Shown in pieces: positions 1-64,000 of a stretch of 64,000 nucleotides of DNA; within the stretch, counting starts at the first letter, position 1; each line of letters begins with the position of its first letter. The DNA is taken from the NCBI GenBank assembly GCA_965216295.1, contig OZ244141.1:365299-429298 (forward strand), written 5' to 3'. A program made the position numbers and the translations under genes. Below the pieces are notes generated by a model. That model did no database searches. It was not told the DNA's origin and saw only the letters and a program-made list of their open reading frames with translations. This stretch comes from Minisyncoccota bacterium (GTDB lineage: Bacteria > Patescibacteriota > Minisyncoccia > Phycocordibacterales > JABAAK01).

Positions 1-299
1 TATTGTACGTATTTTTTAAAATTGTCAGAAGAACTAAGTATGTAAAATGATTCAATATCTAAATTCTCAAAGCTTATATTACATTTTCGCAAATAAGGAT
101 CACCAGCTGTAGAATGTTCTCTGTCAAGAGGTGATTCAACACTTCCTAAATAAAAATTTTTAATTTTTAATTTTTTATTTGTAAAAAATAATCTTAAAGA
201 AAATCTGGAGGGCAAGTTATATGTAATTTTTTTCTTATTATTAGAAAAATCTATCTGTAGAAAACTAGGCTGATTTTTAATAATGGAAATTATATACAT
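1..299 (-). CDS. Hypothetical protein, C-terminal portion runs off window start (partial)
   Basis: Manual translation of the minus strand gives a stop-free frame from an ATG at 299-297 to position 1 (MYIISIIKNQPSFLQIDFSNNKKKITYNL...). It is lysine-rich and in an AT-rich region. The ORF track misses it because it is truncated at the edge. Confidence 0.3.
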   Translation of the reverse strand, partial: MYIISIIKNQPSFLQIDFSNNKKKITYNLPSRFSLRLFFTNKKLKIKNFYLGSVESPLDREHSTAGDPYLRKCNISFENLDIESFYILSSSDNFKKYVQ

Positions 300-630
300 A
301 ACATTAATCCCTCCTTATAAACCTTCAATACCGTCAAAAGGTTCAAAAAAATTATGTTTAATGTTCTCATTTCTATTACATTCAGTTAATTCAATAGTAC
401 AAGGCCCTTCTTCCACACCCTCAATGAAACTTCTAATTCCTTTTATTTCATTCCTTTCTAGTATTTTCATTTCAGAGTGCCAATAATATAATTTATATTA
501 ATTTTTCTTTCTTGTTATCAATATTTTTTAACAATATTCTCTTTTTGAGTACTTTACCCATATTTCCTCTCTCAACATGCTCATATTACCAAATGTAATA
601 AAAACATTCAAGATTATTTTACAATACCTA

Positions 631-1332
631 TCATATCTTTCTTTTCAACACAGCCTTTCGTTCCTCATCACCCATCTTCTCTATCGCATATCTCAGTGTT
701 GTTCTCGGAATTTTATTATAGTTTTTCTCTATAAAAACTCTTACCACCTTCGCATCCTTTTTATAAACCTCCCGTAACATCCACCCAATAGCTTTATGTA
801 TTAAATCTTCCTTGTCTGAGAGTAATTGTTTAGCAATCCGTAGAAACATTGTAAATTCTCCAGCCTTTATCATTGGAAAACATGATAGGACTGATATTCT
901 CCTTTCCCACAGATCTTTTGATAGAGAGAGACGTTCTATCTTCTTTCTTTCGCCTATGTGCCCTTTTATGTACTCTCCTATAACATTTGGAACGGTGACA
1001 TCAACAATATCCCAATTGTTCACATATTTGAGATTCTTATAGTAAAACGTATATATCTTTTTCTTCTCAGCCTCATTTGCCTGTTTATACCGATATGTCA
1101 GAATGAGAAACCCACACATCCTATACTCATGATATTTAGAGGTTATAAGTTTTAAAAGCTCAGGAGTCTTTATATCCTCATACGTCTTCGCAATATCTCG
1201 AAGTACTGGCATGGTGATACCTACAAAACTATCATGAGCAGAGTAACTTCCCTTCCCTGTTTTAAAAAATCTCTCAGAATTCTGTTTTTTCTTTTTACTA
1301 GAGTTTTTCTTTAATACTGAGAATACTGACAT
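631..1332 (-). CDS. DNA alkylation repair enzyme (AlkD/AlkC-like HEAT-repeat glycosylase family)
   Basis: The 249-aa ORF has '...FFKTGKGSYSAHDSFVGITMPVLRDIAK...LLSDKEDLIHKAIGWMLREV', typical of the DNA_alkylation family. An internal Met at ORF residue 17 is the likely true start; the ORF as called begins at 1380. Confidence 0.6.
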   Translation of the reverse strand: MSVFSVLKKNSSKKKKQNSERFFKTGKGSYSAHDSFVGITMPVLRDIAKTYEDIKTPELLKLITSKYHEYRMCGFLILTYRYKQANEAEKKKIYTFYYKNLKYVNNWDIVDVTVPNVIGEYIKGHIGERKKIERLSLSKDLWERRISVLSCFPMIKAGEFTMFLRIAKQLLSDKEDLIHKAIGWMLREVYKKDAKVVRVFIEKNYNKIPRTTLRYAIEKMGDEERKAVLKRKI

Positions 1333-1408
1333 ATAGTTATAGCAAGTATACCAAAAAACAAGTTGTATTCCACAGTGCAAAATTTATAAAAATATATATA
1401 ATTAATAT

Positions 1409-2353
1409 GTGAAGTTAATCTCTGGCGCTGCAAGCGAACATCTATCAAAAGAGGTATCGGATATTTTAAATGTATCCATGGTACCGGTCTATAACAAAAG
1501 CTTTGCAGATGGAGAATTGTATATGAAGATAGGTGAAAACATACGTGGATCAGATGTCTATATCATTCAATCCACATCACCAGATGTAAACGATAATATC
1601 ATGCATCTTTTACTGATGCTTGATGCTATTAAACGATCATCTGCAAAAAGTATAAATTTGATAATACCCTACTCTGGTTATGCAAGACAGGATAGGAAGG
1701 TAGAATCACGATCCCCCATCAGTGCACGTCTCGTCTCATCGATGATAGAGTTTGCAGGAGCAACTCGAGTAATGACTATAGACCTCCATTCAAAACAAGG
1801 TGAGGGGTTCTTCTCTGTTGCTGCTGATAACCTTTTTGCTATGCGATTCCTATACAAAGAGATAGCAAACTATGTACGAAAAAATTATGACGAAAAAGAT
1901 GTTTTAGTTGTCTCACCAGATACTGGGGGTGTTCCCCGGGCAAGAGCCTTAGGGAAGCTATTTAACTCCAGCATAGCCATAGTAGATAAAAGGAGAGATG
2001 TAGACGGCATTGCAGAGGTCATGAACGTTGTTGGTGATCCAAAAGGCAAGGTATGTATTATCATAGACGATATGATCGACTCTGGTAACACTATCATAAA
2101 GGCAGCAGAAGCATTAAAAAAAGAAGGTGCAATGGCAGTTATTGGTGCTGCAACGCACGGCCTCTTTACTGGTAATGCCTTTGAGAATATAGAAAAATCA
2201 TCTTTTAAGAAGTTCTTTATAACAAATACTATCGCTCTCAGTGATAAGATTAAGAAATCAGAGAAGATTCGAGAGATATCTGTCGCTCCTATGATTGCAG
2301 AGTGTATCCGACGTATAGAAAGGAGAGAATCTGTCTCAGAGTTGTTTGGTTAG
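1409..2353 (+). CDS. prs: Ribose-phosphate pyrophosphokinase (PRPP synthetase)
   Basis: The 314-aa protein carries Prs hallmarks: 'YSGYARQDRK', a 'VVSPDTGGV' PRPP loop, and the 'IIDDMIDSGNT' ribose-5-P binding motif. Confidence 0.9.
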   Translation: MKLISGAASEHLSKEVSDILNVSMVPVYNKSFADGELYMKIGENIRGSDVYIIQSTSPDVNDNIMHLLLMLDAIKRSSAKSINLIIPYSGYARQDRKVESRSPISARLVSSMIEFAGATRVMTIDLHSKQGEGFFSVAADNLFAMRFLYKEIANYVRKNYDEKDVLVVSPDTGGVPRARALGKLFNSSIAIVDKRRDVDGIAEVMNVVGDPKGKVCIIIDDMIDSGNTIIKAAEALKKEGAMAVIGAATHGLFTGNAFENIEKSSFKKFFITNTIALSDKIKKSEKIREISVAPMIAECIRRIERRESVSELFG

Positions 2354-2365
2354 GGTTTGAAAGTT

Positions 2366-2638
2366 TTACTGTTCGTCAGTATCCTTGTCATCGGTGTGTT
2401 TTCCTTCTAACTCTTCTTTTTCATGCTGACGTCTTTTGCCGTCATGAATATATCCTTTTTTCAATTCTTTATTCATAACATATCCTTTTTCGACTCCACG
2501 ATACTTTTTTCCATGTCCATCTCTGTCACCACATCCATGACCGATAAGAAGTCCTATCAAAAGACCTACTATAAACGCTAAAGCGAGAAAAGAGATTAAT
2601 TTATAATCCATTTTATTAAAAATTAACTTATAATCCAT
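2366..2638 (-). CDS. Small membrane-anchored His/Gly/Lys-rich hypothetical protein
   Basis: 90-aa ORF with one N-terminal TM helix and a charged HGKK/HEKEE-rich tail. The N-terminus is duplicated (MDYKLIFNK-MDYKLIS) because of a short DNA direct repeat, so the start is ambiguous (2638 or 2611). Confidence 0.35.
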   Translation of the reverse strand: MDYKLIFNKMDYKLISFLALAFIVGLLIGLLIGHGCGDRDGHGKKYRGVEKGYVMNKELKKGYIHDGKRRQHEKEELEGKHTDDKDTDEQ

Positions 2639-2705
2639 GTTATTTAGTATATCATGTTTTGAAATAGATTAATTTTATTGTATTAAATATTATTTTAATC
2701 TTAAT

Positions 2706-3827
2706 TTACGATGGCAAATCTGCAATTTCATCAAGCATGTCTGTACGAATCATTTCTACCTTAACATCTTTCTGAAATAACTTCATAAGACTTTCGTAAG
2801 ACAGAAAAGAAGTTCTATCGTATATGTCTTTAAAGCTTGGTCTATTAATTTCTCTATTAAATTTTTCATATCTTTCAGAATGAGATACTATATAAAATTT
2901 CATAGTGTTATCAGGCATTAATTTCGCAAAATCATTCAATCTAAGTAAACCAGAATATATTGTTGTTGTATTCTCAACTTCAAATGCACAGGGCATGCTA
3001 TTTCCATTAATCCATATAACATCAATATTTTTAATCACTTTTAAAACATCTTCACTGTATGCCGTAGGTAATTTGTCTATAAACGTATCCTCATTAAAAA
3101 TTTCTTCTTGTTTTTTCACACGATCTTTATCTGAACGTGGAATCCAAACGTTATAATTCCATTTCTCGGCAAGCTTTGCCAGTTTTGCCTGCATTTTAGA
3201 ATGTATCTTTTTTTCATCATCATTAAAACCACACTCATCCACCTCTTCCATCTCGTCATCTTTTTCTATGAAATCTCTATCTATTTCTTCTATGATACTT
3301 AACTCTTTCTGATCTTTTTCATTTAAGATAAATGAATCTTTATTTTGAAGCATAATATCAACCACTTTTTTTGCAATATCACTATCTATTTTTCTTAAAG
3401 AACTCTGACCAAATAGACTAGAAAAAGTATTGCTTAAAATCTGCCCCTCTGATCGATTACCTGAATATTCTGTATTATCTAAAAATTTCTGTTTTGCTCC
3501 AGAATCTTCAAGCATATTTTTTAAAGGTATAGATTTCTCCGCTTCCGAAAAATTTATAAATTTCTTACCTTCAACATCAAATCTCCATATGAAAGGGTCA
3601 TTTCTATTAACAAAATAGGGCTCTTCGTCCTTTCTAATATTTCCTTTGAATTCAAGTATCCCTATAAAACGGGAAAAATCACCACAATAGGATATTAACA
3701 AATCTCCCTTATTTAATTTGTTTTTAAGTTGATTTCTCTGTCTATTTCTTACACCAGCAATCTTTCCACCTTTTTCACAAAAAGTTTTCCATGTCTTTGG
3801 ACTAAATAAATAAAGATAGTAATTCAT
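2706..3827 (-). CDS. EVE (PUA-like) domain protein fused to a C-terminal nuclease-like domain; candidate modification-dependent (type IV-like) restriction endonuclease
   Basis: N-terminus 'YYLYLFSPKTWKTF...GVRNRQRNQLKNKLNKGDLLISYCGDFSRFIGILEF' matches the EVE consensus (W..GVRN.QA.N.L..M..GD..L.YHS......VGI.EV). An acidic linker (DEMEEVDECGFNDDE) follows. The C-terminal ~150 aa has a D...EVE-type motif (IDVIWING...CAFEVENTT) compatible with a PD-(D/E)xK-like fold. The gene is AT-rich and sits next to tRNA-Glu. Confidence 0.55.
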   Translation of the reverse strand: MNYYLYLFSPKTWKTFCEKGGKIAGVRNRQRNQLKNKLNKGDLLISYCGDFSRFIGILEFKGNIRKDEEPYFVNRNDPFIWRFDVEGKKFINFSEAEKSIPLKNMLEDSGAKQKFLDNTEYSGNRSEGQILSNTFSSLFGQSSLRKIDSDIAKKVVDIMLQNKDSFILNEKDQKELSIIEEIDRDFIEKDDEMEEVDECGFNDDEKKIHSKMQAKLAKLAEKWNYNVWIPRSDKDRVKKQEEIFNEDTFIDKLPTAYSEDVLKVIKNIDVIWINGNSMPCAFEVENTTTIYSGLLRLNDFAKLMPDNTMKFYIVSHSERYEKFNREINRPSFKDIYDRTSFLSYESLMKLFQKDVKVEMIRTDMLDEIADLPS

Positions 3828-3892
3828 ATATTCAGTATATATAAAAGGTTTAAGAATGTCTAAATCAATAAAAATACTATTAAATCTACATG

Positions 3893-3964
3893 TGACCCCA
3901 CGGGGAATCGAACCCCGGTTTCAGCCGTGAAAGGGCTGCGTCCTAGCCGCTAGACGATGGGGCC
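3893..3964 (-). tRNA. tRNA-Glu (anticodon TTC)
   Basis: Minus-strand sequence GGCCCCATCGTCTAGCGGCTAGGACGCAGCCCTTTCACGGCTG...GGTTCGATTCCCCGTGGGGTCA. The acceptor stem pairs over 7 bp (one GU), the anticodon loop is CTTTCAC, and the T-loop is TTCGATT. Confidence 0.85.
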
Positions 3965-3999
3965 TAGAGAACTGTTAAACCGATGTGAATATAACATGT

Positions 4000-4698
4000 T
4001 TACGCAAATCCACCAAACAAGGAACCGATAAAGAAAGCAATAGAACCGGCAATAGCACCAACGAAAGTAACTTCAACAATCGCAAGTGCAATGTTCTCTT
4101 TTGTTAAGTACCCCCGGATAAAGCCAAGTGTCATTAGAGCAATGGTAAACCCGAGTACTGAATAGGAGAATGCTTGTTCAGGAGATGAGAGAAGTATAAA
4201 TGGAATAATAGGAATAGCACCAAAGAGGATAAAGGCAAAGAAAGTTGCTGTTCCCCGAATACCAGGTCGTTCATGAGTTTGACTTTGCATATCTAATTTA
4301 TAACGCATAAGAAAATCAACCCAGTACGCTTCGTTATGTTTAAACAGAGAAACTAATGATCGTGCATCTTCAGAAGAAAAACCACGTTCTTCTAAGACTT
4401 CAAGAGTAATGGCAACGGCTTCTTCCCGAGAATTTCGTAAGAGTTCCCTTTCTTCCCTCTCACGGACAGTGTAGAGTTTTTTTGCACTTCGAAGAGAGAG
4501 GAAATTTCCTAATCCCATAGAAACACCATCAGCAAAGAGGTTAGCAAAGCCAAAAAGGAGTACAAGGAAGATAGAGAACGTTCCTGTTGTATCGGTTGCA
4601 AAGCTAGCACCGGAGAATCCTGAAACAATGGCAAAGGTGGTGATAATACCATCGATACCTCCGTAGATAATTTCTCTAATATAGACAACAAAAGACAT
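4000..4698 (-). CDS. VIT1/CCC1-family membrane protein (putative Fe/Mn transporter, DUF125)
   Basis: 'EIIYGGIDGIITTFAIVSGFSGA' is a typical VIT-family N-terminal motif. Several TM segments and a central cytoplasmic acidic helix are present. Confidence 0.65.
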   Translation of the reverse strand: MSFVVYIREIIYGGIDGIITTFAIVSGFSGASFATDTTGTFSIFLVLLFGFANLFADGVSMGLGNFLSLRSAKKLYTVREREERELLRNSREEAVAITLEVLEERGFSSEDARSLVSLFKHNEAYWVDFLMRYKLDMQSQTHERPGIRGTATFFAFILFGAIPIIPFILLSSPEQAFSYSVLGFTIALMTLGFIRGYLTKENIALAIVEVTFVGAIAGSIAFFIGSLFGGFA

Positions 4699-4809
4699 AG
4701 CAATTACCCCTTTATTGTAACAGGTTACCTGATGTATTATGATATAGCATAGTTTTGGTACATATATGTGTCCTCAAATGTGCATTTATACAATGAGTAA
4801 TATAAAATT

Positions 4810-5538
4810 ATGGAATCAATGAAAGATGAGAGTGGAAGTGAAAATATCAAGACCCCTCAACGAAAGTGTAATAACACATGGATTACAATCATCTTAGTAG
4901 TTATTGTTGTAGCCGGTATTTTTCTTGTGTATTCGTATGATTCAGACAACAAGAAGCACGGTTATAAAAAGGAAAGTAGCTTAGTTACATTGGAAGGTAA
5001 AGTAGACTATCCGAGTTGGTTGGCTGAGTCAGCAACAGAATCTGAAATAACAAAGATTATAGATGAACAGAGAGAAATGGTACAGCAAGCAGTTAATCAG
5101 GCAAATAATGAACAACCAGACCTCTATAAGAAAAGAGGTATTGATCACTTTGAGTTCATTGTCGCTGATTTCATGCGATGGAGGCCAAATAGTTGGGATA
5201 GTATTCGATTCACAACGCAGTCATTCACTGGTGGTGCTCACTACAACACCTATCTCTTTAGTGTTAACGCTACCGCAAATGGAGAAATTGTCAAAAACAT
5301 TGGAGATTACTTGAGAACAGTGTCATACGATCAAGAAACATTTCTCACTGATCTAAACAAGGCACTCTCAACACAAGGTCGCACAGCAGTAGAGACAATT
5401 GGTGATGTTATCGTGTGGAACCTCAGAGATGTTAGTGAAGAAGGACAGAGTCCTGATCTTCTTATCTCATTCCCTCCCTGTAACGTTGCGTCGTGTGCCG
5501 ACGGCATTATTGAAGTAATTCTTCCGGTAAAAGGATAG
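4810..5538 (+). CDS. Membrane-anchored DUF4163/DUF3298-like (RsiV-like) domain protein
   Basis: N-terminal TM anchor. The 'FTGGAHYNTYLFSVN' stretch resembles the GGAH core of DUF3298. Family assignment is tentative. Confidence 0.45.
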   Translation: MESMKDESGSENIKTPQRKCNNTWITIILVVIVVAGIFLVYSYDSDNKKHGYKKESSLVTLEGKVDYPSWLAESATESEITKIIDEQREMVQQAVNQANNEQPDLYKKRGIDHFEFIVADFMRWRPNSWDSIRFTTQSFTGGAHYNTYLFSVNATANGEIVKNIGDYLRTVSYDQETFLTDLNKALSTQGRTAVETIGDVIVWNLRDVSEEGQSPDLLISFPPCNVASCADGIIEVILPVKG

Positions 5539-5574
5539 GAATAACATATACCACTTACGCACAGAGTGGTATAT

Positions 5575-5649
5575 GGGCGATTAGCTCAGTTGGCTTAGAG
5601 CACTCCCTTGACTTGGGAGGGGTCACAGGTTCGAGTCCTGTATCGCTCA
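5575..5649 (+). tRNA. tRNA-Val (anticodon GAC)
   Basis: GGGCGATTAGCTCAGTTGGCTTAGAGCACTCCCTTGACTTGGGAGGGGTCACAGGTTCGAGTCCTGTATCGCTCA. It folds as a cloverleaf with anticodon stem CTCCC/GGGAG, loop TTGACTT and a GGTTCGAGTCC T-arm. Position 37 is a T, which is unusual. Confidence 0.75.
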
Positions 5650-5733
5650 CATTATTTAAGTATGTATTTAGTGTTTTTCAAAAATCTGATGTCGTTATAA
5701 TTATTTCTACTTTCTTATGTTATACTGCATCCA

Positions 5734-5882
5734 TGGCCCACAAAAAAACAACAAGTCCTCGAATTGCTACTAAGGCTAGTAAGGCTCTCAGAAGTCATTC
5801 TACTTCTAGAAGTACCAAAAGTATTGCTGGGAGTGCTTTATCGCAAAAACACGGCAGCAAAGGAGGTAGCAAAAGGAAATAA
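5734..5882 (+). CDS. Small, very basic Ser/Lys-rich protein (histone-H1-tail-like); hypothetical
   Basis: MAHKKTTSPRIATKASKALRSHSTSRSTKSIAGSALSQKHGSKGGSKRK, 49 aa from an internal ATG of the listed ORF. The upstream part of that ORF overlaps tRNA-Val and is rejected. A TATACT -10-like hexamer lies just upstream. Confidence 0.25.
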
Positions 5883-6018
5883 AATTTCTCTGTACTTTGA
5901 TAGTATATTATTTAAATTAAATTTTTATTTATAGTTTTTACTAGTTTTATCACATCTGTTATATTTTTCACAAACCTAATTATTTATTTTAGTTTAATAT
6001 TAAAATTAAAATAAACAT

Positions 6019-7176
6019 ATGTATATTCTCGGTATCGAAACAAGCTGCGATGAAACTGCCCTCTTCTATGCAAACTACAAAGAAAAAGGAGAAACAGTGC
6101 AGATCAATGACATCACAGAACGACTGTACTCACAAGCAGCAAAACATAGCCAGTACGGTGGTGTCTATCCTTCTCTTGCCAAACGAGAACATCAAACACA
6201 CCTCCCTATCCTCACCAATGAACTCATCAAAGAAATACCAACAACTGATATAGCAATAGAAAACAAAGAAACAGAAATACAAGAACTCCTCAAGCGAGAA
6301 CCAGAGTTACTGCAAGCAATCACAAAACTCCCACAACAAAAACCACGCATTGATGGTATCGCAGTAACAGTCGGTCCAGGATTAGCACCAGCACTATGGA
6401 TTGGTGTCAATTGGGCACGAGCGTTAGCAACACTCTGGAATCTCCCCATCATCCCAGTCAATCATATGGAAGGCCACATTGTCGCTTCTTTGATGGAAGG
6501 TAGCCCAACAGATGGCTACACTCTCACAAAGCCAGAGTACCCACTCCTAGCACTACTTGTCTCTGGAGGCCACACTGAACTTGTTTTTTCAAAGAGTCTC
6601 GGCAACTATACAAAGATTGGTGCAACAAAAGATGATGCTGTTGGTGAAGCATTTGATAAGGTTGCTCGTCTGATGGATCTTCCCTACCCTGGTGGACCAG
6701 CAATTGCACAGTTAGCACAGAGAGCAAGAGAGACAAAACAACACCTCCCTGTAGAATTTCCCCGCCCAATGATAAACGATGGTACCTACTCATTTTCATA
6801 CTCAGGATTAAAGACCGCGGTTCGCAGATACCTTGAAGAAAAGAAACTAACCTCAGAAGAACAAAAAGAAGCTATTGCGTGTGCGTTTGAAGATGCTGCT
6901 ATTGAACCGTTGGTGTATAAGACAAGAAAAGCGGTTGAGGAGTACCAACCAAAAACGCTCATCGTTGGTGGTGGTGTTTCTGCAAATACCTATCTTCGCC
7001 ATCAAATACATCAAAAATTACACAATCACAATCCAGATCTTGCTATACGATTTCCTCACCCAACCTTAGCGACAGACAATGCCACTATGATTGCAACCAT
7101 CGGCTACCTGAGAAGAAATGACCTTACCACAACAAACAGAGAAAGAGTTGCCGCACAGCCTAATCTCTCCTTGTAG
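6019..7176 (+). CDS. tsaD: tRNA N6-adenosine threonylcarbamoyltransferase TsaD (Kae1/YgjD family)
   Basis: 'MYILGIETSCDETA', 'GVNWARALA', and metal-binding HMEGH...GGHTEL motifs are present. The protein is ~40 aa longer than typical because of an inserted charged segment (residues ~70-100). Confidence 0.9.
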   Translation: MYILGIETSCDETALFYANYKEKGETVQINDITERLYSQAAKHSQYGGVYPSLAKREHQTHLPILTNELIKEIPTTDIAIENKETEIQELLKREPELLQAITKLPQQKPRIDGIAVTVGPGLAPALWIGVNWARALATLWNLPIIPVNHMEGHIVASLMEGSPTDGYTLTKPEYPLLALLVSGGHTELVFSKSLGNYTKIGATKDDAVGEAFDKVARLMDLPYPGGPAIAQLAQRARETKQHLPVEFPRPMINDGTYSFSYSGLKTAVRRYLEEKKLTSEEQKEAIACAFEDAAIEPLVYKTRKAVEEYQPKTLIVGGGVSANTYLRHQIHQKLHNHNPDLAIRFPHPTLATDNATMIATIGYLRRNDLTTTNRERVAAQPNLSL

Positions 7177-7179
7177 GAT

Positions 7180-7725
7180 GTGGTATACTATCGTACGGTA
7201 AAAAAACATATGGCGGAGAGAAATAAAAAACCTTCATTTTTTGGAAAACTATTTGGTGGTCGTGGTGAAGTAGATGACTACTTTGAAGATGACGACGAAC
7301 GCTACGATGGTGATGACTATCGAGCAGAAGAAGAAACTGAAGAGTATGAAGAAGAGGAAGAGGAAGAATTGCGTGACAGAAACGAAGAGGAACGAGAGAT
7401 GTCTATCAACCTCATTGATAAAGGAGATAGTCTTGAGATATGTGCTCCAGTCCCTGGTGCTGGTCCAGATGAAATAAATGTCTCTATCACTCGAGAAGTA
7501 ATCACTATTACTTTAAGCGTTAAAGAAAAAGATCTTGTTAAAGAAGGTTCCTACCTATCACAAGAAGTGTATATCGGTCGTGCATCAAGAAGCATTATGC
7601 TCCCTGTTGATATTGATGTAGAAGAATCATCGGCGGAAGTAAAAGATGGATTACTCTTGATTACCATGCCAAAGGTAAGTAAGAAAAAGAAAAAGCGCAC
7701 ACTGGTGGTGTCACGAAAGAAGTAA
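7180..7725 (+). CDS. Hsp20/alpha-crystallin small heat-shock protein with acidic N-terminal extension
   Basis: C-terminal alpha-crystallin domain ('INVSITREVITITLSVKEK...SYLSQEVYIGRASRSIMLPVDID...KDGLLLITMPK'). N-terminal ~70 aa are extremely Glu/Asp-rich (EEETEEYEEEEEEELRDRNEEERE). Confidence 0.8.
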   Translation: MVYYRTVKKHMAERNKKPSFFGKLFGGRGEVDDYFEDDDERYDGDDYRAEEETEEYEEEEEEELRDRNEEEREMSINLIDKGDSLEICAPVPGAGPDEINVSITREVITITLSVKEKDLVKEGSYLSQEVYIGRASRSIMLPVDIDVEESSAEVKDGLLLITMPKVSKKKKKRTLVVSRKK

Positions 7726-7739
7726 TAAATATATTTTTG

Positions 7740-7813
7740 TGCTGAGGGTGAGACTCGAACTCACGACCCCTCGCTCTTCAAGCGAATGCTCTAACCAACT
7801 GAGCTACCTCAGC
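7740..7813 (-). tRNA. tRNA-Phe (anticodon GAA)
   Basis: Minus strand GCTGAGGTAGCTCAGTTGGTTAGAGCATTCGCTTGAAGAGCGAGGGGTCGTGAGTTCGAGTCTCACCCTCAGCA. Anticodon loop is TTGAAGA. Confidence 0.85.
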
Positions 7814-7837
7814 GTGTGTACCGTCTCAAGTATACCG

Positions 7838-8125
7838 CTATGATTCCTGTGTTGGGAAAATATTCGTCACGGTGTCAATAAGGCTTTTCCCTTGCTGTAA
7901 GATTTCTTCGCTTTGTTTCACAACACTCTGGAACGCAGTAATGTGCCCCGCAATGACATCTTGATTAGCCTGATACCAATAGTATCCGTAAGCAATAGTA
8001 ACGGCAAACACAACAATCATAAAAAGTTTTTTCATCAATTGAGCGTTACGATTCGCCCGAAGCATGCGATTGTTATGTCGCACAACTCCAAGCATTTCAT
8101 TAATTTTATCCTTCCCATCATCCAT
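7838..8125 (-). CDS. Small membrane-anchored hypothetical protein
   Basis: 95-aa ORF with a single TM helix (LFMIVVFAVTIAYGYYWY). No recognisable motif. Confidence 0.35.
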   Translation of the reverse strand: MDDGKDKINEMLGVVRHNNRMLRANRNAQLMKKLFMIVVFAVTIAYGYYWYQANQDVIAGHITAFQSVVKQSEEILQQGKSLIDTVTNIFPTQES

Positions 8126-8165
8126 ACGATAGTAAGTATAGCGTGTTTATTTGGTACAACTCGTG

Positions 8166-8238
8166 CCTCCCCATTAGGAATCGAACCTAAAGCTGCCCCT
8201 TAGGAGGGGGCTGTTTTATCCATTAAACTATGGGGAGC
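8166..8238 (-). tRNA. tRNA-Arg (anticodon CCT)
   Basis: Minus strand (G)CTCCCCATAGTTTAATGGATAAAACAGCCCCCTCCTAAGGGGCAGCTTTAGGTTCGATTCCTAATGGGGAGG. Acceptor CTCCCCA/TGGGGAG, anticodon stem GCCCC/GGGGC, loop CTCCTAA. The exact 5' end is uncertain by 1 nt. Confidence 0.75.
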
Positions 8239-8264
8239 ACAGTACTCCACCCCACCATATGTTA

Positions 8265-8510
8265 TTATTGACTAATATTCAATGCTTTAGCTAGCTTCTC
8301 TTCATCAAAACCAACAATGACATCATCACCAACAAAGGTGACCGGAACACCAATCTGTCCACTCCTTTCAACCAATTCATTCGTTAACTTCTCATCGCCT
8401 GAAACAACTCTCTCGTCATATTCAATATTATGCTTCTCTAAGTATTCTTTTAATGTTTTACAGTGGTGACATGTTGGTGATGTATACACCTCAATAGTAT
8501 TTTTCTCCAT
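8265..8510 (-). CDS. Glutaredoxin-like/NrdH-like small thioredoxin-fold protein
   Basis: 81 aa. 'VYTSPTCHHCKTLKEYL' gives a CxxC active site in the glutaredoxin-like arrangement, and a 'GVPVTFVGDDVIVGF' motif follows. Confidence 0.75.
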   Translation of the reverse strand: MEKNTIEVYTSPTCHHCKTLKEYLEKHNIEYDERVVSGDEKLTNELVERSGQIGVPVTFVGDDVIVGFDEEKLAKALNISQ

Positions 8511-8576
8511 CGTATGAAATATTATCTAGTAATGCATGCAAAAAGCAAATGCATAACAATAGTGTACCACAAGGAA

Positions 8577-8930
8577 CTATTCGGTAGGATAGACGTAGAA
8601 ACGAGTATCTTCCTTCCGAAATGCCCTATCTTCATCAGGAATATCACCAGTCACGCCACGAAAATGAATTTCCTGCACCTCTTTATTATTAACAACTTCA
8701 AGATCAGTCACCTGTGTGTTTTGACGAAACTTTGTGTCAGCAAGTTTTTTTGATGCCACCATATGTCTCCTTTCTTCTGCTTCGTATTGTTGTTTTGCCG
8801 ACGCATATCCATCATGTGAACGAAAAATACCGTAAAGAATGTTACCAAGAATGAAGAGAACAACAAGAAAGATAAACCAGGAGATAAATCCCAAGCGATT
8901 GCGTTTTTTTCTATAATATGATGTTGCCAT
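8577..8930 (-). CDS. Membrane-anchored hypothetical protein (possible FtsB/DivIC-like coiled-coil)
   Basis: Start placed at internal Met (MATSYYRKKRNRLGFISWFIFLVVLFILGNI...). One TM helix followed by a charged, probably coiled-coil segment. Functional call is weak. Confidence 0.35.
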   Translation of the reverse strand: MATSYYRKKRNRLGFISWFIFLVVLFILGNILYGIFRSHDGYASAKQQYEAEERRHMVASKKLADTKFRQNTQVTDLEVVNNKEVQEIHFRGVTGDIPDEDRAFRKEDTRFYVYPTE

Positions 8931-9072
8931 AGGGTCTGTGAAAGCAGTATACTGGATATATGGAAAAACCAAAAAGGAAATGGAGAGCAATTGGTAACAT
9001 TATTGTCGTTGCCGCTGTAATTATAGCCTTAATTGTCACATCCCTTCCATCGACATTCATTCATACCACCAA

Positions 9073-10860
9073 TTAAACGTCTCGTTGCATCACTTTCAAA
9101 AAAACGTCATGTGGAACACGCACCTGACTTGTTCCCTGCCTCTTCTCTTTCCCTTTCTTTTGCTTTTCAAGTAGTTTCATCTTTCTGGTCACATCACCAC
9201 CGTAGAGTTTTGCGGTGACATCTTTTCGAAGTGCAGAGAGTGTTTCTGAAGCAATAATAGTACCATCAACAACTGCTTGAATTTTAATAGTAAACAAAGC
9301 ACGAGGAAGGAGTTCCCGGAGATGTTTCACAATGCGTCGTGCCTGCAGTTTCGCTTGAGAACGAGCGATAATTTTGGAAAACGCTGGAAATACTTCCCCA
9401 GAGAGTAACACATCCATACGAACCACATCACCAGGGCGAGATGCTAGTCGTGTATACGATAGCGATGCATACCCAGCAGAAACACTTTTCAAACGATCAA
9501 AAAAGTGTCGCATCAATTCTCGAAGTGGCATCTCAGAGGTAACCACAGAACGATTCTCCTGAACGTTGACAATAGTGATAATAGATCCCTCATACTCTTG
9601 AAGTAACTTTGAAACCGCCGCAAGGTATTGTATAGGAACGATGATAGAGAGTTCTACCCACGGCTCAGACACAGCAGTAATCAAATTCCTATCAGGAAAT
9701 AACGAAGGACTCACAATAACCTCCTTGGTACCATTTTTTGTCGTTACCTCATAGTCAGTACTCGGTGTGGTAAGCATCAACGCAACACCAACTTCTCGTT
9801 TGAGTCGTTCTGAGATAATTTCAAGATGGAGTAATCCAAGAAAGCCACATCGAAAGCCTTTCCCTAATACCTTTGAGTGTTCTTGTTCAAATTGCAATGC
9901 CGCATCGGAGAGTCGAAGTTTTTCGAGTGCTTGCGTTAAGATAGTGTGGTGAGATGCATCGTGTGGATAGATTGATGCCCAGATAACAGGTTGTACTGTT
10001 TGATACCCAGGAAATGGTATAACCCCTTCTTTTGGAGAAGCAAGTGTATCACCAACAACAGCAACACCTGGTTCCTTAATCCCCGTAGTGACATACCCAA
10101 TCGTGCCAGATGAGAGCGTCTCTTGAGGAGAATATTCTGGGGTAAAAATACCGACTTCTTTTGCTTGAAATGTCTTTCCAACAGATAACAGAGAGAGTGA
10201 TTGACCTTTTGAGAATGTTCCAGAAAATACCCGAACATATGCCTTGATTCCATGGTGCGTATCGTACGAAAAGTCAAAAATAAGGGCTTTTTTTTCACCC
10301 TGAGAGATCTCTGGCGCAGGGACTACATCAACAACCCGTTTGAGGAGTTCTGGGACCCCTAACCCTGTTTTTCCAGAGGTGTGGAGAATAGTATCTTTCT
10401 GACACCCCAACAATGCCACCAACTCCTGTGTTGTCTCTTCTATTTGAGCGTGAGCCACATCTACCTTAGAAAGAACTGGTACAACGGTGAGATTTAATTT
10501 TTTTGCCAGGTGAAACACAGAGAGAGTTTGTGCCTGAACTCCTTGCGTTGCATCAACCAAAAGGATAACACCTTCAACAGCACGGAGCGAGCGGGAGACT
10601 TCATATGAAAAATCAATATGTCCTGGTGTGTCAATAAAGGTAATGGCATACGATACCCCATCAGATGAAAACGGTACCATAGCAGGTTGCATCTTAATGG
10701 TAATACCTCGTTCACGCTCTAACTCCATACGATCAAGCATCTGTTCTCCCATTTCTCGTTCTGAAATCACTCCCGTATATTCAAGGATACGATCAGCAAG
10801 TGTTGACTTGCCATGATCGACATGAGCGATGATGGCGACATTTCGTATAGGGGTGTTCAT
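9073..10860 (-). CDS. lepA: Elongation factor 4 (LepA)
   Basis: 595 aa. 'IRNVAIIAHVDHGKSTLADRIL' G1 motif, DTPGHIDF, the LepA-specific C-terminal domain, and full-length collinearity. Confidence 0.95.
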   Translation of the reverse strand: MNTPIRNVAIIAHVDHGKSTLADRILEYTGVISEREMGEQMLDRMELERERGITIKMQPAMVPFSSDGVSYAITFIDTPGHIDFSYEVSRSLRAVEGVILLVDATQGVQAQTLSVFHLAKKLNLTVVPVLSKVDVAHAQIEETTQELVALLGCQKDTILHTSGKTGLGVPELLKRVVDVVPAPEISQGEKKALIFDFSYDTHHGIKAYVRVFSGTFSKGQSLSLLSVGKTFQAKEVGIFTPEYSPQETLSSGTIGYVTTGIKEPGVAVVGDTLASPKEGVIPFPGYQTVQPVIWASIYPHDASHHTILTQALEKLRLSDAALQFEQEHSKVLGKGFRCGFLGLLHLEIISERLKREVGVALMLTTPSTDYEVTTKNGTKEVIVSPSLFPDRNLITAVSEPWVELSIIVPIQYLAAVSKLLQEYEGSIITIVNVQENRSVVTSEMPLRELMRHFFDRLKSVSAGYASLSYTRLASRPGDVVRMDVLLSGEVFPAFSKIIARSQAKLQARRIVKHLRELLPRALFTIKIQAVVDGTIIASETLSALRKDVTAKLYGGDVTRKMKLLEKQKKGKEKRQGTSQVRVPHDVFLKVMQRDV

Positions 10861-12512
10861 CTTTTCTGTAGTTTATGGAGAAACCATTTTTGTAATGGTT
10901 GCCATTCTTTATTACGAAGTGCTGAGAGCATACCACCCCACGCAAGAAGTCCTGCACCTGTTGAAACAAGAAGAGCAAAAAATAATAACAAGACATCACC
11001 GTTGTTGGAGAAGTTTTTAAAGATGATACTGGCAACGGCAACAAAAGTGATCGTCGCTGCAACGTGTTGGATAAATGAAAAAGCAATATTTTTTATAGAA
11101 ACACCAAATGTCCTATGCAACAAGTACAGAATACAGACACCTGCCAAAAGCTGTATCACCGTAACACTGATTGCAATAGCAACCAATGCCGCCTCACCAG
11201 TTAACTGTGTCCCAAAGATGGTATTGACCTGTATCACGAAAGCAGGATCTGTTGCGTATCGCGCAACAATAGTATGTGCAACAACGACTTGAAGAATTGC
11301 AGAGATAACAAAGACAAGAAATGGTTGCAGTGTTTTTTGTGCAGCATAGAAGGCACGAGCAGCAATAGCAATAACGCTAAACCCAAGAGTACTCAACGCC
11401 AAGACACTTAAAACAATTGCTGTAATACGGGTTGTGGAAGCATCAAATAGCCCTGTTTCAAAGAGAATGCGGATAATTTCTTCAGGAAAGATAATAAGGA
11501 ATCCCAGAATAGGAAGAACAAGAAAGAACGTATTCTGAAGTGCCTCTGCCACCTTATCACGGAACCGTTCATACTCATGCCGAGCAAAGTGAGTAGCGAG
11601 AATGGGAAAAGCAGCAATAGAGTAAGAGATACCAATGAGTGCTAACGGAACAGATCGAAGGTTATCAGCAAACCAGTAGACACTGAGTGTTCCTGCAGAA
11701 ATACCCGTTAAAATACCAAAGATAATAAGTAATGCAATCTGATGTGATGTTAACGCTAGTGCCCGTGGGAGTGAGATAAGAGCTGCTTTATAGGAATCAC
11801 GAAGTCTTTCCTGAATAGGACGCAATCGTGGCCAGATGTGTGAAGAGAAAAGCCATGGAAGTTGAATACCGATATGGAATAGAGCACCAAGAACAACTCC
11901 CCAAACGATACCAATAATACCAAAGAATGGATACAGAACAAGAATTCCTATAATAATACCAATGTTGTAAACAATGGGAGTGAGTGCGTAGACCATGAAT
12001 CTTCGTTGAAACTGAGTGAGCGCAGCAAGAAAAGTTGAAATACCAAGCAACAGTACTTGTAAGAGAATAATTCTCGTAAACGGTATTAACAAATCAAGTT
12101 GTTCTTTACTGAAACTTGAAAAAATTGCTTCACTTAATGTTGGTGTTAAGAGAAACAGTATAGTAACACCTATCACCATGACAATAGAGAAAGCAAAAAA
12201 GAGTGTGTCTATAAAATCTCTCATTGCCTGTTTTGATTCTTTCTGTTTTGCTTCAAGGATAGGAATGAGTGCAAAGACTGAAATAAAGGCAGTTAAAAAA
12301 ACAAAGAAGAGGTCTGGAATACGAAATGCCGCTAAGTAGACATCTAACGTATCACCAACCCCAAAGTTATGTGCTAAAAGTCGATCTCGAAAGATGGAGG
12401 TACCAAAGGAGATGAGCGCCATGAACGCCAAGAGATAAGCAGCGGTATGCATACCTAACACGGGACGACCAATACGGTTGAATATATTCATAGAACTCTT
12501 ACAGTTTAACAT
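10857..12512 (-). CDS. murJ: Lipid II flippase MurJ (MviN)
   Basis: 551-aa polytopic membrane protein. The N-terminal 'SIFRDRLLAHNFGVGDTLDVYLAAFRIPDLFFVF' is characteristic of MurJ. It overlaps the lepA end by 4 bp. Confidence 0.85.
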   Translation of the reverse strand: MLNCKSSMNIFNRIGRPVLGMHTAAYLLAFMALISFGTSIFRDRLLAHNFGVGDTLDVYLAAFRIPDLFFVFLTAFISVFALIPILEAKQKESKQAMRDFIDTLFFAFSIVMVIGVTILFLLTPTLSEAIFSSFSKEQLDLLIPFTRIILLQVLLLGISTFLAALTQFQRRFMVYALTPIVYNIGIIIGILVLYPFFGIIGIVWGVVLGALFHIGIQLPWLFSSHIWPRLRPIQERLRDSYKAALISLPRALALTSHQIALLIIFGILTGISAGTLSVYWFADNLRSVPLALIGISYSIAAFPILATHFARHEYERFRDKVAEALQNTFFLVLPILGFLIIFPEEIIRILFETGLFDASTTRITAIVLSVLALSTLGFSVIAIAARAFYAAQKTLQPFLVFVISAILQVVVAHTIVARYATDPAFVIQVNTIFGTQLTGEAALVAIAISVTVIQLLAGVCILYLLHRTFGVSIKNIAFSFIQHVAATITFVAVASIIFKNFSNNGDVLLLFFALLVSTGAGLLAWGGMLSALRNKEWQPLQKWFLHKLQKR

Positions 12513-12579
12513 TTATCACTCATAAAAAGGACCCCATAATGTGCAACACACACCCATTGCTGGATGTGCGTTGCATACA

Positions 12580-12947
12580 AATACTCCTCTTACGGTAAGC
12601 CGGATTCTGTACTTTCCATACGGAAAGTGGTGGTTATTTATCTAGGAAGTGCGTTACCGCACCTCTCATGCGCCACTCCACAATTAAAAATCGTGGTACG
12701 GACTTGCATTCAGATAGGAATTTAGCCGTTTCAGCTGTACATCACTGTACAGATTACCTCAATGAGGTCCCCTTCATTCTCAATCCAGGCGTCTCTGCTC
12801 GCATCCCTCACCGTTGCATAAGTATAGTTTCGGTGGATGGGCGTTACCCACTACCCTGCTCCGTTGTGTTATAAAAACACCGCGGAAATGTCCGGACTTT
12901 CCTCTTACATCAAAAATTGATACAAGCAACCACCTGTAAGAGGTTCT
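12580..12947 (-). ncRNA. rnpB: RNase P RNA (bacterial-type, rnpB)
   Basis: Minus strand contains the universally conserved P4 strands: 5' '...GAGGAAAGUCCGGAC' (rc of 12889-12903) and 3' 'ACAGAAUCCGGCUUACCG' (rc of 12594-12611). P1 pairing is CCUCUUAC with GUAAGAGG at the two ends. The region is ORF-poor and GC-richer than its flanks. A hairpin plus U-run (12520-12575) follows the 3' end. Confidence 0.85.
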
Positions 12948-12963
12948 TATAGTGTACACCCCT

Positions 12964-13440
12964 CTACACATCAAAGGCAAGTTGCATTTCTGTTGTTAAC
13001 ATATGCGTTGCAGCAAATCCAGCGGGTACTTCAAGAACAAAGCGAGCTGGTCTCTCTGGAAGAAATGATGCTGGGTATGTTTCAGGATGTATTTGTTCTG
13101 CGATAGTAATAATCTTTTTTTCTTCTGATAACCAAATAATATCAATACTCAAAAGCATTCCTTTCATCCAAATACCATGCAAACCATTCTCTGGGAAAAC
13201 AAATAACATTCCTTCTCCTTCAGAAAGGTTTGTACGACCAGCTAACCCTTTCGCTCGTTTTTTCGGTGTCTCTACAATGTCTGCTGTAATTGTCGGAATT
13301 TCTGGATTATCAATAAAATTGATACCAGTAATTCGTTGCTTTGGAGTGTTAGTAAATTGGTACTGAATGAAAAGAAGAACAACGAGTACTCCAAGGATCG
13401 CTACCGCAAGGATGCTGAATTGCTTTATAGGAACTCTCAT
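12964..13440 (-). CDS. DUF192 (COG1430) domain protein, membrane-anchored
   Basis: 'GLAGRTNLSEGEGMLFVFPE...HGIWMKGMLLSIDIIWLSEEKKIITI...FVLEVPAGF' matches the DUF192 consensus. Start probably at internal Met (MRVPIKQFSILAV...). Confidence 0.6.
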   Translation of the reverse strand: MRVPIKQFSILAVAILGVLVVLLFIQYQFTNTPKQRITGINFIDNPEIPTITADIVETPKKRAKGLAGRTNLSEGEGMLFVFPENGLHGIWMKGMLLSIDIIWLSEEKKIITIAEQIHPETYPASFLPERPARFVLEVPAGFAATHMLTTEMQLAFDV

Positions 13441-13488
13441 GAATCGTAGTATACCGCGTTGTCTTTGTAGTACTATACCCACACACCT

Positions 13489-13572
13489 GCCGAGGTGGCG
13501 AAATTGGTAGACGCGTTGCGTTCAGAGCGCAATGGGAGTAATCCCGTGGAGGTTCAAGTCCTCTCCTCGGCA
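13489..13572 (+). tRNA. tRNA-Leu (anticodon CAG), class II with long variable arm
   Basis: GCCGAGGTGGCGAAATTGGTAGACGCGTTGCGTTCAGAGCGCAATGGGAGTAATCCCGTGGAGGTTCAAGTCCTCTCCTCGGCA. The acceptor pairs over 7 bp, the anticodon loop is TTCAGAG, and the variable arm is TGGGAGTAATCCCGTG. Confidence 0.85.
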
Positions 13573-13706
13573 CTAAAACAAATTTGATATCAAATAGTAT
13601 TTTTTGTTCTGTTTTCATTAAATTTTTATTATGATTGAATTTAGTCATATTTGCTCTTGATAACCATAGTGTATATAGAGTAAGATATATGTGCAATATA
13701 TAAAGT

Positions 13707-15449
13707 GTGAAAATTAGCATGACAGATATAAATCTACATCAAAAACAAAAAGGAGATAGAAATGAGTGTACTCGTCTAATTCTTGATTCGAGAACAAAAA
13801 ATAAGATAATAGTTGCTGGTCCAGGAACTGGCAAGAGCTTTACATTTCAAGAACTTTTGAAAACTAAAGGTAGAAACGGTCTCGCGCTTACTTTTACCAA
13901 TAATCTGGCACAAGATTTGGAAAAAGATCTTGGAACTTTGGCGAAATCATACACTTTTCACGGCTATTGTAAAAAACTTCTTCACAGAATTTCTGTAGAC
14001 GGTATAGATACTGATTTTCTTTATTATCCGAAGCTTTCTAAATTGATAAAATCGGACGCGATAATTATTGGAAATACTCTTGAAAAATTTGACGAAGCGT
14101 TTCATATACTAGCTAGGGACAGTCGCATTGAATTTTATCTTGAATGTGCAAATTACTATAACGCTGTTGGGCATAATGATGCCGTTTACCGTGTCCTCAA
14201 ATATTTTCAAACAAAAAAAGATTCTCTACCTTCATTCTCTCAAATAGTGGTGGACGAATATCAAGATTTCAATCAGCTCGAAGTTGCATTTATTGATGAA
14301 TTGGCAAAGACTAGCCCGATATTGATTGTTGGAGATGATGATCAAGCAATTTATAATTTTAAAAATGCATCGCCCGATCATATTCGTACTAAGTTCATTC
14401 ATGCAGATTTTGAAAAATTTGAACTACCTTATTGTAGTCGTTGCACAGAAGTAATTATTAGTTCTGTTCACGATGTTATAAAAAAAGCGAAAAGCATTGG
14501 GAAATTACAAAACAGAATTGAGAAAAATTATATTTGCTTTTTGCCCGACAAGGAAACTGATAACATAAAACATCCTCAAATTATTCACGCAAAATGTTCA
14601 GTACAAAATTCTCGTACACCTTATATTTCAAAATTTATAGAGCAGGAAATTAAAAAAATACCACAAATAGAAATTAATTGTGCGCGAGAAAAGGGTTTTC
14701 CGTGTGTTTTAATTGCTGGACCCTCACACTATACAAAACAAGTATATGACTATTTATTGGAAAATAATTTTAAAAATATTGACTATGTTGGCACAAAAAA
14801 ACAAAATGTTGAGTTTTTAGAAGGATATGAAGTTTTAATGCATAATAGGAACTCGAATCTTGGTTGGCGAATAATTTTAGAATGTTCAAGATTGACGGAT
14901 AAAACAGATATTATTAAAATGATGAACGGGTCAAAACAAAAATTAACTGATTTGCTCTCACCGGATTTTAAAGAAAAACATCTTGCTGTTGTTGCACTTC
15001 TCGCAAAACTAAAACTCAACGAAACATTGCTCGAATCAGAAATCCAAAAGTTACTTTCAGAATGTGGAAAACAAAAAATTCAGGAAATCAAGGAATTTCT
15101 AAATATTAATCTAGAAACAGAAAATGATGAGGAAACAATCGAAGACACAAATATTTCAATAAAAATTACAACAATAAGCGGTTCTAAAGGTTTATCAGCA
15201 AATTATGTTTTCCTCATTGGGATGAATAATAATGATTTTCCAAAAAACGATCAAAATCCAACAGACAATGAAATTTGCCAATTTATTGTTGGAATTACAC
15301 GAACAAGAAAAAAATGTTATTTGATATCAAATTTTCGTTTTGCAGGGGCTTCTAGAAAATCAAAATCAGTGTTCATTGATTGGATAAAAACGGAAAAAGT
15401 TGCTGAAGTAAATGTGAGTGCTAGTTTTTTCCAAAACCCTGCTCGTTAA
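13707..15449 (+). CDS. Minimal UvrD/Rep-like superfamily 1 DNA helicase
   Basis: 580 aa with these SF1 motifs: Walker A 'VAGPGTGKSFT', motif Ia 'TFTNNLAQDL', motif II 'VVDEYQDFN', motif III 'VGDDDQAIYNFKNA', motif V 'TISGSKGLSANYVFLIG', motif VI 'IVGITRTRKK'. No accessory nuclease domain is visible. Very AT-rich. It immediately follows tRNA-Leu. Confidence 0.7.
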   Translation: MKISMTDINLHQKQKGDRNECTRLILDSRTKNKIIVAGPGTGKSFTFQELLKTKGRNGLALTFTNNLAQDLEKDLGTLAKSYTFHGYCKKLLHRISVDGIDTDFLYYPKLSKLIKSDAIIIGNTLEKFDEAFHILARDSRIEFYLECANYYNAVGHNDAVYRVLKYFQTKKDSLPSFSQIVVDEYQDFNQLEVAFIDELAKTSPILIVGDDDQAIYNFKNASPDHIRTKFIHADFEKFELPYCSRCTEVIISSVHDVIKKAKSIGKLQNRIEKNYICFLPDKETDNIKHPQIIHAKCSVQNSRTPYISKFIEQEIKKIPQIEINCAREKGFPCVLIAGPSHYTKQVYDYLLENNFKNIDYVGTKKQNVEFLEGYEVLMHNRNSNLGWRIILECSRLTDKTDIIKMMNGSKQKLTDLLSPDFKEKHLAVVALLAKLKLNETLLESEIQKLLSECGKQKIQEIKEFLNINLETENDEETIEDTNISIKITTISGSKGLSANYVFLIGMNNNDFPKNDQNPTDNEICQFIVGITRTRKKCYLISNFRFAGASRKSKSVFIDWIKTEKVAEVNVSASFFQNPAR

Positions 15450-15543
15450 ATTTTTGCTTATTCAAAGTAAATCTTCACGAAGTGTATAACTATAGCACCA
15501 ATAAAACACGTATCGCATTTATTTTGTTATACTACAGCAACCT

Positions 15544-15771
15544 ATGACAGACGCCTCTATAAAAAAATCAAAGTATACATGTTCAAAATGTAAGCACTCA
15601 AAATATGAGTCAGGAGAAATAAGAGCAGCGGGTAGTTTTTGGACAAAAATCTTTAATATTCAAAATAAAAAATTTCTATCAATTTCGTGTAAAAAATGTG
15701 GCCATACAGAATTCTATTCTCAAGATAAAGCAAAAACCGTCGAAAACATTTTTGATTTCCTTATCGGTTAA
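15544..15771 (+). CDS. Zn-ribbon nucleic-acid-binding protein (DUF-type, CxxC...CxxC)
   Basis: 75 aa: 'YTCSKCKHSKYESGE...ISCKKCGHTEFY'. Two CxxC pairs with a C-terminal GHTEFY, typical of small predicted Zn-ribbon proteins. Confidence 0.55.
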   Translation: MTDASIKKSKYTCSKCKHSKYESGEIRAAGSFWTKIFNIQNKKFLSISCKKCGHTEFYSQDKAKTVENIFDFLIG

Positions 15772-15772
15772 G

Positions 15773-16225
15773 TTACTCTATAGTACATTCCGTATTATTC
15801 GTTGCTAGCAGACAGTAGAGACGATTGAGTTCTGTTGGATAAGGATATTCATACCCAATCACCTTATGCGGTATGGTACATGTTTTCTGTTTTACTGTTT
15901 CTAAACCACACCACCGATTATCATCATAGCCACAAGCAATAACTGCTTTATCAATATGTGCGAAATACCATGTGTAAACAACTGGAATAATCTCAGGTGG
16001 TGTGTTTGGGAGGAGACAACTCGCAGCAGCAATATCTTTATTTTCTGTTCGTGTTGGTAGTGGCACCTCTTGTTTTTCTCCATTAACAGTCGTCACTGTT
16101 GTTTTTGGTGGTGTCATATCCGTTATTAAAACGGTAATCACAACAAGAATAACAATAAGGGAGATACCAATGAGAAAACGAATAGTGTTTTGATGCATAT
16201 AATCTATCGCTGTATCGTACCACAA
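15773..16225 (-). CDS. Membrane-anchored Cys-containing hypothetical secreted protein
   Basis: 150 aa. N-terminal TM (IRFLIGISLIVILVVITVLI) and an extracellular part with 5 Cys. No motif recognised. Confidence 0.4.
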   Translation of the reverse strand: MWYDTAIDYMHQNTIRFLIGISLIVILVVITVLITDMTPPKTTVTTVNGEKQEVPLPTRTENKDIAAASCLLPNTPPEIIPVVYTWYFAHIDKAVIACGYDDNRWCGLETVKQKTCTIPHKVIGYEYPYPTELNRLYCLLATNNTECTIE

Positions 16226-16229
16226 AGGA

Positions 16230-16634
16230 TTACTCTTTTTCCTTTTCTTCTAGGTTAAGAGCGCATGAATTGATACAGTACCGCTGCCCTGTTGGTGTAT
16301 CAGGAGCATCTGGAAAGACATGCCCTAAATGTGCCCCACAGCGTTTACAGAGCACTTCAGTTCTCGTCGTACCAAGAGAGCTATCTACCCGTGTACCAAC
16401 ATTCTCTGCTTGTGCGATATCATAGAAACTTGGCCAACCAGAGTATGAATCAAACTTTGTTTTTGAATCAAAAAGTTCTGCATTACACACAGCACATCGA
16501 TACATACCATCCGCCTTTGTTTTGTAATATTTCCCACTAAATGCCGCTTCGGTACCCTGCTCTTGTGTTACCCGATATGTTTCATCATCTAATCGCTCTC
16601 GCAACTCTTCTTCAGAAAATGATTGCTGTTCCAT
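16230..16634 (-). CDS. msrB: Peptide methionine sulfoxide reductase MsrB
   Basis: Two CxxC pairs (CAVCNAEL / CKRCGAHLGHVF) and the 'RYCINSCAL' catalytic Cys motif of SelR/MsrB. Confidence 0.9.
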   Translation of the reverse strand: MEQQSFSEEELRERLDDETYRVTQEQGTEAAFSGKYYKTKADGMYRCAVCNAELFDSKTKFDSYSGWPSFYDIAQAENVGTRVDSSLGTTRTEVLCKRCGAHLGHVFPDAPDTPTGQRYCINSCALNLEEKEKE

Positions 16635-16648
16635 AAAATCAGTATACG

Positions 16649-17113
16649 TTACCCTCCAATTGATCGTTTTTGAATGTACTGCTGATGGTAATCTTCTGCC
16701 TCGTAGAAAGTGGTTGCCTTGGTAATCTCTGTCACAATACCAGCGGGATATACTCCTTGTTCTTCTAACCTCTTTTTTTCCTCTTCAGCAATTTGTTGTT
16801 CTTCTGGAGTAGTGTAGAAAATAGCGGAGCGATACTGTGTTCCTCTATCTGGTCCCTGCATATTAGGTGTTGTTGGATCGTGGATACTCCAAAAACGTTT
16901 TACGAGATCTTGATATGTTATCTGTTCTGAGTCATAGGTTACTTCAACCGCCTCTGCATGATTTGTGGTACCACTACAGACACCCTCATAACTAGGACTT
17001 TCTGTTGATCCACCAGTGTATCCAACTCGTGTTGATACAACACCAGGAGTGGTGCGGAACTTCTCTTCTACTCCCCAGAAGCATCCCGCGGCAAATATCG
17101 CAATTCCCTGCAT
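16649..17113 (-). CDS. msrA: Peptide methionine sulfoxide reductase MsrA
   Basis: 'AIFAAGCFWGVEEKF...GVVSTRVGYTGG' is the MsrA GCFWG active-site signature. Confidence 0.9.
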   Translation of the reverse strand: MQGIAIFAAGCFWGVEEKFRTTPGVVSTRVGYTGGSTESPSYEGVCSGTTNHAEAVEVTYDSEQITYQDLVKRFWSIHDPTTPNMQGPDRGTQYRSAIFYTTPEEQQIAEEEKKRLEEQGVYPAGIVTEITKATTFYEAEDYHQQYIQKRSIGG

Positions 17114-17136
17114 AATGGTAGTATATACACTATCTC

Positions 17137-17227
17137 GGAGGGGTGCCAGAGTGGTTGAATGGGGCGGTTTCGAAAACCGCTGTCATGCTTCATCGTGTGA
17201 CCGAGGGTTCGAATCCCTCCCCCTCCG
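17137..17227 (+). tRNA. tRNA-Ser (anticodon CGA), class II
   Basis: GGAGGGGTGCCAGAGTGGTTGAATGGGGCGGTTTCGAAAACCGCTGTCATGCTTCATCGTGTGACCGAGGGTTCGAATCCCTCCCCCTCCG. Acceptor GGAGGGG/CCCCTCC, anticodon loop TTCGAAA, long variable arm. Confidence 0.85.
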
Positions 17228-17442
17228 CATTGTAACCAAATGAGGGTTCAAAGTTACACTTTGCCTTCTGCATAAGCCGTTTTTCCAAAGAGTTCTTAAC
17301 CTAGATAAATCAATTTTTCTATGTCTTCAGCTTCTTAGTATCAATGTAGCGGTAAATGGTCATAATGTTGACTTGCAGGATGTCTGTTGTGTTTTTGACT
17401 TTATAGAAATCTCTAATATTCATAAGTATATGATACTTTACA

Positions 17443-18918
17443 ATGCTTTACATAGCAAATATATTGGTGAATAATATATATGTGAGATTTTCTAAACACT
17501 TCAAACTGAATAAAACACAAACAGAGCTGGACTTCGTAGATATTCCTCTGAAAACAGATATTCCTCTTTACATAGATCCTCATGTCATTGCGACACGTGA
17601 AGATTTGCTGTCAGTCAAATGCAACAACATCGTTGTCAACTTTTTTCAAACCGTTGTTACAAAAATAAAAAATGGTGATGATGAATTTGCGAAATATATG
17701 CTGAGTAAATTGAGAGAGCCCAACCAAACACATTTTGGACTTTCCAGCAAAGAGCCGAAAGGAAGGGGGGTGGGGGGTAAACAATCAATTGACATATACA
17801 AAAAATTCAAAGAAAGTGAGGCCATAAAAACTGGATTTCTGAAAGATCTTTCAGGGACAGAACTTGTGATTGAAGGTATTGGTAATGACAAGATTTCAGA
17901 TATGACTACGAATATAATAAAAAAAGATCTTATAGAATACACACAAAAACAATGTGACACATACGGCATACCAACAGAAAATGTTCCTGCAGAATTTTAT
18001 TGGAACCCGCAGAACCAAGAGTGGGAAAATGAATATGTTCAAATCCCTGTCTATGAAAACAGGTCCATAATTTTGGTACCCAAAGTGTTTGCGAGATACC
18101 AAATTCAATACAATCACCAACAGTATTACAACAAATTTGTTTTGGAGTATCTTCAGCAAGAGCATATTGATGCTAATTCTTCATTAGTGAAGCTTCTGAA
18201 AAATGGTGAGAAAAAAGTCTATAAAAAAGATTTGAAAAATGAAGAAGAATACAAATTGTCAAAAAAATTTCTATACGAATTCTCCAACGAGCATCCAGAG
18301 GTGCTGGAACAGTATACGAACTCAGTCTCAAGGGATATCAAACCTATTACGGACACCGAGATTGAAATTCGTCATCCTGAACCAAAGAAGATTGATTATT
18401 CGGAGCTGAAAGAAAAACTGCGCGCTATTCCAACAGGCAAGAAAGATGCTAGTAACTACCACAACGTTATGGTGGGTATACTTGAAGCTATATTTTCACC
18501 AAATTTATATGCACCAGCAAAAGAGGAAAAGATACACAATGGGCGAAAATTTATTGATATTATTTTCTTGAATGGTGCAAAAAAAGGGTTTTTTAAATAT
18601 ATTACAAATAACTTCCGTTTCCCTCAAATAATTTGTGAGTGCAAAAATTACACAGAGGACCCTGCAAATCCTGCATTTGACCAGCTTTCTGGTAGATTTT
18701 CCCCTAATAGAGGACAGTTTGGATTTTTGTTAGCACGAACATTTAAGAACAAAAATAAGGCTAAGCAACGCTGTAAAGATACTGCGAATGACCACCGTGG
18801 ATTTATTATTCCTCTGGACGATGCCGACATTATGCAGCTTATAGACTGGAAAAATAAAAATGACTTCCAGAAAATTGATGATTTTCTTACAAATCAATTT
18901 AGAGAACTAATTAACTAG
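17443..18918 (+). CDS. Hypothetical protein with C-terminal Mrr-cat-like PD-(D/E)xK restriction-endonuclease domain and unrecognised ~330-aa N-terminal domain
   Basis: C-terminal 'YHNVMVGILEAIF...GRKFIDIIFLNG...FPQIICECKNY...AFDQLSGRF...GQFGFLLARTFKN' parallels the Mrr_cat pattern (E.V..LL..G...GIDII...ILIQCKRY...V.EL.G....GIIVTT.FT). No motif found in residues 1-330. Strongly AT-rich. First gene after tRNA-Ser. Confidence 0.5.
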   Translation: MLYIANILVNNIYVRFSKHFKLNKTQTELDFVDIPLKTDIPLYIDPHVIATREDLLSVKCNNIVVNFFQTVVTKIKNGDDEFAKYMLSKLREPNQTHFGLSSKEPKGRGVGGKQSIDIYKKFKESEAIKTGFLKDLSGTELVIEGIGNDKISDMTTNIIKKDLIEYTQKQCDTYGIPTENVPAEFYWNPQNQEWENEYVQIPVYENRSIILVPKVFARYQIQYNHQQYYNKFVLEYLQQEHIDANSSLVKLLKNGEKKVYKKDLKNEEEYKLSKKFLYEFSNEHPEVLEQYTNSVSRDIKPITDTEIEIRHPEPKKIDYSELKEKLRAIPTGKKDASNYHNVMVGILEAIFSPNLYAPAKEEKIHNGRKFIDIIFLNGAKKGFFKYITNNFRFPQIICECKNYTEDPANPAFDQLSGRFSPNRGQFGFLLARTFKNKNKAKQRCKDTANDHRGFIIPLDDADIMQLIDWKNKNDFQKIDDFLTNQFRELIN

Positions 18919-19050
18919 ATTGAGTGTTGCCTTCTTCGCTGTTAGACTTGAAATGAAGTAGTAGTTTGAAAAGACAATCCAATGGATTCTAATATCGTCT
19001 TACTACTCTTCGTCAAAAAAGGTGTGTTTTAGTTTATAATATAAATAGAG

Positions 19051-19605
19051 ATGGAATATAACTATGTAAAGAAAAAATGGAGTACTGTTACCTTTATATA
19101 CAGAAAGGGTGATGAGAAATATATAGATAGTCTCAAAAAAGCAATTCAGGTGATAGAAACACTATCACCAAAGTTATACAAAAAGGATGTAAAAAAAATT
19201 AAGTATATATTGATATATAAGTCTAGTAAGTTAAACACATCTCTCGGGTATAAAGAACAAGGTCTGGTAGTGATTCCAATAAAAATGCTTGATAGCAGCT
19301 CATTGCTGTGGAATGCCGGTACCCTTGTACATGAAGCAAGACATATAACCCAACCGAAGAATAAAATGTGGGATTTCTACTGGTGTGAAATGAATGCTAC
19401 AAAAGGTGAGATGGAGTTTTATTCTGACTGTGAAGATAAGTATTACTATGATTTAGTAAATCCAAAAACAAAAAGAAAAAAGTATTTTGAAGAATTGAAA
19501 AAAAGACAGAAAGAAAAGTCCACCAAAAAGAATCCATATGTGCAATTGAAAAACACAGACAAGGATTGTAAAAAAATTGATGAGATAATTAAAAACTTGA
19601 TCTAA
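19051..19605 (+). CDS. Small HExxH (gluzincin-like) putative metallopeptidase/hypothetical protein
   Basis: 184 aa, Lys-rich. 'TLVHEARHITQ' plus a downstream Glu (…WCEMNATKGEMEF) gives HExxH+E spacing typical of minimal zincins. AT-rich. Confidence 0.35.
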   Translation: MEYNYVKKKWSTVTFIYRKGDEKYIDSLKKAIQVIETLSPKLYKKDVKKIKYILIYKSSKLNTSLGYKEQGLVVIPIKMLDSSSLLWNAGTLVHEARHITQPKNKMWDFYWCEMNATKGEMEFYSDCEDKYYYDLVNPKTKRKKYFEELKKRQKEKSTKKNPYVQLKNTDKDCKKIDEIIKNLI

Positions 19606-19658
19606 GCCTAATCTTCCTTTTGCAAATAAAAAAGTATATTCTGATACAATGTACTTAA

Positions 19659-20003
19659 ATGGAAAAAGTAAATATACAAAAAGTTTTAGATGAATTAAAA
19701 GAATTTAGAGATAAAAGAGATTGGAAGCAATTTCATACACTTAAAAATCTTATCTGTGGTTTAAATGTTGAAGCTGGAGAATTGCTAGAACATGTTATAT
19801 GGGAAGATTTAAAAGAACCAACAGATAAACAAAAGAAAGAAGTAGAGAAAGAATTAGCAGATGTTTTCAATTATGTTCTATTAATAGCTGATAAATTAGA
19901 TGTTAATTTAGAAAAGATTTCTATGCAAAAAATTAAAGAAAACGATATTAAATACCCTGTTGAGAAATCAAAAGGAAATAGTAAGAAATATAATGAATTA
20001 TAA
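19659..20003 (+). CDS. MazG-like nucleotide pyrophosphohydrolase (small all-alpha NTP-PPase, YpjD-like)
   Basis: 114 aa: 'LKEFRDKRDWKQFHTLKNLICGLNVEAGELLEHVIWE...EVEKELADVFNYVLLIADKLDVNLEK'. The EAGEL and ELADV metal-binding helices are those of MazG-family NTP-PPases. Confidence 0.65.
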   Translation: MEKVNIQKVLDELKEFRDKRDWKQFHTLKNLICGLNVEAGELLEHVIWEDLKEPTDKQKKEVEKELADVFNYVLLIADKLDVNLEKISMQKIKENDIKYPVEKSKGNSKKYNEL

Positions 20004-20008
20004 ATATC

Positions 20009-20317
20009 TTAAGAGATAAGATAATTTAATCCAAATGCAATACCTAAAAAAATGAAGATAACAATACCAAGTCTTAAATGTAATCCCATAGCTTGTTTAA
20101 ACCACACCCTCCATTTATTCTTATGCTGATATAAAAATATACAAAATCCCGTAAAATCCCAAATAAATACAAACAGGAGTGGGGTTATGGCAATATATGA
20201 AATTATTGTTATGGATGATTCTATCGAAAACGAATTGTCAGGATTTAACGAGGATACAATCACTAGAGCTGCTATAGGAAAAATAAATGTACTGAACTTG
20301 ATTGTGTTATTAAACAT
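20009..20317 (-). CDS. Small polytopic membrane hypothetical protein
   Basis: 102 aa with 3 predicted TM helices. No motif. Confidence 0.35.
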   Translation of the reverse strand: MFNNTIKFSTFIFPIAALVIVSSLNPDNSFSIESSITIISYIAITPLLFVFIWDFTGFCIFLYQHKNKWRVWFKQAMGLHLRLGIVIFIFLGIAFGLNYLIS

Positions 20318-20335
20318 ATAAATATCTTAAAATTT

Positions 20336-20734
20336 TTATCCCTCAGACTTAACTTTCTCTATAATCTCTATTAAATTAACCTGTGTGCTACTTTGATCAG
20401 CAGCAACATCTTCTTTTGGCAATAGAAACTTTTCAACTTCAAGCGTGTATGTATACCCTTCCTCATAATCAAACCCAAAAATAGAACCGTAAAAGTATTC
20501 ACCATTCACAATCATACATTTTTGTGGCGCAATACCAACACAATCCACAAGCTTTGGTCCAACCGTCACGGTTTCATAAGAAACTAAATCAAACTGTACT
20601 ACTTCACCTGATTTCGTTTGTACATAGATATCATCGTTGGTAAAGTTAAATTTGTAAATTCCTAACAGTATCACAATGATAGGTATTGCAAAGAGTAATG
20701 CAGCACAGTAAATAATGATTTTTTTGATTTTCAT
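20336..20734 (-). CDS. Membrane-anchored hypothetical protein (Cys-pair, possible DUF4377-like)
   Basis: 132 aa. N-terminal TM, then 'VDCVGIAPQKCMIVNGEYFYGSIFGFDYEEGYTY'. Family call uncertain. Confidence 0.35.
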   Translation of the reverse strand: MKIKKIIIYCAALLFAIPIIVILLGIYKFNFTNDDIYVQTKSGEVVQFDLVSYETVTVGPKLVDCVGIAPQKCMIVNGEYFYGSIFGFDYEEGYTYTLEVEKFLLPKEDVAADQSSTQVNLIEIIEKVKSEG

Positions 20735-20769
20735 TCTTTACATGCAACTGACAATTCACTCAATGCCCT

Positions 20770-21294
20770 CTACTGTACCGGTTCAAATTGTAGTGGTTTA
20801 AAAACAGAAAAATTATAAATCAATTCAGTTGATACAGATGGTGTTTGTGAAAATGGTTCATCTTCATTTCTGTCTAAGTATGAGATAGATACCTTTCCTG
20901 TGATAGGAGTAAATACTATACTCTCAGGAATAATGCGATCACCAACAAAGACACTTTGACCACCGAGGTAACGATTAATTCTTTTACTATAAACAGCGTG
21001 ACTAACATGATAAAAGGTACCAGAACCACCAGTATTTTCTGCAAGCCATACAAAATAACACTTTTCACATTCTTGAGATGGTGTCGTGCTCACTAAAGTA
21101 ACCCGAATCCTTCCTTCATTACCAACAAACTCACCGTCCGTTAGTTGATACTGTTCAATTGATCCACCAGAAATAGAGGTGTAATAAAGACCATTTGCAG
21201 GAGTTGGATTAATCGTATCTTTCAAAACAAAAAGCACAATACCAATGAGGGCAACGACAACGACGACGACGACAATATTCAAGCTTTTATTCAT
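20770..21294 (-). CDS. Membrane-anchored extracellular hypothetical protein
   Basis: Start placed at internal Met (MNKSLNIVVVVVVVALIGIVLFVL), which gives a signal-anchor. Rest is Thr/Ser-rich with a CxxC (QECEKC). Confidence 0.4.
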   Translation of the reverse strand: MNKSLNIVVVVVVVALIGIVLFVLKDTINPTPANGLYYTSISGGSIEQYQLTDGEFVGNEGRIRVTLVSTTPSQECEKCYFVWLAENTGGSGTFYHVSHAVYSKRINRYLGGQSVFVGDRIIPESIVFTPITGKVSISYLDRNEDEPFSQTPSVSTELIYNFSVFKPLQFEPVQ

Positions 21295-21465
21295 AGTGAT
21301 AGTATAGCATGGGTAGAGGAATAAAGAGGAAATATATATAATAAAAGACAAAACCCCCAAAAAGTCTTAATTACTATACCTCTATACCTTTATATGCTAC
21401 ACTACGTATGGTTTCTGTCATATTTTTGACAGGTTTATTGTACAAAACATAGGAGGATACATATT

Positions 21466-21870
21466 GTGTCTAGATATCCAAATTTTAAACGCACAAGCGT
21501 TAACAGAATGCTTAGAACTGAATCCTCAGGAGGTTTGTTACTTATAGCAACTCCTGAAAGAAAAATGCCTAATAAGAAGGCGTTACGTCAGTTATTCAAG
21601 ACTGTTGTCGAGTGTATGAATGCTAGCTATAAAATAGCTTATCCAGAAGTGTACTCACCCATGCTTTTAAAAAACACTGATGTAAATTGGTGGCTGCAAG
21701 TCTCTTTACCATTGATGAGTCCAGAGATGGTGCTCCAATTTAAAAAGATATTCAGTGAAGAAATAGCAAAAAGGGTGTCTCAGGATGAATTACTTAACTC
21801 TGGAGGAAAATATATGTGCTTTGACAACAGAGTGTACGAATATATTGATAAGGAGTGGTGGCGAAGATAA
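21466..21870 (+). CDS. Hypothetical protein
   Basis: 134-aa ORF followed by a rho-independent terminator. No motif recognised. Confidence 0.3.
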   Translation: MSRYPNFKRTSVNRMLRTESSGGLLLIATPERKMPNKKALRQLFKTVVECMNASYKIAYPEVYSPMLLKNTDVNWWLQVSLPLMSPEMVLQFKKIFSEEIAKRVSQDELLNSGGKYMCFDNRVYEYIDKEWWRR

Positions 21871-21909
21871 TAAGTGTGTTTGAAGGATTCTTCAGATGCA
21901 CATAGAACT

Positions 21910-21947
21910 CACGTAGTATGGCGGGCAATACTGCGTGGGTTTTTTTT
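21910..21947 (+). terminator. Rho-independent terminator (hairpin + T-run) after hypothetical gene
   Basis: ACGTAGTAT-GGCGGGCA-ATACTGCGT imperfect inverted repeat followed by TTTTTTTT (21939-21947). It overlaps the 3' end of the convergent leuS. Confidence 0.5.
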
Positions 21948-24324
21948 ACCTTTTTTTGGAAGAGAAACTAATCAAAGTATTAGGAAGAAAAGCAGAAACT
22001 GTCATATCTTCTGAAAAGTATTTTTTCAACTTTTCACTTTCACGAACGAGAGAGAGGATTGTTCCCTGAGATGTATCTGGTGCCACGGTGAGACGATCAC
22101 GCACTTTGCCATTAATTTGTACAACCACAACTACTTCCTCTTCATGCAACTCCTGAGTATCTTCTTGTGGCCAAGTACTGTTCTGTATTGAATCAGTATG
22201 TTTGAGTGCCCCATTCCATATCTCTTCTGAAAGAACAGGAGCAAATGGTGCTAACAATTGAATAAATGTTTCATAAACTTTTCGAGACGGTTCTTTCTCA
22301 AGTGCTTTTAAAAGAATCATAAGAGCGCTCACTGCAGTATTCAAACGAAATGTTTCAATATCTCTACCTACCTGTTGTATCGTTTTCTTTTGTAACTGTT
22401 GCAACGTCTTCCCTGGTTCTTGATCTATCAACTTTTCAGACAATAGATGGATTCTTTCCAAGAAACGAATAACACCAGGAATATCAGTATCAGACCAACT
22501 TACCCGTTGAGAAAATGGTGCAATGAAAGCGACAAAGAGACGAGTAGCGTCAACACCATGACGTTTGGCAAATGCAAGAGGGTCAACAACGTTACCTAAC
22601 CGTTTACTCATCTTTTTACCATCATGTGCATGAACAATTCCAACAGTCTCAAGGCGAGTAAATGGTTCCTTGGTAGAAACTAATTTTTCATCATAAAGAA
22701 ATTTATGCCAAAATCGAGCATAAATCAAATGACGAGTCGCATGTTCAATACCGCCGATATAGATATCAACAGGCATCCACTCCTTTTCACGATTCGCATC
22801 AAGAAAAGCCTCTTTATTATGAGGGTCAATATATCGTAGATAGTACCAACAGGAACCTGCCCACTGTGGCATGGTGTTGGTTTCTCGCTTCCCACTACCA
22901 CCACAGGAAGGACATGGTACATTCACCCAGTCTTCCATAGCAGCAAGTGGTGATTCTCCTGTTCCAGTCGGTTCATATGATGCTATCTCTGGCAAAGTAA
23001 TCGGTAGTTCAGATTCTGGTACTGGAACAACACCACAGTCTTTGCAGTGAATCAGAGGAATTGGTTCACCCCAATAACGCTGTCGAGAAAATACCCAATC
23101 CTGGAGACGATACGTCACCGCACGCTCTCCTCCTGCTTTCTTGGTGATAGCGGGTTGTGCCTCGGCAACAGTCATACCATCAAACTCACCTGAGTTGATA
23201 AGAGTGCCTTCGTGTGCTTCATACGGCACTACTTGTTCCCCAGCAATAGTAGCAATGACTGGTAAATGAAACACATCTGCAAATGCAAAGTCTCGGTGAT
23301 CGTGTGCAGGAACTCCAAAAATAGCACCCGTCCCATAACTTGTGGTGACATAGTTGGCAACGAAGATAGGGATTTTTTCTTTCGTCAATGGATGTATAGC
23401 GTGTATTCCCTTCAGCTGTATTCCACTTTTCTCTTGTTCATGTGTGCGTGTAGCAATCTGTTTTCTAAATTGTAATTCTTGGTATGTCTGCACTTCATCT
23501 TTATTCTCAACATGTGTAAGAAGTTTTGAAAGACCTCGGTATTCTGGTGAGAGTGCAAGAAAAGAACAACCAAACAGTGTGTCTGGTCGTGTAGTAAAGA
23601 CAACAATTGGAGAAGAACCAGCAGAAAGAGTAAATGAGATATGGTACCCCTCACCTTTACCAATCCATGCACGTTGGAGATCTTTCACAACATCTGACCA
23701 CTCTGGGAGTGTATCGAGGTCAGAGAGGAGCCGTTCAGCATAATCGGTAATACGAAGAACCCATTGACGAATTACTTTTCTCTCTACAGGCGTACCACAC
23801 CGCTCACAACAATCCTCATCAAGATCTTCATTGGCAAGTCCTGTTTTACAATCTGGACACCAGTTGATAGGTTCATTGGATTCATACACTAAACCTTTTT
23901 TAAAGAATTGAAGGAAAATCCATTGCGTCCAGGTGTAATATGAGCTGTCAGTAGTTGCAATTTCTCGCTCCCAGTCAAAAGCAAAGGCAAGATGTTGCAT
24001 TTGATTTCGAAACGTATCAGTATTTTTTTTTACCACAACACTCGGATGTACCTTGTTTTTGATAGCAAAGAGTTCTGCAGGAAGTCCAAACGCATCCCAC
24101 CCCATTGGCTGCAATACTCGTTCCCCACACATTCGTCGATATCGACCATAAATATCAGTTGCATTGTAGGTGCGAACATGTCCCATATGGAGACCAGAAC
24201 CTGAAGGATACGGAAACATGGTAAGGACATAGCGTTTTGGGGCACTTCCTTGTGGGGTACGGTATGATTTCTCTTTCAGCCATCGTTTCCGCCACTTCTC
24301 CTCAAGGGCATGAAAATCGTACAT
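21946..24324 (-). CDS. leuS: Leucyl-tRNA synthetase
   Basis: 792 aa. 'PYPSGSGLHMGHV' HIGH motif, 'KMSKRLGNVV' KMSKS motif, CP1 editing domain, full-length. Confidence 0.95.
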   Translation of the reverse strand: MYDFHALEEKWRKRWLKEKSYRTPQGSAPKRYVLTMFPYPSGSGLHMGHVRTYNATDIYGRYRRMCGERVLQPMGWDAFGLPAELFAIKNKVHPSVVVKKNTDTFRNQMQHLAFAFDWEREIATTDSSYYTWTQWIFLQFFKKGLVYESNEPINWCPDCKTGLANEDLDEDCCERCGTPVERKVIRQWVLRITDYAERLLSDLDTLPEWSDVVKDLQRAWIGKGEGYHISFTLSAGSSPIVVFTTRPDTLFGCSFLALSPEYRGLSKLLTHVENKDEVQTYQELQFRKQIATRTHEQEKSGIQLKGIHAIHPLTKEKIPIFVANYVTTSYGTGAIFGVPAHDHRDFAFADVFHLPVIATIAGEQVVPYEAHEGTLINSGEFDGMTVAEAQPAITKKAGGERAVTYRLQDWVFSRQRYWGEPIPLIHCKDCGVVPVPESELPITLPEIASYEPTGTGESPLAAMEDWVNVPCPSCGGSGKRETNTMPQWAGSCWYYLRYIDPHNKEAFLDANREKEWMPVDIYIGGIEHATRHLIYARFWHKFLYDEKLVSTKEPFTRLETVGIVHAHDGKKMSKRLGNVVDPLAFAKRHGVDATRLFVAFIAPFSQRVSWSDTDIPGVIRFLERIHLLSEKLIDQEPGKTLQQLQKKTIQQVGRDIETFRLNTAVSALMILLKALEKEPSRKVYETFIQLLAPFAPVLSEEIWNGALKHTDSIQNSTWPQEDTQELHEEEVVVVVQINGKVRDRLTVAPDTSQGTILSLVRESEKLKKYFSEDMTVSAFLPNTLISFSSKKR

Positions 24325-24374
24325 AATTGTACTGTATCATACAATGACAATACACCCTATATATAACAGTACTT

Positions 24375-25742
24375 ATGGAACGAAAATACTACATAATAGC
24401 AATCGGTATACTCCTCGGAAGTGTCATTGTGCTGTGGTACCAACTACACATTACCTCTGCCACCTACACCATCCTCTTGCCAGAAAAAGATGATACTCCT
24501 GTCACATTAACGTATGGTGAACAAACGGCCTTTGCCGATGAAAACTTTTTTCGACAAGTAGAACAAAAGTTCATAGAAGAGAAAACGGACTTCATTTCAG
24601 CAGATCTCACCAATCAACGCCTCAAACTATACAAAAAAGGTAAAGTCGTGGAAGATGTTCCCATTCTTTCAAAAGGATTGGAAGGATCGTGGTGGGAAAC
24701 ACCCTCAGGATTATTTGCCATTCATACACAAAAAGAAAATCACTTCTCTACTTTTGGGAGTGTTCACATGCCATATGCTATGCAATTTCAAGGAAATTTC
24801 TTTATCCATGGTTGGCCATACTATCCAGACGGCACCCCGGTGAAACAATCATTTTCAGGTGGATGCATTCGTTTAAACACTGAAGATGCAAAAAAGATAT
24901 ATACTCAAACACACGTTGGTATTCCCGTATTAGTACATGAAGCGAAACAGAAAGAAACCGTCTTTACCTACCCTTCATTAAAACCAAACATTTCCGCATC
25001 ATCATTTTTGGTTGCCGATGTGAACAATAATGTGGTGCTGGTAGATCACAATCCTGATGCCATACTTCCCATCGCTTCAATTACAAAACTTATGACAGCG
25101 TTGATAGCAATTGAATATGTGAATATAGAAAAATTGTTGCGAGTATCTCCTGAAGCATTGGTTCCAACATCAAAACCACGACTCCAAGCTGGATCATATA
25201 ACTCCATTTATCATCTCCTCTATCCACTCCTTCGTGAATCATCAAATGAGGCAGCAATCGTTATCGGCAACAGTGTTAACCCAGATAGATTTATTACCTT
25301 TATGAACCAAAAAGCAAAATCGGTTGGTATGGAACACACCGCTTTCACGAATACTTCAGGGAGTGACAGTGGCAATGTTTCAACCGCTAGAGACCTTTTC
25401 CGGTTTGCAAAGTATTTACATACTAATAGAAATTTTGTATTAAATATTACAAAAGGAGATTTGGAACTTGAAAAGACATATGGCAAGCTCCCGTATGAAG
25501 ATCTTGGTAATTACAATATATACAGTGACACTGAAACATTTTTAGGTGGCAAGATTGGTAAAACACAAGCGGCAGGAGAAACAATGGTAGCGCTGTTTAA
25601 TGTCCCTATCGGCAACACACAACGAGCGGTGGTAGTAATTGCTTTGGGAAGTAGTGACGTAGAAAAAGATATTAATACACTATTGGAATACGTGGTAAAC
25701 AAGTATGCTGTACCGAAGAGATCAACGAGATTCCCTCTCTAA
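24375..25742 (+). CDS. Bifunctional-looking L,D-transpeptidase (YkuD) / PBP5-type D,D-carboxypeptidase fusion, membrane-anchored
   Basis: N-terminal TM anchor. YkuD catalytic region 'FIHGWPYY...SFSGGCIRLNTEDAKKIY' (His...Cys). C-terminal S11-peptidase motifs SxxK 'IASITKLMTA', SxN 'RESSNEA', KTG-like 'GKIGKTQ'. Confidence 0.7.
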   Translation: MERKYYIIAIGILLGSVIVLWYQLHITSATYTILLPEKDDTPVTLTYGEQTAFADENFFRQVEQKFIEEKTDFISADLTNQRLKLYKKGKVVEDVPILSKGLEGSWWETPSGLFAIHTQKENHFSTFGSVHMPYAMQFQGNFFIHGWPYYPDGTPVKQSFSGGCIRLNTEDAKKIYTQTHVGIPVLVHEAKQKETVFTYPSLKPNISASSFLVADVNNNVVLVDHNPDAILPIASITKLMTALIAIEYVNIEKLLRVSPEALVPTSKPRLQAGSYNSIYHLLYPLLRESSNEAAIVIGNSVNPDRFITFMNQKAKSVGMEHTAFTNTSGSDSGNVSTARDLFRFAKYLHTNRNFVLNITKGDLELEKTYGKLPYEDLGNYNIYSDTETFLGGKIGKTQAAGETMVALFNVPIGNTQRAVVVIALGSSDVEKDINTLLEYVVNKYAVPKRSTRFPL

Positions 25743-27466
25743 CGATCAGGTGGTAGCGCGTAGTACGAAATAAGGTAATTTGCTAGTTTACTAAAGGGTC
25801 TGGCAAGTGAATCGGAGGCATACCGCGCTCCTTTCGGATCAACAGTAAAGAGGAAGATAGAATATTTTGGGTTAGATGCTGGGAAGTACCCAAAGAATGA
25901 ATGGAGTATCTTATCCTCAAGATACTTCCCTGTTTTCGAATCAACTAACTGTGCTGTTCCCGTTTTTGAAGCAATGCTGTAGTGAGGATTACGAAGTGCT
26001 CCTCCGAGTAAAGCCTTATCATACACATTCACTAAAAAGTTAGTAACTGTTTCGGTTGTTGATTTCTTGAACACTCGTTGTTTAATAGATTTAATAGCAC
26101 CGCCTCCAATAATAGCTGCAGAAGATCCTTGTAAAATAGTTTCTTGTACAACCATAGGGCGAACAAGATAGCCTCCATTTGCCAACGAAGAAAGTGCTCG
26201 TGTGGCAGCGATGGGAGTAACGGCAATACCATGACCGTACGATGCCGTCACGTATTCAATAGTACGTTTCGTATTGAGATTATCAATCAATCCTCCTATC
26301 TCTCGTGGTAAATCAATACCTGTTGGTGTGTCAAAAGAAAATTGATTAAAGTAACTTCGATACACCGGCACACCAGTTTTCAAAACAACAAATGCTGCCC
26401 CGAGGTTTAATGATTGACTTAAGATACTTTGCAGTGATATGTTTTTTCCCCGAGCTCTACCGTCATAGTTTGATACTTTTTTCCCATCAACAACAATGCT
26501 CCCTGTGTCATCATAGGTATCGTTCACACTCACTCGACGCGAATCAAGACCAATAGCAATGGTAAGTGGTTTGAAAACGGAACCCATTTCATAGACATCA
26601 GCGATAAATGGATTATTGTAAACGCGGTGATCTTTTTCTGCTTGAAAATTATTTAAATCAAAGGTCGGCATCGACGCCATAGCGACAACTCTTCCAGTAT
26701 TTGGTTCAAGAACGATACCGCCCACTTTCTGTGATTGGTAGCTAGTACTAATCTCTCGAAGAAGAGATTGTAGTTTTTTCTGTACTTGCACATCAATACT
26801 AGCAACAATATCTCCTCCTGCAGATAATCCACGGGCACCTTCTTCACTCACACTCCCCCGAATCACATCAGAAATATCAATATTGTTTCGTTGTCGTTGA
26901 CTTAAAACCGTATCGTATGAATTTTCAAGACCGTACTGACCTTGGTAAACATTGCGATCATCAAAACCAACGTAACCGATAACGTGTGCAGCAAGAGAGG
27001 AAAAAGGATACACTCGCCACGCTTCCTCCTCAAGACTCACTCCTTTCAGACCATACCGTCGTATTCTTGTTTCAAGTTTTCCAACAACATCAGAAGGCAA
27101 TTGTTTCTGTATTATCTCATAACCATCATTGACAAGATTTGCTTTTTGATAAAATGTTGCTTCGTTAATTGGTAACACAGCATTAATGTGACCATACGCT
27201 TCATCAATATCATCTAATTCGCGTGGAGAGATGACAAGTCTCCTACCATACTGTGTTGTTGCAACAAGTACCTTCTCACCATTTTTATTAGTAAAATAGA
27301 TATCTCCTCGTTCAAATAGTTTTGCATTTATCGGTGATCGTCTGTCACCAATTTCGCTTTCAGTGAATAGTTGTAGGTGTGCAAGACGAGCAATGATAAG
27401 AATTGCAATAATAACAAAGACACCAAGAAGAACCTGAGATCTTTCTAAATTTAGTAAAGACAACAT
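25739..27466 (-). CDS. ftsI: Penicillin-binding protein (class B transpeptidase; FtsI/PBP3 by dcw context)
   Basis: 575 aa. N-terminal TM plus dimerisation domain. Transpeptidase motifs (MGSVFKP SxxK, SxN, KTGT). Position is directly downstream of mraZ-rsmH-ftsL. Confidence 0.85.
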   Translation of the reverse strand: MLSLLNLERSQVLLGVFVIIAILIIARLAHLQLFTESEIGDRRSPINAKLFERGDIYFTNKNGEKVLVATTQYGRRLVISPRELDDIDEAYGHINAVLPINEATFYQKANLVNDGYEIIQKQLPSDVVGKLETRIRRYGLKGVSLEEEAWRVYPFSSLAAHVIGYVGFDDRNVYQGQYGLENSYDTVLSQRQRNNIDISDVIRGSVSEEGARGLSAGGDIVASIDVQVQKKLQSLLREISTSYQSQKVGGIVLEPNTGRVVAMASMPTFDLNNFQAEKDHRVYNNPFIADVYEMGSVFKPLTIAIGLDSRRVSVNDTYDDTGSIVVDGKKVSNYDGRARGKNISLQSILSQSLNLGAAFVVLKTGVPVYRSYFNQFSFDTPTGIDLPREIGGLIDNLNTKRTIEYVTASYGHGIAVTPIAATRALSSLANGGYLVRPMVVQETILQGSSAAIIGGGAIKSIKQRVFKKSTTETVTNFLVNVYDKALLGGALRNPHYSIASKTGTAQLVDSKTGKYLEDKILHSFFGYFPASNPKYSIFLFTVDPKGARYASDSLARPFSKLANYLISYYALPPDR

Positions 27467-27484
27467 GATGGTAAGAAGATTCCT

Positions 27485-27796
27485 TTAGAGATGATCGGCA
27501 GTTACAGAAACAGTAACATGTTCTGTGTTTTCTGTGACGATGTGAGAGATAGCGCTCGCATTGTTGTATGTTGCTACCATACTATTCTCCAGATACATAG
27601 CTTCTTTATGAATATCTCCTGTCTCCAAAGCCAACTTCTGTGTTTCTGCCAATACAACAACTCCTTGGTAAATGAAAAAGAAGTGAGCAAGCAGAAGGAT
27701 AAGGGTGGCACCAGATATAAACGCAGCGAGGCGTTGTTGTGTAAAAGCGTGTCCTATGTGGAGCCCATAGTGTGACACTGATGATTTTCTTTGCAT
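27485..27796 (-). CDS. ftsL: FtsL-like cell-division membrane protein
   Basis: 103 aa with a single TM plus a short coiled-coil. Assigned by its conserved position between rsmH and ftsI. Confidence 0.55.
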   Translation of the reverse strand: MQRKSSVSHYGLHIGHAFTQQRLAAFISGATLILLLAHFFFIYQGVVVLAETQKLALETGDIHKEAMYLENSMVATYNNASAISHIVTENTEHVTVSVTADHL

Positions 27797-27798
27797 AA

Positions 27799-28716
27799 TT
27801 AAAAGATAAAAGTTCGTAATTTAGCACTTCGTGCTCGTGGATTATTGGTACATTCCTCAACACTTGGTCGTATTGGTCTTTTTGTAAAGCGCTTACCAAG
27901 TTCTCGGCGTTCCCAATCCACAAAGGCCCGTTTTACAATGCGGTCTTCGATACTGTGAAATGTGATGATACCAACGCGTCCTCCCGCTTGTACGCACTCT
28001 AAAGAAAGTGCGGCGAGAAAATCGTGAAGGGCTCCAATCTCATCATTAACAGCTATTCGTAATGCCTGAAAGGTTTTTGTTGCTACATGAATGTGACGAG
28101 GGTAAAATCGTCGCGGAATCGCACCTGCTACAATATCAGCAAGTTGTCCTGCTGTCTCTATCGGTTTTTCGTCACGACAAGCAAGGATACGTTTTGCAAT
28201 TCGACGAGACCAACGTTCTTCGCCATACCCCCAGAGAATATCTGCGAGGTGATTTTCATCCCATGTATTCAAGATAGTGCGTGCGGTAAACATACTTTTG
28301 TTTTCTGTTTTTGTTGCGTACTGCATATTGAGTGGTTCATCTGTTTGAAAAGAAAAACCTCTTCCGCATGTCAAATGGTAACTACCCCAACCGAGGTCTG
28401 CTATCACCTTATCTACTTTCTCAATACCCAATCCATTAAGTGCAGTTCGTATGTTTCTGAAGTTTGTTTCGACGAAACATTTCTTTGCGTGATATTTTTG
28501 TAATGTTTCTTCTGCAACCTTCAGTGCATTACCATCAAGATCAATACCGATGTAGATACCATCCCCATCAAGGTCATCAAGAATTTTTTTACCATGCCCA
28601 CCGACACCTGTCGTTGCGTCAACGCAAATGTCGGTGTGCTTTAACGAAAGTGAATCAATTAATTCATTTTCCAGCACTGGTATGTGCTGTATTGTATTGC
28701 AGTGTTTGTTTGACAT
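27799..28716 (-). CDS. rsmH: 16S rRNA (cytosine1402-N4)-methyltransferase RsmH (MraW)
   Basis: 'HIPVLENELID...DATTGVGGHGKKIL...IDLDGNAL' SAM-binding motifs. Sits next to mraZ. Confidence 0.9.
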   Translation of the reverse strand: MSNKHCNTIQHIPVLENELIDSLSLKHTDICVDATTGVGGHGKKILDDLDGDGIYIGIDLDGNALKVAEETLQKYHAKKCFVETNFRNIRTALNGLGIEKVDKVIADLGWGSYHLTCGRGFSFQTDEPLNMQYATKTENKSMFTARTILNTWDENHLADILWGYGEERWSRRIAKRILACRDEKPIETAGQLADIVAGAIPRRFYPRHIHVATKTFQALRIAVNDEIGALHDFLAALSLECVQAGGRVGIITFHSIEDRIVKRAFVDWERRELGKRFTKRPIRPSVEECTNNPRARSAKLRTFIF

Positions 28717-28725
28717 ACATTTCTG

Positions 28726-29151
28726 TTAGCCGTGGTATATCTGTTCAACAAGATCGGGCGAACGTTTCTCTACTTCCTGCATATAGGTATTCCAAGCGTC
28801 TTCATTCCAAAGTTCAACTCTATTTTGTACTCCTGCAAAGAGGACTTTGTCGTGCAGGTTTGCATACTTGCAAAGATAATCAGGGATAATAATTCTGCCA
28901 GCAGAATCAACACTTATTTTTTTTGCTCCCGCAAACAATAAACGATTTAAATCACGTACATCACGTTTGGTTGTGAACTTTGAGTCAACGCTTCGAGAAA
29001 TGGCATCCCATTCATATACAGGATACATATAGAGACAAGTATCAATGCCACGAGTAATAACAACGGTTGACCCAAGAGAAGGGCGTAATTCCGCAGGAAG
29101 CGAAATACGCCGTTTCGAATCAATCATATGTCTGTGTTCGCCTATCAACAT
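28726..29151 (-). CDS. mraZ: Transcriptional regulator MraZ
   Basis: 141 aa, duplicated MraZ domains. N-terminal 'MLIGEHRHMIDSKRRISLPAELR' resembles MraZ 'MF.G......D.KGR...P'. Confidence 0.85.
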   Translation of the reverse strand: MLIGEHRHMIDSKRRISLPAELRPSLGSTVVITRGIDTCLYMYPVYEWDAISRSVDSKFTTKRDVRDLNRLLFAGAKKISVDSAGRIIIPDYLCKYANLHDKVLFAGVQNRVELWNEDAWNTYMQEVEKRSPDLVEQIYHG

Positions 29152-29172
29152 AGTTTTTTAGAATATACCATT

Positions 29173-29211
29173 GGTTCCCACCCAAAACCACTATAGACCA
29201 CAATTCTCCAC
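29173..29211 (-). promoter_or_regulatory. Array of four 10-bp-phased GTGG repeats (MraZ-box-like operator) upstream of mraZ
   Basis: Minus-strand sequence GTGGagaatt-GTGGtctata-GTGGttttgg-GTGGgaacc lies 22-60 nt upstream of the mraZ start. MraZ operators in other bacteria are direct (T)GGG-type repeats at 10-bp spacing. Confidence 0.55.
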
Positions 29212-29366
29212 AAAAAGATATAGTTATCAACAATATATGTGGATAACCAAAAAATAATTAACAAATAGAGTGTTTGCGAATACCCCTAGTTTTCCCCTAA
29301 TCGGTTAATTGTATACAAAATGGAGTGGTTCCCCCACTTTATTGATTTATGAAGTCGAAAAAACTG

Positions 29367-29831
29367 CTATGTAATATCTAAAATGCTGAGTTGCAGTTCG
29401 CCAAATGGTAGTTGAATAATAACTGAATCTCCTTTTTTCTTGCCAAGCAAGGCCATGCCAATAGGTGAGGTGGTAGAGACGGGGATACCATTCTCATCAG
29501 TTGTGCCAATTGCGTATATGACGATACTGCCATCGTCTTTCTTTGACGTTACTACAGAACCAACAATAACCTCATCACCATTTGAAGATTCTTTCTCTAT
29601 TATCTTTGCATGCTTGAGTGTTGATTCAATTTCTAAAATACGAGACTCAATAGAACTTTGATCTTGACGCGCAGCGTCATATTCAGCATTTTCAGAAAGA
29701 TCACCAAGAGATCGAGCATGCTGAAGACGCGCAATAACCTCGGGTCTTTTAACTTCTTTGAGATCTCGTAAAACAAGATCTAATCTTTCATATTCTGATT
29801 TTGATATATGCACGGATAAAGAGTATAACAC
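29367..29831 (-). CDS. greA: Transcription elongation factor GreA
   Basis: N-terminal coiled-coil 'LGDLSENAEYDAARQ' and a C-terminal FKBP-like domain. Confidence 0.85.
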   Translation of the reverse strand: MLYSLSVHISKSEYERLDLVLRDLKEVKRPEVIARLQHARSLGDLSENAEYDAARQDQSSIESRILEIESTLKHAKIIEKESSNGDEVIVGSVVTSKKDDGSIVIYAIGTTDENGIPVSTTSPIGMALLGKKKGDSVIIQLPFGELQLSILDIT

Positions 29832-29866
29832 AGCATCTCCTAGGTCGCAATATCTATAAAAAAGCT

Positions 29867-31522
29867 CTATGGTTCCAGGTATTTTGGTGCAACCTCAAGC
29901 AATGTATTGAAAAAAGTAGTGGCAGCACTGTTTGCAGCATTTTGCTTTCCACGTTCCATGATAATGACAAACGCGTACTTTGGTTTTTCATACGGAAAGA
30001 ATCCGGCAATGAGAGAGTTCGTTAACCCTTTTGTGTCAATCTGAGCAGTTCCTGTCTTTGCGGCAAACTGAACATCAAATGTGTTTAATGGTTTTGCAGT
30101 ACCTTCAGTTACTGCAAGACGCATACCTTTCTTCGCAACATCAATACTTTTTTGCGAAAGAATAGTTCGATATCGTTCAACATTTTTTTCATTGACGGTA
30201 AGGTGTGGTTCTATAAAAACACCATCGTTAGCAATAACACCAAAACCTCGGAGCAATTGTAATGGTGTTACCTGGAAACCATACTGACCAATCACTGTGT
30301 TATATGTATCCCCCACTCGCCATTCATCTTCAAATGCTTCTTGTTTCCATGCTGGATGTGGAATGATACCTTCTGGTTCAGTAGTAAATTGTAATTGTGT
30401 AGGAAGATGTAATCGAAAAAGTTCAGCGTATTTTTTAATTCTATCAATACCTAATCCTTCTATTGCCGCATAACCACCACCAATATGGTAAAAGTAAACA
30501 TTTGATGACCAGGCAATTGCATCGTAAAGATCAATTTTGCCATGCGCTCGCCAATCTTTAAATGTGTAGATAATATCGGGATCATAAAGATTAACAAGTG
30601 TGATAGCACCATTACTCACCAATGTCTTTGTGGGAGGTACAATATTCTCTTCAATCGCTGCAACGGCAAAAAACGGCTTAACTGTGGATCCTGGGGTGTA
30701 AAGACCAGATACTGCACGATGTGTGAAAATAGCGTCATCACTCTCTAAGTACTTTTTTCGCTCATCATCAGAGCCATTTGCCAAAATATTTGAATTGTAA
30801 TCTGGATATGAAACAAGCGCTATTAGTTCCCCATTCCGTATATTCATCAAAGCTCCTGTTGCTCCTTCATACCCTCGCTCCTTTGCGACATTCTGCAGTG
30901 ATGTATACAGAGCTTTCTGTACCGTTGCATCAACGGTAATAGAGATATCACTCCCATTTATCGTTTGATCAACAAATCGCCGAGCAATTATATCACCAAT
31001 TGCATTTTTTTCAAGAACAAGACGACCATTAATACCTCGCAAAGTACTATTATAAAATTCTTCTAAATTACTAACACCATTACTAGTGGTACGAAAATAA
31101 TTTCCCGTGTCATCTTTCATTGGATAATTAACAAACCCAAGCAGTGAACTAAATCCTTCACCGACGTATTGTCGTGTTTGCCAAAGCTCTGTTTCATTAA
31201 ATACATCCCATGCCAACTTCTCTCCGTAACGATCATATATCGTACCGCGTTTAGCAAAAACAATCTCTTCAGCGAATGTATTGTTCTCACTAATATAATT
31301 ATAGGTTTTTCCTTCAACAATTTGAAGATAAGCAACACGGCTGAGAAGCAAAAGCATACCAACAAAAAAGAGAAAGAAAAGGAAAAAGAGAGAATACTTG
31401 TTAATTGAACTAGTAATTCTTCCTTCACCATGACGCAAAGTAAAATTATCCTGCGCAAGAGCGTCAGGCAACGCCTCGTGTATGTTTCTCAATCGTTTTA
31501 TCTTCCTGCTACCTAGTTTCAT
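29867..31522 (-). CDS. mrdA: Penicillin-binding protein 2 (elongasome transpeptidase, MrdA)
   Basis: 551 aa. TM anchor, PBP dimerisation domain, transpeptidase SxxK 'GSTVKPF', KTGTA. Immediately downstream of mreBCD. Confidence 0.85.
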   Translation of the reverse strand: MKLGSRKIKRLRNIHEALPDALAQDNFTLRHGEGRITSSINKYSLFFLFFLFFVGMLLLLSRVAYLQIVEGKTYNYISENNTFAEEIVFAKRGTIYDRYGEKLAWDVFNETELWQTRQYVGEGFSSLLGFVNYPMKDDTGNYFRTTSNGVSNLEEFYNSTLRGINGRLVLEKNAIGDIIARRFVDQTINGSDISITVDATVQKALYTSLQNVAKERGYEGATGALMNIRNGELIALVSYPDYNSNILANGSDDERKKYLESDDAIFTHRAVSGLYTPGSTVKPFFAVAAIEENIVPPTKTLVSNGAITLVNLYDPDIIYTFKDWRAHGKIDLYDAIAWSSNVYFYHIGGGYAAIEGLGIDRIKKYAELFRLHLPTQLQFTTEPEGIIPHPAWKQEAFEDEWRVGDTYNTVIGQYGFQVTPLQLLRGFGVIANDGVFIEPHLTVNEKNVERYRTILSQKSIDVAKKGMRLAVTEGTAKPLNTFDVQFAAKTGTAQIDTKGLTNSLIAGFFPYEKPKYAFVIIMERGKQNAANSAATTFFNTLLEVAPKYLEP

Positions 31523-31775
31523 ATATTCTAAAGAAATGTTGTACCGAATCTCTCACAAAGATACCAATAAGCGCTATCGCTGAGAGAGCGATAGGAAAGA
31601 TACCATACGGTGTTAAAAAAGCGTCAAGAAGTATACCAAGGAAAATTAACGCAACAAATGGAATAGAAGAGAAAAGTGTTACTAAAGTAAAAACAAGGAG
31701 AAGTAAAGTATACGGCAATAGTGGCACAAAAACTATTATAGCAACAAGAAGTATGTATGGAAATATTTTTTTCAT
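31509..31775 (-). CDS. mreD: Rod shape-determining protein MreD
   Basis: 88-aa polytopic membrane protein between mreC and mrdA. Confidence 0.6.
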   Translation of the reverse strand: MKKIFPYILLVAIIVFVPLLPYTLLLLVFTLVTLFSSIPFVALIFLGILLDAFLTPYGIFPIALSAIALIGIFVRDSVQHFFRIYETR

Positions 31776-32533
31776 ACAGAAAATGCTTGTGTATCATCAG
31801 TCGCTCGTTTGGCGGGCTTTTTTTCTACATCTTCTTCTTCTTTCTCTTCTACCACAACACTTTCTTTTGTTTTTTCTACATAAACTGCGGTAATGCGAAA
31901 GAAGTTGACTGACAGTGGTGCAAATACTTTCTGAACAATACCACTCTCTTCTTCTTTCACGCCAACTACGTAAGCAACAACCACTCCTGTTTTCTGGTGA
32001 ATGACTGCATCACCAACCGCCACAGAAATCTCAATTGGTATAGAAAATTCTAAACCACCACCACCAATACCACTACCAACAGTCACATAATCATTGATAC
32101 TGTAAGATTCTTCAGCCACTGAAGAACTAAAAAGAATCACCGTTGCGTTATTATCAGTTAATTGACGATCGAGCCTTCCAACAGGAATACCATCATTATT
32201 AGAGACAATGGTGCCAATATCAAAAGCAATTGAAGGTGGTACTGCAACAATCAAATGGTCATATGGTACTTGTGGTGGTCGAGCGATGATGGCGAGTCGT
32301 ATCGCATTACCGTCTTCACTATTCCTTGGTATCTCAACGGAGATATTTCTTCCATAGAGATAGATGGGAACAAAAACTGCATGTGAAATTCGAATGAAAG
32401 GATCTGGTATGAGAACATAAAGTGCAACTAAGAAAAGAAGAAGAATGGTGGCAAATGGCTCTCGTCTATTAGACCGTCCTAAAGAACGATGATTCTTATC
32501 AAGGTATCCTATTGGCTTCATTGATCGTCTCAT
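31772..32533 (-). CDS. mreC: Rod shape-determining protein MreC
   Basis: N-terminal TM plus beta-rich periplasmic domain ('GIPVGRLDRQLTDNNATVILFSS...DYVTVGSG'). Sits between mreB and mreD. Confidence 0.75.
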   Translation of the reverse strand: MRRSMKPIGYLDKNHRSLGRSNRREPFATILLLFLVALYVLIPDPFIRISHAVFVPIYLYGRNISVEIPRNSEDGNAIRLAIIARPPQVPYDHLIVAVPPSIAFDIGTIVSNNDGIPVGRLDRQLTDNNATVILFSSSVAEESYSINDYVTVGSGIGGGGLEFSIPIEISVAVGDAVIHQKTGVVVAYVVGVKEEESGIVQKVFAPLSVNFFRITAVYVEKTKESVVVEEKEEEDVEKKPAKRATDDTQAFSV

Positions 32534-32541
32534 AATACTTG

Positions 32542-33684
32542 TTACGTAGTAAGGAAATAACGACTGTACCGCTGTGGATCTTTAGAGATAATGGCAGTAC
32601 CGCGGGCAACGATAGTCACTGGATCTTTAGGGATAGTGACTTTGAGGTTTAATGCTTCTTGTATTTGACTGGCAAAGGTGTGAATCAATGTTCCTCCACC
32701 AACAAAGTAAATCCCTTGTTTTTTTAAATCAGCAGCAATCTCTGAAGGAAGCTTTTCAACTACTTGTTTTACTTTCTGTACCACTAAGCGTAATACTGGC
32801 ATAAGATATTCAATTACTTCAGTGACAGTAATGGTTACTTCTTTTGGTAATCCTGTCTTACAATCTTGTCCACGAACGATAAATTTCTTTTTCTGTTTTT
32901 GCTCACTCGATTGCATGGTTGCTATTTTCAAATCCTCTGCGGTACGGATACCAACCTTCACATTCTTTATATCGGCAAGTGCTTTAATGATTATTTTATT
33001 AAACGAATCACCTGCAATCTTAATACTCTCTGCGATGATAACTTCTCCTCGCGAAAGCACAATAACATCACTCGTACCACCACCGACGTCAATCACCATG
33101 ATTGATTCACCAAGTTTTGAAAATATCTGTAAGTCTGCCCCAATCGCTGCAGCGATCGGTTCTGCAATGAGATGTACTTCTCGTGCTCCAGCATCAAGTG
33201 CTACATTGCGTACCGCATTTGCCTCTATCTCTCGTACTGCACATGGGACACCAATAATGACTGTTGGATTAAATAGTTTAGGAGCAATGGTATTCACTTT
33301 CCTAAAAATATATGAAAATAACTGCTCTGCCACCTCATAATCAGAAATGACTCCATCTTTCAATGGTTGTATAACTTCTATATGTCTTGGCGTGCGTCCA
33401 AGCATTTGTCGTGCTTCCTTACCAATAGCGCTAATCTGTGCTGTTCGTTTATTAATTGTTAATAGTGTTGGTTCATTGAATACAACCCCCTTACCACTCA
33501 AGTACACAACAGTAACCGCAGTTCCAAGATCAATACCTATTTTATTAGAAAATGTAGTTGGTGTTTTTTTGCGTATTTTTTGTATTACTCCTGCACTATT
33601 AAAATATTTCATACGATTCAACAGCTTTTCAACGAAAGAGTAGCCAGTCCTTTTCCGTGTATAGTTGTTGTTTTTCAACCGCAT
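32542..33684 (-). CDS. mreB: Rod shape-determining actin homologue MreB (copy 1, with mreCD)
   Basis: 'IGIDLGTAVTVVYLSGKGVVFNEPTLLT...MLGRTPRHIEVIQPLKDGVISDYE' has the MreB phosphate-1 and connect motifs. True start is probably an internal Met (MKYFNSAG...). Confidence 0.9.
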   Translation of the reverse strand: MRLKNNNYTRKRTGYSFVEKLLNRMKYFNSAGVIQKIRKKTPTTFSNKIGIDLGTAVTVVYLSGKGVVFNEPTLLTINKRTAQISAIGKEARQMLGRTPRHIEVIQPLKDGVISDYEVAEQLFSYIFRKVNTIAPKLFNPTVIIGVPCAVREIEANAVRNVALDAGAREVHLIAEPIAAAIGADLQIFSKLGESIMVIDVGGGTSDVIVLSRGEVIIAESIKIAGDSFNKIIIKALADIKNVKVGIRTAEDLKIATMQSSEQKQKKKFIVRGQDCKTGLPKEVTITVTEVIEYLMPVLRLVVQKVKQVVEKLPSEIAADLKKQGIYFVGGGTLIHTFASQIQEALNLKVTIPKDPVTIVARGTAIISKDPQRYSRYFLTT

Positions 33685-33685
33685 A

Positions 33686-34225
33686 CTATAGCGTTACCTC
33701 TGTTATTTTTCCTTCAGTCATCTTTTTAATCTCTTGTTTGGTGTCATCAACGAGTTTCTGAAGTCCCTCTTCTGCTTTCTTTTTTTCATCCTCAGAGCTG
33801 AGTGCCTCACGAAGTGCTTTCAAGTCTTTTTCTCGTGCTTGACGTAGTGATTGTACGGCTTCCTCTGCCTTTTTTTTAATAATCCGCTTCACCTCTTCCC
33901 TTCTCTCTGAAGTGATTTCAGGCAAATTCACTCGAATACTTGTCTCGCCAACCGAAATCTGTACCTGTAAATCACTTTTTCGCAATGCCTGCTCGAGAGC
34001 ACCAAGAACAGTACTATCCCATGGCGTCACTAATAGTGTTTTTGCCCCTTCAATCGTTACCGATGCCACGTGAGTAATAGGCATTTTTTTTTCATAGGCA
34101 TCTACTGTGACACCATCAAGGAGTGATGCTGTTATCCGACCAATTTGTAATTGGGTAAAAATATCCTGTAACCACTGCAAAATCTCAGTTTTTCTAGTAT
34201 TTGTATGCGTATATGTATACCCCAT
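33686..34225 (-). CDS. frr: Ribosome recycling factor
   Basis: '...LDGVTVDAYEKKMPITHVASVTIEGAKTLLVTPWD...RVNLPEITSERREEVKR' is diagnostic for Frr. Start at internal Met. Confidence 0.9.
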   Translation of the reverse strand: MGYTYTHTNTRKTEILQWLQDIFTQLQIGRITASLLDGVTVDAYEKKMPITHVASVTIEGAKTLLVTPWDSTVLGALEQALRKSDLQVQISVGETSIRVNLPEITSERREEVKRIIKKKAEEAVQSLRQAREKDLKALREALSSEDEKKKAEEGLQKLVDDTKQEIKKMTEGKITEVTL

Positions 34226-34262
34226 GGTCGTATAATACCACACCACATATAGAAAGCGTTCC

Positions 34263-34889
34263 TTACACAAATGCGAATAATTGCAAGGTTGATTTTGTAA
34301 TAATACCGTCTGCTAATGCACGACGAGTCTGTGCAATATGTGTCACAATGCGACGCACCATATCTCTTTTCTCCTGTGTTACCACATGTTTATGTGCATA
34401 CACTTCACACCCTTGTAGAAATGCTAATATTGCTGCAGTACGTGTTCCCCCTTCTTTTTGCCAAATAGTATCTATATACGTAATGCGTTCTGCAGGTGAT
34501 GCGGTAAAAAAAGATTGTAATTTCTTAACAACGTCAACATCTTCTAATGATTCAATAATGTAACAACGAGACATTAACGTTGGAAGCACTCGCAACCCTG
34601 GTGGAAGGCATATGAAAAAATAAACATTTTCTTGCAGATCTTCAAGTGTTTTGAGAAGTGCGTGTTGTGCAGGAAGTGTAATATCTGGCGCTACAATACA
34701 TATCTTTCGCACTGTCTCACCCGTTGTCGCTCGTGCATACTCTTGTATCTGTCGTGCCTGCTCAACAGAAATGACTTCAGAGAGTTCGTAGAAACGCACA
34801 CCATCAACACGTTTGGGTTTTAAAGGGGTGGTGGTAAATATGAGATATGCGTGATGATGTGGTTCATTTAAAATGACCTCAAGATCCAT
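34263..34889 (-). CDS. holB: DNA polymerase III delta' subunit-like (HolB-like, degenerate P-loop)
   Basis: 'HAYLIF...RKICIVAPDITLPAQHALLKTLEDLQENVYFFICLPP...LPTLMSRCYII' matches delta'/clamp-loader box motifs. Walker A is degenerate. Confidence 0.6.
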   Translation of the reverse strand: MDLEVILNEPHHHAYLIFTTTPLKPKRVDGVRFYELSEVISVEQARQIQEYARATTGETVRKICIVAPDITLPAQHALLKTLEDLQENVYFFICLPPGLRVLPTLMSRCYIIESLEDVDVVKKLQSFFTASPAERITYIDTIWQKEGGTRTAAILAFLQGCEVYAHKHVVTQEKRDMVRRIVTHIAQTRRALADGIITKSTLQLFAFV

Positions 34890-34896
34890 AGAAACA

Positions 34897-35724
34897 TTAT
34901 CCCTGATTTGAAGGGAACACAGGTTCAATACGAGGAATCACTTGGAGAATTGACTCTTCCTCATCACTCTCTTCTACTTTATTGGTTTCTTGCTCAACGG
35001 TAGACCCTTCTGGTGATGTTTCTTCAATAGGTTGATTGTTTGTAGCACTGGTTAGCTGTTGATATTGGTCTGCAGTAACACAGGTTTCTCCAGCAAAAAC
35101 CGAAAGTACTTGTTCTGCTGTTGCCGTTGCTACGGTTGTACCGTACTCTTGTGTCAATCTTGTATCAAATGCATCGCGATGTTCTTGAGCAATTTTATCT
35201 GGATCAATAGTAACATCTTCTTGACCACCAGCGCGTCCTCTCAATTTCTCTAAACTTTCTGCGATAAAGAGATCATACACCGTTTCACCGCTCTTCTCTC
35301 CTGAGGGAATAAAATCACTGGAACATTCAGACAAATATGCAAGAAGTTCAGGCCTCAAAAGTGTTGGACAAACGAAACCATTTGCAAATTTCCATGTTGG
35401 ATACGAAACAATCTTTTCATTTTTACAGACTTGTGTTTGATCCTTCTGATCAGCAGTTGAACACTCAATGTATGGTAAAAGTGCTTGTGCCGATTTAGAT
35501 TGAAAAAGCCCTTTCTGTTCTGCGCAGTGTGGACACCAAAAAGCACCATAAAAAACTGCTCCATTATCTTTTAAGCATTGTGCTAATTCAGCGTGCAAAG
35601 CCCTATTTGGCTCTTCTACCTTGCGGAGAGTATAAAACGCGATGAGTACCAAAACAAGTACAACAGCGATAATAATGGCATTGACAAATTGCTTTTCCAT
35701 ACTATGATAATAAGAGTATATCAC
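34897..35724 (-). CDS. Membrane-anchored DsbA/thioredoxin-like thiol-disulfide oxidoreductase with acidic C-terminal tail
   Basis: TM anchor, then a 'VFYGAFWCPHCAEQKGLF' CPHC active site. C-terminal ~70 aa are acidic and low-complexity. Confidence 0.7.
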   Translation of the reverse strand: MIYSYYHSMEKQFVNAIIIAVVLVLVLIAFYTLRKVEEPNRALHAELAQCLKDNGAVFYGAFWCPHCAEQKGLFQSKSAQALLPYIECSTADQKDQTQVCKNEKIVSYPTWKFANGFVCPTLLRPELLAYLSECSSDFIPSGEKSGETVYDLFIAESLEKLRGRAGGQEDVTIDPDKIAQEHRDAFDTRLTQEYGTTVATATAEQVLSVFAGETCVTADQYQQLTSATNNQPIEETSPEGSTVEQETNKVEESDEEESILQVIPRIEPVFPSNQG

Positions 35725-35732
35725 AAAATGAG

Positions 35733-36767
35733 TTACTGTGCTAAAAGCGATTGACGATAGACAGGAATACCGCCAGTTTGTAACAGTTTACCGATACCAC
35801 GCACCACTGAGCGTGATGGATCCTCAGCAATTCGGACTGGTGTTTGTAGGTGTGTGGCAATAAAGCGATCTATCTGTGGAATCTGTGCAACACCACCAGT
35901 TAAGACAATGCCGTGATCAATGATATCAGAGGTAAGCTCCGGTGGTGTGGTACTGAATACCTGACCAATCACTTCTGTGATAGCCATCAATCCTTGGCGC
36001 ATACCTTCAGCAATATCAGTCGTATTGACCTGTACTATTTTGGGGAAACCAGTCGTCGCATCTTTCCCTCGAACTCGTGCCGTCTTTGTATTACTCATAA
36101 TACTTGCCGCACCAATAGTGTTTTTTAACTTCTCCGCTGTATGCCTTCCAATATGAATTTTGTACTTCTCTTGTATATATTGAGCGATACCTTCATCAAG
36201 AGCACGACCACCAACTGGTACACTTCCGTGACTGAGCATACCACCTAATGAGATAACGGCAACATCTGTCTTACCAGCTCCAATATCTGCCACCATACGC
36301 CCCTTAAGCTCGCCTGCGTGGATACCAGTACCCAACCCGGAAAGAATGCCTTCTCGCTCTGGAAATACCTCACGAACAGGGATTTGTTTACATGTTTCAA
36401 TCATCACTCGCTGTTCCATGCTATTGGCCTCTGTTGGAATAGAAACAACAATATCTGGGCGAAAAATGTTTAATCGTCCGAGTACTTTTTTCAAACACCA
36501 CTCTAAAAGATGTCGAGCTGCCTGTTGATCATTAATATTTCCTGCAATCAATGGTCGATGAACGATAATCTCTTCTGGTGCACGATCAATCATCTCCTCT
36601 GCAGAAGCACCAATACCAATCACCCTACCAGTTGTGGCATCGGTAGCAATGATGGAGGGTTCTTCAAGAACAATACCCTGTTTTGGTATAAATATTCTAA
36701 TATTACTAGTGCCAATATCTATTCCTAATTCTCGTACTAACATATAACGCAACGTCCATCGTACCAT
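35733..36767 (-). CDS. MreB-like actin homologue (copy 2, orphan)
   Basis: 'LGIDIGTSNIRIFIPKQGIVLEEPSIIA...MIDRAPEEIIVHRPLIAGNINDQQAA' and 'VADIGAGKTDVAVISLGG' are MreB/actin ATPase motifs. It is not linked to mreCD. Confidence 0.8.
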   Translation of the reverse strand: MVRWTLRYMLVRELGIDIGTSNIRIFIPKQGIVLEEPSIIATDATTGRVIGIGASAEEMIDRAPEEIIVHRPLIAGNINDQQAARHLLEWCLKKVLGRLNIFRPDIVVSIPTEANSMEQRVMIETCKQIPVREVFPEREGILSGLGTGIHAGELKGRMVADIGAGKTDVAVISLGGMLSHGSVPVGGRALDEGIAQYIQEKYKIHIGRHTAEKLKNTIGAASIMSNTKTARVRGKDATTGFPKIVQVNTTDIAEGMRQGLMAITEVIGQVFSTTPPELTSDIIDHGIVLTGGVAQIPQIDRFIATHLQTPVRIAEDPSRSVVRGIGKLLQTGGIPVYRQSLLAQ

Positions 36768-37074
36768 AAATGCTATACTGTCTCACCGTGAAATCAATAG
36801 GAAAAAAACTTCAGCATCTTGTGGGTAATACAAATGGACCGACGTCAAGTCGTGCCCATCTCATACAACAAATCTGTGACTCACTCTTTGATGGAGAAGA
36901 TTTTAAAAAAATACTTGGACAGACAAAAGAGTTCACCAATGAAGAAATACGAAATATCTTTGACACATCCTATAGTTGGAAAAAAAATCCACAAGCGCTT
37001 TTCTGGAAACTTGTGCGAGAGAAACAAGAAGAAGTGCGCAATACGTTACAGGAAAAAAGTAAACAATCACTCGA

Positions 37075-37311
37075 TTAAAGTCTTTTTCGTAAATATTCAA
37101 TAATATCGTCACTTTCGTAAAGTGCAAAATCTTCATCAGTATCAATCAAAAAAGGAACTTGTCTCTTCCCTCCTTTTTCCATTAATTCACTGAGATTCTC
37201 TTCTTCAGAAATACTCTTGAGAGTAATTTTTAATTTATCATCATGCTCTTTTAGAAAATCAAGTACTTTCTGACAAAAAGGACAGGTAGGAAGATAGTAG
37301 AGTAAAAACAT
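37075..37311 (-). CDS. Glutaredoxin-like thioredoxin-fold protein
   Basis: 78 aa with a CPFC active site in 'LLYYLPTCPFCQKVLDFL' and 'VPFLID' downstream. Confidence 0.7.
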   Translation of the reverse strand: MFLLYYLPTCPFCQKVLDFLKEHDDKLKITLKSISEEENLSELMEKGGKRQVPFLIDTDEDFALYESDDIIEYLRKRL

Positions 37312-37396
37312 AACAATATCTGTATACTAAAGATGTCTTAAGTATAACACAGTAACACCATAGTGCAATTGATAAGATGTGGTATAACGATGACAT

Positions 37397-37471
37397 TCCG
37401 CGGTAGCTCAGCGGTAGAGCAACTGGCTGTTAACCAGTAGGTCACAGGTTCGAATCCCGTCCGCGGAGCCA
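37397..37471 (+). tRNA. tRNA-Asn (anticodon GTT), CCA encoded
   Basis: TCCGCGGTAGCTCAGCGGTAGAGCAACTGGCTGTTAACCAGTAGGTCACAGGTTCGAATCCCGTCCGCGGAGCCA. Acceptor 7 bp, anticodon loop CTGTTAA. Confidence 0.85.
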
Positions 37472-37514
37472 AAAAATTATTTTTTGATTGGTATCTTTTT
37501 GATTACATTTGTTT

Positions 37515-38771
37515 TTAAACTCTAAATCCTATATCGTTACGATAATACGCATTATTCCAACTTGCTTGTTTTACAAGTGAATAGGCTTTGATTTGTGCAT
37601 CTTTGATATCGTCTCCCAGTGCGGTCACACAAAGCACTCTTCCTCCGTCGCTTAAAACTTGATTGTTTTCATATTTTGTTCCTGCGTGAAATATTTTTGT
37701 GTCGAGTGTTTCATCAGGCAAAAGAATCTTGTCGCCCGTTTGATACTTTCCTGGATATCCGTTTGATGCCATTACAACGCCGAGTGCTACTCGCTTGTCC
37801 CATTCCATCTCAGCTTCGTTTAATTTTCCTTGTGTAGAGAGGAAACACGCGTCGGCGATGTTTGATTTCAATCTCATAAGTATTGGCTGTGTTTCTGGAT
37901 CTCCAAGTCGACAGTTATATTCAAGAACTTTTGCATTGCCCTCTTTGTCAATCATAAGTCCTGCGTATAAAAATCCTGTATATTTTCTACCTTCTTTTTT
38001 CATAGCCTGTGTCGTTGGTTTTATTATTTGTTCCATTATTCTCTTCTTTAGTTCATCTGTAACAATTGGTGTGGGTGAGTATGCTCCCATACCTCCAGTG
38101 TTTGGTCCCTTATCTCCATCGTCTCGTGCTTTGTGATCCTGAGAGGTTGCGAGTGGCAATATAAAATCTCCGTCTGTCATAACTATAAAACTAACTTCCT
38201 GCCCAGTTAGAAATTCCTCTATGACTATCTGATGTCCTGCCTCACCAAATCTGTCGTTCTCTAAAAAGTCTTCTGCGGTCTGAGCTGCGGTTTGTATATC
38301 TTTTGCAATAACAACTCCCTTGCCTTTAGCTAGACCGTCTGCCTTAATGACAAGTGGTGCACCCTTTTGCTTTATATATTCAATAGCTTTTTCTTTTTGT
38401 GTAAATGTCTCGTACTCGGGAGTTGGTATGTTGTTTCTTTTTAAGAAATCCTTGCAGAATTTCTTTGAGCCTTCAAGCTCAGATGCTTTTTCTGTTGGTC
38501 CAAATATGTTTAACCCTTCTGCTATAAATCTGTCGACCATACCAAGCACAAGTGGAGCTTCTGGTCCTACTATTGTTAAATCAATTTGATTTGATTTTGC
38601 AAATGTGAGTAACCCATCTATGTTTGTAACTTCAATATCAATGTTTGTTATGCTTTCTTCAAGGTGTGTGCCGGCATTTCCTGGAGCTACGAATACTTCA
38701 CTTCCGTGCTTTACACAGTTCCATGCTATTGCGTGCTCTCTACCCCCTTTTCCTATTATTAGGACTTTCAT
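37515..38771 (-). CDS. purD: Phosphoribosylamine--glycine ligase (GAR synthetase)
   Basis: 418 aa. 'MKVLIIGKGGREHAIAW', ATP-grasp motifs ('GLAKGKGVVIA', 'EEFLTGQEVSFIVMTDG', 'GPNTGGMGAYSP'), full-length PurD collinearity. Confidence 0.9.
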   Translation of the reverse strand: MKVLIIGKGGREHAIAWNCVKHGSEVFVAPGNAGTHLEESITNIDIEVTNIDGLLTFAKSNQIDLTIVGPEAPLVLGMVDRFIAEGLNIFGPTEKASELEGSKKFCKDFLKRNNIPTPEYETFTQKEKAIEYIKQKGAPLVIKADGLAKGKGVVIAKDIQTAAQTAEDFLENDRFGEAGHQIVIEEFLTGQEVSFIVMTDGDFILPLATSQDHKARDDGDKGPNTGGMGAYSPTPIVTDELKKRIMEQIIKPTTQAMKKEGRKYTGFLYAGLMIDKEGNAKVLEYNCRLGDPETQPILMRLKSNIADACFLSTQGKLNEAEMEWDKRVALGVVMASNGYPGKYQTGDKILLPDETLDTKIFHAGTKYENNQVLSDGGRVLCVTALGDDIKDAQIKAYSLVKQASWNNAYYRNDIGFRV

Positions 38772-38832
38772 AATATTCAGTATAACGACTATCTGTACGA
38801 TACCTTGGTATGCAATATTTTTATTCTATAAT

Positions 38833-39216
38833 TTAAATCCAGAAGACAAGTGCGAATAAGAATGCGGAGAGGGCGAGGCTGAAGACTGCTCCCCATAGAA
38901 CAATTTTTGGTTTTTCTAGAGTTTTGTGTGTTAGTGCAATGATATTTTTGCGGAATGCTAAGAACACAAATCCTTCTAGTGCGGTGAGTGCACCGAGGAT
39001 GGCAGCAACTGCGCTGTGGAGTTGCCATTCAAATGCGTTGACTACGACTATTATTCCAAATACGATTTCCAGAAATCCAATGAGTAGACAGAGTTCACTA
39101 TGATCCGTGATTACGTCTGCGAGATTTTTGAAAGATTCTTTGTTCCAAAAATAAACTACTCCAAATAGAAGAAAGATTATTGCAAATATTAGAAGTATTA
39201 TGCTTATTAAATCCAT
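38833..39216 (-). CDS. Polytopic membrane hypothetical protein
   Basis: 127 aa with four predicted TM helices. Confidence 0.4.
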   Translation of the reverse strand: MDLISIILLIFAIIFLLFGVVYFWNKESFKNLADVITDHSELCLLIGFLEIVFGIIVVVNAFEWQLHSAVAAILGALTALEGFVFLAFRKNIIALTHKTLEKPKIVLWGAVFSLALSAFLFALVFWI

Positions 39217-39292
39217 GTTGAATATATTATATCATTTTCTGTTTAAGATGGCTGAGTATATCAATAGAGACAGTGTGATGATGTATAAAGAA

Positions 39293-39343
39293 CAACTGAC
39301 TGTTAATCAGTAGGTCACAGATTCGAATCTCGTCCGCTGAGCA
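39293..39343 (+). repeat. Degenerate direct repeat of the 3' half of tRNA-Asn (tRNA fragment / att-like remnant)
   Basis: CAACTGACTGTTAATCAGTAGGTCACAGATTCGAATCTCGTCCGCTGAGCA aligns to the intact tRNA-Asn from the anticodon stem to the 3' end with ~6 mismatches in 52 nt. The upstream sequence cannot form D-arm or acceptor pairing, so this is not a functional tRNA. Confidence 0.6.
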
Positions 39344-39488
39344 AAACAATAGCAAAAGAATATTAATAAATAAAGAGGATAAAGATAGCAACTGTTATCG
39401 TTGCTATTGTTAGTCCAACAAATCTGTCATTGAATCGCATACTTTTTTTTCAATACACACTGATATACAATGGAGTAGTACATATAGT

Positions 39489-39740
39489 ATGCCACAAATG
39501 GGAGACAACCTTTTTACCGTTGCCGATATGGTTATCGCAGATAACTCGTTTTTTGTTCTACCAGCAGTTTTGTTGAGTTTTTTTATTGCCTTAATGATTG
39601 TTGGTATGAATACGACAATACAGGCGATGTTTACACGAATACTCTATGCTGTCATTCTCTCCTTGATAACCTTTATCGGATTGCTCTTCACTGGCATGGT
39701 CATACTTATCATCTCTGGTGTCATCAAAGGTATCTATTAA
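39489..39740 (+). CDS. Small membrane hypothetical protein
   Basis: 83 aa with two TM helices. Confidence 0.3.
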   Translation: MPQMGDNLFTVADMVIADNSFFVLPAVLLSFFIALMIVGMNTTIQAMFTRILYAVILSLITFIGLLFTGMVILIISGVIKGIY

Positions 39741-39747
39741 CCCCGAC

Positions 39748-41208
39748 TCAAAACTCTGGGAGGTACTCTAATGGATTGAGTTTTGCATTGTTTGGAGCAG
39801 CTGGTATGAGTAATCCTTTACAGAGTCCTTTTGACGAAAATTCCTCATAGGGAATGATACGGAATCCGCCTGACGCATAGAGACCAAAGTGTAAGTGTGG
39901 GCCAGTGCTCTGCCCCGTGTTCCCACTGTATCCAACAAGTTCACCAGCAGTGACTCGTTGGCCAACACGAACCCTGATGAGTGAAAGGTGTGCATAGAGA
40001 GTTGTTAAGCCATTATCGTGTTTGATAGCAATCCATTTTCCCCATAACTGACAACTTCGTACAAGATCAGTGTTTCCGGTACCAACGACCTTCCCGTTTG
40101 CCGTTGCATAGAGTTTGGTGTTTGATGAAACGCCAAAATCAACACCAGAGTGAAATGGTCGTGCATACGGACTCCTGCTACTACGGGCAAATTCTGTTGC
40201 ACCAAATCCTTGGGTAATGCGAGGTGTTTCGTTAATAGGCCAACGCAAAATGCCACGTCTTGGTGTTGGTAGTGTGTTTGGGTTTTTGATGTACTCTATC
40301 CGTGATTCATAATCAAACAATTCTTGTTGCAAATTCCTACGTTCTTCAAGTTTTGTTGCTAGTAACGCTTGATACTCTGTTTCATTATTTCTTGTTTCAT
40401 TAACAATACGCTGCTGTCGTGCAGTTGATACTTCATAGAGACGCTGGCGGTCGTTGAGTTCTTTCTCTGATACTTGCAAACTACTTTTTTCTAAAGCAAT
40501 GCGAGTTTTATCTTTCTCCAACTGTATCGTTGTTTCTCGTAAACGATTTGTTTGGTCTGCAAGTGTTCCTGTCAAAGTGGTAATTTCATCAATTCGTTTA
40601 ATAACACCAAAGGCAGAGTCACCAAAAAGAACAAGTAACTTTTTATCACCCAACACAAATTCATTACTTCGTCGATAGTTCTCTATAAGTGCAAAGTAGA
40701 GTACAGTCATCTGATCAGTGCTACTGTCTAAATTTTCATTCAACCCTTCGAGTTTTAATTGACTACGATTGATATTTTCTTGCGTTAATAAAATTTGCTT
40801 TTTATTACGTGAGTTCGTCAGTGAGAGAGAGCGTAGCTGTGCTTCGAGAGTAACTTTTTCTTTTCCAATGATATCTAATTTTTGGTTTATCTCTGCTATT
40901 TCCTTTTCCGTTGATTCAATGAGTTTGTTTTTTTGCACAACCTGACTTTCTAGCTTCACCAACACTGAATTTTCCTGAAGTTCTGGCAGAGGGATGATAC
41001 CGCTATCTAAAGCTCCTTTTGCCCGTATTCCTGTCTGAGATTTCTTTTCCTCTTCAATGATAATAACAGGAGCGACAATTTTTTTCGAATCAATCGACTG
41101 ACTTTCAACAAGAATACTCTTTTGGTAAACGAGTGGTCCACCAACAAGAAAAAGTATAAGAAGAGCAATTTTCCAATCCATATATATATACATACCTACG
41201 AATGGCAT
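39748..41208 (-). CDS. M23-family peptidoglycan endopeptidase with long N-terminal coiled-coil (EnvC-like)
   Basis: C-terminal LytM domain with 'HSGVDFGVS...G.WIAIKHDNGLTTLYAHL...GNTGQSTGPHLHFGLY'. N-terminal ~300 aa are predicted coiled-coil. Confidence 0.85.
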   Translation of the reverse strand: MPFVGMYIYMDWKIALLILFLVGGPLVYQKSILVESQSIDSKKIVAPVIIIEEEKKSQTGIRAKGALDSGIIPLPELQENSVLVKLESQVVQKNKLIESTEKEIAEINQKLDIIGKEKVTLEAQLRSLSLTNSRNKKQILLTQENINRSQLKLEGLNENLDSSTDQMTVLYFALIENYRRSNEFVLGDKKLLVLFGDSAFGVIKRIDEITTLTGTLADQTNRLRETTIQLEKDKTRIALEKSSLQVSEKELNDRQRLYEVSTARQQRIVNETRNNETEYQALLATKLEERRNLQQELFDYESRIEYIKNPNTLPTPRRGILRWPINETPRITQGFGATEFARSSRSPYARPFHSGVDFGVSSNTKLYATANGKVVGTGNTDLVRSCQLWGKWIAIKHDNGLTTLYAHLSLIRVRVGQRVTAGELVGYSGNTGQSTGPHLHFGLYASGGFRIIPYEEFSSKGLCKGLLIPAAPNNAKLNPLEYLPEF

Positions 41209-41253
41209 CTATTACATACCCATAGTACACGGTAATTGGCTATCTCTTGCATG

Positions 41254-42603
41254 CTATGCATTTTGTAAACAAGCAATAGCGTTCATAATCCTTTTATGTG
41301 TCTCCCGTTTTCCAATTGCCATAACAATAGAGAATATATCAGGGCTTTGTTTTTTTCCTGACAATGCAACACGGAGAGGCCAGAGAACATCCTTTTTGCC
41401 GTGTGTCTCAGCATATGGTAGCAATGCTTCTTGTATACTCTCTGATTTCCAAGAAGACAATCCTGCGAGTAACTTCTTGACCGCATCAAGATGCATACAA
41501 GTGACATCTTTTTTGGTTTCAGGTGATGGTAAAAGTAGTGTGGCATCACACTCGGGAGATTTGTAATAAAAATCATACTCTCCTGCGCGTATTGCCTGTT
41601 GCATGTCACTCACCGTACTACATCGTTGTCGTAATTCTTGTAAAAGCATAGCAGTACTGGTAGAGCGTCGGAGAAGGAGAAAGAAAGAGAGTCGTTTTCG
41701 CAACACTGGCAAGAGCCATTGAAGAAGCTTTCGTTCTGACACAGTGCGAAGATAATGCTGATTGTACCAACGGAGTTTTGCCTCATCGTACACTGCTTCT
41801 TTTTTCTGCAGTTTTTCAAATGAGAAACGCTCTATCAATTCCTCTTTGCTGTATAACTCTGTATCTTCTTTTGAACTCCATCCTAACGATGCCATGTAGT
41901 TGATGAGTGCTTCAGGAAGATATCCTTCGTCACGAAAAGCATTCACTGCAGTTGCATGTTTTCGTTTTGATAACTTTCCACCATCTGCTGAATGAATGAG
42001 AGGTATGTGTACAAAGCGAGGAGCTTGTTTACCAAATGCTTCAAAGAGAAGTATCTGTCGTGGTGTGTTTGAAATATGATCATCACCACGAATGATATGT
42101 GTCACTCCCATTGCAATGTCATCAATTACAACGGCGAGATTATAGAGTGGTTTGCGAACACTTTTAGCAATGACAAAATCTCCTAACTCACTGGTTTCCA
42201 TAGTAATCACACCACGAACATCATCATGAAATGAAACCTTCTTCTGAGGATTTTTAAAGCGCACCACATCAACCATGTCTGTTTCAGAATCACGTGCTTG
42301 TTCATGTGAAATATATGCCTTCCCATCTTGTATTAATTGAGAAATACGTTCGTGATATAAATCGGTACGATCACTTTGTCGTACCACCACATCAGGATGC
42401 ATTCCTAACCACTTGAGTGCACTGTGTGCATCGTCTAAGTACTCTTTTTTACTCCGTGCAACATCAGTGTCTTCAAAGCGGAGAATAAATGTTCCTGCAT
42501 GTTTCTTGGCATAGAGGTAGTTAAAAAGAGCTGTTCGAGCGGTGCCAATATGAAAAGGTCCTGTGGGACTTGGCGCAATACGAGTAACAACGGTTTCACT
42601 CAT
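41254..42603 (-). CDS. gltX: Glutamyl-tRNA synthetase
   Basis: 'RIAPSPTGPFHIGTARTALFNY...LRFEDTD' HIGH region and 'KLSKR' KMSKS variant. Confidence 0.9.
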   Translation of the reverse strand: MSETVVTRIAPSPTGPFHIGTARTALFNYLYAKKHAGTFILRFEDTDVARSKKEYLDDAHSALKWLGMHPDVVVRQSDRTDLYHERISQLIQDGKAYISHEQARDSETDMVDVVRFKNPQKKVSFHDDVRGVITMETSELGDFVIAKSVRKPLYNLAVVIDDIAMGVTHIIRGDDHISNTPRQILLFEAFGKQAPRFVHIPLIHSADGGKLSKRKHATAVNAFRDEGYLPEALINYMASLGWSSKEDTELYSKEELIERFSFEKLQKKEAVYDEAKLRWYNQHYLRTVSERKLLQWLLPVLRKRLSFFLLLRRSTSTAMLLQELRQRCSTVSDMQQAIRAGEYDFYYKSPECDATLLLPSPETKKDVTCMHLDAVKKLLAGLSSWKSESIQEALLPYAETHGKKDVLWPLRVALSGKKQSPDIFSIVMAIGKRETHKRIMNAIACLQNA

Positions 42604-43751
42604 ATTTGGTGGCTCGTCAACACTGCCACTATTTGTTCAGCAATTTTCTGTGCTGCATTACTTGAATCAGTACTTCTCATTGATTTTTGCAATTCTTTGT
42701 ATTCAGTTGGGTTGTCTAAAATATTTTGAATACTCGCAAGAAGCAATGTGTGTGTCAGGTTTTCATTTTCAATAACGGTAGCGCCTGTTTTCCTTGCAAA
42801 GGCATACGCGTTACTCCGTTGATCGTGCGATACATCGGTTGGTATTGGGAGTGTGATGGTGGGAATGCCCCACTCAGCAAGTTCTGCAAGTGTTCCAGAA
42901 CCAGACCGACTAATAACTAAATCTGCCACTGAGTAAGCTGCACGAAGATAGTAACGACTTAAAAATGGGATAGGATGGTACGCTTTGAGTTCTTCTGCAT
43001 TTCGAAAGAGACTGCCTGTCACCTGTTTCACGCTATCAAAATTCTTTTCCCCCGTTTGATGAATCACCTGGTACTTTTCTCGCAAACGAGGCAAGACATC
43101 AAGAATTGCTTCGTTAATGGTAGCAGCACCTTGTGAACCACCCAATATAAGAATGGTTTTTTCAGAAGGAGACAGTGATAGTATTTCGTGTGCATTTTTC
43201 ATAACATTTCTTAAAAGATCTCGTCGGATAGGGATACCTACTAATGCAGTTTTTTCTTTTTGATCTTCATTTATTTCTTTGTCTACCTCAGGGTACGAAA
43301 TACCAATGCGGTGAGCAAACCCTGCAGACCACTTTGAAACCCTTCCAAACACCGCATCTGACTCATGAATAACAACAGGAATCCGCAACACCTTCGCTGC
43401 CCATAAAACAGGAAATGCGGTATACCCTCCTTTACTAAACACAACATCAGGAAAAATACGATACATCGTGTACAGTGCTTTGATAAGAGAAAGAAAAATG
43501 ATAGGAAGAGAGAAAATGTTTTTGATATACGATACAAAATCTCTTGTCTTATGAAATTTCTTTGCAGGACAGTAAAAAAACTTTATACCGTTTTCATACA
43601 ATGCCTTTTCATCATATCGAGAGGGTCCGAGGTAGTAGAGTTGTGGCTGCACAATCTTTTTTTCACTCGCAACACTACGGAGTGCCTCCGCAACAGCAAT
43701 GAGCGGATAGAAATGGCCACCAGTGCCACCACCGACAAAAACAACTTTCAT
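42600..43751 (-). CDS. murG: UDP-N-acetylglucosamine--N-acetylmuramyl-(pentapeptide) pyrophosphoryl-undecaprenol GlcNAc transferase MurG
   Basis: 'MKVVFVGGGTGGHFYPLIAVAEAL' G-loop. C-terminal 'GGSQGA' and UDP-GlcNAc binding region. Confidence 0.9.
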   Translation of the reverse strand: MKVVFVGGGTGGHFYPLIAVAEALRSVASEKKIVQPQLYYLGPSRYDEKALYENGIKFFYCPAKKFHKTRDFVSYIKNIFSLPIIFLSLIKALYTMYRIFPDVVFSKGGYTAFPVLWAAKVLRIPVVIHESDAVFGRVSKWSAGFAHRIGISYPEVDKEINEDQKEKTALVGIPIRRDLLRNVMKNAHEILSLSPSEKTILILGGSQGAATINEAILDVLPRLREKYQVIHQTGEKNFDSVKQVTGSLFRNAEELKAYHPIPFLSRYYLRAAYSVADLVISRSGSGTLAELAEWGIPTITLPIPTDVSHDQRSNAYAFARKTGATVIENENLTHTLLLASIQNILDNPTEYKELQKSMRSTDSSNAAQKIAEQIVAVLTSHQI

Positions 43752-43785
43752 AGTAGTAGTATACCACCGCACCTCTCACAAAGAG

Positions 43786-44952
43786 CTACAGCGCAAGCTT
43801 AGTTCTCTGAACACGCTGTTGTCGTGCAATATTGAGCAAAATACCAATACCAAGCAAGGTAATAAGGATGGATGTACCTGATTTGCTAAACAAAAGGAGT
43901 GGTATACCGGTTGTCGGTGCACCCAAAACAATGAGAATATTCAAAAACGCTCCTGTGCCGATAAGTGTGGTAATGCCGACCGCTAAGAGTTTGCCAAATA
44001 CGTCTTTTGTCCGTTGTGCAATAGTAAAACCCATAATGATGAGGAGAAGAAAGAGAATGACAATAAATGAGGATCCGATAAATCCTAATTCTTCCGCCGC
44101 AAGAGCAAAAATAGAGTCTGTTGTTGTTTCAGGGAGTGCACCGAGTTTTTGCAAACTATACCCTACTCCTCGACCAGCAATACCACCATTGGTAACCGTC
44201 TCAAGGTTTTGAAGTGCTTGATATGCCACACCATACCGTTCGTCGTATGAAAGTTGATCAGTGACCAATTTGTATGACGTTGAGAAACGATCAAGAACGT
44301 ATGATGGGAGAACAAACGGCGCAACAGACGTTGCAATAATGGTGACAATGATTAGAGTGTACCAGAGCCATTTTGAAAGTTTCGCGATAAATGCCATAGA
44401 AAGAAACACAATGCCAAGTATCAAGAAAGTACCATAATTTGGTTGTGCGTAAGAGACAGTAAAAAGAAAGATCATGCCACCGATAGTCAAAAGGTAAAAC
44501 CACATTGGTGATTTTTGACGCAAATCACTTGAAAAGAGATAGGCGTACCCAAGAACAGTTGCAAGTTTCAAAAGTTCTGATGGTTGAAAGGTAAAGTAAC
44601 CAAAATCAAGCCAACGAACAACACCATTTCTATCAATCGATAAGTCTGTTGTTAACAGTAAAATAAAAAAAACGGAGAGGGTGATAAAAAATAGAACGTA
44701 CTTCCCTTTGTTATATTTTTGATATGGAAAAAAACGAGCGGCTAGTAAAAAGATGGTACCAACAAAAAATGCAATCAGTTGAATAGACAGTGGTTGAAGA
44801 ATGCTCAGTTCTGGATTGATAACTTTCTGTCCAATGTACGCAGAGGCAAGAACAGCAAGACCGATAATAGAAAGCACAAGGAGGACGGTCAGGATAGAAG
44901 ATTCTATTTTCTTTCTTTCAAAAAACTTAAACACACCTTTTCTCCAATACAT
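43786..44952 (-). CDS. ftsW: SEDS-family peptidoglycan glycosyltransferase (FtsW/RodA)
   Basis: 388 aa with ~10 TM. 'QPSELLK' and 'TDSIFA' SEDS signature regions. Lies between mraY and murG. Confidence 0.85.
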   Translation of the reverse strand: MYWRKGVFKFFERKKIESSILTVLLVLSIIGLAVLASAYIGQKVINPELSILQPLSIQLIAFFVGTIFLLAARFFPYQKYNKGKYVLFFITLSVFFILLLTTDLSIDRNGVVRWLDFGYFTFQPSELLKLATVLGYAYLFSSDLRQKSPMWFYLLTIGGMIFLFTVSYAQPNYGTFLILGIVFLSMAFIAKLSKWLWYTLIIVTIIATSVAPFVLPSYVLDRFSTSYKLVTDQLSYDERYGVAYQALQNLETVTNGGIAGRGVGYSLQKLGALPETTTDSIFALAAEELGFIGSSFIVILFLLLIIMGFTIAQRTKDVFGKLLAVGITTLIGTGAFLNILIVLGAPTTGIPLLLFSKSGTSILITLLGIGILLNIARQQRVQRTKLAL

Positions 44953-45981
44953 CTACAGCACCGTGGCAAGCATTAATCCGAGAACTGCAGTAATTGTGGA
45001 TACAATAGTATAGTACATCACGACTGACGCACCTGGAATACCAATCGCTTCAAAATGGTGATGAAGTGGCGCTATACGAAGCAGTTTTGTCCCTTTCCAT
45101 TTTCGATAGAGAAGCTGAACAACAACAGAAAGCCATGTTACCAAAAGAACGAAACCGATAATAATGCCAACCCAGACGCCCTCACGACCAGCAACACCGT
45201 TTAAAATGGTGAGATAGGCAAACATAAGGGTAATTGGCATCATCCCTGATTCTGTCAGGTATACCCGAGCAGGATTGATATTAAACCAAAGAAAACTTAA
45301 GAGAGCACCCATCATCAAAGTCGACAAAAGAAGTGTTGCGGGGTTACCTTGTATGAACGAAAGAATAGCAAGCGCAAAGAAAGCAACAAAAAAAACAGAG
45401 CTCGACAAACCATCAATGCCATCAATAATACCACTCGCATACCAAGCAACAAACCATAATCCAACAAAAGGAATAATAAAAAGACCAAGATCAATACCAC
45501 TAGAACCAGGAATTCCAATTATCGTTGGGATGAGAGTGTGTGTTGCCCACCCAAAAAGACATCCGATAAGGAATACCACAATAAGACGTTTCGTCAATGA
45601 AAATGTCCCTCCTCGAATACGACCAATATCACGAAGGTCATCATAGATACCAACCATAGTTGCAAGCGCAAAGAGAAGGAGTGCAAGAAAAATAAATTTA
45701 CTGTTCAAAATAAATGCGGTCAGAGAACCGACAATAAGAACTGGAAAAAGAAGGAGACATCCTCCGAGACGCGGCACTGGACTTTTCCCTTCTCCTCGTA
45801 ATTTATTAAACTCAACCGCTTCTGTGCCATACAGTGTTTTCTTTGTATCTGGCTTCCAAATTTTCCGTATGTGAAGCAACCGTATGAGTGTTGGTGCAAA
45901 AAGAAACCCAACAGCAGTCGTGATAATAAAAACGAGACCAGTAAGAAATATCCAGGCAATCACAGTACTACTATAACACAA
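44953..45981 (-). CDS. mraY: Phospho-N-acetylmuramoyl-pentapeptide transferase MraY
   Basis: 'DD...DGIDGL' and 'APLHHHFE' MraY motifs. Polytopic. Confidence 0.9.
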   Translation of the reverse strand: MCYSSTVIAWIFLTGLVFIITTAVGFLFAPTLIRLLHIRKIWKPDTKKTLYGTEAVEFNKLRGEGKSPVPRLGGCLLLFPVLIVGSLTAFILNSKFIFLALLLFALATMVGIYDDLRDIGRIRGGTFSLTKRLIVVFLIGCLFGWATHTLIPTIIGIPGSSGIDLGLFIIPFVGLWFVAWYASGIIDGIDGLSSSVFFVAFFALAILSFIQGNPATLLLSTLMMGALLSFLWFNINPARVYLTESGMMPITLMFAYLTILNGVAGREGVWVGIIIGFVLLVTWLSVVVQLLYRKWKGTKLLRIAPLHHHFEAIGIPGASVVMYYTIVSTITAVLGLMLATVL

Positions 45982-46028
45982 AAGGTTATTTCTCTCACCA
46001 CCAAGGCACTCATGCTATACTCACAACG

Positions 46029-47276
46029 ATGGAAGATCCAAAAGAATACAAAGGGATGCGTTCTTTTACCCCTATCGCGTATGAACGAATTGCAATGGTA
46101 ACTCGTGCTTGGGTAAAAACAGCACGTATGTATGGTTTTAGACAATGTAAAACCCCACTCCTTGATCCAGTAGCACTCTATGAATCCAAAACAAGTGAAG
46201 AGATACTTGCAGAGCAATCATACACTTTCAACGATCGTGATGATAGAAAAGTGATTCTTCGTCCAGAGATGACTCCCGGTATTGTTCGCATGGTAATTGG
46301 TCTTCAGAAGAATAATGAACTATCGAAACCGTATAAACTCTTCACCATCGGTAGTGTCTTTCGCTATGAACGAAAACAGAAACATCGAACAAGAGAACAT
46401 ATTCAGTTCAATGCTGATATTTTCGGTGTTGATGACTTGTGGGCAGATGTAGAAATACTATCTCTTGCGGTGCAGACATTGAAACGTGCTGGCATACCAA
46501 CAACCGGTATTGATATACGCATCAACGACAGAAAAGCATTAGAAAAAACAATACGTAACTGCGGTGTAAAAAAAGAAATCATTCCTCAATTTGTCCGACT
46601 CCTAGATAAACGAGAAAAAGTAGATGACTTTGAAGCTGAGGTAGAAAAACTTGATAGTACTATTGATTTGAAAACAATCGATTGTGCACTAGAAAAACAA
46701 CCTGAATCAGTTAAAACTCTTATCAATCAATTACCGCAAGAGTTCCCTGCAACCTACAGCCCTTCCCTTGTTCGTGGTTTTGACTATTACACAGGTCTTA
46801 TCTTTGAAATATATGCAAAAGAAAAATCAGTGAAACGTTCATTGGTCGGTGGTGGACGATACGATGCGTTGGTGGAACGTCTCGGAGGAAAACCAATGGC
46901 TGCGGTCGGATTTGGTATGGGAGATGTGACGCTTGCGGCACTGCTTGAAGAACAGCAGGAGAAAAACCAACGAGACGCTTTCTCGTCTTCAGTTACCTTC
47001 TTTGTTACTACCGAAGACGGTATGACAGAGGGATATCGGTGTGCTGAAAAACTTCGTCGCGACGATGTCTCTGTAAATTTTGTGGGATACACACCACCAA
47101 AAAAAATAACTGATTGGTATCAACGAGTTGAAAAAGGAGGTGGTACCTACGTTGCTCACCTCAATACAGAAACCATGATACTGACGATAAAAAATGTGAA
47201 AACAAAAGGAGAGGAACAAAAAATAGAATTGACAGATAAATCAATAACAAAAATTGTCAACGCTCTCAAATCATAA
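46029..47276 (+). CDS. hisS: Histidyl-tRNA synthetase
   Basis: Class II motifs 'LRPEMTPGIVRMV', 'FRYERKQKHRTREHIQFNADIFG' and 'GGGRYD', plus a C-terminal anticodon-binding domain. Confidence 0.85.
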   Translation: MEDPKEYKGMRSFTPIAYERIAMVTRAWVKTARMYGFRQCKTPLLDPVALYESKTSEEILAEQSYTFNDRDDRKVILRPEMTPGIVRMVIGLQKNNELSKPYKLFTIGSVFRYERKQKHRTREHIQFNADIFGVDDLWADVEILSLAVQTLKRAGIPTTGIDIRINDRKALEKTIRNCGVKKEIIPQFVRLLDKREKVDDFEAEVEKLDSTIDLKTIDCALEKQPESVKTLINQLPQEFPATYSPSLVRGFDYYTGLIFEIYAKEKSVKRSLVGGGRYDALVERLGGKPMAAVGFGMGDVTLAALLEEQQEKNQRDAFSSSVTFFVTTEDGMTEGYRCAEKLRRDDVSVNFVGYTPPKKITDWYQRVEKGGGTYVAHLNTETMILTIKNVKTKGEEQKIELTDKSITKIVNALKS

Positions 47277-47279
47277 TCT

Positions 47280-47855
47280 ATGAAAGCAATTGTACTAGAC
47301 ATTGAAACAATTGATTTGTTTGACAGTATGCATAAAAAAAAGCCAGAAGATTTATCCATCAGCGTTGTCGGTACCTACCACTACGTAGATGATTCGTACC
47401 ACACCTACACCGTGGAAGAACTTCCAGAACTCTGGAAAGTAATGGAAAACATTGATACCATTATCGGATTTAACTCTAACCACTTTGATATACCATTGTT
47501 GAATAAATATGCTCCTATAGATTTACAAAAATTCCATAGTATTGATATCTTAGCAACAATACGAGAAGCACTTGGCCACCGCATACGACTTGATTGGGTT
47601 GCTAGAGGAACGCTTGGTGTTCAAAAAAGTGGAAAAGGAACAGACGCAGTCACCTGGTGGGCAAAGGGTGAAAAAGAGAAAGTAAAAAAATATTGCCTCG
47701 ATGATGTAAAAATCACAAAACAGGTTTTCGAGTATGGTCGTACCCACAAACATCTTAAATACTACGATCTGGGTTCTGAACGAAAGTTCCCTATTGATAC
47801 CTCTCGTTGGGTAATGCAGGCAAAAACCGAAGCAGAGTATGCACCGCTCTTTTAG
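47280..47855 (+). CDS. DEDDy-type 3'-5' exonuclease (RNase H-like fold)
   Basis: Exo I 'LDIETIDL', Exo II 'IGFNSNHFDIPLL', Exo III 'YCLDDVKITKQVFEY'. Start is 4 bp after the hisS stop. Confidence 0.6.
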   Translation: MKAIVLDIETIDLFDSMHKKKPEDLSISVVGTYHYVDDSYHTYTVEELPELWKVMENIDTIIGFNSNHFDIPLLNKYAPIDLQKFHSIDILATIREALGHRIRLDWVARGTLGVQKSGKGTDAVTWWAKGEKEKVKKYCLDDVKITKQVFEYGRTHKHLKYYDLGSERKFPIDTSRWVMQAKTEAEYAPLF

Positions 47856-47870
47856 TCATATACTGTAAGT

Positions 47871-48581
47871 ATGAGAAGAAGGGTAAGAAATAGGATTATT
47901 GACACATGTATTATTCTCTGCGGCGTCCTCATCGCAAGTGTCATCCTCTACACAGCAGAAAGTGTGCAACTTCGTAATGACACAGCGCTTCCAGAAGAAA
48001 CATACGTTCGACCTGTTACCATCGGCGAAGATATTATTTTTGGAAATCCGAAAGCACAACTCTTTATCGTTGAATATGGTGATCTCCAATGTCCTTACTG
48101 CCAAGAAGCACATCCAAATTTTAAAGAATTCATTCAAGGACCATGGGGTATTTCTGGTAAGGTAGCGTGGGTATGGCGAAACGGTTTTCATATTGATGAA
48201 ATATCAATAGAAAAAGCAGAGACACTAGAATGTCTTCGTATTGTTGCCAAAGATAGTACCGATCAAACTGCCTGGCAGTTTATCGATCGATCTCTCTCAA
48301 AGACACAGGAAGAATCCTATCCAGCAGAAAGGTACAGCACTATTTTCAAACAACTCGGCATTGATCCAAAAGAAATCAACATTTGTAAAAGTAATCAAAT
48401 GGCAAAAGAAGCACTAACCCGTGCAGTACAAGATGTTCTTAAACTCCAAATAGATGAGACGCCGTACATTCAATTCATTGACAGCGATGGGCGTCTTTAT
48501 TTCGATACCAAAGGACTACTCACGGTAGAAAACCTTGAAAAAGTTGTACAAACTATTCTACAAAGCGAAATCCAGACGTAA
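47871..48581 (+). CDS. DsbA-family thiol:disulfide oxidoreductase (membrane-anchored)
   Basis: N-terminal TM and a 'GDLQCPYCQEAHPNF' CPYC active site. DsbA-like helical insertion. Confidence 0.75.
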   Translation: MRRRVRNRIIDTCIILCGVLIASVILYTAESVQLRNDTALPEETYVRPVTIGEDIIFGNPKAQLFIVEYGDLQCPYCQEAHPNFKEFIQGPWGISGKVAWVWRNGFHIDEISIEKAETLECLRIVAKDSTDQTAWQFIDRSLSKTQEESYPAERYSTIFKQLGIDPKEINICKSNQMAKEALTRAVQDVLKLQIDETPYIQFIDSDGRLYFDTKGLLTVENLEKVVQTILQSEIQT

Positions 48582-49926
48582 CACAATCAGCCAGTGAAGC
48601 AATAGGGATCCGTTTTTGTTCCATAGAATCTCGATCTCGCACCGTTACTTTTAAATCATCTAATGTTTCAAAATCAATGGTAATGCAGTATGGTGTCCCA
48701 ATCTCATCTTGACGACGATACCGTTTACCAATTGCTTGGGTTTCATCATACATAACCGTTGTCAAACCACAGAGCAGTTCATATACCTCCTGTGCTTTCT
48801 GTTGTAACTCTGGTTTTTTCATAAGTGGCAATACGGCAATTTGTATTGGTGCAATTGTTGGCTTCAAACGCAACACCACACGTTCACTTCCATCAGGGAG
48901 AGTCTCTGTTGTGTACGCACTATGTAAGACTGCCAAAAAGAGTCGCCCAACGCCGATTGATGTTTCAATGATATGAGGTGTGATGTGTTGATTCTTTTCT
49001 TGATTAAAGTAGGTGAGTTTTTCACCAGATGCTTTCATGTGTTGTTGAAGATCGTAATCTCCCCTATCATGTATCCCCTCAAGTTCCTGCCAACCAAATG
49101 GGTACTGATACTCAATATCAACCGCTTCTTTTGCATAAAATACAAGTTGTTTATGAGGTTTCACACGAAGTGATTCTTCGGGAATACCGAGATCGTAGAG
49201 GGAGTTCAATCGTAATGCTTGAAAATGAGTAAACCATTGTTTCCTCTCTTCCTCCTGAAAGAAAAATTGCATTTCCATTTGTTCAAATTCACGGGTACGA
49301 AAGAGAAATTGACGAGGAGAAATCTCATTACGGAATGCCTTCCCTATCTGTGCGATACCAAATGGCAGTGATGGATGCATTGTATCAACAACATTTTTAA
49401 AGTTAATATATATCCCCTGACATGTCTCACCACGGAGATACACTGGTGATGAATTAGAAGTACCACCAAAATTTGACTCAACCAAAAGATTTTCAAATTG
49501 TGGTTCTCCTAGATCTCCAAAGACACCATCTGGTATCTCTAATTTTTCCCGATGCTTGGCAAATGTCTTTTGTAACTCATCCAACGACGCACTCTCAGAA
49601 ACCTCCACATCAATTGTTTCTAAAAGATGGTCGAGACGATACCTTCGCCCCGTCTTTGTGTTCATCACAAATGCTTCCCTGAAATGACCCGTATGGCCCG
49701 ATGCCTCCCACACTTTGGGATGTAAAAAAATGCCGCTATCAAGACCAACAATGTTTTGCTGTTGTTGCACCATAGCGTGCCACCAATGAGCCTTGATGTT
49801 GTTTGCCAATGCAACACCGATAGGACCATAGTCATAGACTCCACCGAACCCACCATAGAGTTGAGACGATGGATAGACGAAACCACGACGTGCTGCAAAT
49901 ACTGTTATTGTCTCAAGATCAATCAT
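48553..49926 (-). CDS. glyQS: Glycyl-tRNA synthetase (alpha2 dimeric type)
   Basis: 'RRGFVYPSSQLYGGFGGVYDYGPIGV' N-terminus, class II motifs and a C-terminal anticodon-binding domain. Confidence 0.9.
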   Translation of the reverse strand: MIDLETITVFAARRGFVYPSSQLYGGFGGVYDYGPIGVALANNIKAHWWHAMVQQQQNIVGLDSGIFLHPKVWEASGHTGHFREAFVMNTKTGRRYRLDHLLETIDVEVSESASLDELQKTFAKHREKLEIPDGVFGDLGEPQFENLLVESNFGGTSNSSPVYLRGETCQGIYINFKNVVDTMHPSLPFGIAQIGKAFRNEISPRQFLFRTREFEQMEMQFFFQEEERKQWFTHFQALRLNSLYDLGIPEESLRVKPHKQLVFYAKEAVDIEYQYPFGWQELEGIHDRGDYDLQQHMKASGEKLTYFNQEKNQHITPHIIETSIGVGRLFLAVLHSAYTTETLPDGSERVVLRLKPTIAPIQIAVLPLMKKPELQQKAQEVYELLCGLTTVMYDETQAIGKRYRRQDEIGTPYCITIDFETLDDLKVTVRDRDSMEQKRIPIASLADCVTSGFRFVE

Positions 49927-49941
49927 ATCAACGTTATCGTA

Positions 49942-50928
49942 TTATATACCCACCACCCCTGTAGCAGAAACTGGCCCAATCGTTTCTTCTGGGTTTTGTG
50001 TTGGTGGTATTTCTCCTGTCAGGAGTGCTTTTGCTATATCAAACAACACGAGCATATCATCAAAACGACCCCGTTTGGTAGAACCAAGAACAACAGCAGC
50101 GATGAGGTGGCCAGGGAGAACCTCAACCACCATAACGAGAGTACCACCAGCAATATCAGTGTATCCCGTTTTAGAAAGGTAGACAGGATATTCAAGTGTG
50201 CCCACTAACTTATTAGTGTTTTCAGCAATATATTTTTCACCTGAAAGTGAATAGAATGATTCTTCTTTCTTTGATGTCTCTGAGGCAAACTGTGGTGCTA
50301 ACTGAAAGAAGAGTCGTGCAGTCATAGCAATATCGTATGCAGAACTTTCAGAACCAGATAATGAACCGTGAGCATCAAGCCCTGTTTCATTAATGAAGTG
50401 TGTTTGTACCAATCTGTGAGTACGGGCAAAGGAATTCATTTTATCAACAAGTTTCTCACCCACCTTTTCGTGAATGGTTCTCCCTACCGAATGAATACCT
50501 AGGTTTGATGAGGTAATGAGAGAGTACTTGAGTAACTCTAAACTACCCCAACGGCTGTTTTTTCGTAGTGAAGTGCTTGCTGCAACAGCGTTATTCGCAT
50601 CAGTAATCTCAGAAACATCATCAACCGAAAGGAGTGGATAGGCAGTGACCACCGCAGTCAGTTTAGTAATGGAAGCAATGGGCATTGGAATGAAAGGATT
50701 TTTTTGTGCAAGAATATGAGAATCAGAAAGATCATAGATAATAGCAGAAGTTCCTTGAATTTCATCTTCAATGGTGTAGACAACTGGTGGTTTCTTTTCA
50801 ATAACCTCAAAGGGTTTGTTGTGTGATATATGCGATGCAACCCCTATCATGGAAAACAGGAAAAAGACAAGAAACACAATGACGAGTGGACGACAGAGTA
50901 CGATGTATAGTTTCTTTTTGAATAACAT
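49942..50928 (-). CDS. D-alanyl-D-alanine carboxypeptidase (PBP5/S11 family)
   Basis: N-terminal TM. SxxK 'IASITKLTAV', SxN 'ITSSNLG', KTG 'SKTGYTD'. Confidence 0.8.
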   Translation of the reverse strand: MLFKKKLYIVLCRPLVIVFLVFFLFSMIGVASHISHNKPFEVIEKKPPVVYTIEDEIQGTSAIIYDLSDSHILAQKNPFIPMPIASITKLTAVVTAYPLLSVDDVSEITDANNAVAASTSLRKNSRWGSLELLKYSLITSSNLGIHSVGRTIHEKVGEKLVDKMNSFARTHRLVQTHFINETGLDAHGSLSGSESSAYDIAMTARLFFQLAPQFASETSKKEESFYSLSGEKYIAENTNKLVGTLEYPVYLSKTGYTDIAGGTLVMVVEVLPGHLIAAVVLGSTKRGRFDDMLVLFDIAKALLTGEIPPTQNPEETIGPVSATGVVGI

Positions 50929-50934
50929 ATATAA

Positions 50935-51498
50935 TTAGTGTTGCTTTTCTTTCGATGACTCTGTGTCACCTCCCTGCATCCTCTGCTGTATTGCATGAAG
51001 TCCTTCAAGAATATGACTACGAATGGTGTCATACCCTTTCAATTCTGTCACGTGTTGTACGGCAAGATGTTGCAACAGAGTAACGGTAACGGAGAAGAGA
51101 TGATCATTACCACTATCGTGTTCTTGGATAAGTCCTCGTATCAAGAGACGACGTAGAGTTAGGTGTGTGTTCACCCCTCGCAAAAAATCTATATCACGTT
51201 TAGCAATTGGTCCTGCATAGGTAATAATAGAGAGTGTTTCTCGCACTGCATTTGAAAGTTCTCCCTGTGCTTCTTCTTTTTCAAGTTGCTTGAGAGATGA
51301 AGCAAGAGATGGATTGGTTGTCAGAGCAAGTGTCGTTCCGTCATCGACGATGACAACACCACGTTCATTGTACTTCGCTTTTAAAGCGTTGATAGGTTCT
51401 TCAAGTGAAGCAACTGGACACTGCAATAGTGTTGCAAGTCGCCTGCGACTGACAGGACCACCTTCGGTAAAAAGTATCGCTTCGAGAAGAGGTTCCAT
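50935..51498 (-). CDS. scpB: Segregation and condensation protein B
   Basis: 'LLEAILFTEGGPVSRRRLATLL' winged-helix motif typical of ScpB. Adjacent to scpA. Confidence 0.85.
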   Translation of the reverse strand: MEPLLEAILFTEGGPVSRRRLATLLQCPVASLEEPINALKAKYNERGVVIVDDGTTLALTTNPSLASSLKQLEKEEAQGELSNAVRETLSIITYAGPIAKRDIDFLRGVNTHLTLRRLLIRGLIQEHDSGNDHLFSVTVTLLQHLAVQHVTELKGYDTIRSHILEGLHAIQQRMQGGDTESSKEKQH

Positions 51499-51508
51499 AT
51501 ATCTTATA

Positions 51509-52255
51509 TTATGATGATGTTACCGTATCTGCATTTGTTTTTCCATTTGATGGCGCTGTGTGGTGCATAGTAATATCGGCAAACTGTTTCTCTTGTGCAA
51601 CATTGAGAATATTTTTTCGTACCAATTCAAGTACTGCCAAAAAAGACACTATCGTTTCATGCCTATCAACCTTGTCAGTCATCTCACGAAATGAAATGGC
51701 AATTCTTTTTTGAACTGTTTGTAGTGTTCGATTGATAGCATCTTCAAGGGTGATCAATCGTTTCACCACTTTTTTCGGCACTTCGCGGAAAAACGCAATA
51801 TCATCAAGAACTCTTTTTACATACGTATACAAACCCTCCTGTGTACAGAAACTATCAGGAGCAAAAGAAACGACCCGTTCACGCTTCTGTGGTGACACGA
51901 ATAGAGAAGTTCGACGCCAATTGGAAAACGCTGGCATAGCATTCTTGTGAATGTATGCGTAGAGTTGTAAACGAGAGGTAAGACTTTCTACGTCAGTTTT
52001 CTCCTCTTCTGTGTATTCAAGTATCGGTAGAAGTGATTTTGATTTTATCAACACCAACGTTGAAGCAACAAGAATAAATTGAGCGATTTGTTCAGGCGGT
52101 ATGTTCTGGTGAGAACGCAGGTACGCAAGGTATCCATCGGTGATAGCGGCAAGAGAGACAGTATTAATTTGTAACTTCCTTTTTTCAATGAGACTATAGA
52201 GTGTTTCAAGTGGTCCCTCAAACTTCTCTACCGTTACTGTATACACGCTCTCCAT
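51509..52255 (-). CDS. scpA: Segregation and condensation protein A
   Basis: 'VTVEKFEGPLETLYSLIEKRKLQINTVSLAAITDGYLAYL' matches the ScpA N-terminus. Confidence 0.85.
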   Translation of the reverse strand: MESVYTVTVEKFEGPLETLYSLIEKRKLQINTVSLAAITDGYLAYLRSHQNIPPEQIAQFILVASTLVLIKSKSLLPILEYTEEEKTDVESLTSRLQLYAYIHKNAMPAFSNWRRTSLFVSPQKRERVVSFAPDSFCTQEGLYTYVKRVLDDIAFFREVPKKVVKRLITLEDAINRTLQTVQKRIAISFREMTDKVDRHETIVSFLAVLELVRKNILNVAQEKQFADITMHHTAPSNGKTNADTVTSS

Positions 52256-52258
52256 AGA

Positions 52259-53266
52259 CTATAGTGTTAACCCAACCGCCTTCTTTATCTGTTCCAACTT
52301 CTCTTCCACTTGCTTACGGACAATCTGTTTGTCTTTCTCTATCCTTTGCATAACATCGCTGTCGCTGTGCCGATATGTCTCATAGGAATGACGGAATGGT
52401 CCAAAGTAATCAAGATGTGCTTGCAAAAGCGTCTCTTTGAGACTTTTGTAATCTGTCTTTCCACCCTCACAAACTCGTTGCACATCGGTATACTTCTCAT
52501 CAGAAAGCAATAGTTTGAGAAGTTGACAGACAGTACCGTGAGAATCAAGTGGTTTTCCAAGAGGTGTTGAGTCAGTCACAATAGTGGCAATTTGTTTTTC
52601 AATAACATCCTCTTCGGCAAACAGAGAGATAGTATTGCTGTATGATTTACTCATCTTACGTCCATCAGTTCCCATCACTTCCATTGACTGGGAGGAAAGA
52701 TTGCCTGCCTGTGGTTCTTTGAAAAGTGTTTCATTAGACGAATATGCATCATTAAACTTGCGAACAATATCACGAGTAACTTCAAGATGTTGTAGTTGAT
52801 CATGTCCTACAGGCACAACATCTGCGTCCATGATAAGGATATCAGCAGCCATAAGTGTTGGGTATAAAAGCACACCCGCTCTCACTTTCTCATCCAATCC
52901 CTGTTGAGCACTATCTTTAAAAGCATGACCACGTTTCAAGTACGGTACTGTCAAAAGAGAGGTAAAAAGCCATGCAAGTGCTGTAATCTCTGGAAAATCA
53001 GATTGACGATACAGAACAATGTTTTTAACATCACCACAAAAGACATAGTAAGCGGTGAGAATATGACGAGTATACTCACGCAACTGTTCTGCTGTTACTT
53101 CATCAGTCGTTACCGCATGGAGATCTGCGATAAAAAGATAAACAGTGCTCTCTGGATACTTCTTTGCATATTGAAGTATTCCCTGCAAGGCACCAAAATA
53201 GTTACCAATATGCAATTCACCTGTCGGTTTAATGCCAGTGAGTATTACTTGCGGAGCAACTGCCAT
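52259..53266 (-). CDS. trpS: Tryptophanyl-tRNA synthetase
   Basis: 'TGIKPTGELHIGNYFGA' HIGH motif, 'KMSKS', 'GHDQLQH'. Confidence 0.9.
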   Translation of the reverse strand: MAVAPQVILTGIKPTGELHIGNYFGALQGILQYAKKYPESTVYLFIADLHAVTTDEVTAEQLREYTRHILTAYYVFCGDVKNIVLYRQSDFPEITALAWLFTSLLTVPYLKRGHAFKDSAQQGLDEKVRAGVLLYPTLMAADILIMDADVVPVGHDQLQHLEVTRDIVRKFNDAYSSNETLFKEPQAGNLSSQSMEVMGTDGRKMSKSYSNTISLFAEEDVIEKQIATIVTDSTPLGKPLDSHGTVCQLLKLLLSDEKYTDVQRVCEGGKTDYKSLKETLLQAHLDYFGPFRHSYETYRHSDSDVMQRIEKDKQIVRKQVEEKLEQIKKAVGLTL

Positions 53267-53269
53267 ATG

Positions 53270-53887
53270 CTATATGTTTAACGCCATGAAAAAGAGGATA
53301 AGTGGAAGGAGGTAATGGAGAAAAATATACTCTTGTGGTTGAAAGACAGCGTCGAGAAAAGAAGTAGAATTGAGTAATTCACCTGCAGGAATGAGATGGA
53401 AGATAACGGTGAGAAAGAGAATGGCCAGCGCAATACCTAAAAACAACCCTTCAATAAAACTAGTTTGAATGTGACGAGCAAAATAATCATTGAGTACATT
53501 TTGTATCAAAACAACAACAAAAATGTACACCAAAACAAACACTATCAATTTGCCAAAAAATGAACTAACAATGGTATTACTGAGCCACGCTTGAGGAATT
53601 GCCTGGTACAACACCACAGCTGGATAAAAACCGAGAATGGTTGAAGCTGCAAGAGGACGGTTTAAGACAGAAATCACTCCAGAGAGAATAATAATTCCAA
53701 GAACAATAATCCACAGTGTGAACGTATTCAGTTGTAACAGCATAGGGCTATACAATTCCGAAAAAAAATCCAAACTTGCTGCCGACGCTGTAAATAAACC
53801 AGTAGATATTTCCATTACCACAGTATACCAACACTGTGTCACTATTAACAGAAACGTTTTACCAACCCTCTTTTTCCAAAATAGCAA
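53270..53887 (-). CDS. Polytopic membrane hypothetical protein (possible CvpA-like)
   Basis: ~5 TM helices. No motif. Overlaps the dnaJ-like start by ~29 bp, so the start may be internal. Confidence 0.35.
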   Translation of the reverse strand: MLFWKKRVGKTFLLIVTQCWYTVVMEISTGLFTASAASLDFFSELYSPMLLQLNTFTLWIIVLGIIILSGVISVLNRPLAASTILGFYPAVVLYQAIPQAWLSNTIVSSFFGKLIVFVLVYIFVVVLIQNVLNDYFARHIQTSFIEGLFLGIALAILFLTVIFHLIPAGELLNSTSFLDAVFQPQEYIFLHYLLPLILFFMALNI

Positions 53888-54722
53888 ATGCTTCTTTCAC
53901 CTTACTTGAGGTATTTGTGGGAAATGTCACACGACACACAATTAAGAGACGTCCTGTTCCGTGTGGTTGTGGTATACCATGACCATCAAGGCTAATAATA
54001 GTGCCATCTTTGCTCCCTTTCGGAACAGTAACTGTGAGGTTATTTTCTTGCACATCCTGTATTTGTTTTTGCGTACCAAGTATTGCTTCAGTGAAACGAA
54101 GATCAAGTGTATATAATAATTCGCCTTGTTGTTTTCTGAAGTGTGCGTGTGGCGTAACAGTCATACGAATAATTAAATCACCACTCGGTAATCCTTGCTC
54201 TTCTGGAGGCTCACCTCTTCCTGATACCTGAATCTGCATACCTGACTCAACACCAGGTGGTATGGTAAAAGAAATTTTCTCAGCAGTTTTTCTACGATAC
54301 GGAATGAGCATTTCTTTTTGTGTACCGTATACAGATTCTTTAAAGGAAATAGTAGTGTCAATATTAATATCTCGCCCACGTGCACGCATGGTACGAAAAA
54401 TCTTATGAAATATACCTCCCATACCATCATCCGCGTTAAAATTGGCAGAGAATCCGCCGCCACCGTTTGTAAATATATCTTCAAAACCGCCACTGTAGTT
54501 ACCGCCTCCTCTCTGACCAGTGGTGCCAAAAGCATCATACTGTTGTCGTTTCTTAGCATCTGAGAGTACCTGGTATGCTTCATTAATCTCTTTAAACTTC
54601 TTTTCATCACCACCTTTTTTATCAGGGTGATATTTATGAGCAAGTTTGCGAAATGTCTGACGAATCTCAGATTCGCTCGCATCTCTTTTAATACCTAATA
54701 TTGAGTAATAATCTTTCTGCAT
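53859..54722 (-). CDS. dnaJ: DnaJ-class co-chaperone, type II (J-domain + G/F + CTD, no Zn-finger)
   Basis: 'DYYSILGIKRDASESEIRQTFRKLAHKYHPDK' J-domain, then a Gly-rich linker. No CxxCxGxG repeats. Confidence 0.8.
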   Translation of the reverse strand: MQKDYYSILGIKRDASESEIRQTFRKLAHKYHPDKKGGDEKKFKEINEAYQVLSDAKKRQQYDAFGTTGQRGGGNYSGGFEDIFTNGGGGFSANFNADDGMGGIFHKIFRTMRARGRDINIDTTISFKESVYGTQKEMLIPYRRKTAEKISFTIPPGVESGMQIQVSGRGEPPEEQGLPSGDLIIRMTVTPHAHFRKQQGELLYTLDLRFTEAILGTQKQIQDVQENNLTVTVPKGSKDGTIISLDGHGIPQPHGTGRLLIVCRVTFPTNTSSKVKEAFAILEKEGW

Positions 54723-54756
54723 ACTCTACTTCCCCACATCCATTGTGGCAGTATAC

Positions 54757-56628
54757 CTATTTGTCACCATCCGAAGGTGTGTTTCCTTCGTGTCCTTTGG
54801 TATCACCTTCTGGTGGTTTTTCTTGTTTCGGTGGTTGCTGTTCATCTCTTTTGGCGTGCTTTGAAAAGATTTGAGATGCAGAAGTCAATGCGTTTTGTAT
54901 ATCTTCAGAACTCTCTTTTGCCTTTGCTTCTCGTAGCGCTGTCAGCGCTTGTTCTATTTCTTTTTTTGCTTCTTCAGAGAGGTCTGGTTGTTTGAGAATC
55001 TTTTCTCCTTCATAGACACCTTGTTCTGCAATGTTACGTGTATTTGCGAGTGTCCGTTTCTTTTCATCTTCTTCTGCGTGTGCTTCTGCAGATCCTTTCA
55101 TACTAGTAACTTCATCGTCTGAAAGTCCTGACGTCGCTTCAATACGAATAGATTGTTGTTTTCCACCATTCTTATCAATCGCAGTAACTTTTAAAATACC
55201 ATCTGTATCAAGATCAAAGGTCACCTCAATTTGTGGTGTTCCTCGTGGAGCGCCACCAATACCATCTAAAATGAAACGCCCTAAGCTTTTGTTATCCCCA
55301 GCCATTGAACGTTCACCTTGAACAATATGAATTTCTACTGTTGTTTGATTATCTGCTGCAGTTGAAAAAACCTGTGAAGCAGATGTTGGCAATGCTGTGT
55401 TTTTTTCAACGAGTTTTGTTGTGACACCACCGAGTGTTTCAATACCTAACGACAACGGCGTTACATCAAGGAGTAGAATGTCACGCACATCACCTGAGAG
55501 AATTCCTCCCTGGATTGCAGCACCAATGGCAACAACTTCATCAGGGTTAATAGATTGGTTTGGATCTTTTCCAAAAAAGTCTTTCACTGCCTTTTGAATC
55601 GCCGGCATTCTTGTTTGACCACCAACCAGGATAATCTCATTGATATCTTTAATTTCAAATGGCGAATCACTCATCACTGATTTCATAATTACAATGGAAC
55701 GATCGATGAATGGTTTCGCTATCTCTTCTAATTTTGCTTGAGATAGTTTAACAAGTAGGTGTTGTGGTCCAGCATCAGTTGACGTGATAAAAGGGATGTT
55801 AATTTCTGTTTCTGGAACACTTGAAAGTTCAATCTTAGCTTTCTCTACCGCTTCATCAAGTCGTTGCAAAGCGAGTGAATCTTTTGAAAGATCAATGCCA
55901 GAACTCTTCTTGAACTCTTGAATCACATACTGTATAGCTGCCCTATCAATATCACGACCACCAAGATGAGAATCACCACCAGTTGCTTTCACTTCAACAA
56001 CATCATCACCAACTTCTAGTATAGAAATATCAAAAGTACCACCACCGAAGTCAAAGACAGCTATTTTCTCATTCTTCTTTTTACCAAACCCATACGCCAA
56101 AGCAGCTGCGGTTGGTTCGTTAATGATACGTTTGACCGTCAAGCCTGCGATTGCCCCAGCATCTTTTGTTGCTTTTCGTTGAGAGTCATTAAAATACGCT
56201 GGCACAGTAATCACCGCTTCAGTCACTTTTTCATTCAATCGTTTTTCCGCATCTTCTTTGAGCTTTCGTAAAATCATTGCAGATATTTCTTCAGGACGAT
56301 ACTCTGAATCCTTTAAGGTAACGGCAACACCACCACCGTCACTCTCTTTCACCTTAAATGAAACAAAAGATATGTCTCGCTTCGCTGATTCATCATTGAA
56401 TTTATGACCTACAAATCGTTTAATACCATAGACAGTATTTTCTGGGTTAGTCACTGCTTGTCTTCGTGCTGTCACACCAACGAGTCGCTCGCCTGTTTTG
56501 GAGATAGCAACAACCGACGGTGTCGTTCGTGCACCTTCTGCATTTTCAATAATCTCCGGACCAGCCGCACTCATTGAAGCAACTGCACAGTTTGTTGTTC
56601 CTAAATCAATACCTATTATCTTTGCCAT
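54757..56628 (-). CDS. dnaK: Molecular chaperone DnaK (Hsp70)
   Basis: '[14 protein letters not shown]', 'DLGGGTFD', '[10 protein letters not shown]'. 623 aa, full-length. Confidence 0.97.
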
Positions 56629-56634
56629 ACTTTA

Positions 56635-57201
56635 TTATTTTTTTTCTTGTTTTTTGTTTGTATATACACCAACTCGTACCAAAGGAGCACGGACCGTACT
56701 GCTACCAACCACTACTCCGACAAGTACTACCTGAGTGATGCTGTTTTGTTTTTCCTGAATTGTTACAATATCTTCGCCCACCGACTCATGTTTATGTGGA
56801 TCAAACGTTTCGCCAACTGGTTCAATAACCTCTGCACCGATAGTTCTCAAAGACTGCAAACACTGTGCATAGATGTTCTCAATACCTTTTCGCCACGTAT
56901 CCGTATCTCCCTCTGAAGATGTTTCAAGGGCAGCTCGTGTTGAATCAAGTACGGGAAGTATTTTTTCAACAAAATCAACGAGTGTCCCTTGTCGGTATCG
57001 TTCTATCTGCTCTGCCAATCGTTTCTTTTCATTGAGCGCATCAGCTTTTGCACGTTTCCAACCATCAAGATACTCTTGACGTTCCTTTTCACACACACTG
57101 AGCGAATTCTCCAATGTCTCTACCACCTTTGTTATTTCTTCTCTATCAAATTGATTACTTTCTTTTTTATTTCCTTTGTTTTTCACTTCAGAATCGCTCA
57201 T
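56635..57201 (-). CDS. grpE: Nucleotide exchange factor GrpE
   Basis: Coiled-coil N-terminus and a C-terminal 'FDPHKHESVG...GVVVGSSTVRAPLVRV' GrpE beta domain. Start placed at internal Met (MSDSEVKNK). Confidence 0.8.
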   Translation of the reverse strand: MSDSEVKNKGNKKESNQFDREEITKVVETLENSLSVCEKERQEYLDGWKRAKADALNEKKRLAEQIERYRQGTLVDFVEKILPVLDSTRAALETSSEGDTDTWRKGIENIYAQCLQSLRTIGAEVIEPVGETFDPHKHESVGEDIVTIQEKQNSITQVVLVGVVVGSSTVRAPLVRVGVYTNKKQEKK

Positions 57202-57252
57202 CAGGTACACAATACACGCAAAAATAGAAAAAGGCAAACCACTCACCCACTT

Positions 57253-57663
57253 CTATCGCTTACTCCACTGTGGTGCTTTTCGCGCTTTACGTAGTCCAAA
57301 CTTTTTTCTCTCCTTAACGCGCGAATCACGAGTGAGGAAACCAAGTTTTTTCAATAACTTTCGTTGCGTTTCATCATAGGCAACAATGCTACGAGCGATA
57401 CCATGACGAACCGCATCTGCTTGTGCAGAGGTACCACCACCTTTCACAACAACAGACACTCTCATTTTTTCATCAAGTGTTTCCAAAGGACTTTTAGCTG
57501 TTGAAACGAGATCAACGGTCGGGAAATAATCTTTAATGTCTTTTCCGTTAACAACAAAACCATCTCCCTCCTTTCCTACTTTACTAATGCGCACTCGCGC
57601 AGTGGCTGATTTTCTCCTTCCAACTGCTTCAATATACCCTCCTTTTTCAATATAGTTTTCCAT
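57253..57663 (-). CDS. rpsI: 30S ribosomal protein S9
   Basis: 'AVGRRKSATARVRI' and C-terminal '...RKARKAPQWSKR'. Confidence 0.95.
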   Translation of the reverse strand: MENYIEKGGYIEAVGRRKSATARVRISKVGKEGDGFVVNGKDIKDYFPTVDLVSTAKSPLETLDEKMRVSVVVKGGGTSAQADAVRHGIARSIVAYDETQRKLLKKLGFLTRDSRVKERKKFGLRKARKAPQWSKR

Positions 57664-57664
57664 A

Positions 57665-58024
57665 CTACTCTTGTATTATTAGGTGTTTCATTTTCTTTGC
57701 ACGCAAACGATTATCAGCAAGCATACCATACACTGCTCTGCGAAATATTTCTGAATACCCTTTTTTTCTCACCACTTCATCAAATTTCTCTTCTTTCCTA
57801 CCACCAAAGTAACCACTGTATCGATCATAGATCATTCCTTTTTTCTTACGATTGCTGATTGCTAACTGCGAAACATTGATGACCATCACCTGTTTTTCAG
57901 GTGGTATACCAATGCGCGGAGTATACGATGGAGACCCTTTACCATTTAAAAGTACTGCAACTTCACTAGCAAGTCGCCCTAACTGTTTATTCTTCGCATC
58001 AAGTTTTATAGGTTTCTCTAACAT
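57665..58024 (-). CDS. rplM: 50S ribosomal protein L13
   Basis: Conserved L13 core and its position immediately upstream of rpsI. Confidence 0.85.
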   Translation of the reverse strand: MLEKPIKLDAKNKQLGRLASEVAVLLNGKGSPSYTPRIGIPPEKQVMVINVSQLAISNRKKKGMIYDRYSGYFGGRKEEKFDEVVRKKGYSEIFRRAVYGMLADNRLRAKKMKHLIIQE

Positions 58025-58036
58025 ATCTACACCCTA

Positions 58037-58390
58037 CTATACGAATTCAATAACCGCAACGCGACGACCAGAACCTGGAGTTCCTTCTACTTTGGTGATG
58101 CGAGTATAGCCACCAGAGCGATCTTTGTACCGTGGACCCAAATCATCAAGCAACTTTTTAGCAATATCAGTTTGGTTGTGAAACTGAGAAAGGATGTGAC
58201 GACGAGTGGCAAGATCATTTGTTCGTGCCTTGGTAATTAACTTCTCAACAATAGGACGAATTGCTTTTGCTCGTGCCTCAGTTGTTGTCACACGCTCTTT
58301 TAATATAACAGAACGTGCAAGTGACTCAAAAAACGCACGCCGTTGGTCACGCTCTCTACCAAATTTACTTCCTTTTCTACTGTGACTCAT
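58037..58390 (-). CDS. rplQ: 50S ribosomal protein L17
   Basis: 'MSHSRKGSKFGRERDQRRAFFESLARS...TTEARAKAIRP'. Start at internal Met. The listed ORF's N-terminal extension overlaps rpoA and is rejected. Confidence 0.9.
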   Translation of the reverse strand: MSHSRKGSKFGRERDQRRAFFESLARSVILKERVTTTEARAKAIRPIVEKLITKARTNDLATRRHILSQFHNQTDIAKKLLDDLGPRYKDRSGGYTRITKVEGTPGSGRRVAVIEFV

Positions 58391-58406
58391 AGGTATGTTG
58401 TAATGC

Positions 58407-59345
58407 TTACTGAAGGACAATGCCGTGCTCAGCAAGCGCATGTTCAATTTCATCAAATGCCTTATCACCAATACCAGGAATGTTTTTCACGCCCTGCTTC
58501 CCTTTTTTCACCAACTCTTCTACCTTATCAACATCATTTTTGTTTAAAACAGTGCGTACACTTTTAGTAATCTTGAGAGCATCAATGTCTTTTGAATAGA
58601 CACTACTCACCGCCTCTTGTTCGGCCTTATCAAATTGCTCCTTCATCTGAAAACCAACCATTGCTTCAAACTGAGTAATCATGATACGGATTGATTTATC
58701 AAGTGCCGCTCGTGGTGCAATGGTACCGTCGGTTTCTAATGAGATACGAAGTCGGTTGTAATCAGTACGATTACCGACACGCATGTTCTCAACAGAATAT
58801 GATACTCGTTTCACTGGAGAAAAAGCGGTGTCAAAAGTAATAATGCCAACTTCAGGATTGTCTTTCCTGTCTTGCCGTGATTGAAAACCAATACCACGGT
58901 CAATTTCTGCCTCAACCTCAAACGCTGCATTACTGGCGGTAATCTCTGCAAGTGGGAGATCTGCATTGATGATAGTAATCTGTGACGGTGTTTCAAAGTC
59001 ACCAGCAACCACAACACCCTTTCCTTTCTTTTTCAATGTAATACGTTGTGGAAATTCAATATCATGTGCTGCAATTTTAATTCTCTTGATTCGTAAAATA
59101 ATGGTCAGGACATCTTCCAAGATGCCATCAATAGTAGAGAATTCGTGTGGCACTCCTTTTATTCTTACATTAATAATACCAACGCCAACAACAGAAGAAA
59201 GTAACATTCTCCGAAGTGCGTTGCCCAAGGTATGGCCATATCCAGGATATAGTCCTGCAATTTCATAGACACCAGCTGTCTCAGTTTCAGAGATAGTCTG
59301 TGGTTTTGAAGGTGTCGTTGTATCTAAATACTCAATCATACTCAT
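58407..59345 (-). CDS. rpoA: DNA-directed RNA polymerase subunit alpha
   Basis: N-terminal dimerisation domain ('...LGNALRRMLLSSV') and C-terminal alpha-CTD ('NIPGIGDKAFDEIEHALAEHG'). Start at internal Met (MSMIEY). Confidence 0.9.
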   Translation of the reverse strand: MSMIEYLDTTTPSKPQTISETETAGVYEIAGLYPGYGHTLGNALRRMLLSSVVGVGIINVRIKGVPHEFSTIDGILEDVLTIILRIKRIKIAAHDIEFPQRITLKKKGKGVVVAGDFETPSQITIINADLPLAEITASNAAFEVEAEIDRGIGFQSRQDRKDNPEVGIITFDTAFSPVKRVSYSVENMRVGNRTDYNRLRISLETDGTIAPRAALDKSIRIMITQFEAMVGFQMKEQFDKAEQEAVSSVYSKDIDALKITKSVRTVLNKNDVDKVEELVKKGKQGVKNIPGIGDKAFDEIEHALAEHGIVLQ

Positions 59346-59358
59346 ACTAATCAGTAAT

Positions 59359-59964
59359 TTAACGTGAATAATATTCAAGAACCGTCGGAAGACCAAAAAA
59401 GTCATCGTCGGTAGTGGGGTTTTTGTTGATTGAACCGGTTTTCTTTTTTGTATCCCAGTTCAACCACGGAGCACGACTAGTAATGCCGTCACTCGTTATT
59501 TTTTTAAATAATGTGGTTTGTTTACTCCCTTCACGAATACCAACAATGTCGGTATTACGAACCTGATAGGAGGGTATGGTGCTCTTTCGGTCATTCACAG
59601 TGAAATGCCCGTGTGACACCATTTGTCGTGCCATACGACGCGTATCAGCTAAACCAAGACGATACACCATGTTATCGAGTCGACGTTCTAGAAATTCACC
59701 AAGGGCAACAACAGTGGTCGCTCCTTCTTGTTTCTCTGCCTTTTTTACATACCCTTTGAGAGCACGTTCAGAGATACCGTAAATATACCGAACTTTTTGT
59801 TTCTCTATCAATTGTTTCCCATATTCGGTAACACGTTTTCGACGACGACCAGTCGTCATTGTTCCTTGTCGTTGCTCGCGCAGGGCAAATTTCTGCGTTT
59901 GACATTTCTCAAACACAGGCATTTTGAGTCGGCGACTAATTTTGTACTTTTTGACTGGTTTCAT
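59359..59964 (-). CDS. rpsD: 30S ribosomal protein S4
   Basis: 'MKPVKKYKISRRL...YGKQLIEKQKVRYIYGISERAL...LERRLDNMVYRLGLADTRRMARQMVSHGHFTVNDRKSTIPSYQV'. Start reassigned to an internal ATG at 59964, 5 bp downstream of the rpsK stop. The listed 293-aa ORF over-extends. Confidence 0.92.
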   Translation of the reverse strand: MKPVKKYKISRRLKMPVFEKCQTQKFALREQRQGTMTTGRRRKRVTEYGKQLIEKQKVRYIYGISERALKGYVKKAEKQEGATTVVALGEFLERRLDNMVYRLGLADTRRMARQMVSHGHFTVNDRKSTIPSYQVRNTDIVGIREGSKQTTLFKKITSDGITSRAPWLNWDTKKKTGSINKNPTTDDDFFGLPTVLEYYSR

Positions 59965-59968
59965 ATAT

Positions 59969-60412
59969 CTATCCCCTTCGTGGCTTTCTTCGACGCGGTC
60001 CGTTGTGTGGCACTGGTGTTTTATCTTTAATAGAGAGTATATCAAAACCCCGATTAATGAATGAACGAAGTGCTGATTCTCGTCCTCCACCAACACCCTT
60101 GATAACAATGGACACTTCTTTAACACCAATAGCCTGTGCCTTTTCTGCAATGGCATCAGCAACCTTCGCTGCTGCATATGGCGTTGATTTTTTTGCACTG
60201 TTAAATCCAAGCGCTGTACTCGTCGTCCACATAACAACATTACCGTTTTTCTCAGTAAAGATTACTTTTGTGTTATTAAAGCTTGCTTCGATAAAGACAA
60301 TACCTGAAAGTACTTTTTTCTTGGGTAACTTTGAAAGAACGCGAGTACGACGACCAGTATTAGCACCACCACGTTCAATCTTATCTGCTGTTCTTTTTTT
60401 ACCCATAGACAA
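59969..60412 (-). CDS. rpsK: 30S ribosomal protein S11
   Basis: '...GIVFIEASFNNTKVIFTEKNGNVVMWTTSTALGF...AAAKVADAIAEKAQAIGVKEVSIVIKGVGGGRESALR'. Confidence 0.95.
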   Translation of the reverse strand: MSMGKKRTADKIERGGANTGRRTRVLSKLPKKKVLSGIVFIEASFNNTKVIFTEKNGNVVMWTTSTALGFNSAKKSTPYAAAKVADAIAEKAQAIGVKEVSIVIKGVGGGRESALRSFINRGFDILSIKDKTPVPHNGPRRRKPRRG

Positions 60413-60421
60413 ACACCACGA

Positions 60422-60799
60422 TTATTTCTTTTGCAACTTGACGCGACCAGATCCCATAGTTTTTCGTGGTCCTTTGCGAGTACGAGCATTGGTTTTTGTT
60501 CTTTGACCGCGGACCGGCAAACCAACACTGTGTCGATATCCACGTAATGTCTTTATATCTCTGAGTCGTTTGATGTGTAGAGCAACACTACGACGAAGTT
60601 CACCTTCCGTGAGAAAGGTTTCAATACTTTTTCTAACTTGCTCTTCTTGTTCCTTTGTTAAATCTGACGCATTCGTTGTGTAGGCAATTCCAATAGTATC
60701 AAGTATATGCCGCGCACGAGGACGACCAACCCCATACACTGCTGTAAGTGCAATCGCTAAATGTTTTTTTTCTGGAATAGTGACGCCAACAATACGCAT
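60422..60799 (-). CDS. rpsM: 30S ribosomal protein S13
   Basis: 'MRIVGVTIPEKKHLAIALTAVYGVGRPRARHIL'. Confidence 0.95.
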   Translation of the reverse strand: MRIVGVTIPEKKHLAIALTAVYGVGRPRARHILDTIGIAYTTNASDLTKEQEEQVRKSIETFLTEGELRRSVALHIKRLRDIKTLRGYRHSVGLPVRGQRTKTNARTRKGPRKTMGSGRVKLQKK

Positions 60800-60849
60800 A
60801 AGGTGTTATGATCAAAGGTAAAAAGATTATACAATTAGTTCAAAGATTT

Positions 60850-60966
60850 TTACTTTTGGCGCATTTTTCTTCGCGGGTTTCGTTTATTGATAAGATAGAG
60901 TCTCCCTTTGCGTCGAACAATTTTATCGTCTTTATCTTGTTTTCGTATAGATGTCCGCACTTTCAT
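60850..60966 (-). CDS. rpmJ: 50S ribosomal protein L36, Zn-free (C-minus) variant
   Basis: Manual translation gives [38 protein letters not shown] (38 aa). It aligns to L36 ([37 protein letters not shown]). All four Zn ligands are replaced (C→Q, C→D, C→N, H→R). It sits in the canonical slot between infA and rpsM. Below the 60-aa ORF-track cutoff. Confidence 0.75.
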
Positions 60967-61005
60967 ATTTCTCGCCATGTAAAAGCTCGCACACAGGTTT
61001 GTCAA

Positions 61006-61224
61006 TTATAAACGCCTTGTAATTCTTGCCTTTCCGCCATACTTATCGGGAACCAATTGAACTCGATCACCAACAAGTATTTTAATACGATTCATTCGCA
61101 TTTTACCAGAAAGATACGCAAGTAACTGTGTACCAGTGTCTTCTGCTGTAACGCGAAACAAAACATTCGGCAGTGCCTCGTCGACACGACCAGTGATGAC
61201 ATCCTTAATATCTGCTTTTGACAT
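61006..61224 (-). CDS. infA: Translation initiation factor IF-1
   Basis: 72 aa with an S1-like OB fold: 'ITGRVDEALPNVLFRV...GKMRMNRIKILVGDRVQLVPDKYGGKARI'. Confidence 0.92.
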   Translation of the reverse strand: MSKADIKDVITGRVDEALPNVLFRVTAEDTGTQLLAYLSGKMRMNRIKILVGDRVQLVPDKYGGKARITRRL

Positions 61225-61273
61225 TACAGCGCTTTCATTCTAACACGCGACACAAGAAAAAAGCAATATAACT

Positions 61274-61918
61274 TTAAAAATATGACTCTTTTCTGAATTG
61301 GTCAATAGCTTTGTGCGATCCAGAGAGAAGTACTTTCGGAACCTTATAGGTCTTTCCTTTCCACTGTATACTCTCTGGTCTGGTATATACCCTATCGCTA
61401 CTCACCCGATTCGATTCAAGGGATTCGCAATTACCCAAAACTCCAGGAATTTCCCTAATAGTAGCATCTGCAATCGCTAACGCTGGTAATTCGCCTCCAG
61501 TGAGGGTATAGGAGCCAATAGAGACCCGTTCTGCTCCAGTTGCTTCCACCACTCGATCGTCAATTCCTTCATAATGACCAGCGATAATAACGAGATGCTT
61601 TGTTTTCACAGCATACTCTCTGGCTTTCTTTTGTGTAAAGATTGTACCAGACGGTGTGAGAAATATGGTATGTACTGATTTTTTTCTCCCACATGCAGCA
61701 GCGTGCGCACGTAACACAGGAAACGCTTCTAAAACCATCCCTGGCCCACCACCATACGCACGCCTATCAATACGCCCTCCATCTCGTTCTGCGTAATCAA
61801 TGGGATTGTAAAACTGAAACGCAACGGTACCACTTTTAACCGCACGACCAACGATGGAAGTCCGGCAATACAGCTCACACACTTCTGGAAACAGTGTTAT
61901 GAGATGAATGGTGAACAT
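61274..61918 (-). CDS. trmD: tRNA (guanine37-N1)-methyltransferase TrmD
   Basis: 'HLITLFPEV...YGGGPGMV', 'HLVIIAGHYEGIDDRV', 'SIGSYTLTGGELPAL'. These are the SPOUT/TrmD motifs. Confidence 0.9.
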   Translation of the reverse strand: MFTIHLITLFPEVCELYCRTSIVGRAVKSGTVAFQFYNPIDYAERDGGRIDRRAYGGGPGMVLEAFPVLRAHAAACGRKKSVHTIFLTPSGTIFTQKKAREYAVKTKHLVIIAGHYEGIDDRVVEATGAERVSIGSYTLTGGELPALAIADATIREIPGVLGNCESLESNRVSSDRVYTRPESIQWKGKTYKVPKVLLSGSHKAIDQFRKESYF

Positions 61919-61924
61919 AGGGGG

Positions 61925-62245
61925 TTACGCACCGCCCTCGTGATGATCGTGATGATCTCTTTGTTCTGGCTTGCGTTGTGGTCGAGTACTGCCTTCTGGT
62001 TCTTCAATGAGAACACTAACTCGTGCTTCATGCTGACCACCATATACGTGCATGATTGTTCTAATTGCTGAAGCGGTACGACCCTGGCTTCCGATGATTT
62101 TACCCATGTCATTTGGATGAACAACAAGAGTCAATTTAATACCCTGTTGGTCACTCTCCTGCTTTACCTGTACTTCATCAGGGGAATCAACAATCTTTTT
62201 TATAATGCTAGTAAGGAACTCTGCCTCTTTCATGTCTTCTGTCAT
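61925..62245 (-). CDS. KH-domain RNA-binding protein (YlqC/UPF0109 family)
   Basis: 'LTLVVHPNDMGKIIGSQGRTASAIRTI' carries the GxxG KH motif. Conserved position between rpsP and trmD. Confidence 0.8.
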   Translation of the reverse strand: MTEDMKEAEFLTSIIKKIVDSPDEVQVKQESDQQGIKLTLVVHPNDMGKIIGSQGRTASAIRTIMHVYGGQHEARVSVLIEEPEGSTRPQRKPEQRDHHDHHEGGA

Positions 62246-62269
62246 AATTTTCTCTTTAATAGTAATTTT

Positions 62270-62782
62270 TTATTGCTCCTTTTCAGAGCCACCGCTTTGT
62301 TGTGTTTTGTTTGAAACTTCTTCTTGAGTATCAGGAACTGTATCAACTGTTGGTGTTTGAGGTTGGTTTTCGCTTTCTTCTTGAGGAGTATCAGAACCTG
62401 TATCAGGTACTGGTGTTTGAGGTTGAGTTTCGTTTTCAGTTTTTACTTCAGATTTCTTTTCATTTTCTTGTGAAGCACTCACTTCTTCTTTTTTGTCACT
62501 CTCTTGGGCAATCGGTTGCTTTTTAGGGAGAACGTTTCGTTTCTTACCTGTGATAATTTTCTCACTCACGAGTAAATTGTGTACTGTATCTGATGGCTGT
62601 GCACCATGACCTATCCAATGCACTATTCGATCAGCATTAAAATTACGAGTTTTTTGTTTTGGATTGTAATTTCCGAGCGATTCAAGATACGCTTTTTGTG
62701 GACCAACTGTTGATTCAACAACAACGAGACGAAACGAAGGGTCGTTACGACGACCAACACGATGAAGCCGAATTTTCAACAT
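62270..62782 (-). CDS. rpsP: 30S ribosomal protein S16 with repetitive acidic/Thr-Pro-rich C-terminal extension
   Basis: 'MLKIRLHRVGRRNDPSFRLVVVES...' is S16. Start at internal Met. The C-terminal ~90 aa (…ENETQPQTPVPDTGSDTPQEESENQPQTPTVDTVPDTQEE…) are encoded by an imperfect ~48-bp tandem repeat at ~62313-62440. Confidence 0.88.
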   Translation of the reverse strand: MLKIRLHRVGRRNDPSFRLVVVESTVGPQKAYLESLGNYNPKQKTRNFNADRIVHWIGHGAQPSDTVHNLLVSEKIITGKKRNVLPKKQPIAQESDKKEEVSASQENEKKSEVKTENETQPQTPVPDTGSDTPQEESENQPQTPTVDTVPDTQEEVSNKTQQSGGSEKEQ

Positions 62783-62847
62783 AGTACTTATCTCAAGTAT
62801 AGTAGCACATCTGTTCGTCTTGTCAATTGATATCGTCATATTCTCAA

Positions 62848-64000
62848 TTAGTAATTCTTAAGTCGCTCAACATTTTTATGTGCTCGCATTTTCTCAAGTG
62901 CTTTTGCCTCTATCTGTCGCACCCGCTCACGAGTAACATCAAACTTCTGCCCTATCTGTTCAAGCGTGTATTGAACGCCATCTTCAGCCATACCGTGACG
63001 CAACTCTATAATCTTACGTTCTTTCGCAGAAAGATCACATAATATCTCTTGAATTTGCTGTTTCAAAATATTTCTTGCAGAGATACTATCTGGAGACTCT
63101 TGTTCTTTATCCTCAATAACATCAGCAATTTTTGTCGCATCGTCATCACTACTACCACCACCGAGTGGGCGCTCTAATTGAATAACATCCTGTCCAACAC
63201 GACGAATCATATTTATCTTTTCTGGATCAACTTCCATTTCAACAGCAATTTCTTGTACTGTTGGTGGTCGTCCAAGATCTTGTTCCATCTGCACCATAAT
63301 TCTTTGATATCGAGAGATAGTCTCTGACATATGTACAGGAATTCGGATAGTACGTGATTTATCAGCCAGTGCTCTTGTCACAGCTTGCTTAATCCACCAC
63401 GTTGCATAGGTTGAAAACTTATACCCTCGTTCGTGTTCAAAACCATCAACCGCTTTATATAAACCATTCGTTCCCTCTTGAACAAGATCAAGAAGATTCA
63501 AGTCACGACTCCGTGCAGCATAGTTTTTCGCTATCGATACAACAAGACGAAGATTAGAACAGGCAAGCCTATCACGTGCCTTTGCAGCAGCAAGTAAAAT
63601 ACTTCTCTTCTCACGAGGATTTCGTGGTCGCAAAGTACCCAATGTCAATTTCTTACCTCTTCCTATTAATTCACCAAGTTCTTGTTCCTGTTTTGCATTG
63701 AGCAATGGATATCGACCAATGTCACGAAGATACATTTGAACAGAATCATAGGACGACGGTTGTGCCTCTGGAAAATCATTATCTGTTTCTCGAGTCACTT
63801 CTTGCAATAGACCCTCACCAGGAACGTAGTCAAGACACTTGTGCCCAAGGACAGCAGTGACAGCTTTCCACCCTTCAGCTTCATCAGTTTTTTTTGCATC
63901 AATTGCTGGTATGTACTGTATAATATCATTTGGAACAACATAACCACGTTTCTCACATATTTGTACTAACTTACGCAATCCACGACGAAACTCTTTTGGA
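62848..64000 (-). CDS. rpoD: RNA polymerase sigma-70 factor RpoD (N-terminus beyond window edge)
   Basis: Region 1.2 'YLRDIGRYPLLNAKQE', region 2 'NLRLVVSIAKNYA...DLVQEGTNGLYKAVDGFE...KFSTYATWWIKQA', and region 4 'LTLEQIGQKFDVTRERVRQIEAKAL'. The frame stays open upstream to position 64000. The listed start at 63978 is a TTG, so the N-terminus is probably truncated by the window. Confidence 0.9.
   Translation of the reverse strand, partial: PKEFRRGLRKLVQICEKRGYVVPNDIIQYIPAIDAKKTDEAEGWKAVTAVLGHKCLDYVPGEGLLQEVTRETDNDFPEAQPSSYDSVQMYLRDIGRYPLLNAKQEQELGELIGRGKKLTLGTLRPRNPREKRSILLAAAKARDRLACSNLRLVVSIAKNYAARSRDLNLLDLVQEGTNGLYKAVDGFEHERGYKFSTYATWWIKQAVTRALADKSRTIRIPVHMSETISRYQRIMVQMEQDLGRPPTVQEIAVEMEVDPEKINMIRRVGQDVIQLERPLGGGSSDDDATKIADVIEDKEQESPDSISARNILKQQIQEILCDLSAKERKIIELRHGMAEDGVQYTLEQIGQKFDVTRERVRQIEAKALEKMRAHKNVERLKNY

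Follow-up and report, generated by a model that had tools for sequence, protein, structure and literature searches.

The locus described here lies in a 64-kb window, by which we mean the whole stretch of DNA that was analyzed, on a 512-kb (511,782-bp) contig. The host belongs to the CPR and is very divergent, in agreement with the reduced-genome lineage suspected in a preliminary description of this DNA. No other sequence is more than 44% identical to its MreB protein, the named matches being to Kaiserbacteria and Paceibacterota, and a scan of genome contigs with MreB gave no match. Within the window, a tRNA-Asn gene and a displaced copy of its 3' part bracket a short segment that carries purD and a gene for a small membrane protein (TM127). 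The features of the locus are listed below, and some of their boundaries come from comparison with two other CPR loci, L010 and L011 (ERZ26869290, ctg358188).

37397–37471, plus strand: tRNA-Asn (GTT), intact, with CCA encoded (ARAGORN; Rfam tRNA model, 71.2 bits); the attL-like end.
37416–37477, plus strand: direct-repeat copy 1, which begins 7 nt before the anticodon stem and continues for 6 nt beyond the 3' end of the tRNA.
37472–37514: T-rich spacer of 43 nt, from the tRNA 3' end to the purD stop codon, without homology to L011 (alignment; blastn).
37515–38771, minus strand: purD, intact, coding for a phosphoribosylamine-glycine ligase of 418 aa (Pfam GARS_N, GARS_A and GARS_C).
37517–39264, minus strand: purD-TM127 module, defined by homology to L011 (blastn; 82% of nucleotides identical over 1784 aligned positions).
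38833–39216, minus strand: TM127, 127 aa, four predicted TM helices (ORF list; helix count read from the sequence).
39227–39268, minus strand: what remains of a DUF2779 gene at its 3' end, namely the last 13 codons (...SIDILSHLKQKMI) and the stop codon (alignment with L010 and L011).
39269–39288: junction of 20 nt that joins the DUF2779 remnant to the tRNA fragment (alignment with L010 and L011).
39289–39350, plus strand: direct-repeat copy 2, a piece of the 3' part of tRNA-Asn that has decayed and no longer functions; the attR-like end.
39385–39407, minus strand: terminator-like hairpin, 40 nt beyond the tRNA fragment (consensus match only).

The two repeat copies are 62 nt long, 87% identical (54/62), in the same orientation and spaced 1873 nt apart, so that the values given earlier (about 52 nt, about 88%, 1.85 kb) were correct and slightly conservative. 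A repeat search returned this one family, and a 32-nt core of the repeat, with up to 3 mismatches allowed, has just these two matches in the 64 kb; of 100 dinucleotide-preserving shuffles, none contained two. Read from the sequence, identity to the 5' half of the tRNA is at random level upstream of 39289, giving the distal copy a sharp 5' edge. ARAGORN calls no tRNA in the distal copy, and its score against the Rfam tRNA model is 20.5 bits (positions 10–63), below the gathering score of 29. The near-universal G53 has become A, T-stem pairing is lost, and both members of one anticodon-stem pair have changed, G-C having become A-T. The distal copy lacks a full cloverleaf, with its acceptor arm, D arm and G53–C61 pair, as was expected from the non-matching 5' half. 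A complete second tRNA is ruled out by the ARAGORN result and the Rfam score, and the suggestion that the repeat might be a second functional tRNA can be set aside. All six differences that fall within the tRNA are derived in the distal copy and all six are GC to AT changes, which identifies it as a decaying fragment. An origin of the distal copy from a donor tRNA-Asn was considered and rejected: it carries window-specific bases, its extra differences are derived GC to AT changes, and it is no nearer to the L010 type. Since the two tRNA copies both have the sequence type proper to the window, the repeats do not reveal the donor.

Between the repeats are purD, the 127-aa ORF and no other gene, and the only DNA there without an assignment is 43 nt plus 20 nt, leaving none to spare. 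Pfam searches of about 60 ORFs, and tblastn with the recombinase of a related locus (L007, see below), found no integrase or recombinase, nor a remnant of one, in the bracket or elsewhere in the 64 kb; the sole tblastn match was the antisense of the tRNA. The Pfam searches also found no other pur gene in the window (purF, purN/T, purL, purM and so on), and a PRPP synthetase gene (prs, 1409–2353) is the only purine-related gene outside the bracket. The gene content was thus described accurately at the outset, as a bracket holding only purD and a 4-TM protein, with neither an integrase nor neighboring purine-biosynthesis genes. Base composition and codon usage are not atypical. The GC content of the module (0.37–0.40) is like that of the flanks, and the GC3 of purD is 0.298, compared with 0.26–0.34 for host genes. 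The composition being fully host-like, the events would be old, and it fits an insertion that has since ameliorated.

PurD matches each of its three Pfam profiles end to end, at scores well above threshold (GARS_N, 113 bits; GARS_A, the ATP-grasp domain, 262 bits; GARS_C, 109 bits) and aligns over its full length to PDB entries 1GSO (E. coli) and 3MJF. It retains 59 of 59 universally invariant columns and 107 of the 108 columns that are at least 90% conserved. The dN/dS ratio between the window and L011 genes is 0.10, indicating purifying selection. PurD is predicted to be a canonical GAR synthetase (EC 6.3.4.13) kept by selection, and the gene is presumably expressed. The best matches outside CPR are to the SUP05/Thioglobus clade (64–67% identity, 648 bits), followed by enterobacteria (549 bits, 59%; E. 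coli 59%) and Neisseria (462 bits), and identity to other phyla is 44–53%. The PDB entries show the same gradient in bit score, with Yersinia and E. coli above Neisseria and Neisseria above the others. In a simple neighbor-joining tree the window and L011 proteins group together with 100% bootstrap support and fall inside a clade with E. coli and SUP05 at 93%, as sister to SUP05 at only 60%. A PurD phylogeny had been proposed as a test of horizontal transfer; judged by these identities and the 93% clade, set beside a host MreB at most 44% identical to anything else, PurD is of gammaproteobacterial ancestry and foreign to its CPR host.

PurD shares with the canonical enzymes of E. coli (1GSO) and SUP05/Thioglobus the three domains, 59–67% identity and the invariant residues, but is encoded in a CPR genome of about 0.5 Mb, without another pur gene in 64 kb. 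The gene context also differs, as purD of SUP05 lies in the order truB-x-purD-rnhB and that of the window has a membrane-protein gene of CPR type as its partner. The SUP05 neighborhood is without tRNA-Asn and without a small TM gene, and both are thereby ruled out as co-travelers from that locus. A profile built from the window and L011 proteins retrieved just distant PurDs from genome contigs (at most 52% identity), while the best identity among metagenome contigs was 62% and viral contigs gave no match. In phage and plasmid collections the closest PurD was about 60% identical and belonged to enterobacterial chromosomal sequences filed there, so that no vector for purD was found in them. Literature searches found no report of purD in CPR/Patescibacteria.

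Homologs of TM127 are few: an exhaustive HMMER search of 1.8 billion representatives gave 10 matches, one of them named Patescibacteria. By this distribution the family is small, rare and restricted to Patescibacteria, and the notion that the membrane protein came as foreign cargo from the purD donor has to be given up. TM127 and its L011 counterpart show a dN/dS of 0.21, and the gene is probably co-transcribed with purD. No relationship was found between TM127 and either the 211-aa gene upstream of SUP05 purD or the PycTM protein of L007. No link to tRNA-Asn was seen for a distant TM127 homolog or for a distant DUF2779 locus.

The only close comparator of the module is L011, a low-quality contig with a foldback/tandem chimeric structure. 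When window positions 36500–41300 were compared with it by blastn, homology was limited to the module (37517–39264), with no match outside. The PurD proteins are 88% identical and the TM127 proteins 72%. As assembled, L011 reads DUF2779-TM127-purD-TM127'-dcm, and the 3' end of TM127 is repeated directly, over 148 bp, on either side of purD; this repeat may be unreliable, the assembly being chimeric. Its DUF2779 gene ends in ...MVEIFNHLKQKVI before the stop codon, for comparison with the remnant in the window, which is otherwise free of DUF2779 sequence over its 64 kb. The DUF2779 and rhodanese proteins of L010 and L011 are 80–85% identical, but their TM127 proteins only 46%, and MreB of the window is 36% identical to that of L010. 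Such discordant identities suggest that the module passed from one CPR lineage to another. The cargo is foreign in two respects, in its gamma-type PurD and in a module that is 82% identical to a contig of a lineage with MreB about 36% identical to that of the host. This match to another CPR, together with the DUF2779 remnant, suggests that purD arrived second-hand, from another CPR, and the 13 codons of the remnant indicate that the module was excised from CPR chromosomal DNA rather than brought in by an integrase island of the classical kind. The view of purD as an isolated acquisition therefore stands as far as its foreign, gammaproteobacterial type is concerned, but the acquisition was neither private nor direct, as L011 has both genes. 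Similarly, a decayed island is borne out by the attL/attR-type scar but not in the sense of a classical integrase island, given the CPR chromosomal origin of the remnant.

The tRNA-Asn gene of the window is the positional ortholog of the tRNA-Asn next to glutaredoxin and MreB genes in L005, L006, L007, L009 and L010. The left flank, with MreB, glutaredoxin and tRNA-Asn, is conserved in six relatives, and the DNA 3' of the tRNA is different in each. In the five named here the conserved block is MreB2-RRF-holB-Trx-MreB-small ORF-glutaredoxin-tRNA-Asn, and what lies beyond the tRNA includes LRV-repeat genes, a Dam methylase, a recombinase with PycTM, SocA_Panacea, and type III and TaqI-like restriction-modification genes. 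In L007 this DNA contains an islet of 2.6 kb between 36-nt direct repeats of the tRNA end (97% identical), which holds a truncated serine recombinase. Because the 3' DNA varies in every relative and one of them has a recombinase-bearing islet, tRNA-Asn is an integration hotspot. The attL/attR-type anatomy first proposed for the window, with an intact tRNA, cargo and a displaced 3' fragment in the same orientation, is strengthened by the use of the same tRNA in these relatives. We infer the insertion rather than see it, since an empty site (tRNA-Asn followed by the 83-aa ORF and M23 peptidase gene) was not present among the relatives examined, the closest of which has MreB 44% identical.

With moderate confidence, we interpret the bracket as a Campbell-type insertion of a CPR-derived TM127-purD module into the 3' half of tRNA-Asn, with purD having come earlier from a gammaproteobacterium, the scar now decaying and the module fixed. 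The analysis shows the repeat and its decay, the hotspot, the foreign ancestry of purD, the limits of the module, the DUF2779 remnant and purifying selection; how recombination took place, in which direction and order the transfers ran, that purD is expressed and what PurD is used for are inferred. A gammaproteobacterium closely related to the SUP05/Thioglobus clade would have been the source from which a CPR acquired purD, and the 1.75-kb module of TM127 and purD would then have been excised from another CPR chromosome, where the order was DUF2779-TM127-purD. A single crossover into the 3' half of the tRNA-Asn gene would have retained a functional tRNA at the left end and left the displaced 3' half joined to the native downstream DNA, where it would have lost its function and decayed under the GC to AT mutation bias of the genome. 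The recombinase behind the event would since have been lost, and the module would now be fixed because the enzyme that catalyzed the event is no longer present. Counted against this reading were the lack of an integrase in 64 kb, a bracket without spare DNA, the chimeric state of L011 and the 60% bootstrap value for SUP05. As a whole, the interpretation offered by the preliminary description is partly supported.

A possible, though less probable, course of events would at no point have involved a dedicated integrase. A fragment of a donor CPR chromosome, taken up and circularized and consisting of part of tRNA-Asn, purD, TM127 and a truncated DUF2779 gene, could have recombined by a RecA-type crossover within about 55 nt of conserved tRNA-Asn sequence. 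The cargo would suit this, as all of its genes are chromosomal, its end lies inside DUF2779, a housekeeping-type CPR gene, and the bracket has no room for element DNA. TM127 is on the same side of tRNA-Asn in the L010/L011 lineage, so a donor fragment could include the tRNA, and the tRNA-Asn genes of these CPR lineages are 88–97% identical. The placement of purD between the 148-bp repeats in L011 would be an analogous structure, but it comes from the chimeric contig. A stretch of 55 nt is also a short substrate for homologous recombination, L010-type variants are present in neither tRNA copy, and the L007 site has a recombinase-bearing islet of the classical type.

The arrangement in L010 bears on a second alternative, which we think distinctly unlikely. 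There, tRNA-Asn is followed by 7.4 kb of variable DNA and then by TM127-DUF2779, in the same order and orientation as in the window, and with TM127 at the tRNA-distal end of a variable region an in situ rearrangement could take the place of import. TM127 and DUF2779 would ancestrally have been near tRNA-Asn, the tRNA fragment would be the attR of an older island, the island and most of DUF2779 would have been deleted or rearranged, and the purD and TM127 alleles would have been exchanged with the L011 lineage by homologous recombination. Turnover at the hotspot is rapid in every relative, and the divergence of the repeats (about 0.13, an estimate for one lineage) is less than half the module dS of 0.63–0.79, so scar and exchange need not be one event. 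Against this, more events are required, the clade of L005, L006, L007 and L009 has neither TM127 nor DUF2779 within 10 kb of the tRNA, and in a more distant CPR DUF2779 does not adjoin TM127. The break in homology 20 nt from the sharp edge of the fragment would be a coincidence if the events were independent. A decayed second tRNA-Asn gene left by tandem duplication, without any insertion, is highly improbable: tRNA gene duplication does happen sometimes and the anticodon-stem pair has changed on both sides, but that change amounts to two GC to AT hits as mutation bias would give, the T-arm G53 and its pairing are lost, none of the relatives compared has two tRNA-Asn genes at the locus, and a 3' part that is 87% identical implies a recognizable 5' half where identity is instead random from 39289.

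Insertion of the module into tRNA-Asn, the reading we prefer, invites comparison with known systems. Elements linked to asn-tRNA genes include the Yersinia high-pathogenicity island, the E. coli pks island and ICEKp1. The window resembles tRNA-linked islands in its intact tRNA, foreign cargo and same-orientation tRNA 3' repeat, and in the reuse of the tRNA in related genomes. Williams, writing in Nucleic Acids Research in 2002, is said to have distinguished sublocation classes of tRNA integration sites, and the window repeat, which runs from just 5' of the anticodon stem to the 3' end, corresponds to an 'anticodon-loop' identity block. The window bracket differs from such islands in being without an integrase, element backbone or compositional signal, in its far smaller size (1.87 kb), and in its cargo, a chromosomal fragment that comes from a related lineage and terminates within a gene of housekeeping type. 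CIMEs, which Pavlovic and colleagues reportedly described in 2004 for ICESt1-related elements of Streptococcus thermophilus, are cis-mobilizable, att-flanked islands without an integrase of their own. The window shares with them attL- and attR-like repeats around cargo that has no recombination genes, but its repeats are 13% diverged and its distal copy is without conserved tRNA positions. Divergence and decay argue against current mobility, and the bracket looks like a fossil rather than a mobilizable element, with mobilization in trans now unlikely. The nearest parallel in location is the L007 islet, on the same side of the same tRNA, of similar size, with a tRNA 3'-end repeat and a small membrane-protein gene (PycTM). 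Unlike the window bracket, it keeps a serine recombinase (N-terminally truncated), has no purD, and has a repeat that begins in the T-arm and ends 21 nt beyond the tRNA, so that its crossover sublocation differs; PycTM and TM127 are unrelated.

Insertion scars linked to tRNA genes are already well known, so the architecture is not new; the type of scar is ordinary and the cargo unusual. The locus provides a clean, datable hotspot of gene turnover at a tRNA in ultra-small CPR genomes, where mobile elements and routes of gene gain are poorly documented. Its history would also comprise two successive transfers of a single gene of central metabolism that is still under selection, first out of a gammaproteobacterium into a CPR and then on to another CPR lineage. 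Should the remainder of the genome lack a purine pathway, the conservation of an orphan PurD would be truly puzzling biochemically and could hint at the hosts of marine Patescibacteria, about which little is known. We regard it as unlikely, though worth stating, that purD is a true orphan in CPR genomes of about 0.5 Mb, maintained by strong purifying selection and moving from one CPR lineage to another in a cassette together with the gene for a small membrane protein. Were this so, GAR synthetase would either serve alone in a non-canonical role or belong to a purine pathway divided between cells, with an intermediate exchanged between the CPR cell and a host, and the SUP05-like ancestry would point to a sulfur-oxidizing gammaproteobacterium as that host.

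The native DNA 3' of the tRNA fragment carries the 83-aa ORF followed by genes for an M23 peptidase, gltX and murG. The hairpin at 39385–39407, predicted from its match to the consensus, is part of this flank and probably ends the convergent M23-peptidase transcript. A motif, AATAG.A.AAGA, is conserved 3' of the fragment and of the tRNAs of relatives, a weak hint of native flank. A sigma70-like promoter is predicted in the fragment (about 39278–39306) with a 9/12 match to the consensus, which is not enriched over shuffles. Upon excision of the bracket, the sequence directly adjoining tRNA-Asn at the junction 37415|39351 would be AAAACAATAGCAAAAG.

The tRNA-Asn(GTT) gene and a partial copy of its 3' half bracket a short segment that carries purD and a gene for a small membrane protein, TM127. 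The features are as follows:

37397–37471 (+), tRNA-Asn(GTT), called by ARAGORN, 71.2 bits on the Rfam tRNA model
37416–37477 (+), direct repeat copy 1, 62 nt, found by repeat search
37515–38771 (−), purD, 418 aa, with GARS_N, GARS_A and GARS_C each matched end to end
38833–39216 (−), TM127, a 127 aa ORF with four hydrophobic helices
39289–39350 (+), direct repeat copy 2 (distal), 54/62 identical to copy 1

A direct-repeat search of 36–41 kb returned one outstanding pair, 62 nt long with 54/62 identities (87%) and a start-to-start spacing of 1873 nt. It extends from 7 nt 5' of the anticodon stem to a few bases beyond the tRNA 3' end. A 32-nt core (≤3 mismatches) occurs at only two sites in the 64 kb, a count reached by 0/100 dinucleotide-preserving shuffles. 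Read by eye, the sequence 5' of 39289 has random-level similarity to the tRNA 5' half, so the edge of the distal copy is sharp. ARAGORN made no tRNA call on this copy, which scored 20.5 bits on the Rfam tRNA model (positions 10–63; gathering score, 29). In an alignment with tRNA-Asn orthologues from five related genomes, 6/6 differences in the tRNA-derived part were derived in the distal copy. All of them are GC to AT, and among them are changes that remove the near-universal G53 and abolish T-stem pairing. The 3'-half repeat noticed in the preliminary description is confirmed by the repeat search, the core search and shuffles, Rfam and the alignment of relatives, and the pattern of differences shows that the distal copy is a non-functional fragment of the lineage's own tRNA-Asn, decaying through AT-biased mutation. 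A weak sigma70-like promoter match (39278–39306, − strand; −35 TTAACA, the antisense of the anticodon loop; −10 CATCAT) lies within the fragment, upstream of TM127-purD, with only 9/12 consensus positions and no enrichment over shuffles; the module may thus have taken over the scar as its promoter.

Non-coding DNA in the bracket consists of only 43, 61 and 72 nt, too little to accommodate a degraded integrase. Pfam scans covering ~60 ORFs of the window revealed core housekeeping genes (mraZ/mraW, three PBPs, two MreB paralogues, MreC, RRF, holB, murG, ftsW, mraY, dnaK/dnaJ/grpE, rpoA, sigma-70 and six aminoacyl-tRNA synthetases), no recombinase, and no purine-biosynthesis gene besides purD, bearing out the earlier statements that the bracket lacks an integrase and that purD has no pathway neighbors. 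A PRPP synthetase (1409–2353) is the sole purine-related function. The base composition and GC3 (0.298) of purD are indistinguishable from those of host genes. The host belongs to CPR/Patescibacteria and is very divergent; its MreB (35733–36767), on a 511,782 bp contig, showed ≤44% identity to any database sequence other than itself, and the named matches were Candidatus Kaiserbacteria and Paceibacterota. The MreB paralogues (32542–33684 and 35733–36767) are separated by 2 kb and accompanied by MreC, RRF, holB and a thioredoxin-like gene, and the two-MreB arrangement is kept in all CPR relatives fetched.

Self apart, the best database matches to PurD share 64–67% identity (the best of them 638–648 bits), and all those named are SUP05-clade Gammaproteobacteria (Candidatus Thioglobus, Ruthia, Bathymodiolus symbionts). 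Solved PurD structures provided a calibration gradient for bit scores: 549 for Yersinia and E. coli, 462 for Neisseria, 436 for Aquifex, 418 for Geobacillus, 409 for Bacillus subtilis and 377 for human. PurDs of other phyla, from GTDB genomes, share 44–53% identity. In a neighbor-joining tree (30 sequences, 200 bootstraps), the window PurD pairs with one other CPR sequence (100%), and the pair falls within a clade of E. coli and SUP05 sequences (93%), as sister to SUP05 (60%). The phylogenetic check for horizontal transfer that had been proposed, together with the SUP05-clade matches, thus indicates that PurD is foreign to its host and gammaproteobacterial in type. No closer copy was found in the phage, plasmid or viral contigs searched. 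SUP05 genomes carry purD in a truB-x-purD-rnhB context, and neither a tRNA-Asn nor a TM127-like gene occurs in these neighborhoods, which suggests that a SUP05-like source supplied purD only. A circular Thioglobus-type genome with the closest PurD type (ERZ25072740) and the related CPR contigs L007 (ERZ25072670), L006 and L008 (ERZ25067264) and L010 (ERZ25069837) have neighboring ENA assembly accessions and may stem from one sampling project; if so, SUP05 and CPR co-occur.

The TM127 gene belongs to CPR. Among 1.8 billion representatives, an exhaustive HMMER search recovered just ten members of its family, the named one from a Patescibacteria genome; a distant homologue has a different genomic location. 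The closest relatives led to two CPR contigs, L010 and L011. The order in L011 is UvrB-Spond_N-tRNA-Ala-rhodanese-DUF2779-TM127-purD, then 148 bp that repeat the 3' end of TM127, then a Dcm methylase, while L010 has UvrB-Spond_N-tRNA-Ala-rhodanese-DUF2779-TM127, 7.4 kb of restriction-modification genes, then tRNA-Asn-glutaredoxin-small ORF-MreB. The long-read contig L011 is a foldback/tandem chimera whose gene order past the module is unreliable; the protein database contains only its frameshifted arm and lacks the intact PurD, which for that reason was not among the PurD matches. The arms of L011 (157–6710 and 9992–16532) are 99.7% identical, with a noisy third copy at 6671–8693, and 148-bp direct repeats of the TM127 3' end (98.6%; 10205–10352 and 11722–11869) flank purD, paralleling the tRNA repeat of the window; part of this structure may be an assembly artefact.

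Window and L011 proteins are 88% (PurD) and 72% (TM127) identical, and window 37517–39264 matches L011 DNA at 82% over 1784 aligned positions, with no further L011 homology within 36.5–41.3 kb. The homologous stretch extends from the purD stop codon to 48 nt upstream of the TM127 start, stopping 20 nt before the tRNA fragment. These 48 nt comprise an intergenic spacer and the final 13 codons of DUF2779 (C-terminal end ...SIDILSHLKQKMI-stop in the window versus ...MVEIFNHLKQKVI-stop in L011), a stretch also conserved in L010, so the module formerly adjoined a DUF2779 gene and was cut within it. DUF2779 is widespread in CPR (~50% identity), but in a more distant CPR genome it does not adjoin TM127; the adjacency is thus specific to the L010/L011 lineage, which suggests this lineage, or one related to it, as the source context. 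L010 and L011 share 85% identity in DUF2779, 80% in rhodanese and 67% in Spond_N but only 46% in TM127, and the window and L010 MreB proteins only 36%; such discordance argues that the TM127-purD module was transferred between CPR lineages.

Loci fetched around MreB orthologues (L005, L006, L007/L008, L009 and L010) all contain the block MreB2-RRF-holB-thioredoxin-like-MreB-small ORF followed by tRNA-Asn in the same orientation, with a glutaredoxin gene before the tRNA in L005, L009 and L010. The DNA 3' of the tRNA differs in each relative:

L005, LRV-repeat proteins
L006, Dam methylase and unknown genes
L007, recombinase and PycTM gene
L009, SocA_Panacea and unknown genes
L010, type III and TaqI-like restriction-modification genes

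By this comparison, tRNA-Asn is an insertion hotspot in this CPR group. L007 holds a classical islet at the orthologous site, itself decaying: direct repeats of 36 nt (97% identical), made up of the tRNA 3' end and downstream bases (9707–9742 and 7110–7145, 2.6 kb apart), enclose a large serine recombinase truncated at its N terminus (8883–9788) and PycTM, Pycsar effector-like (7932–8420). The islet spans 7110–9800, with a possible third, weaker repeat at 6204–6227. In L010, the hotspot acts as a defence island: the 7.4 kb that separate TM127 from tRNA-Asn (10404–17651) are dense with genes for a TaqI-like endonuclease, a type III restriction-modification methylase accompanied by ResIII/HI_1054 restriction genes, and two other methyltransferases.

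An identity block from the anticodon arm to the 3' end is typical of tRNA-integrating elements, as Williams reportedly described in 2002. The topology matches the product of one crossover joining a circular molecule to the 3' half of a tRNA gene: an intact tRNA, the cargo and a displaced 3' fragment still joined to housekeeping DNA (an 83-aa ORF, M23 peptidase, gltX and murG). Given the hotspot and the L007 precedent, the catalyst was most likely a site-specific recombinase, since lost, of a type leaving such scars at tRNA genes. A serious rival is uptake, circularization and homologous crossover in the conserved tRNA without any recombinase, since the cargo is chromosomal throughout, ends within DUF2779 and leaves no room for element DNA. 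In-situ rearrangement, with the tRNA fragment as an older attR, is a possibility. The central idea of the preliminary description, integration at tRNA-Asn with an acquired purD, holds, except that the cargo is a second-hand CPR cassette and not a direct island-borne import. The structure is a fossil tRNA-linked islet without integrase, a kind already known; its interest comes from the CPR setting, from an inter-phylum transfer in two steps and from the question of an orphan yet selected purD.

Divergence of the repeat is estimated at ~0.13 on one lineage versus a per-lineage dS of ~0.3–0.4 for the module, of the same order or somewhat younger; under either relation the events are old, which fits the fully ameliorated composition. 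Between window and L011, dN/dS is 0.10 for purD (dS 0.63) and 0.21 for TM127 (dS 0.79). PurD keeps 59/59 columns invariant in 27 diverse PurDs and 107/108 conserved at ≥90%, and with its low dN/dS is under selection, canonical-looking and predicted to be an active GAR synthetase. Our estimate leans modestly towards purD being an orphan in the genome, and gives a lesser, still appreciable chance to partner genes encoded elsewhere in it.

Low-GC stretches (0.28–0.32 versus ~0.40) at 13489–21400, beside tRNA-Leu (13489–13573) and tRNA-Ser (17137–17228), hold a UvrD-like helicase, a MazG-like gene and 491-aa and 184-aa ORFs without Pfam match, and may be further tRNA-linked insertions; window 1–4000 is also low in GC. 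One 455-aa ORF (24375–25742) joins a YkuD L,D-transpeptidase (residues 73–187) to a Peptidase_S11 D-Ala-D-Ala carboxypeptidase domain (residues 203–406), a fusion of two cell-wall enzymes that looked unusual. The ORFs for ribosomal proteins S4 (59359–60240, 293 aa) and S16 (62270–62839, 189 aa) seem long for their families, and Pfam domains spanning only part of each suggest that they carry extensions.
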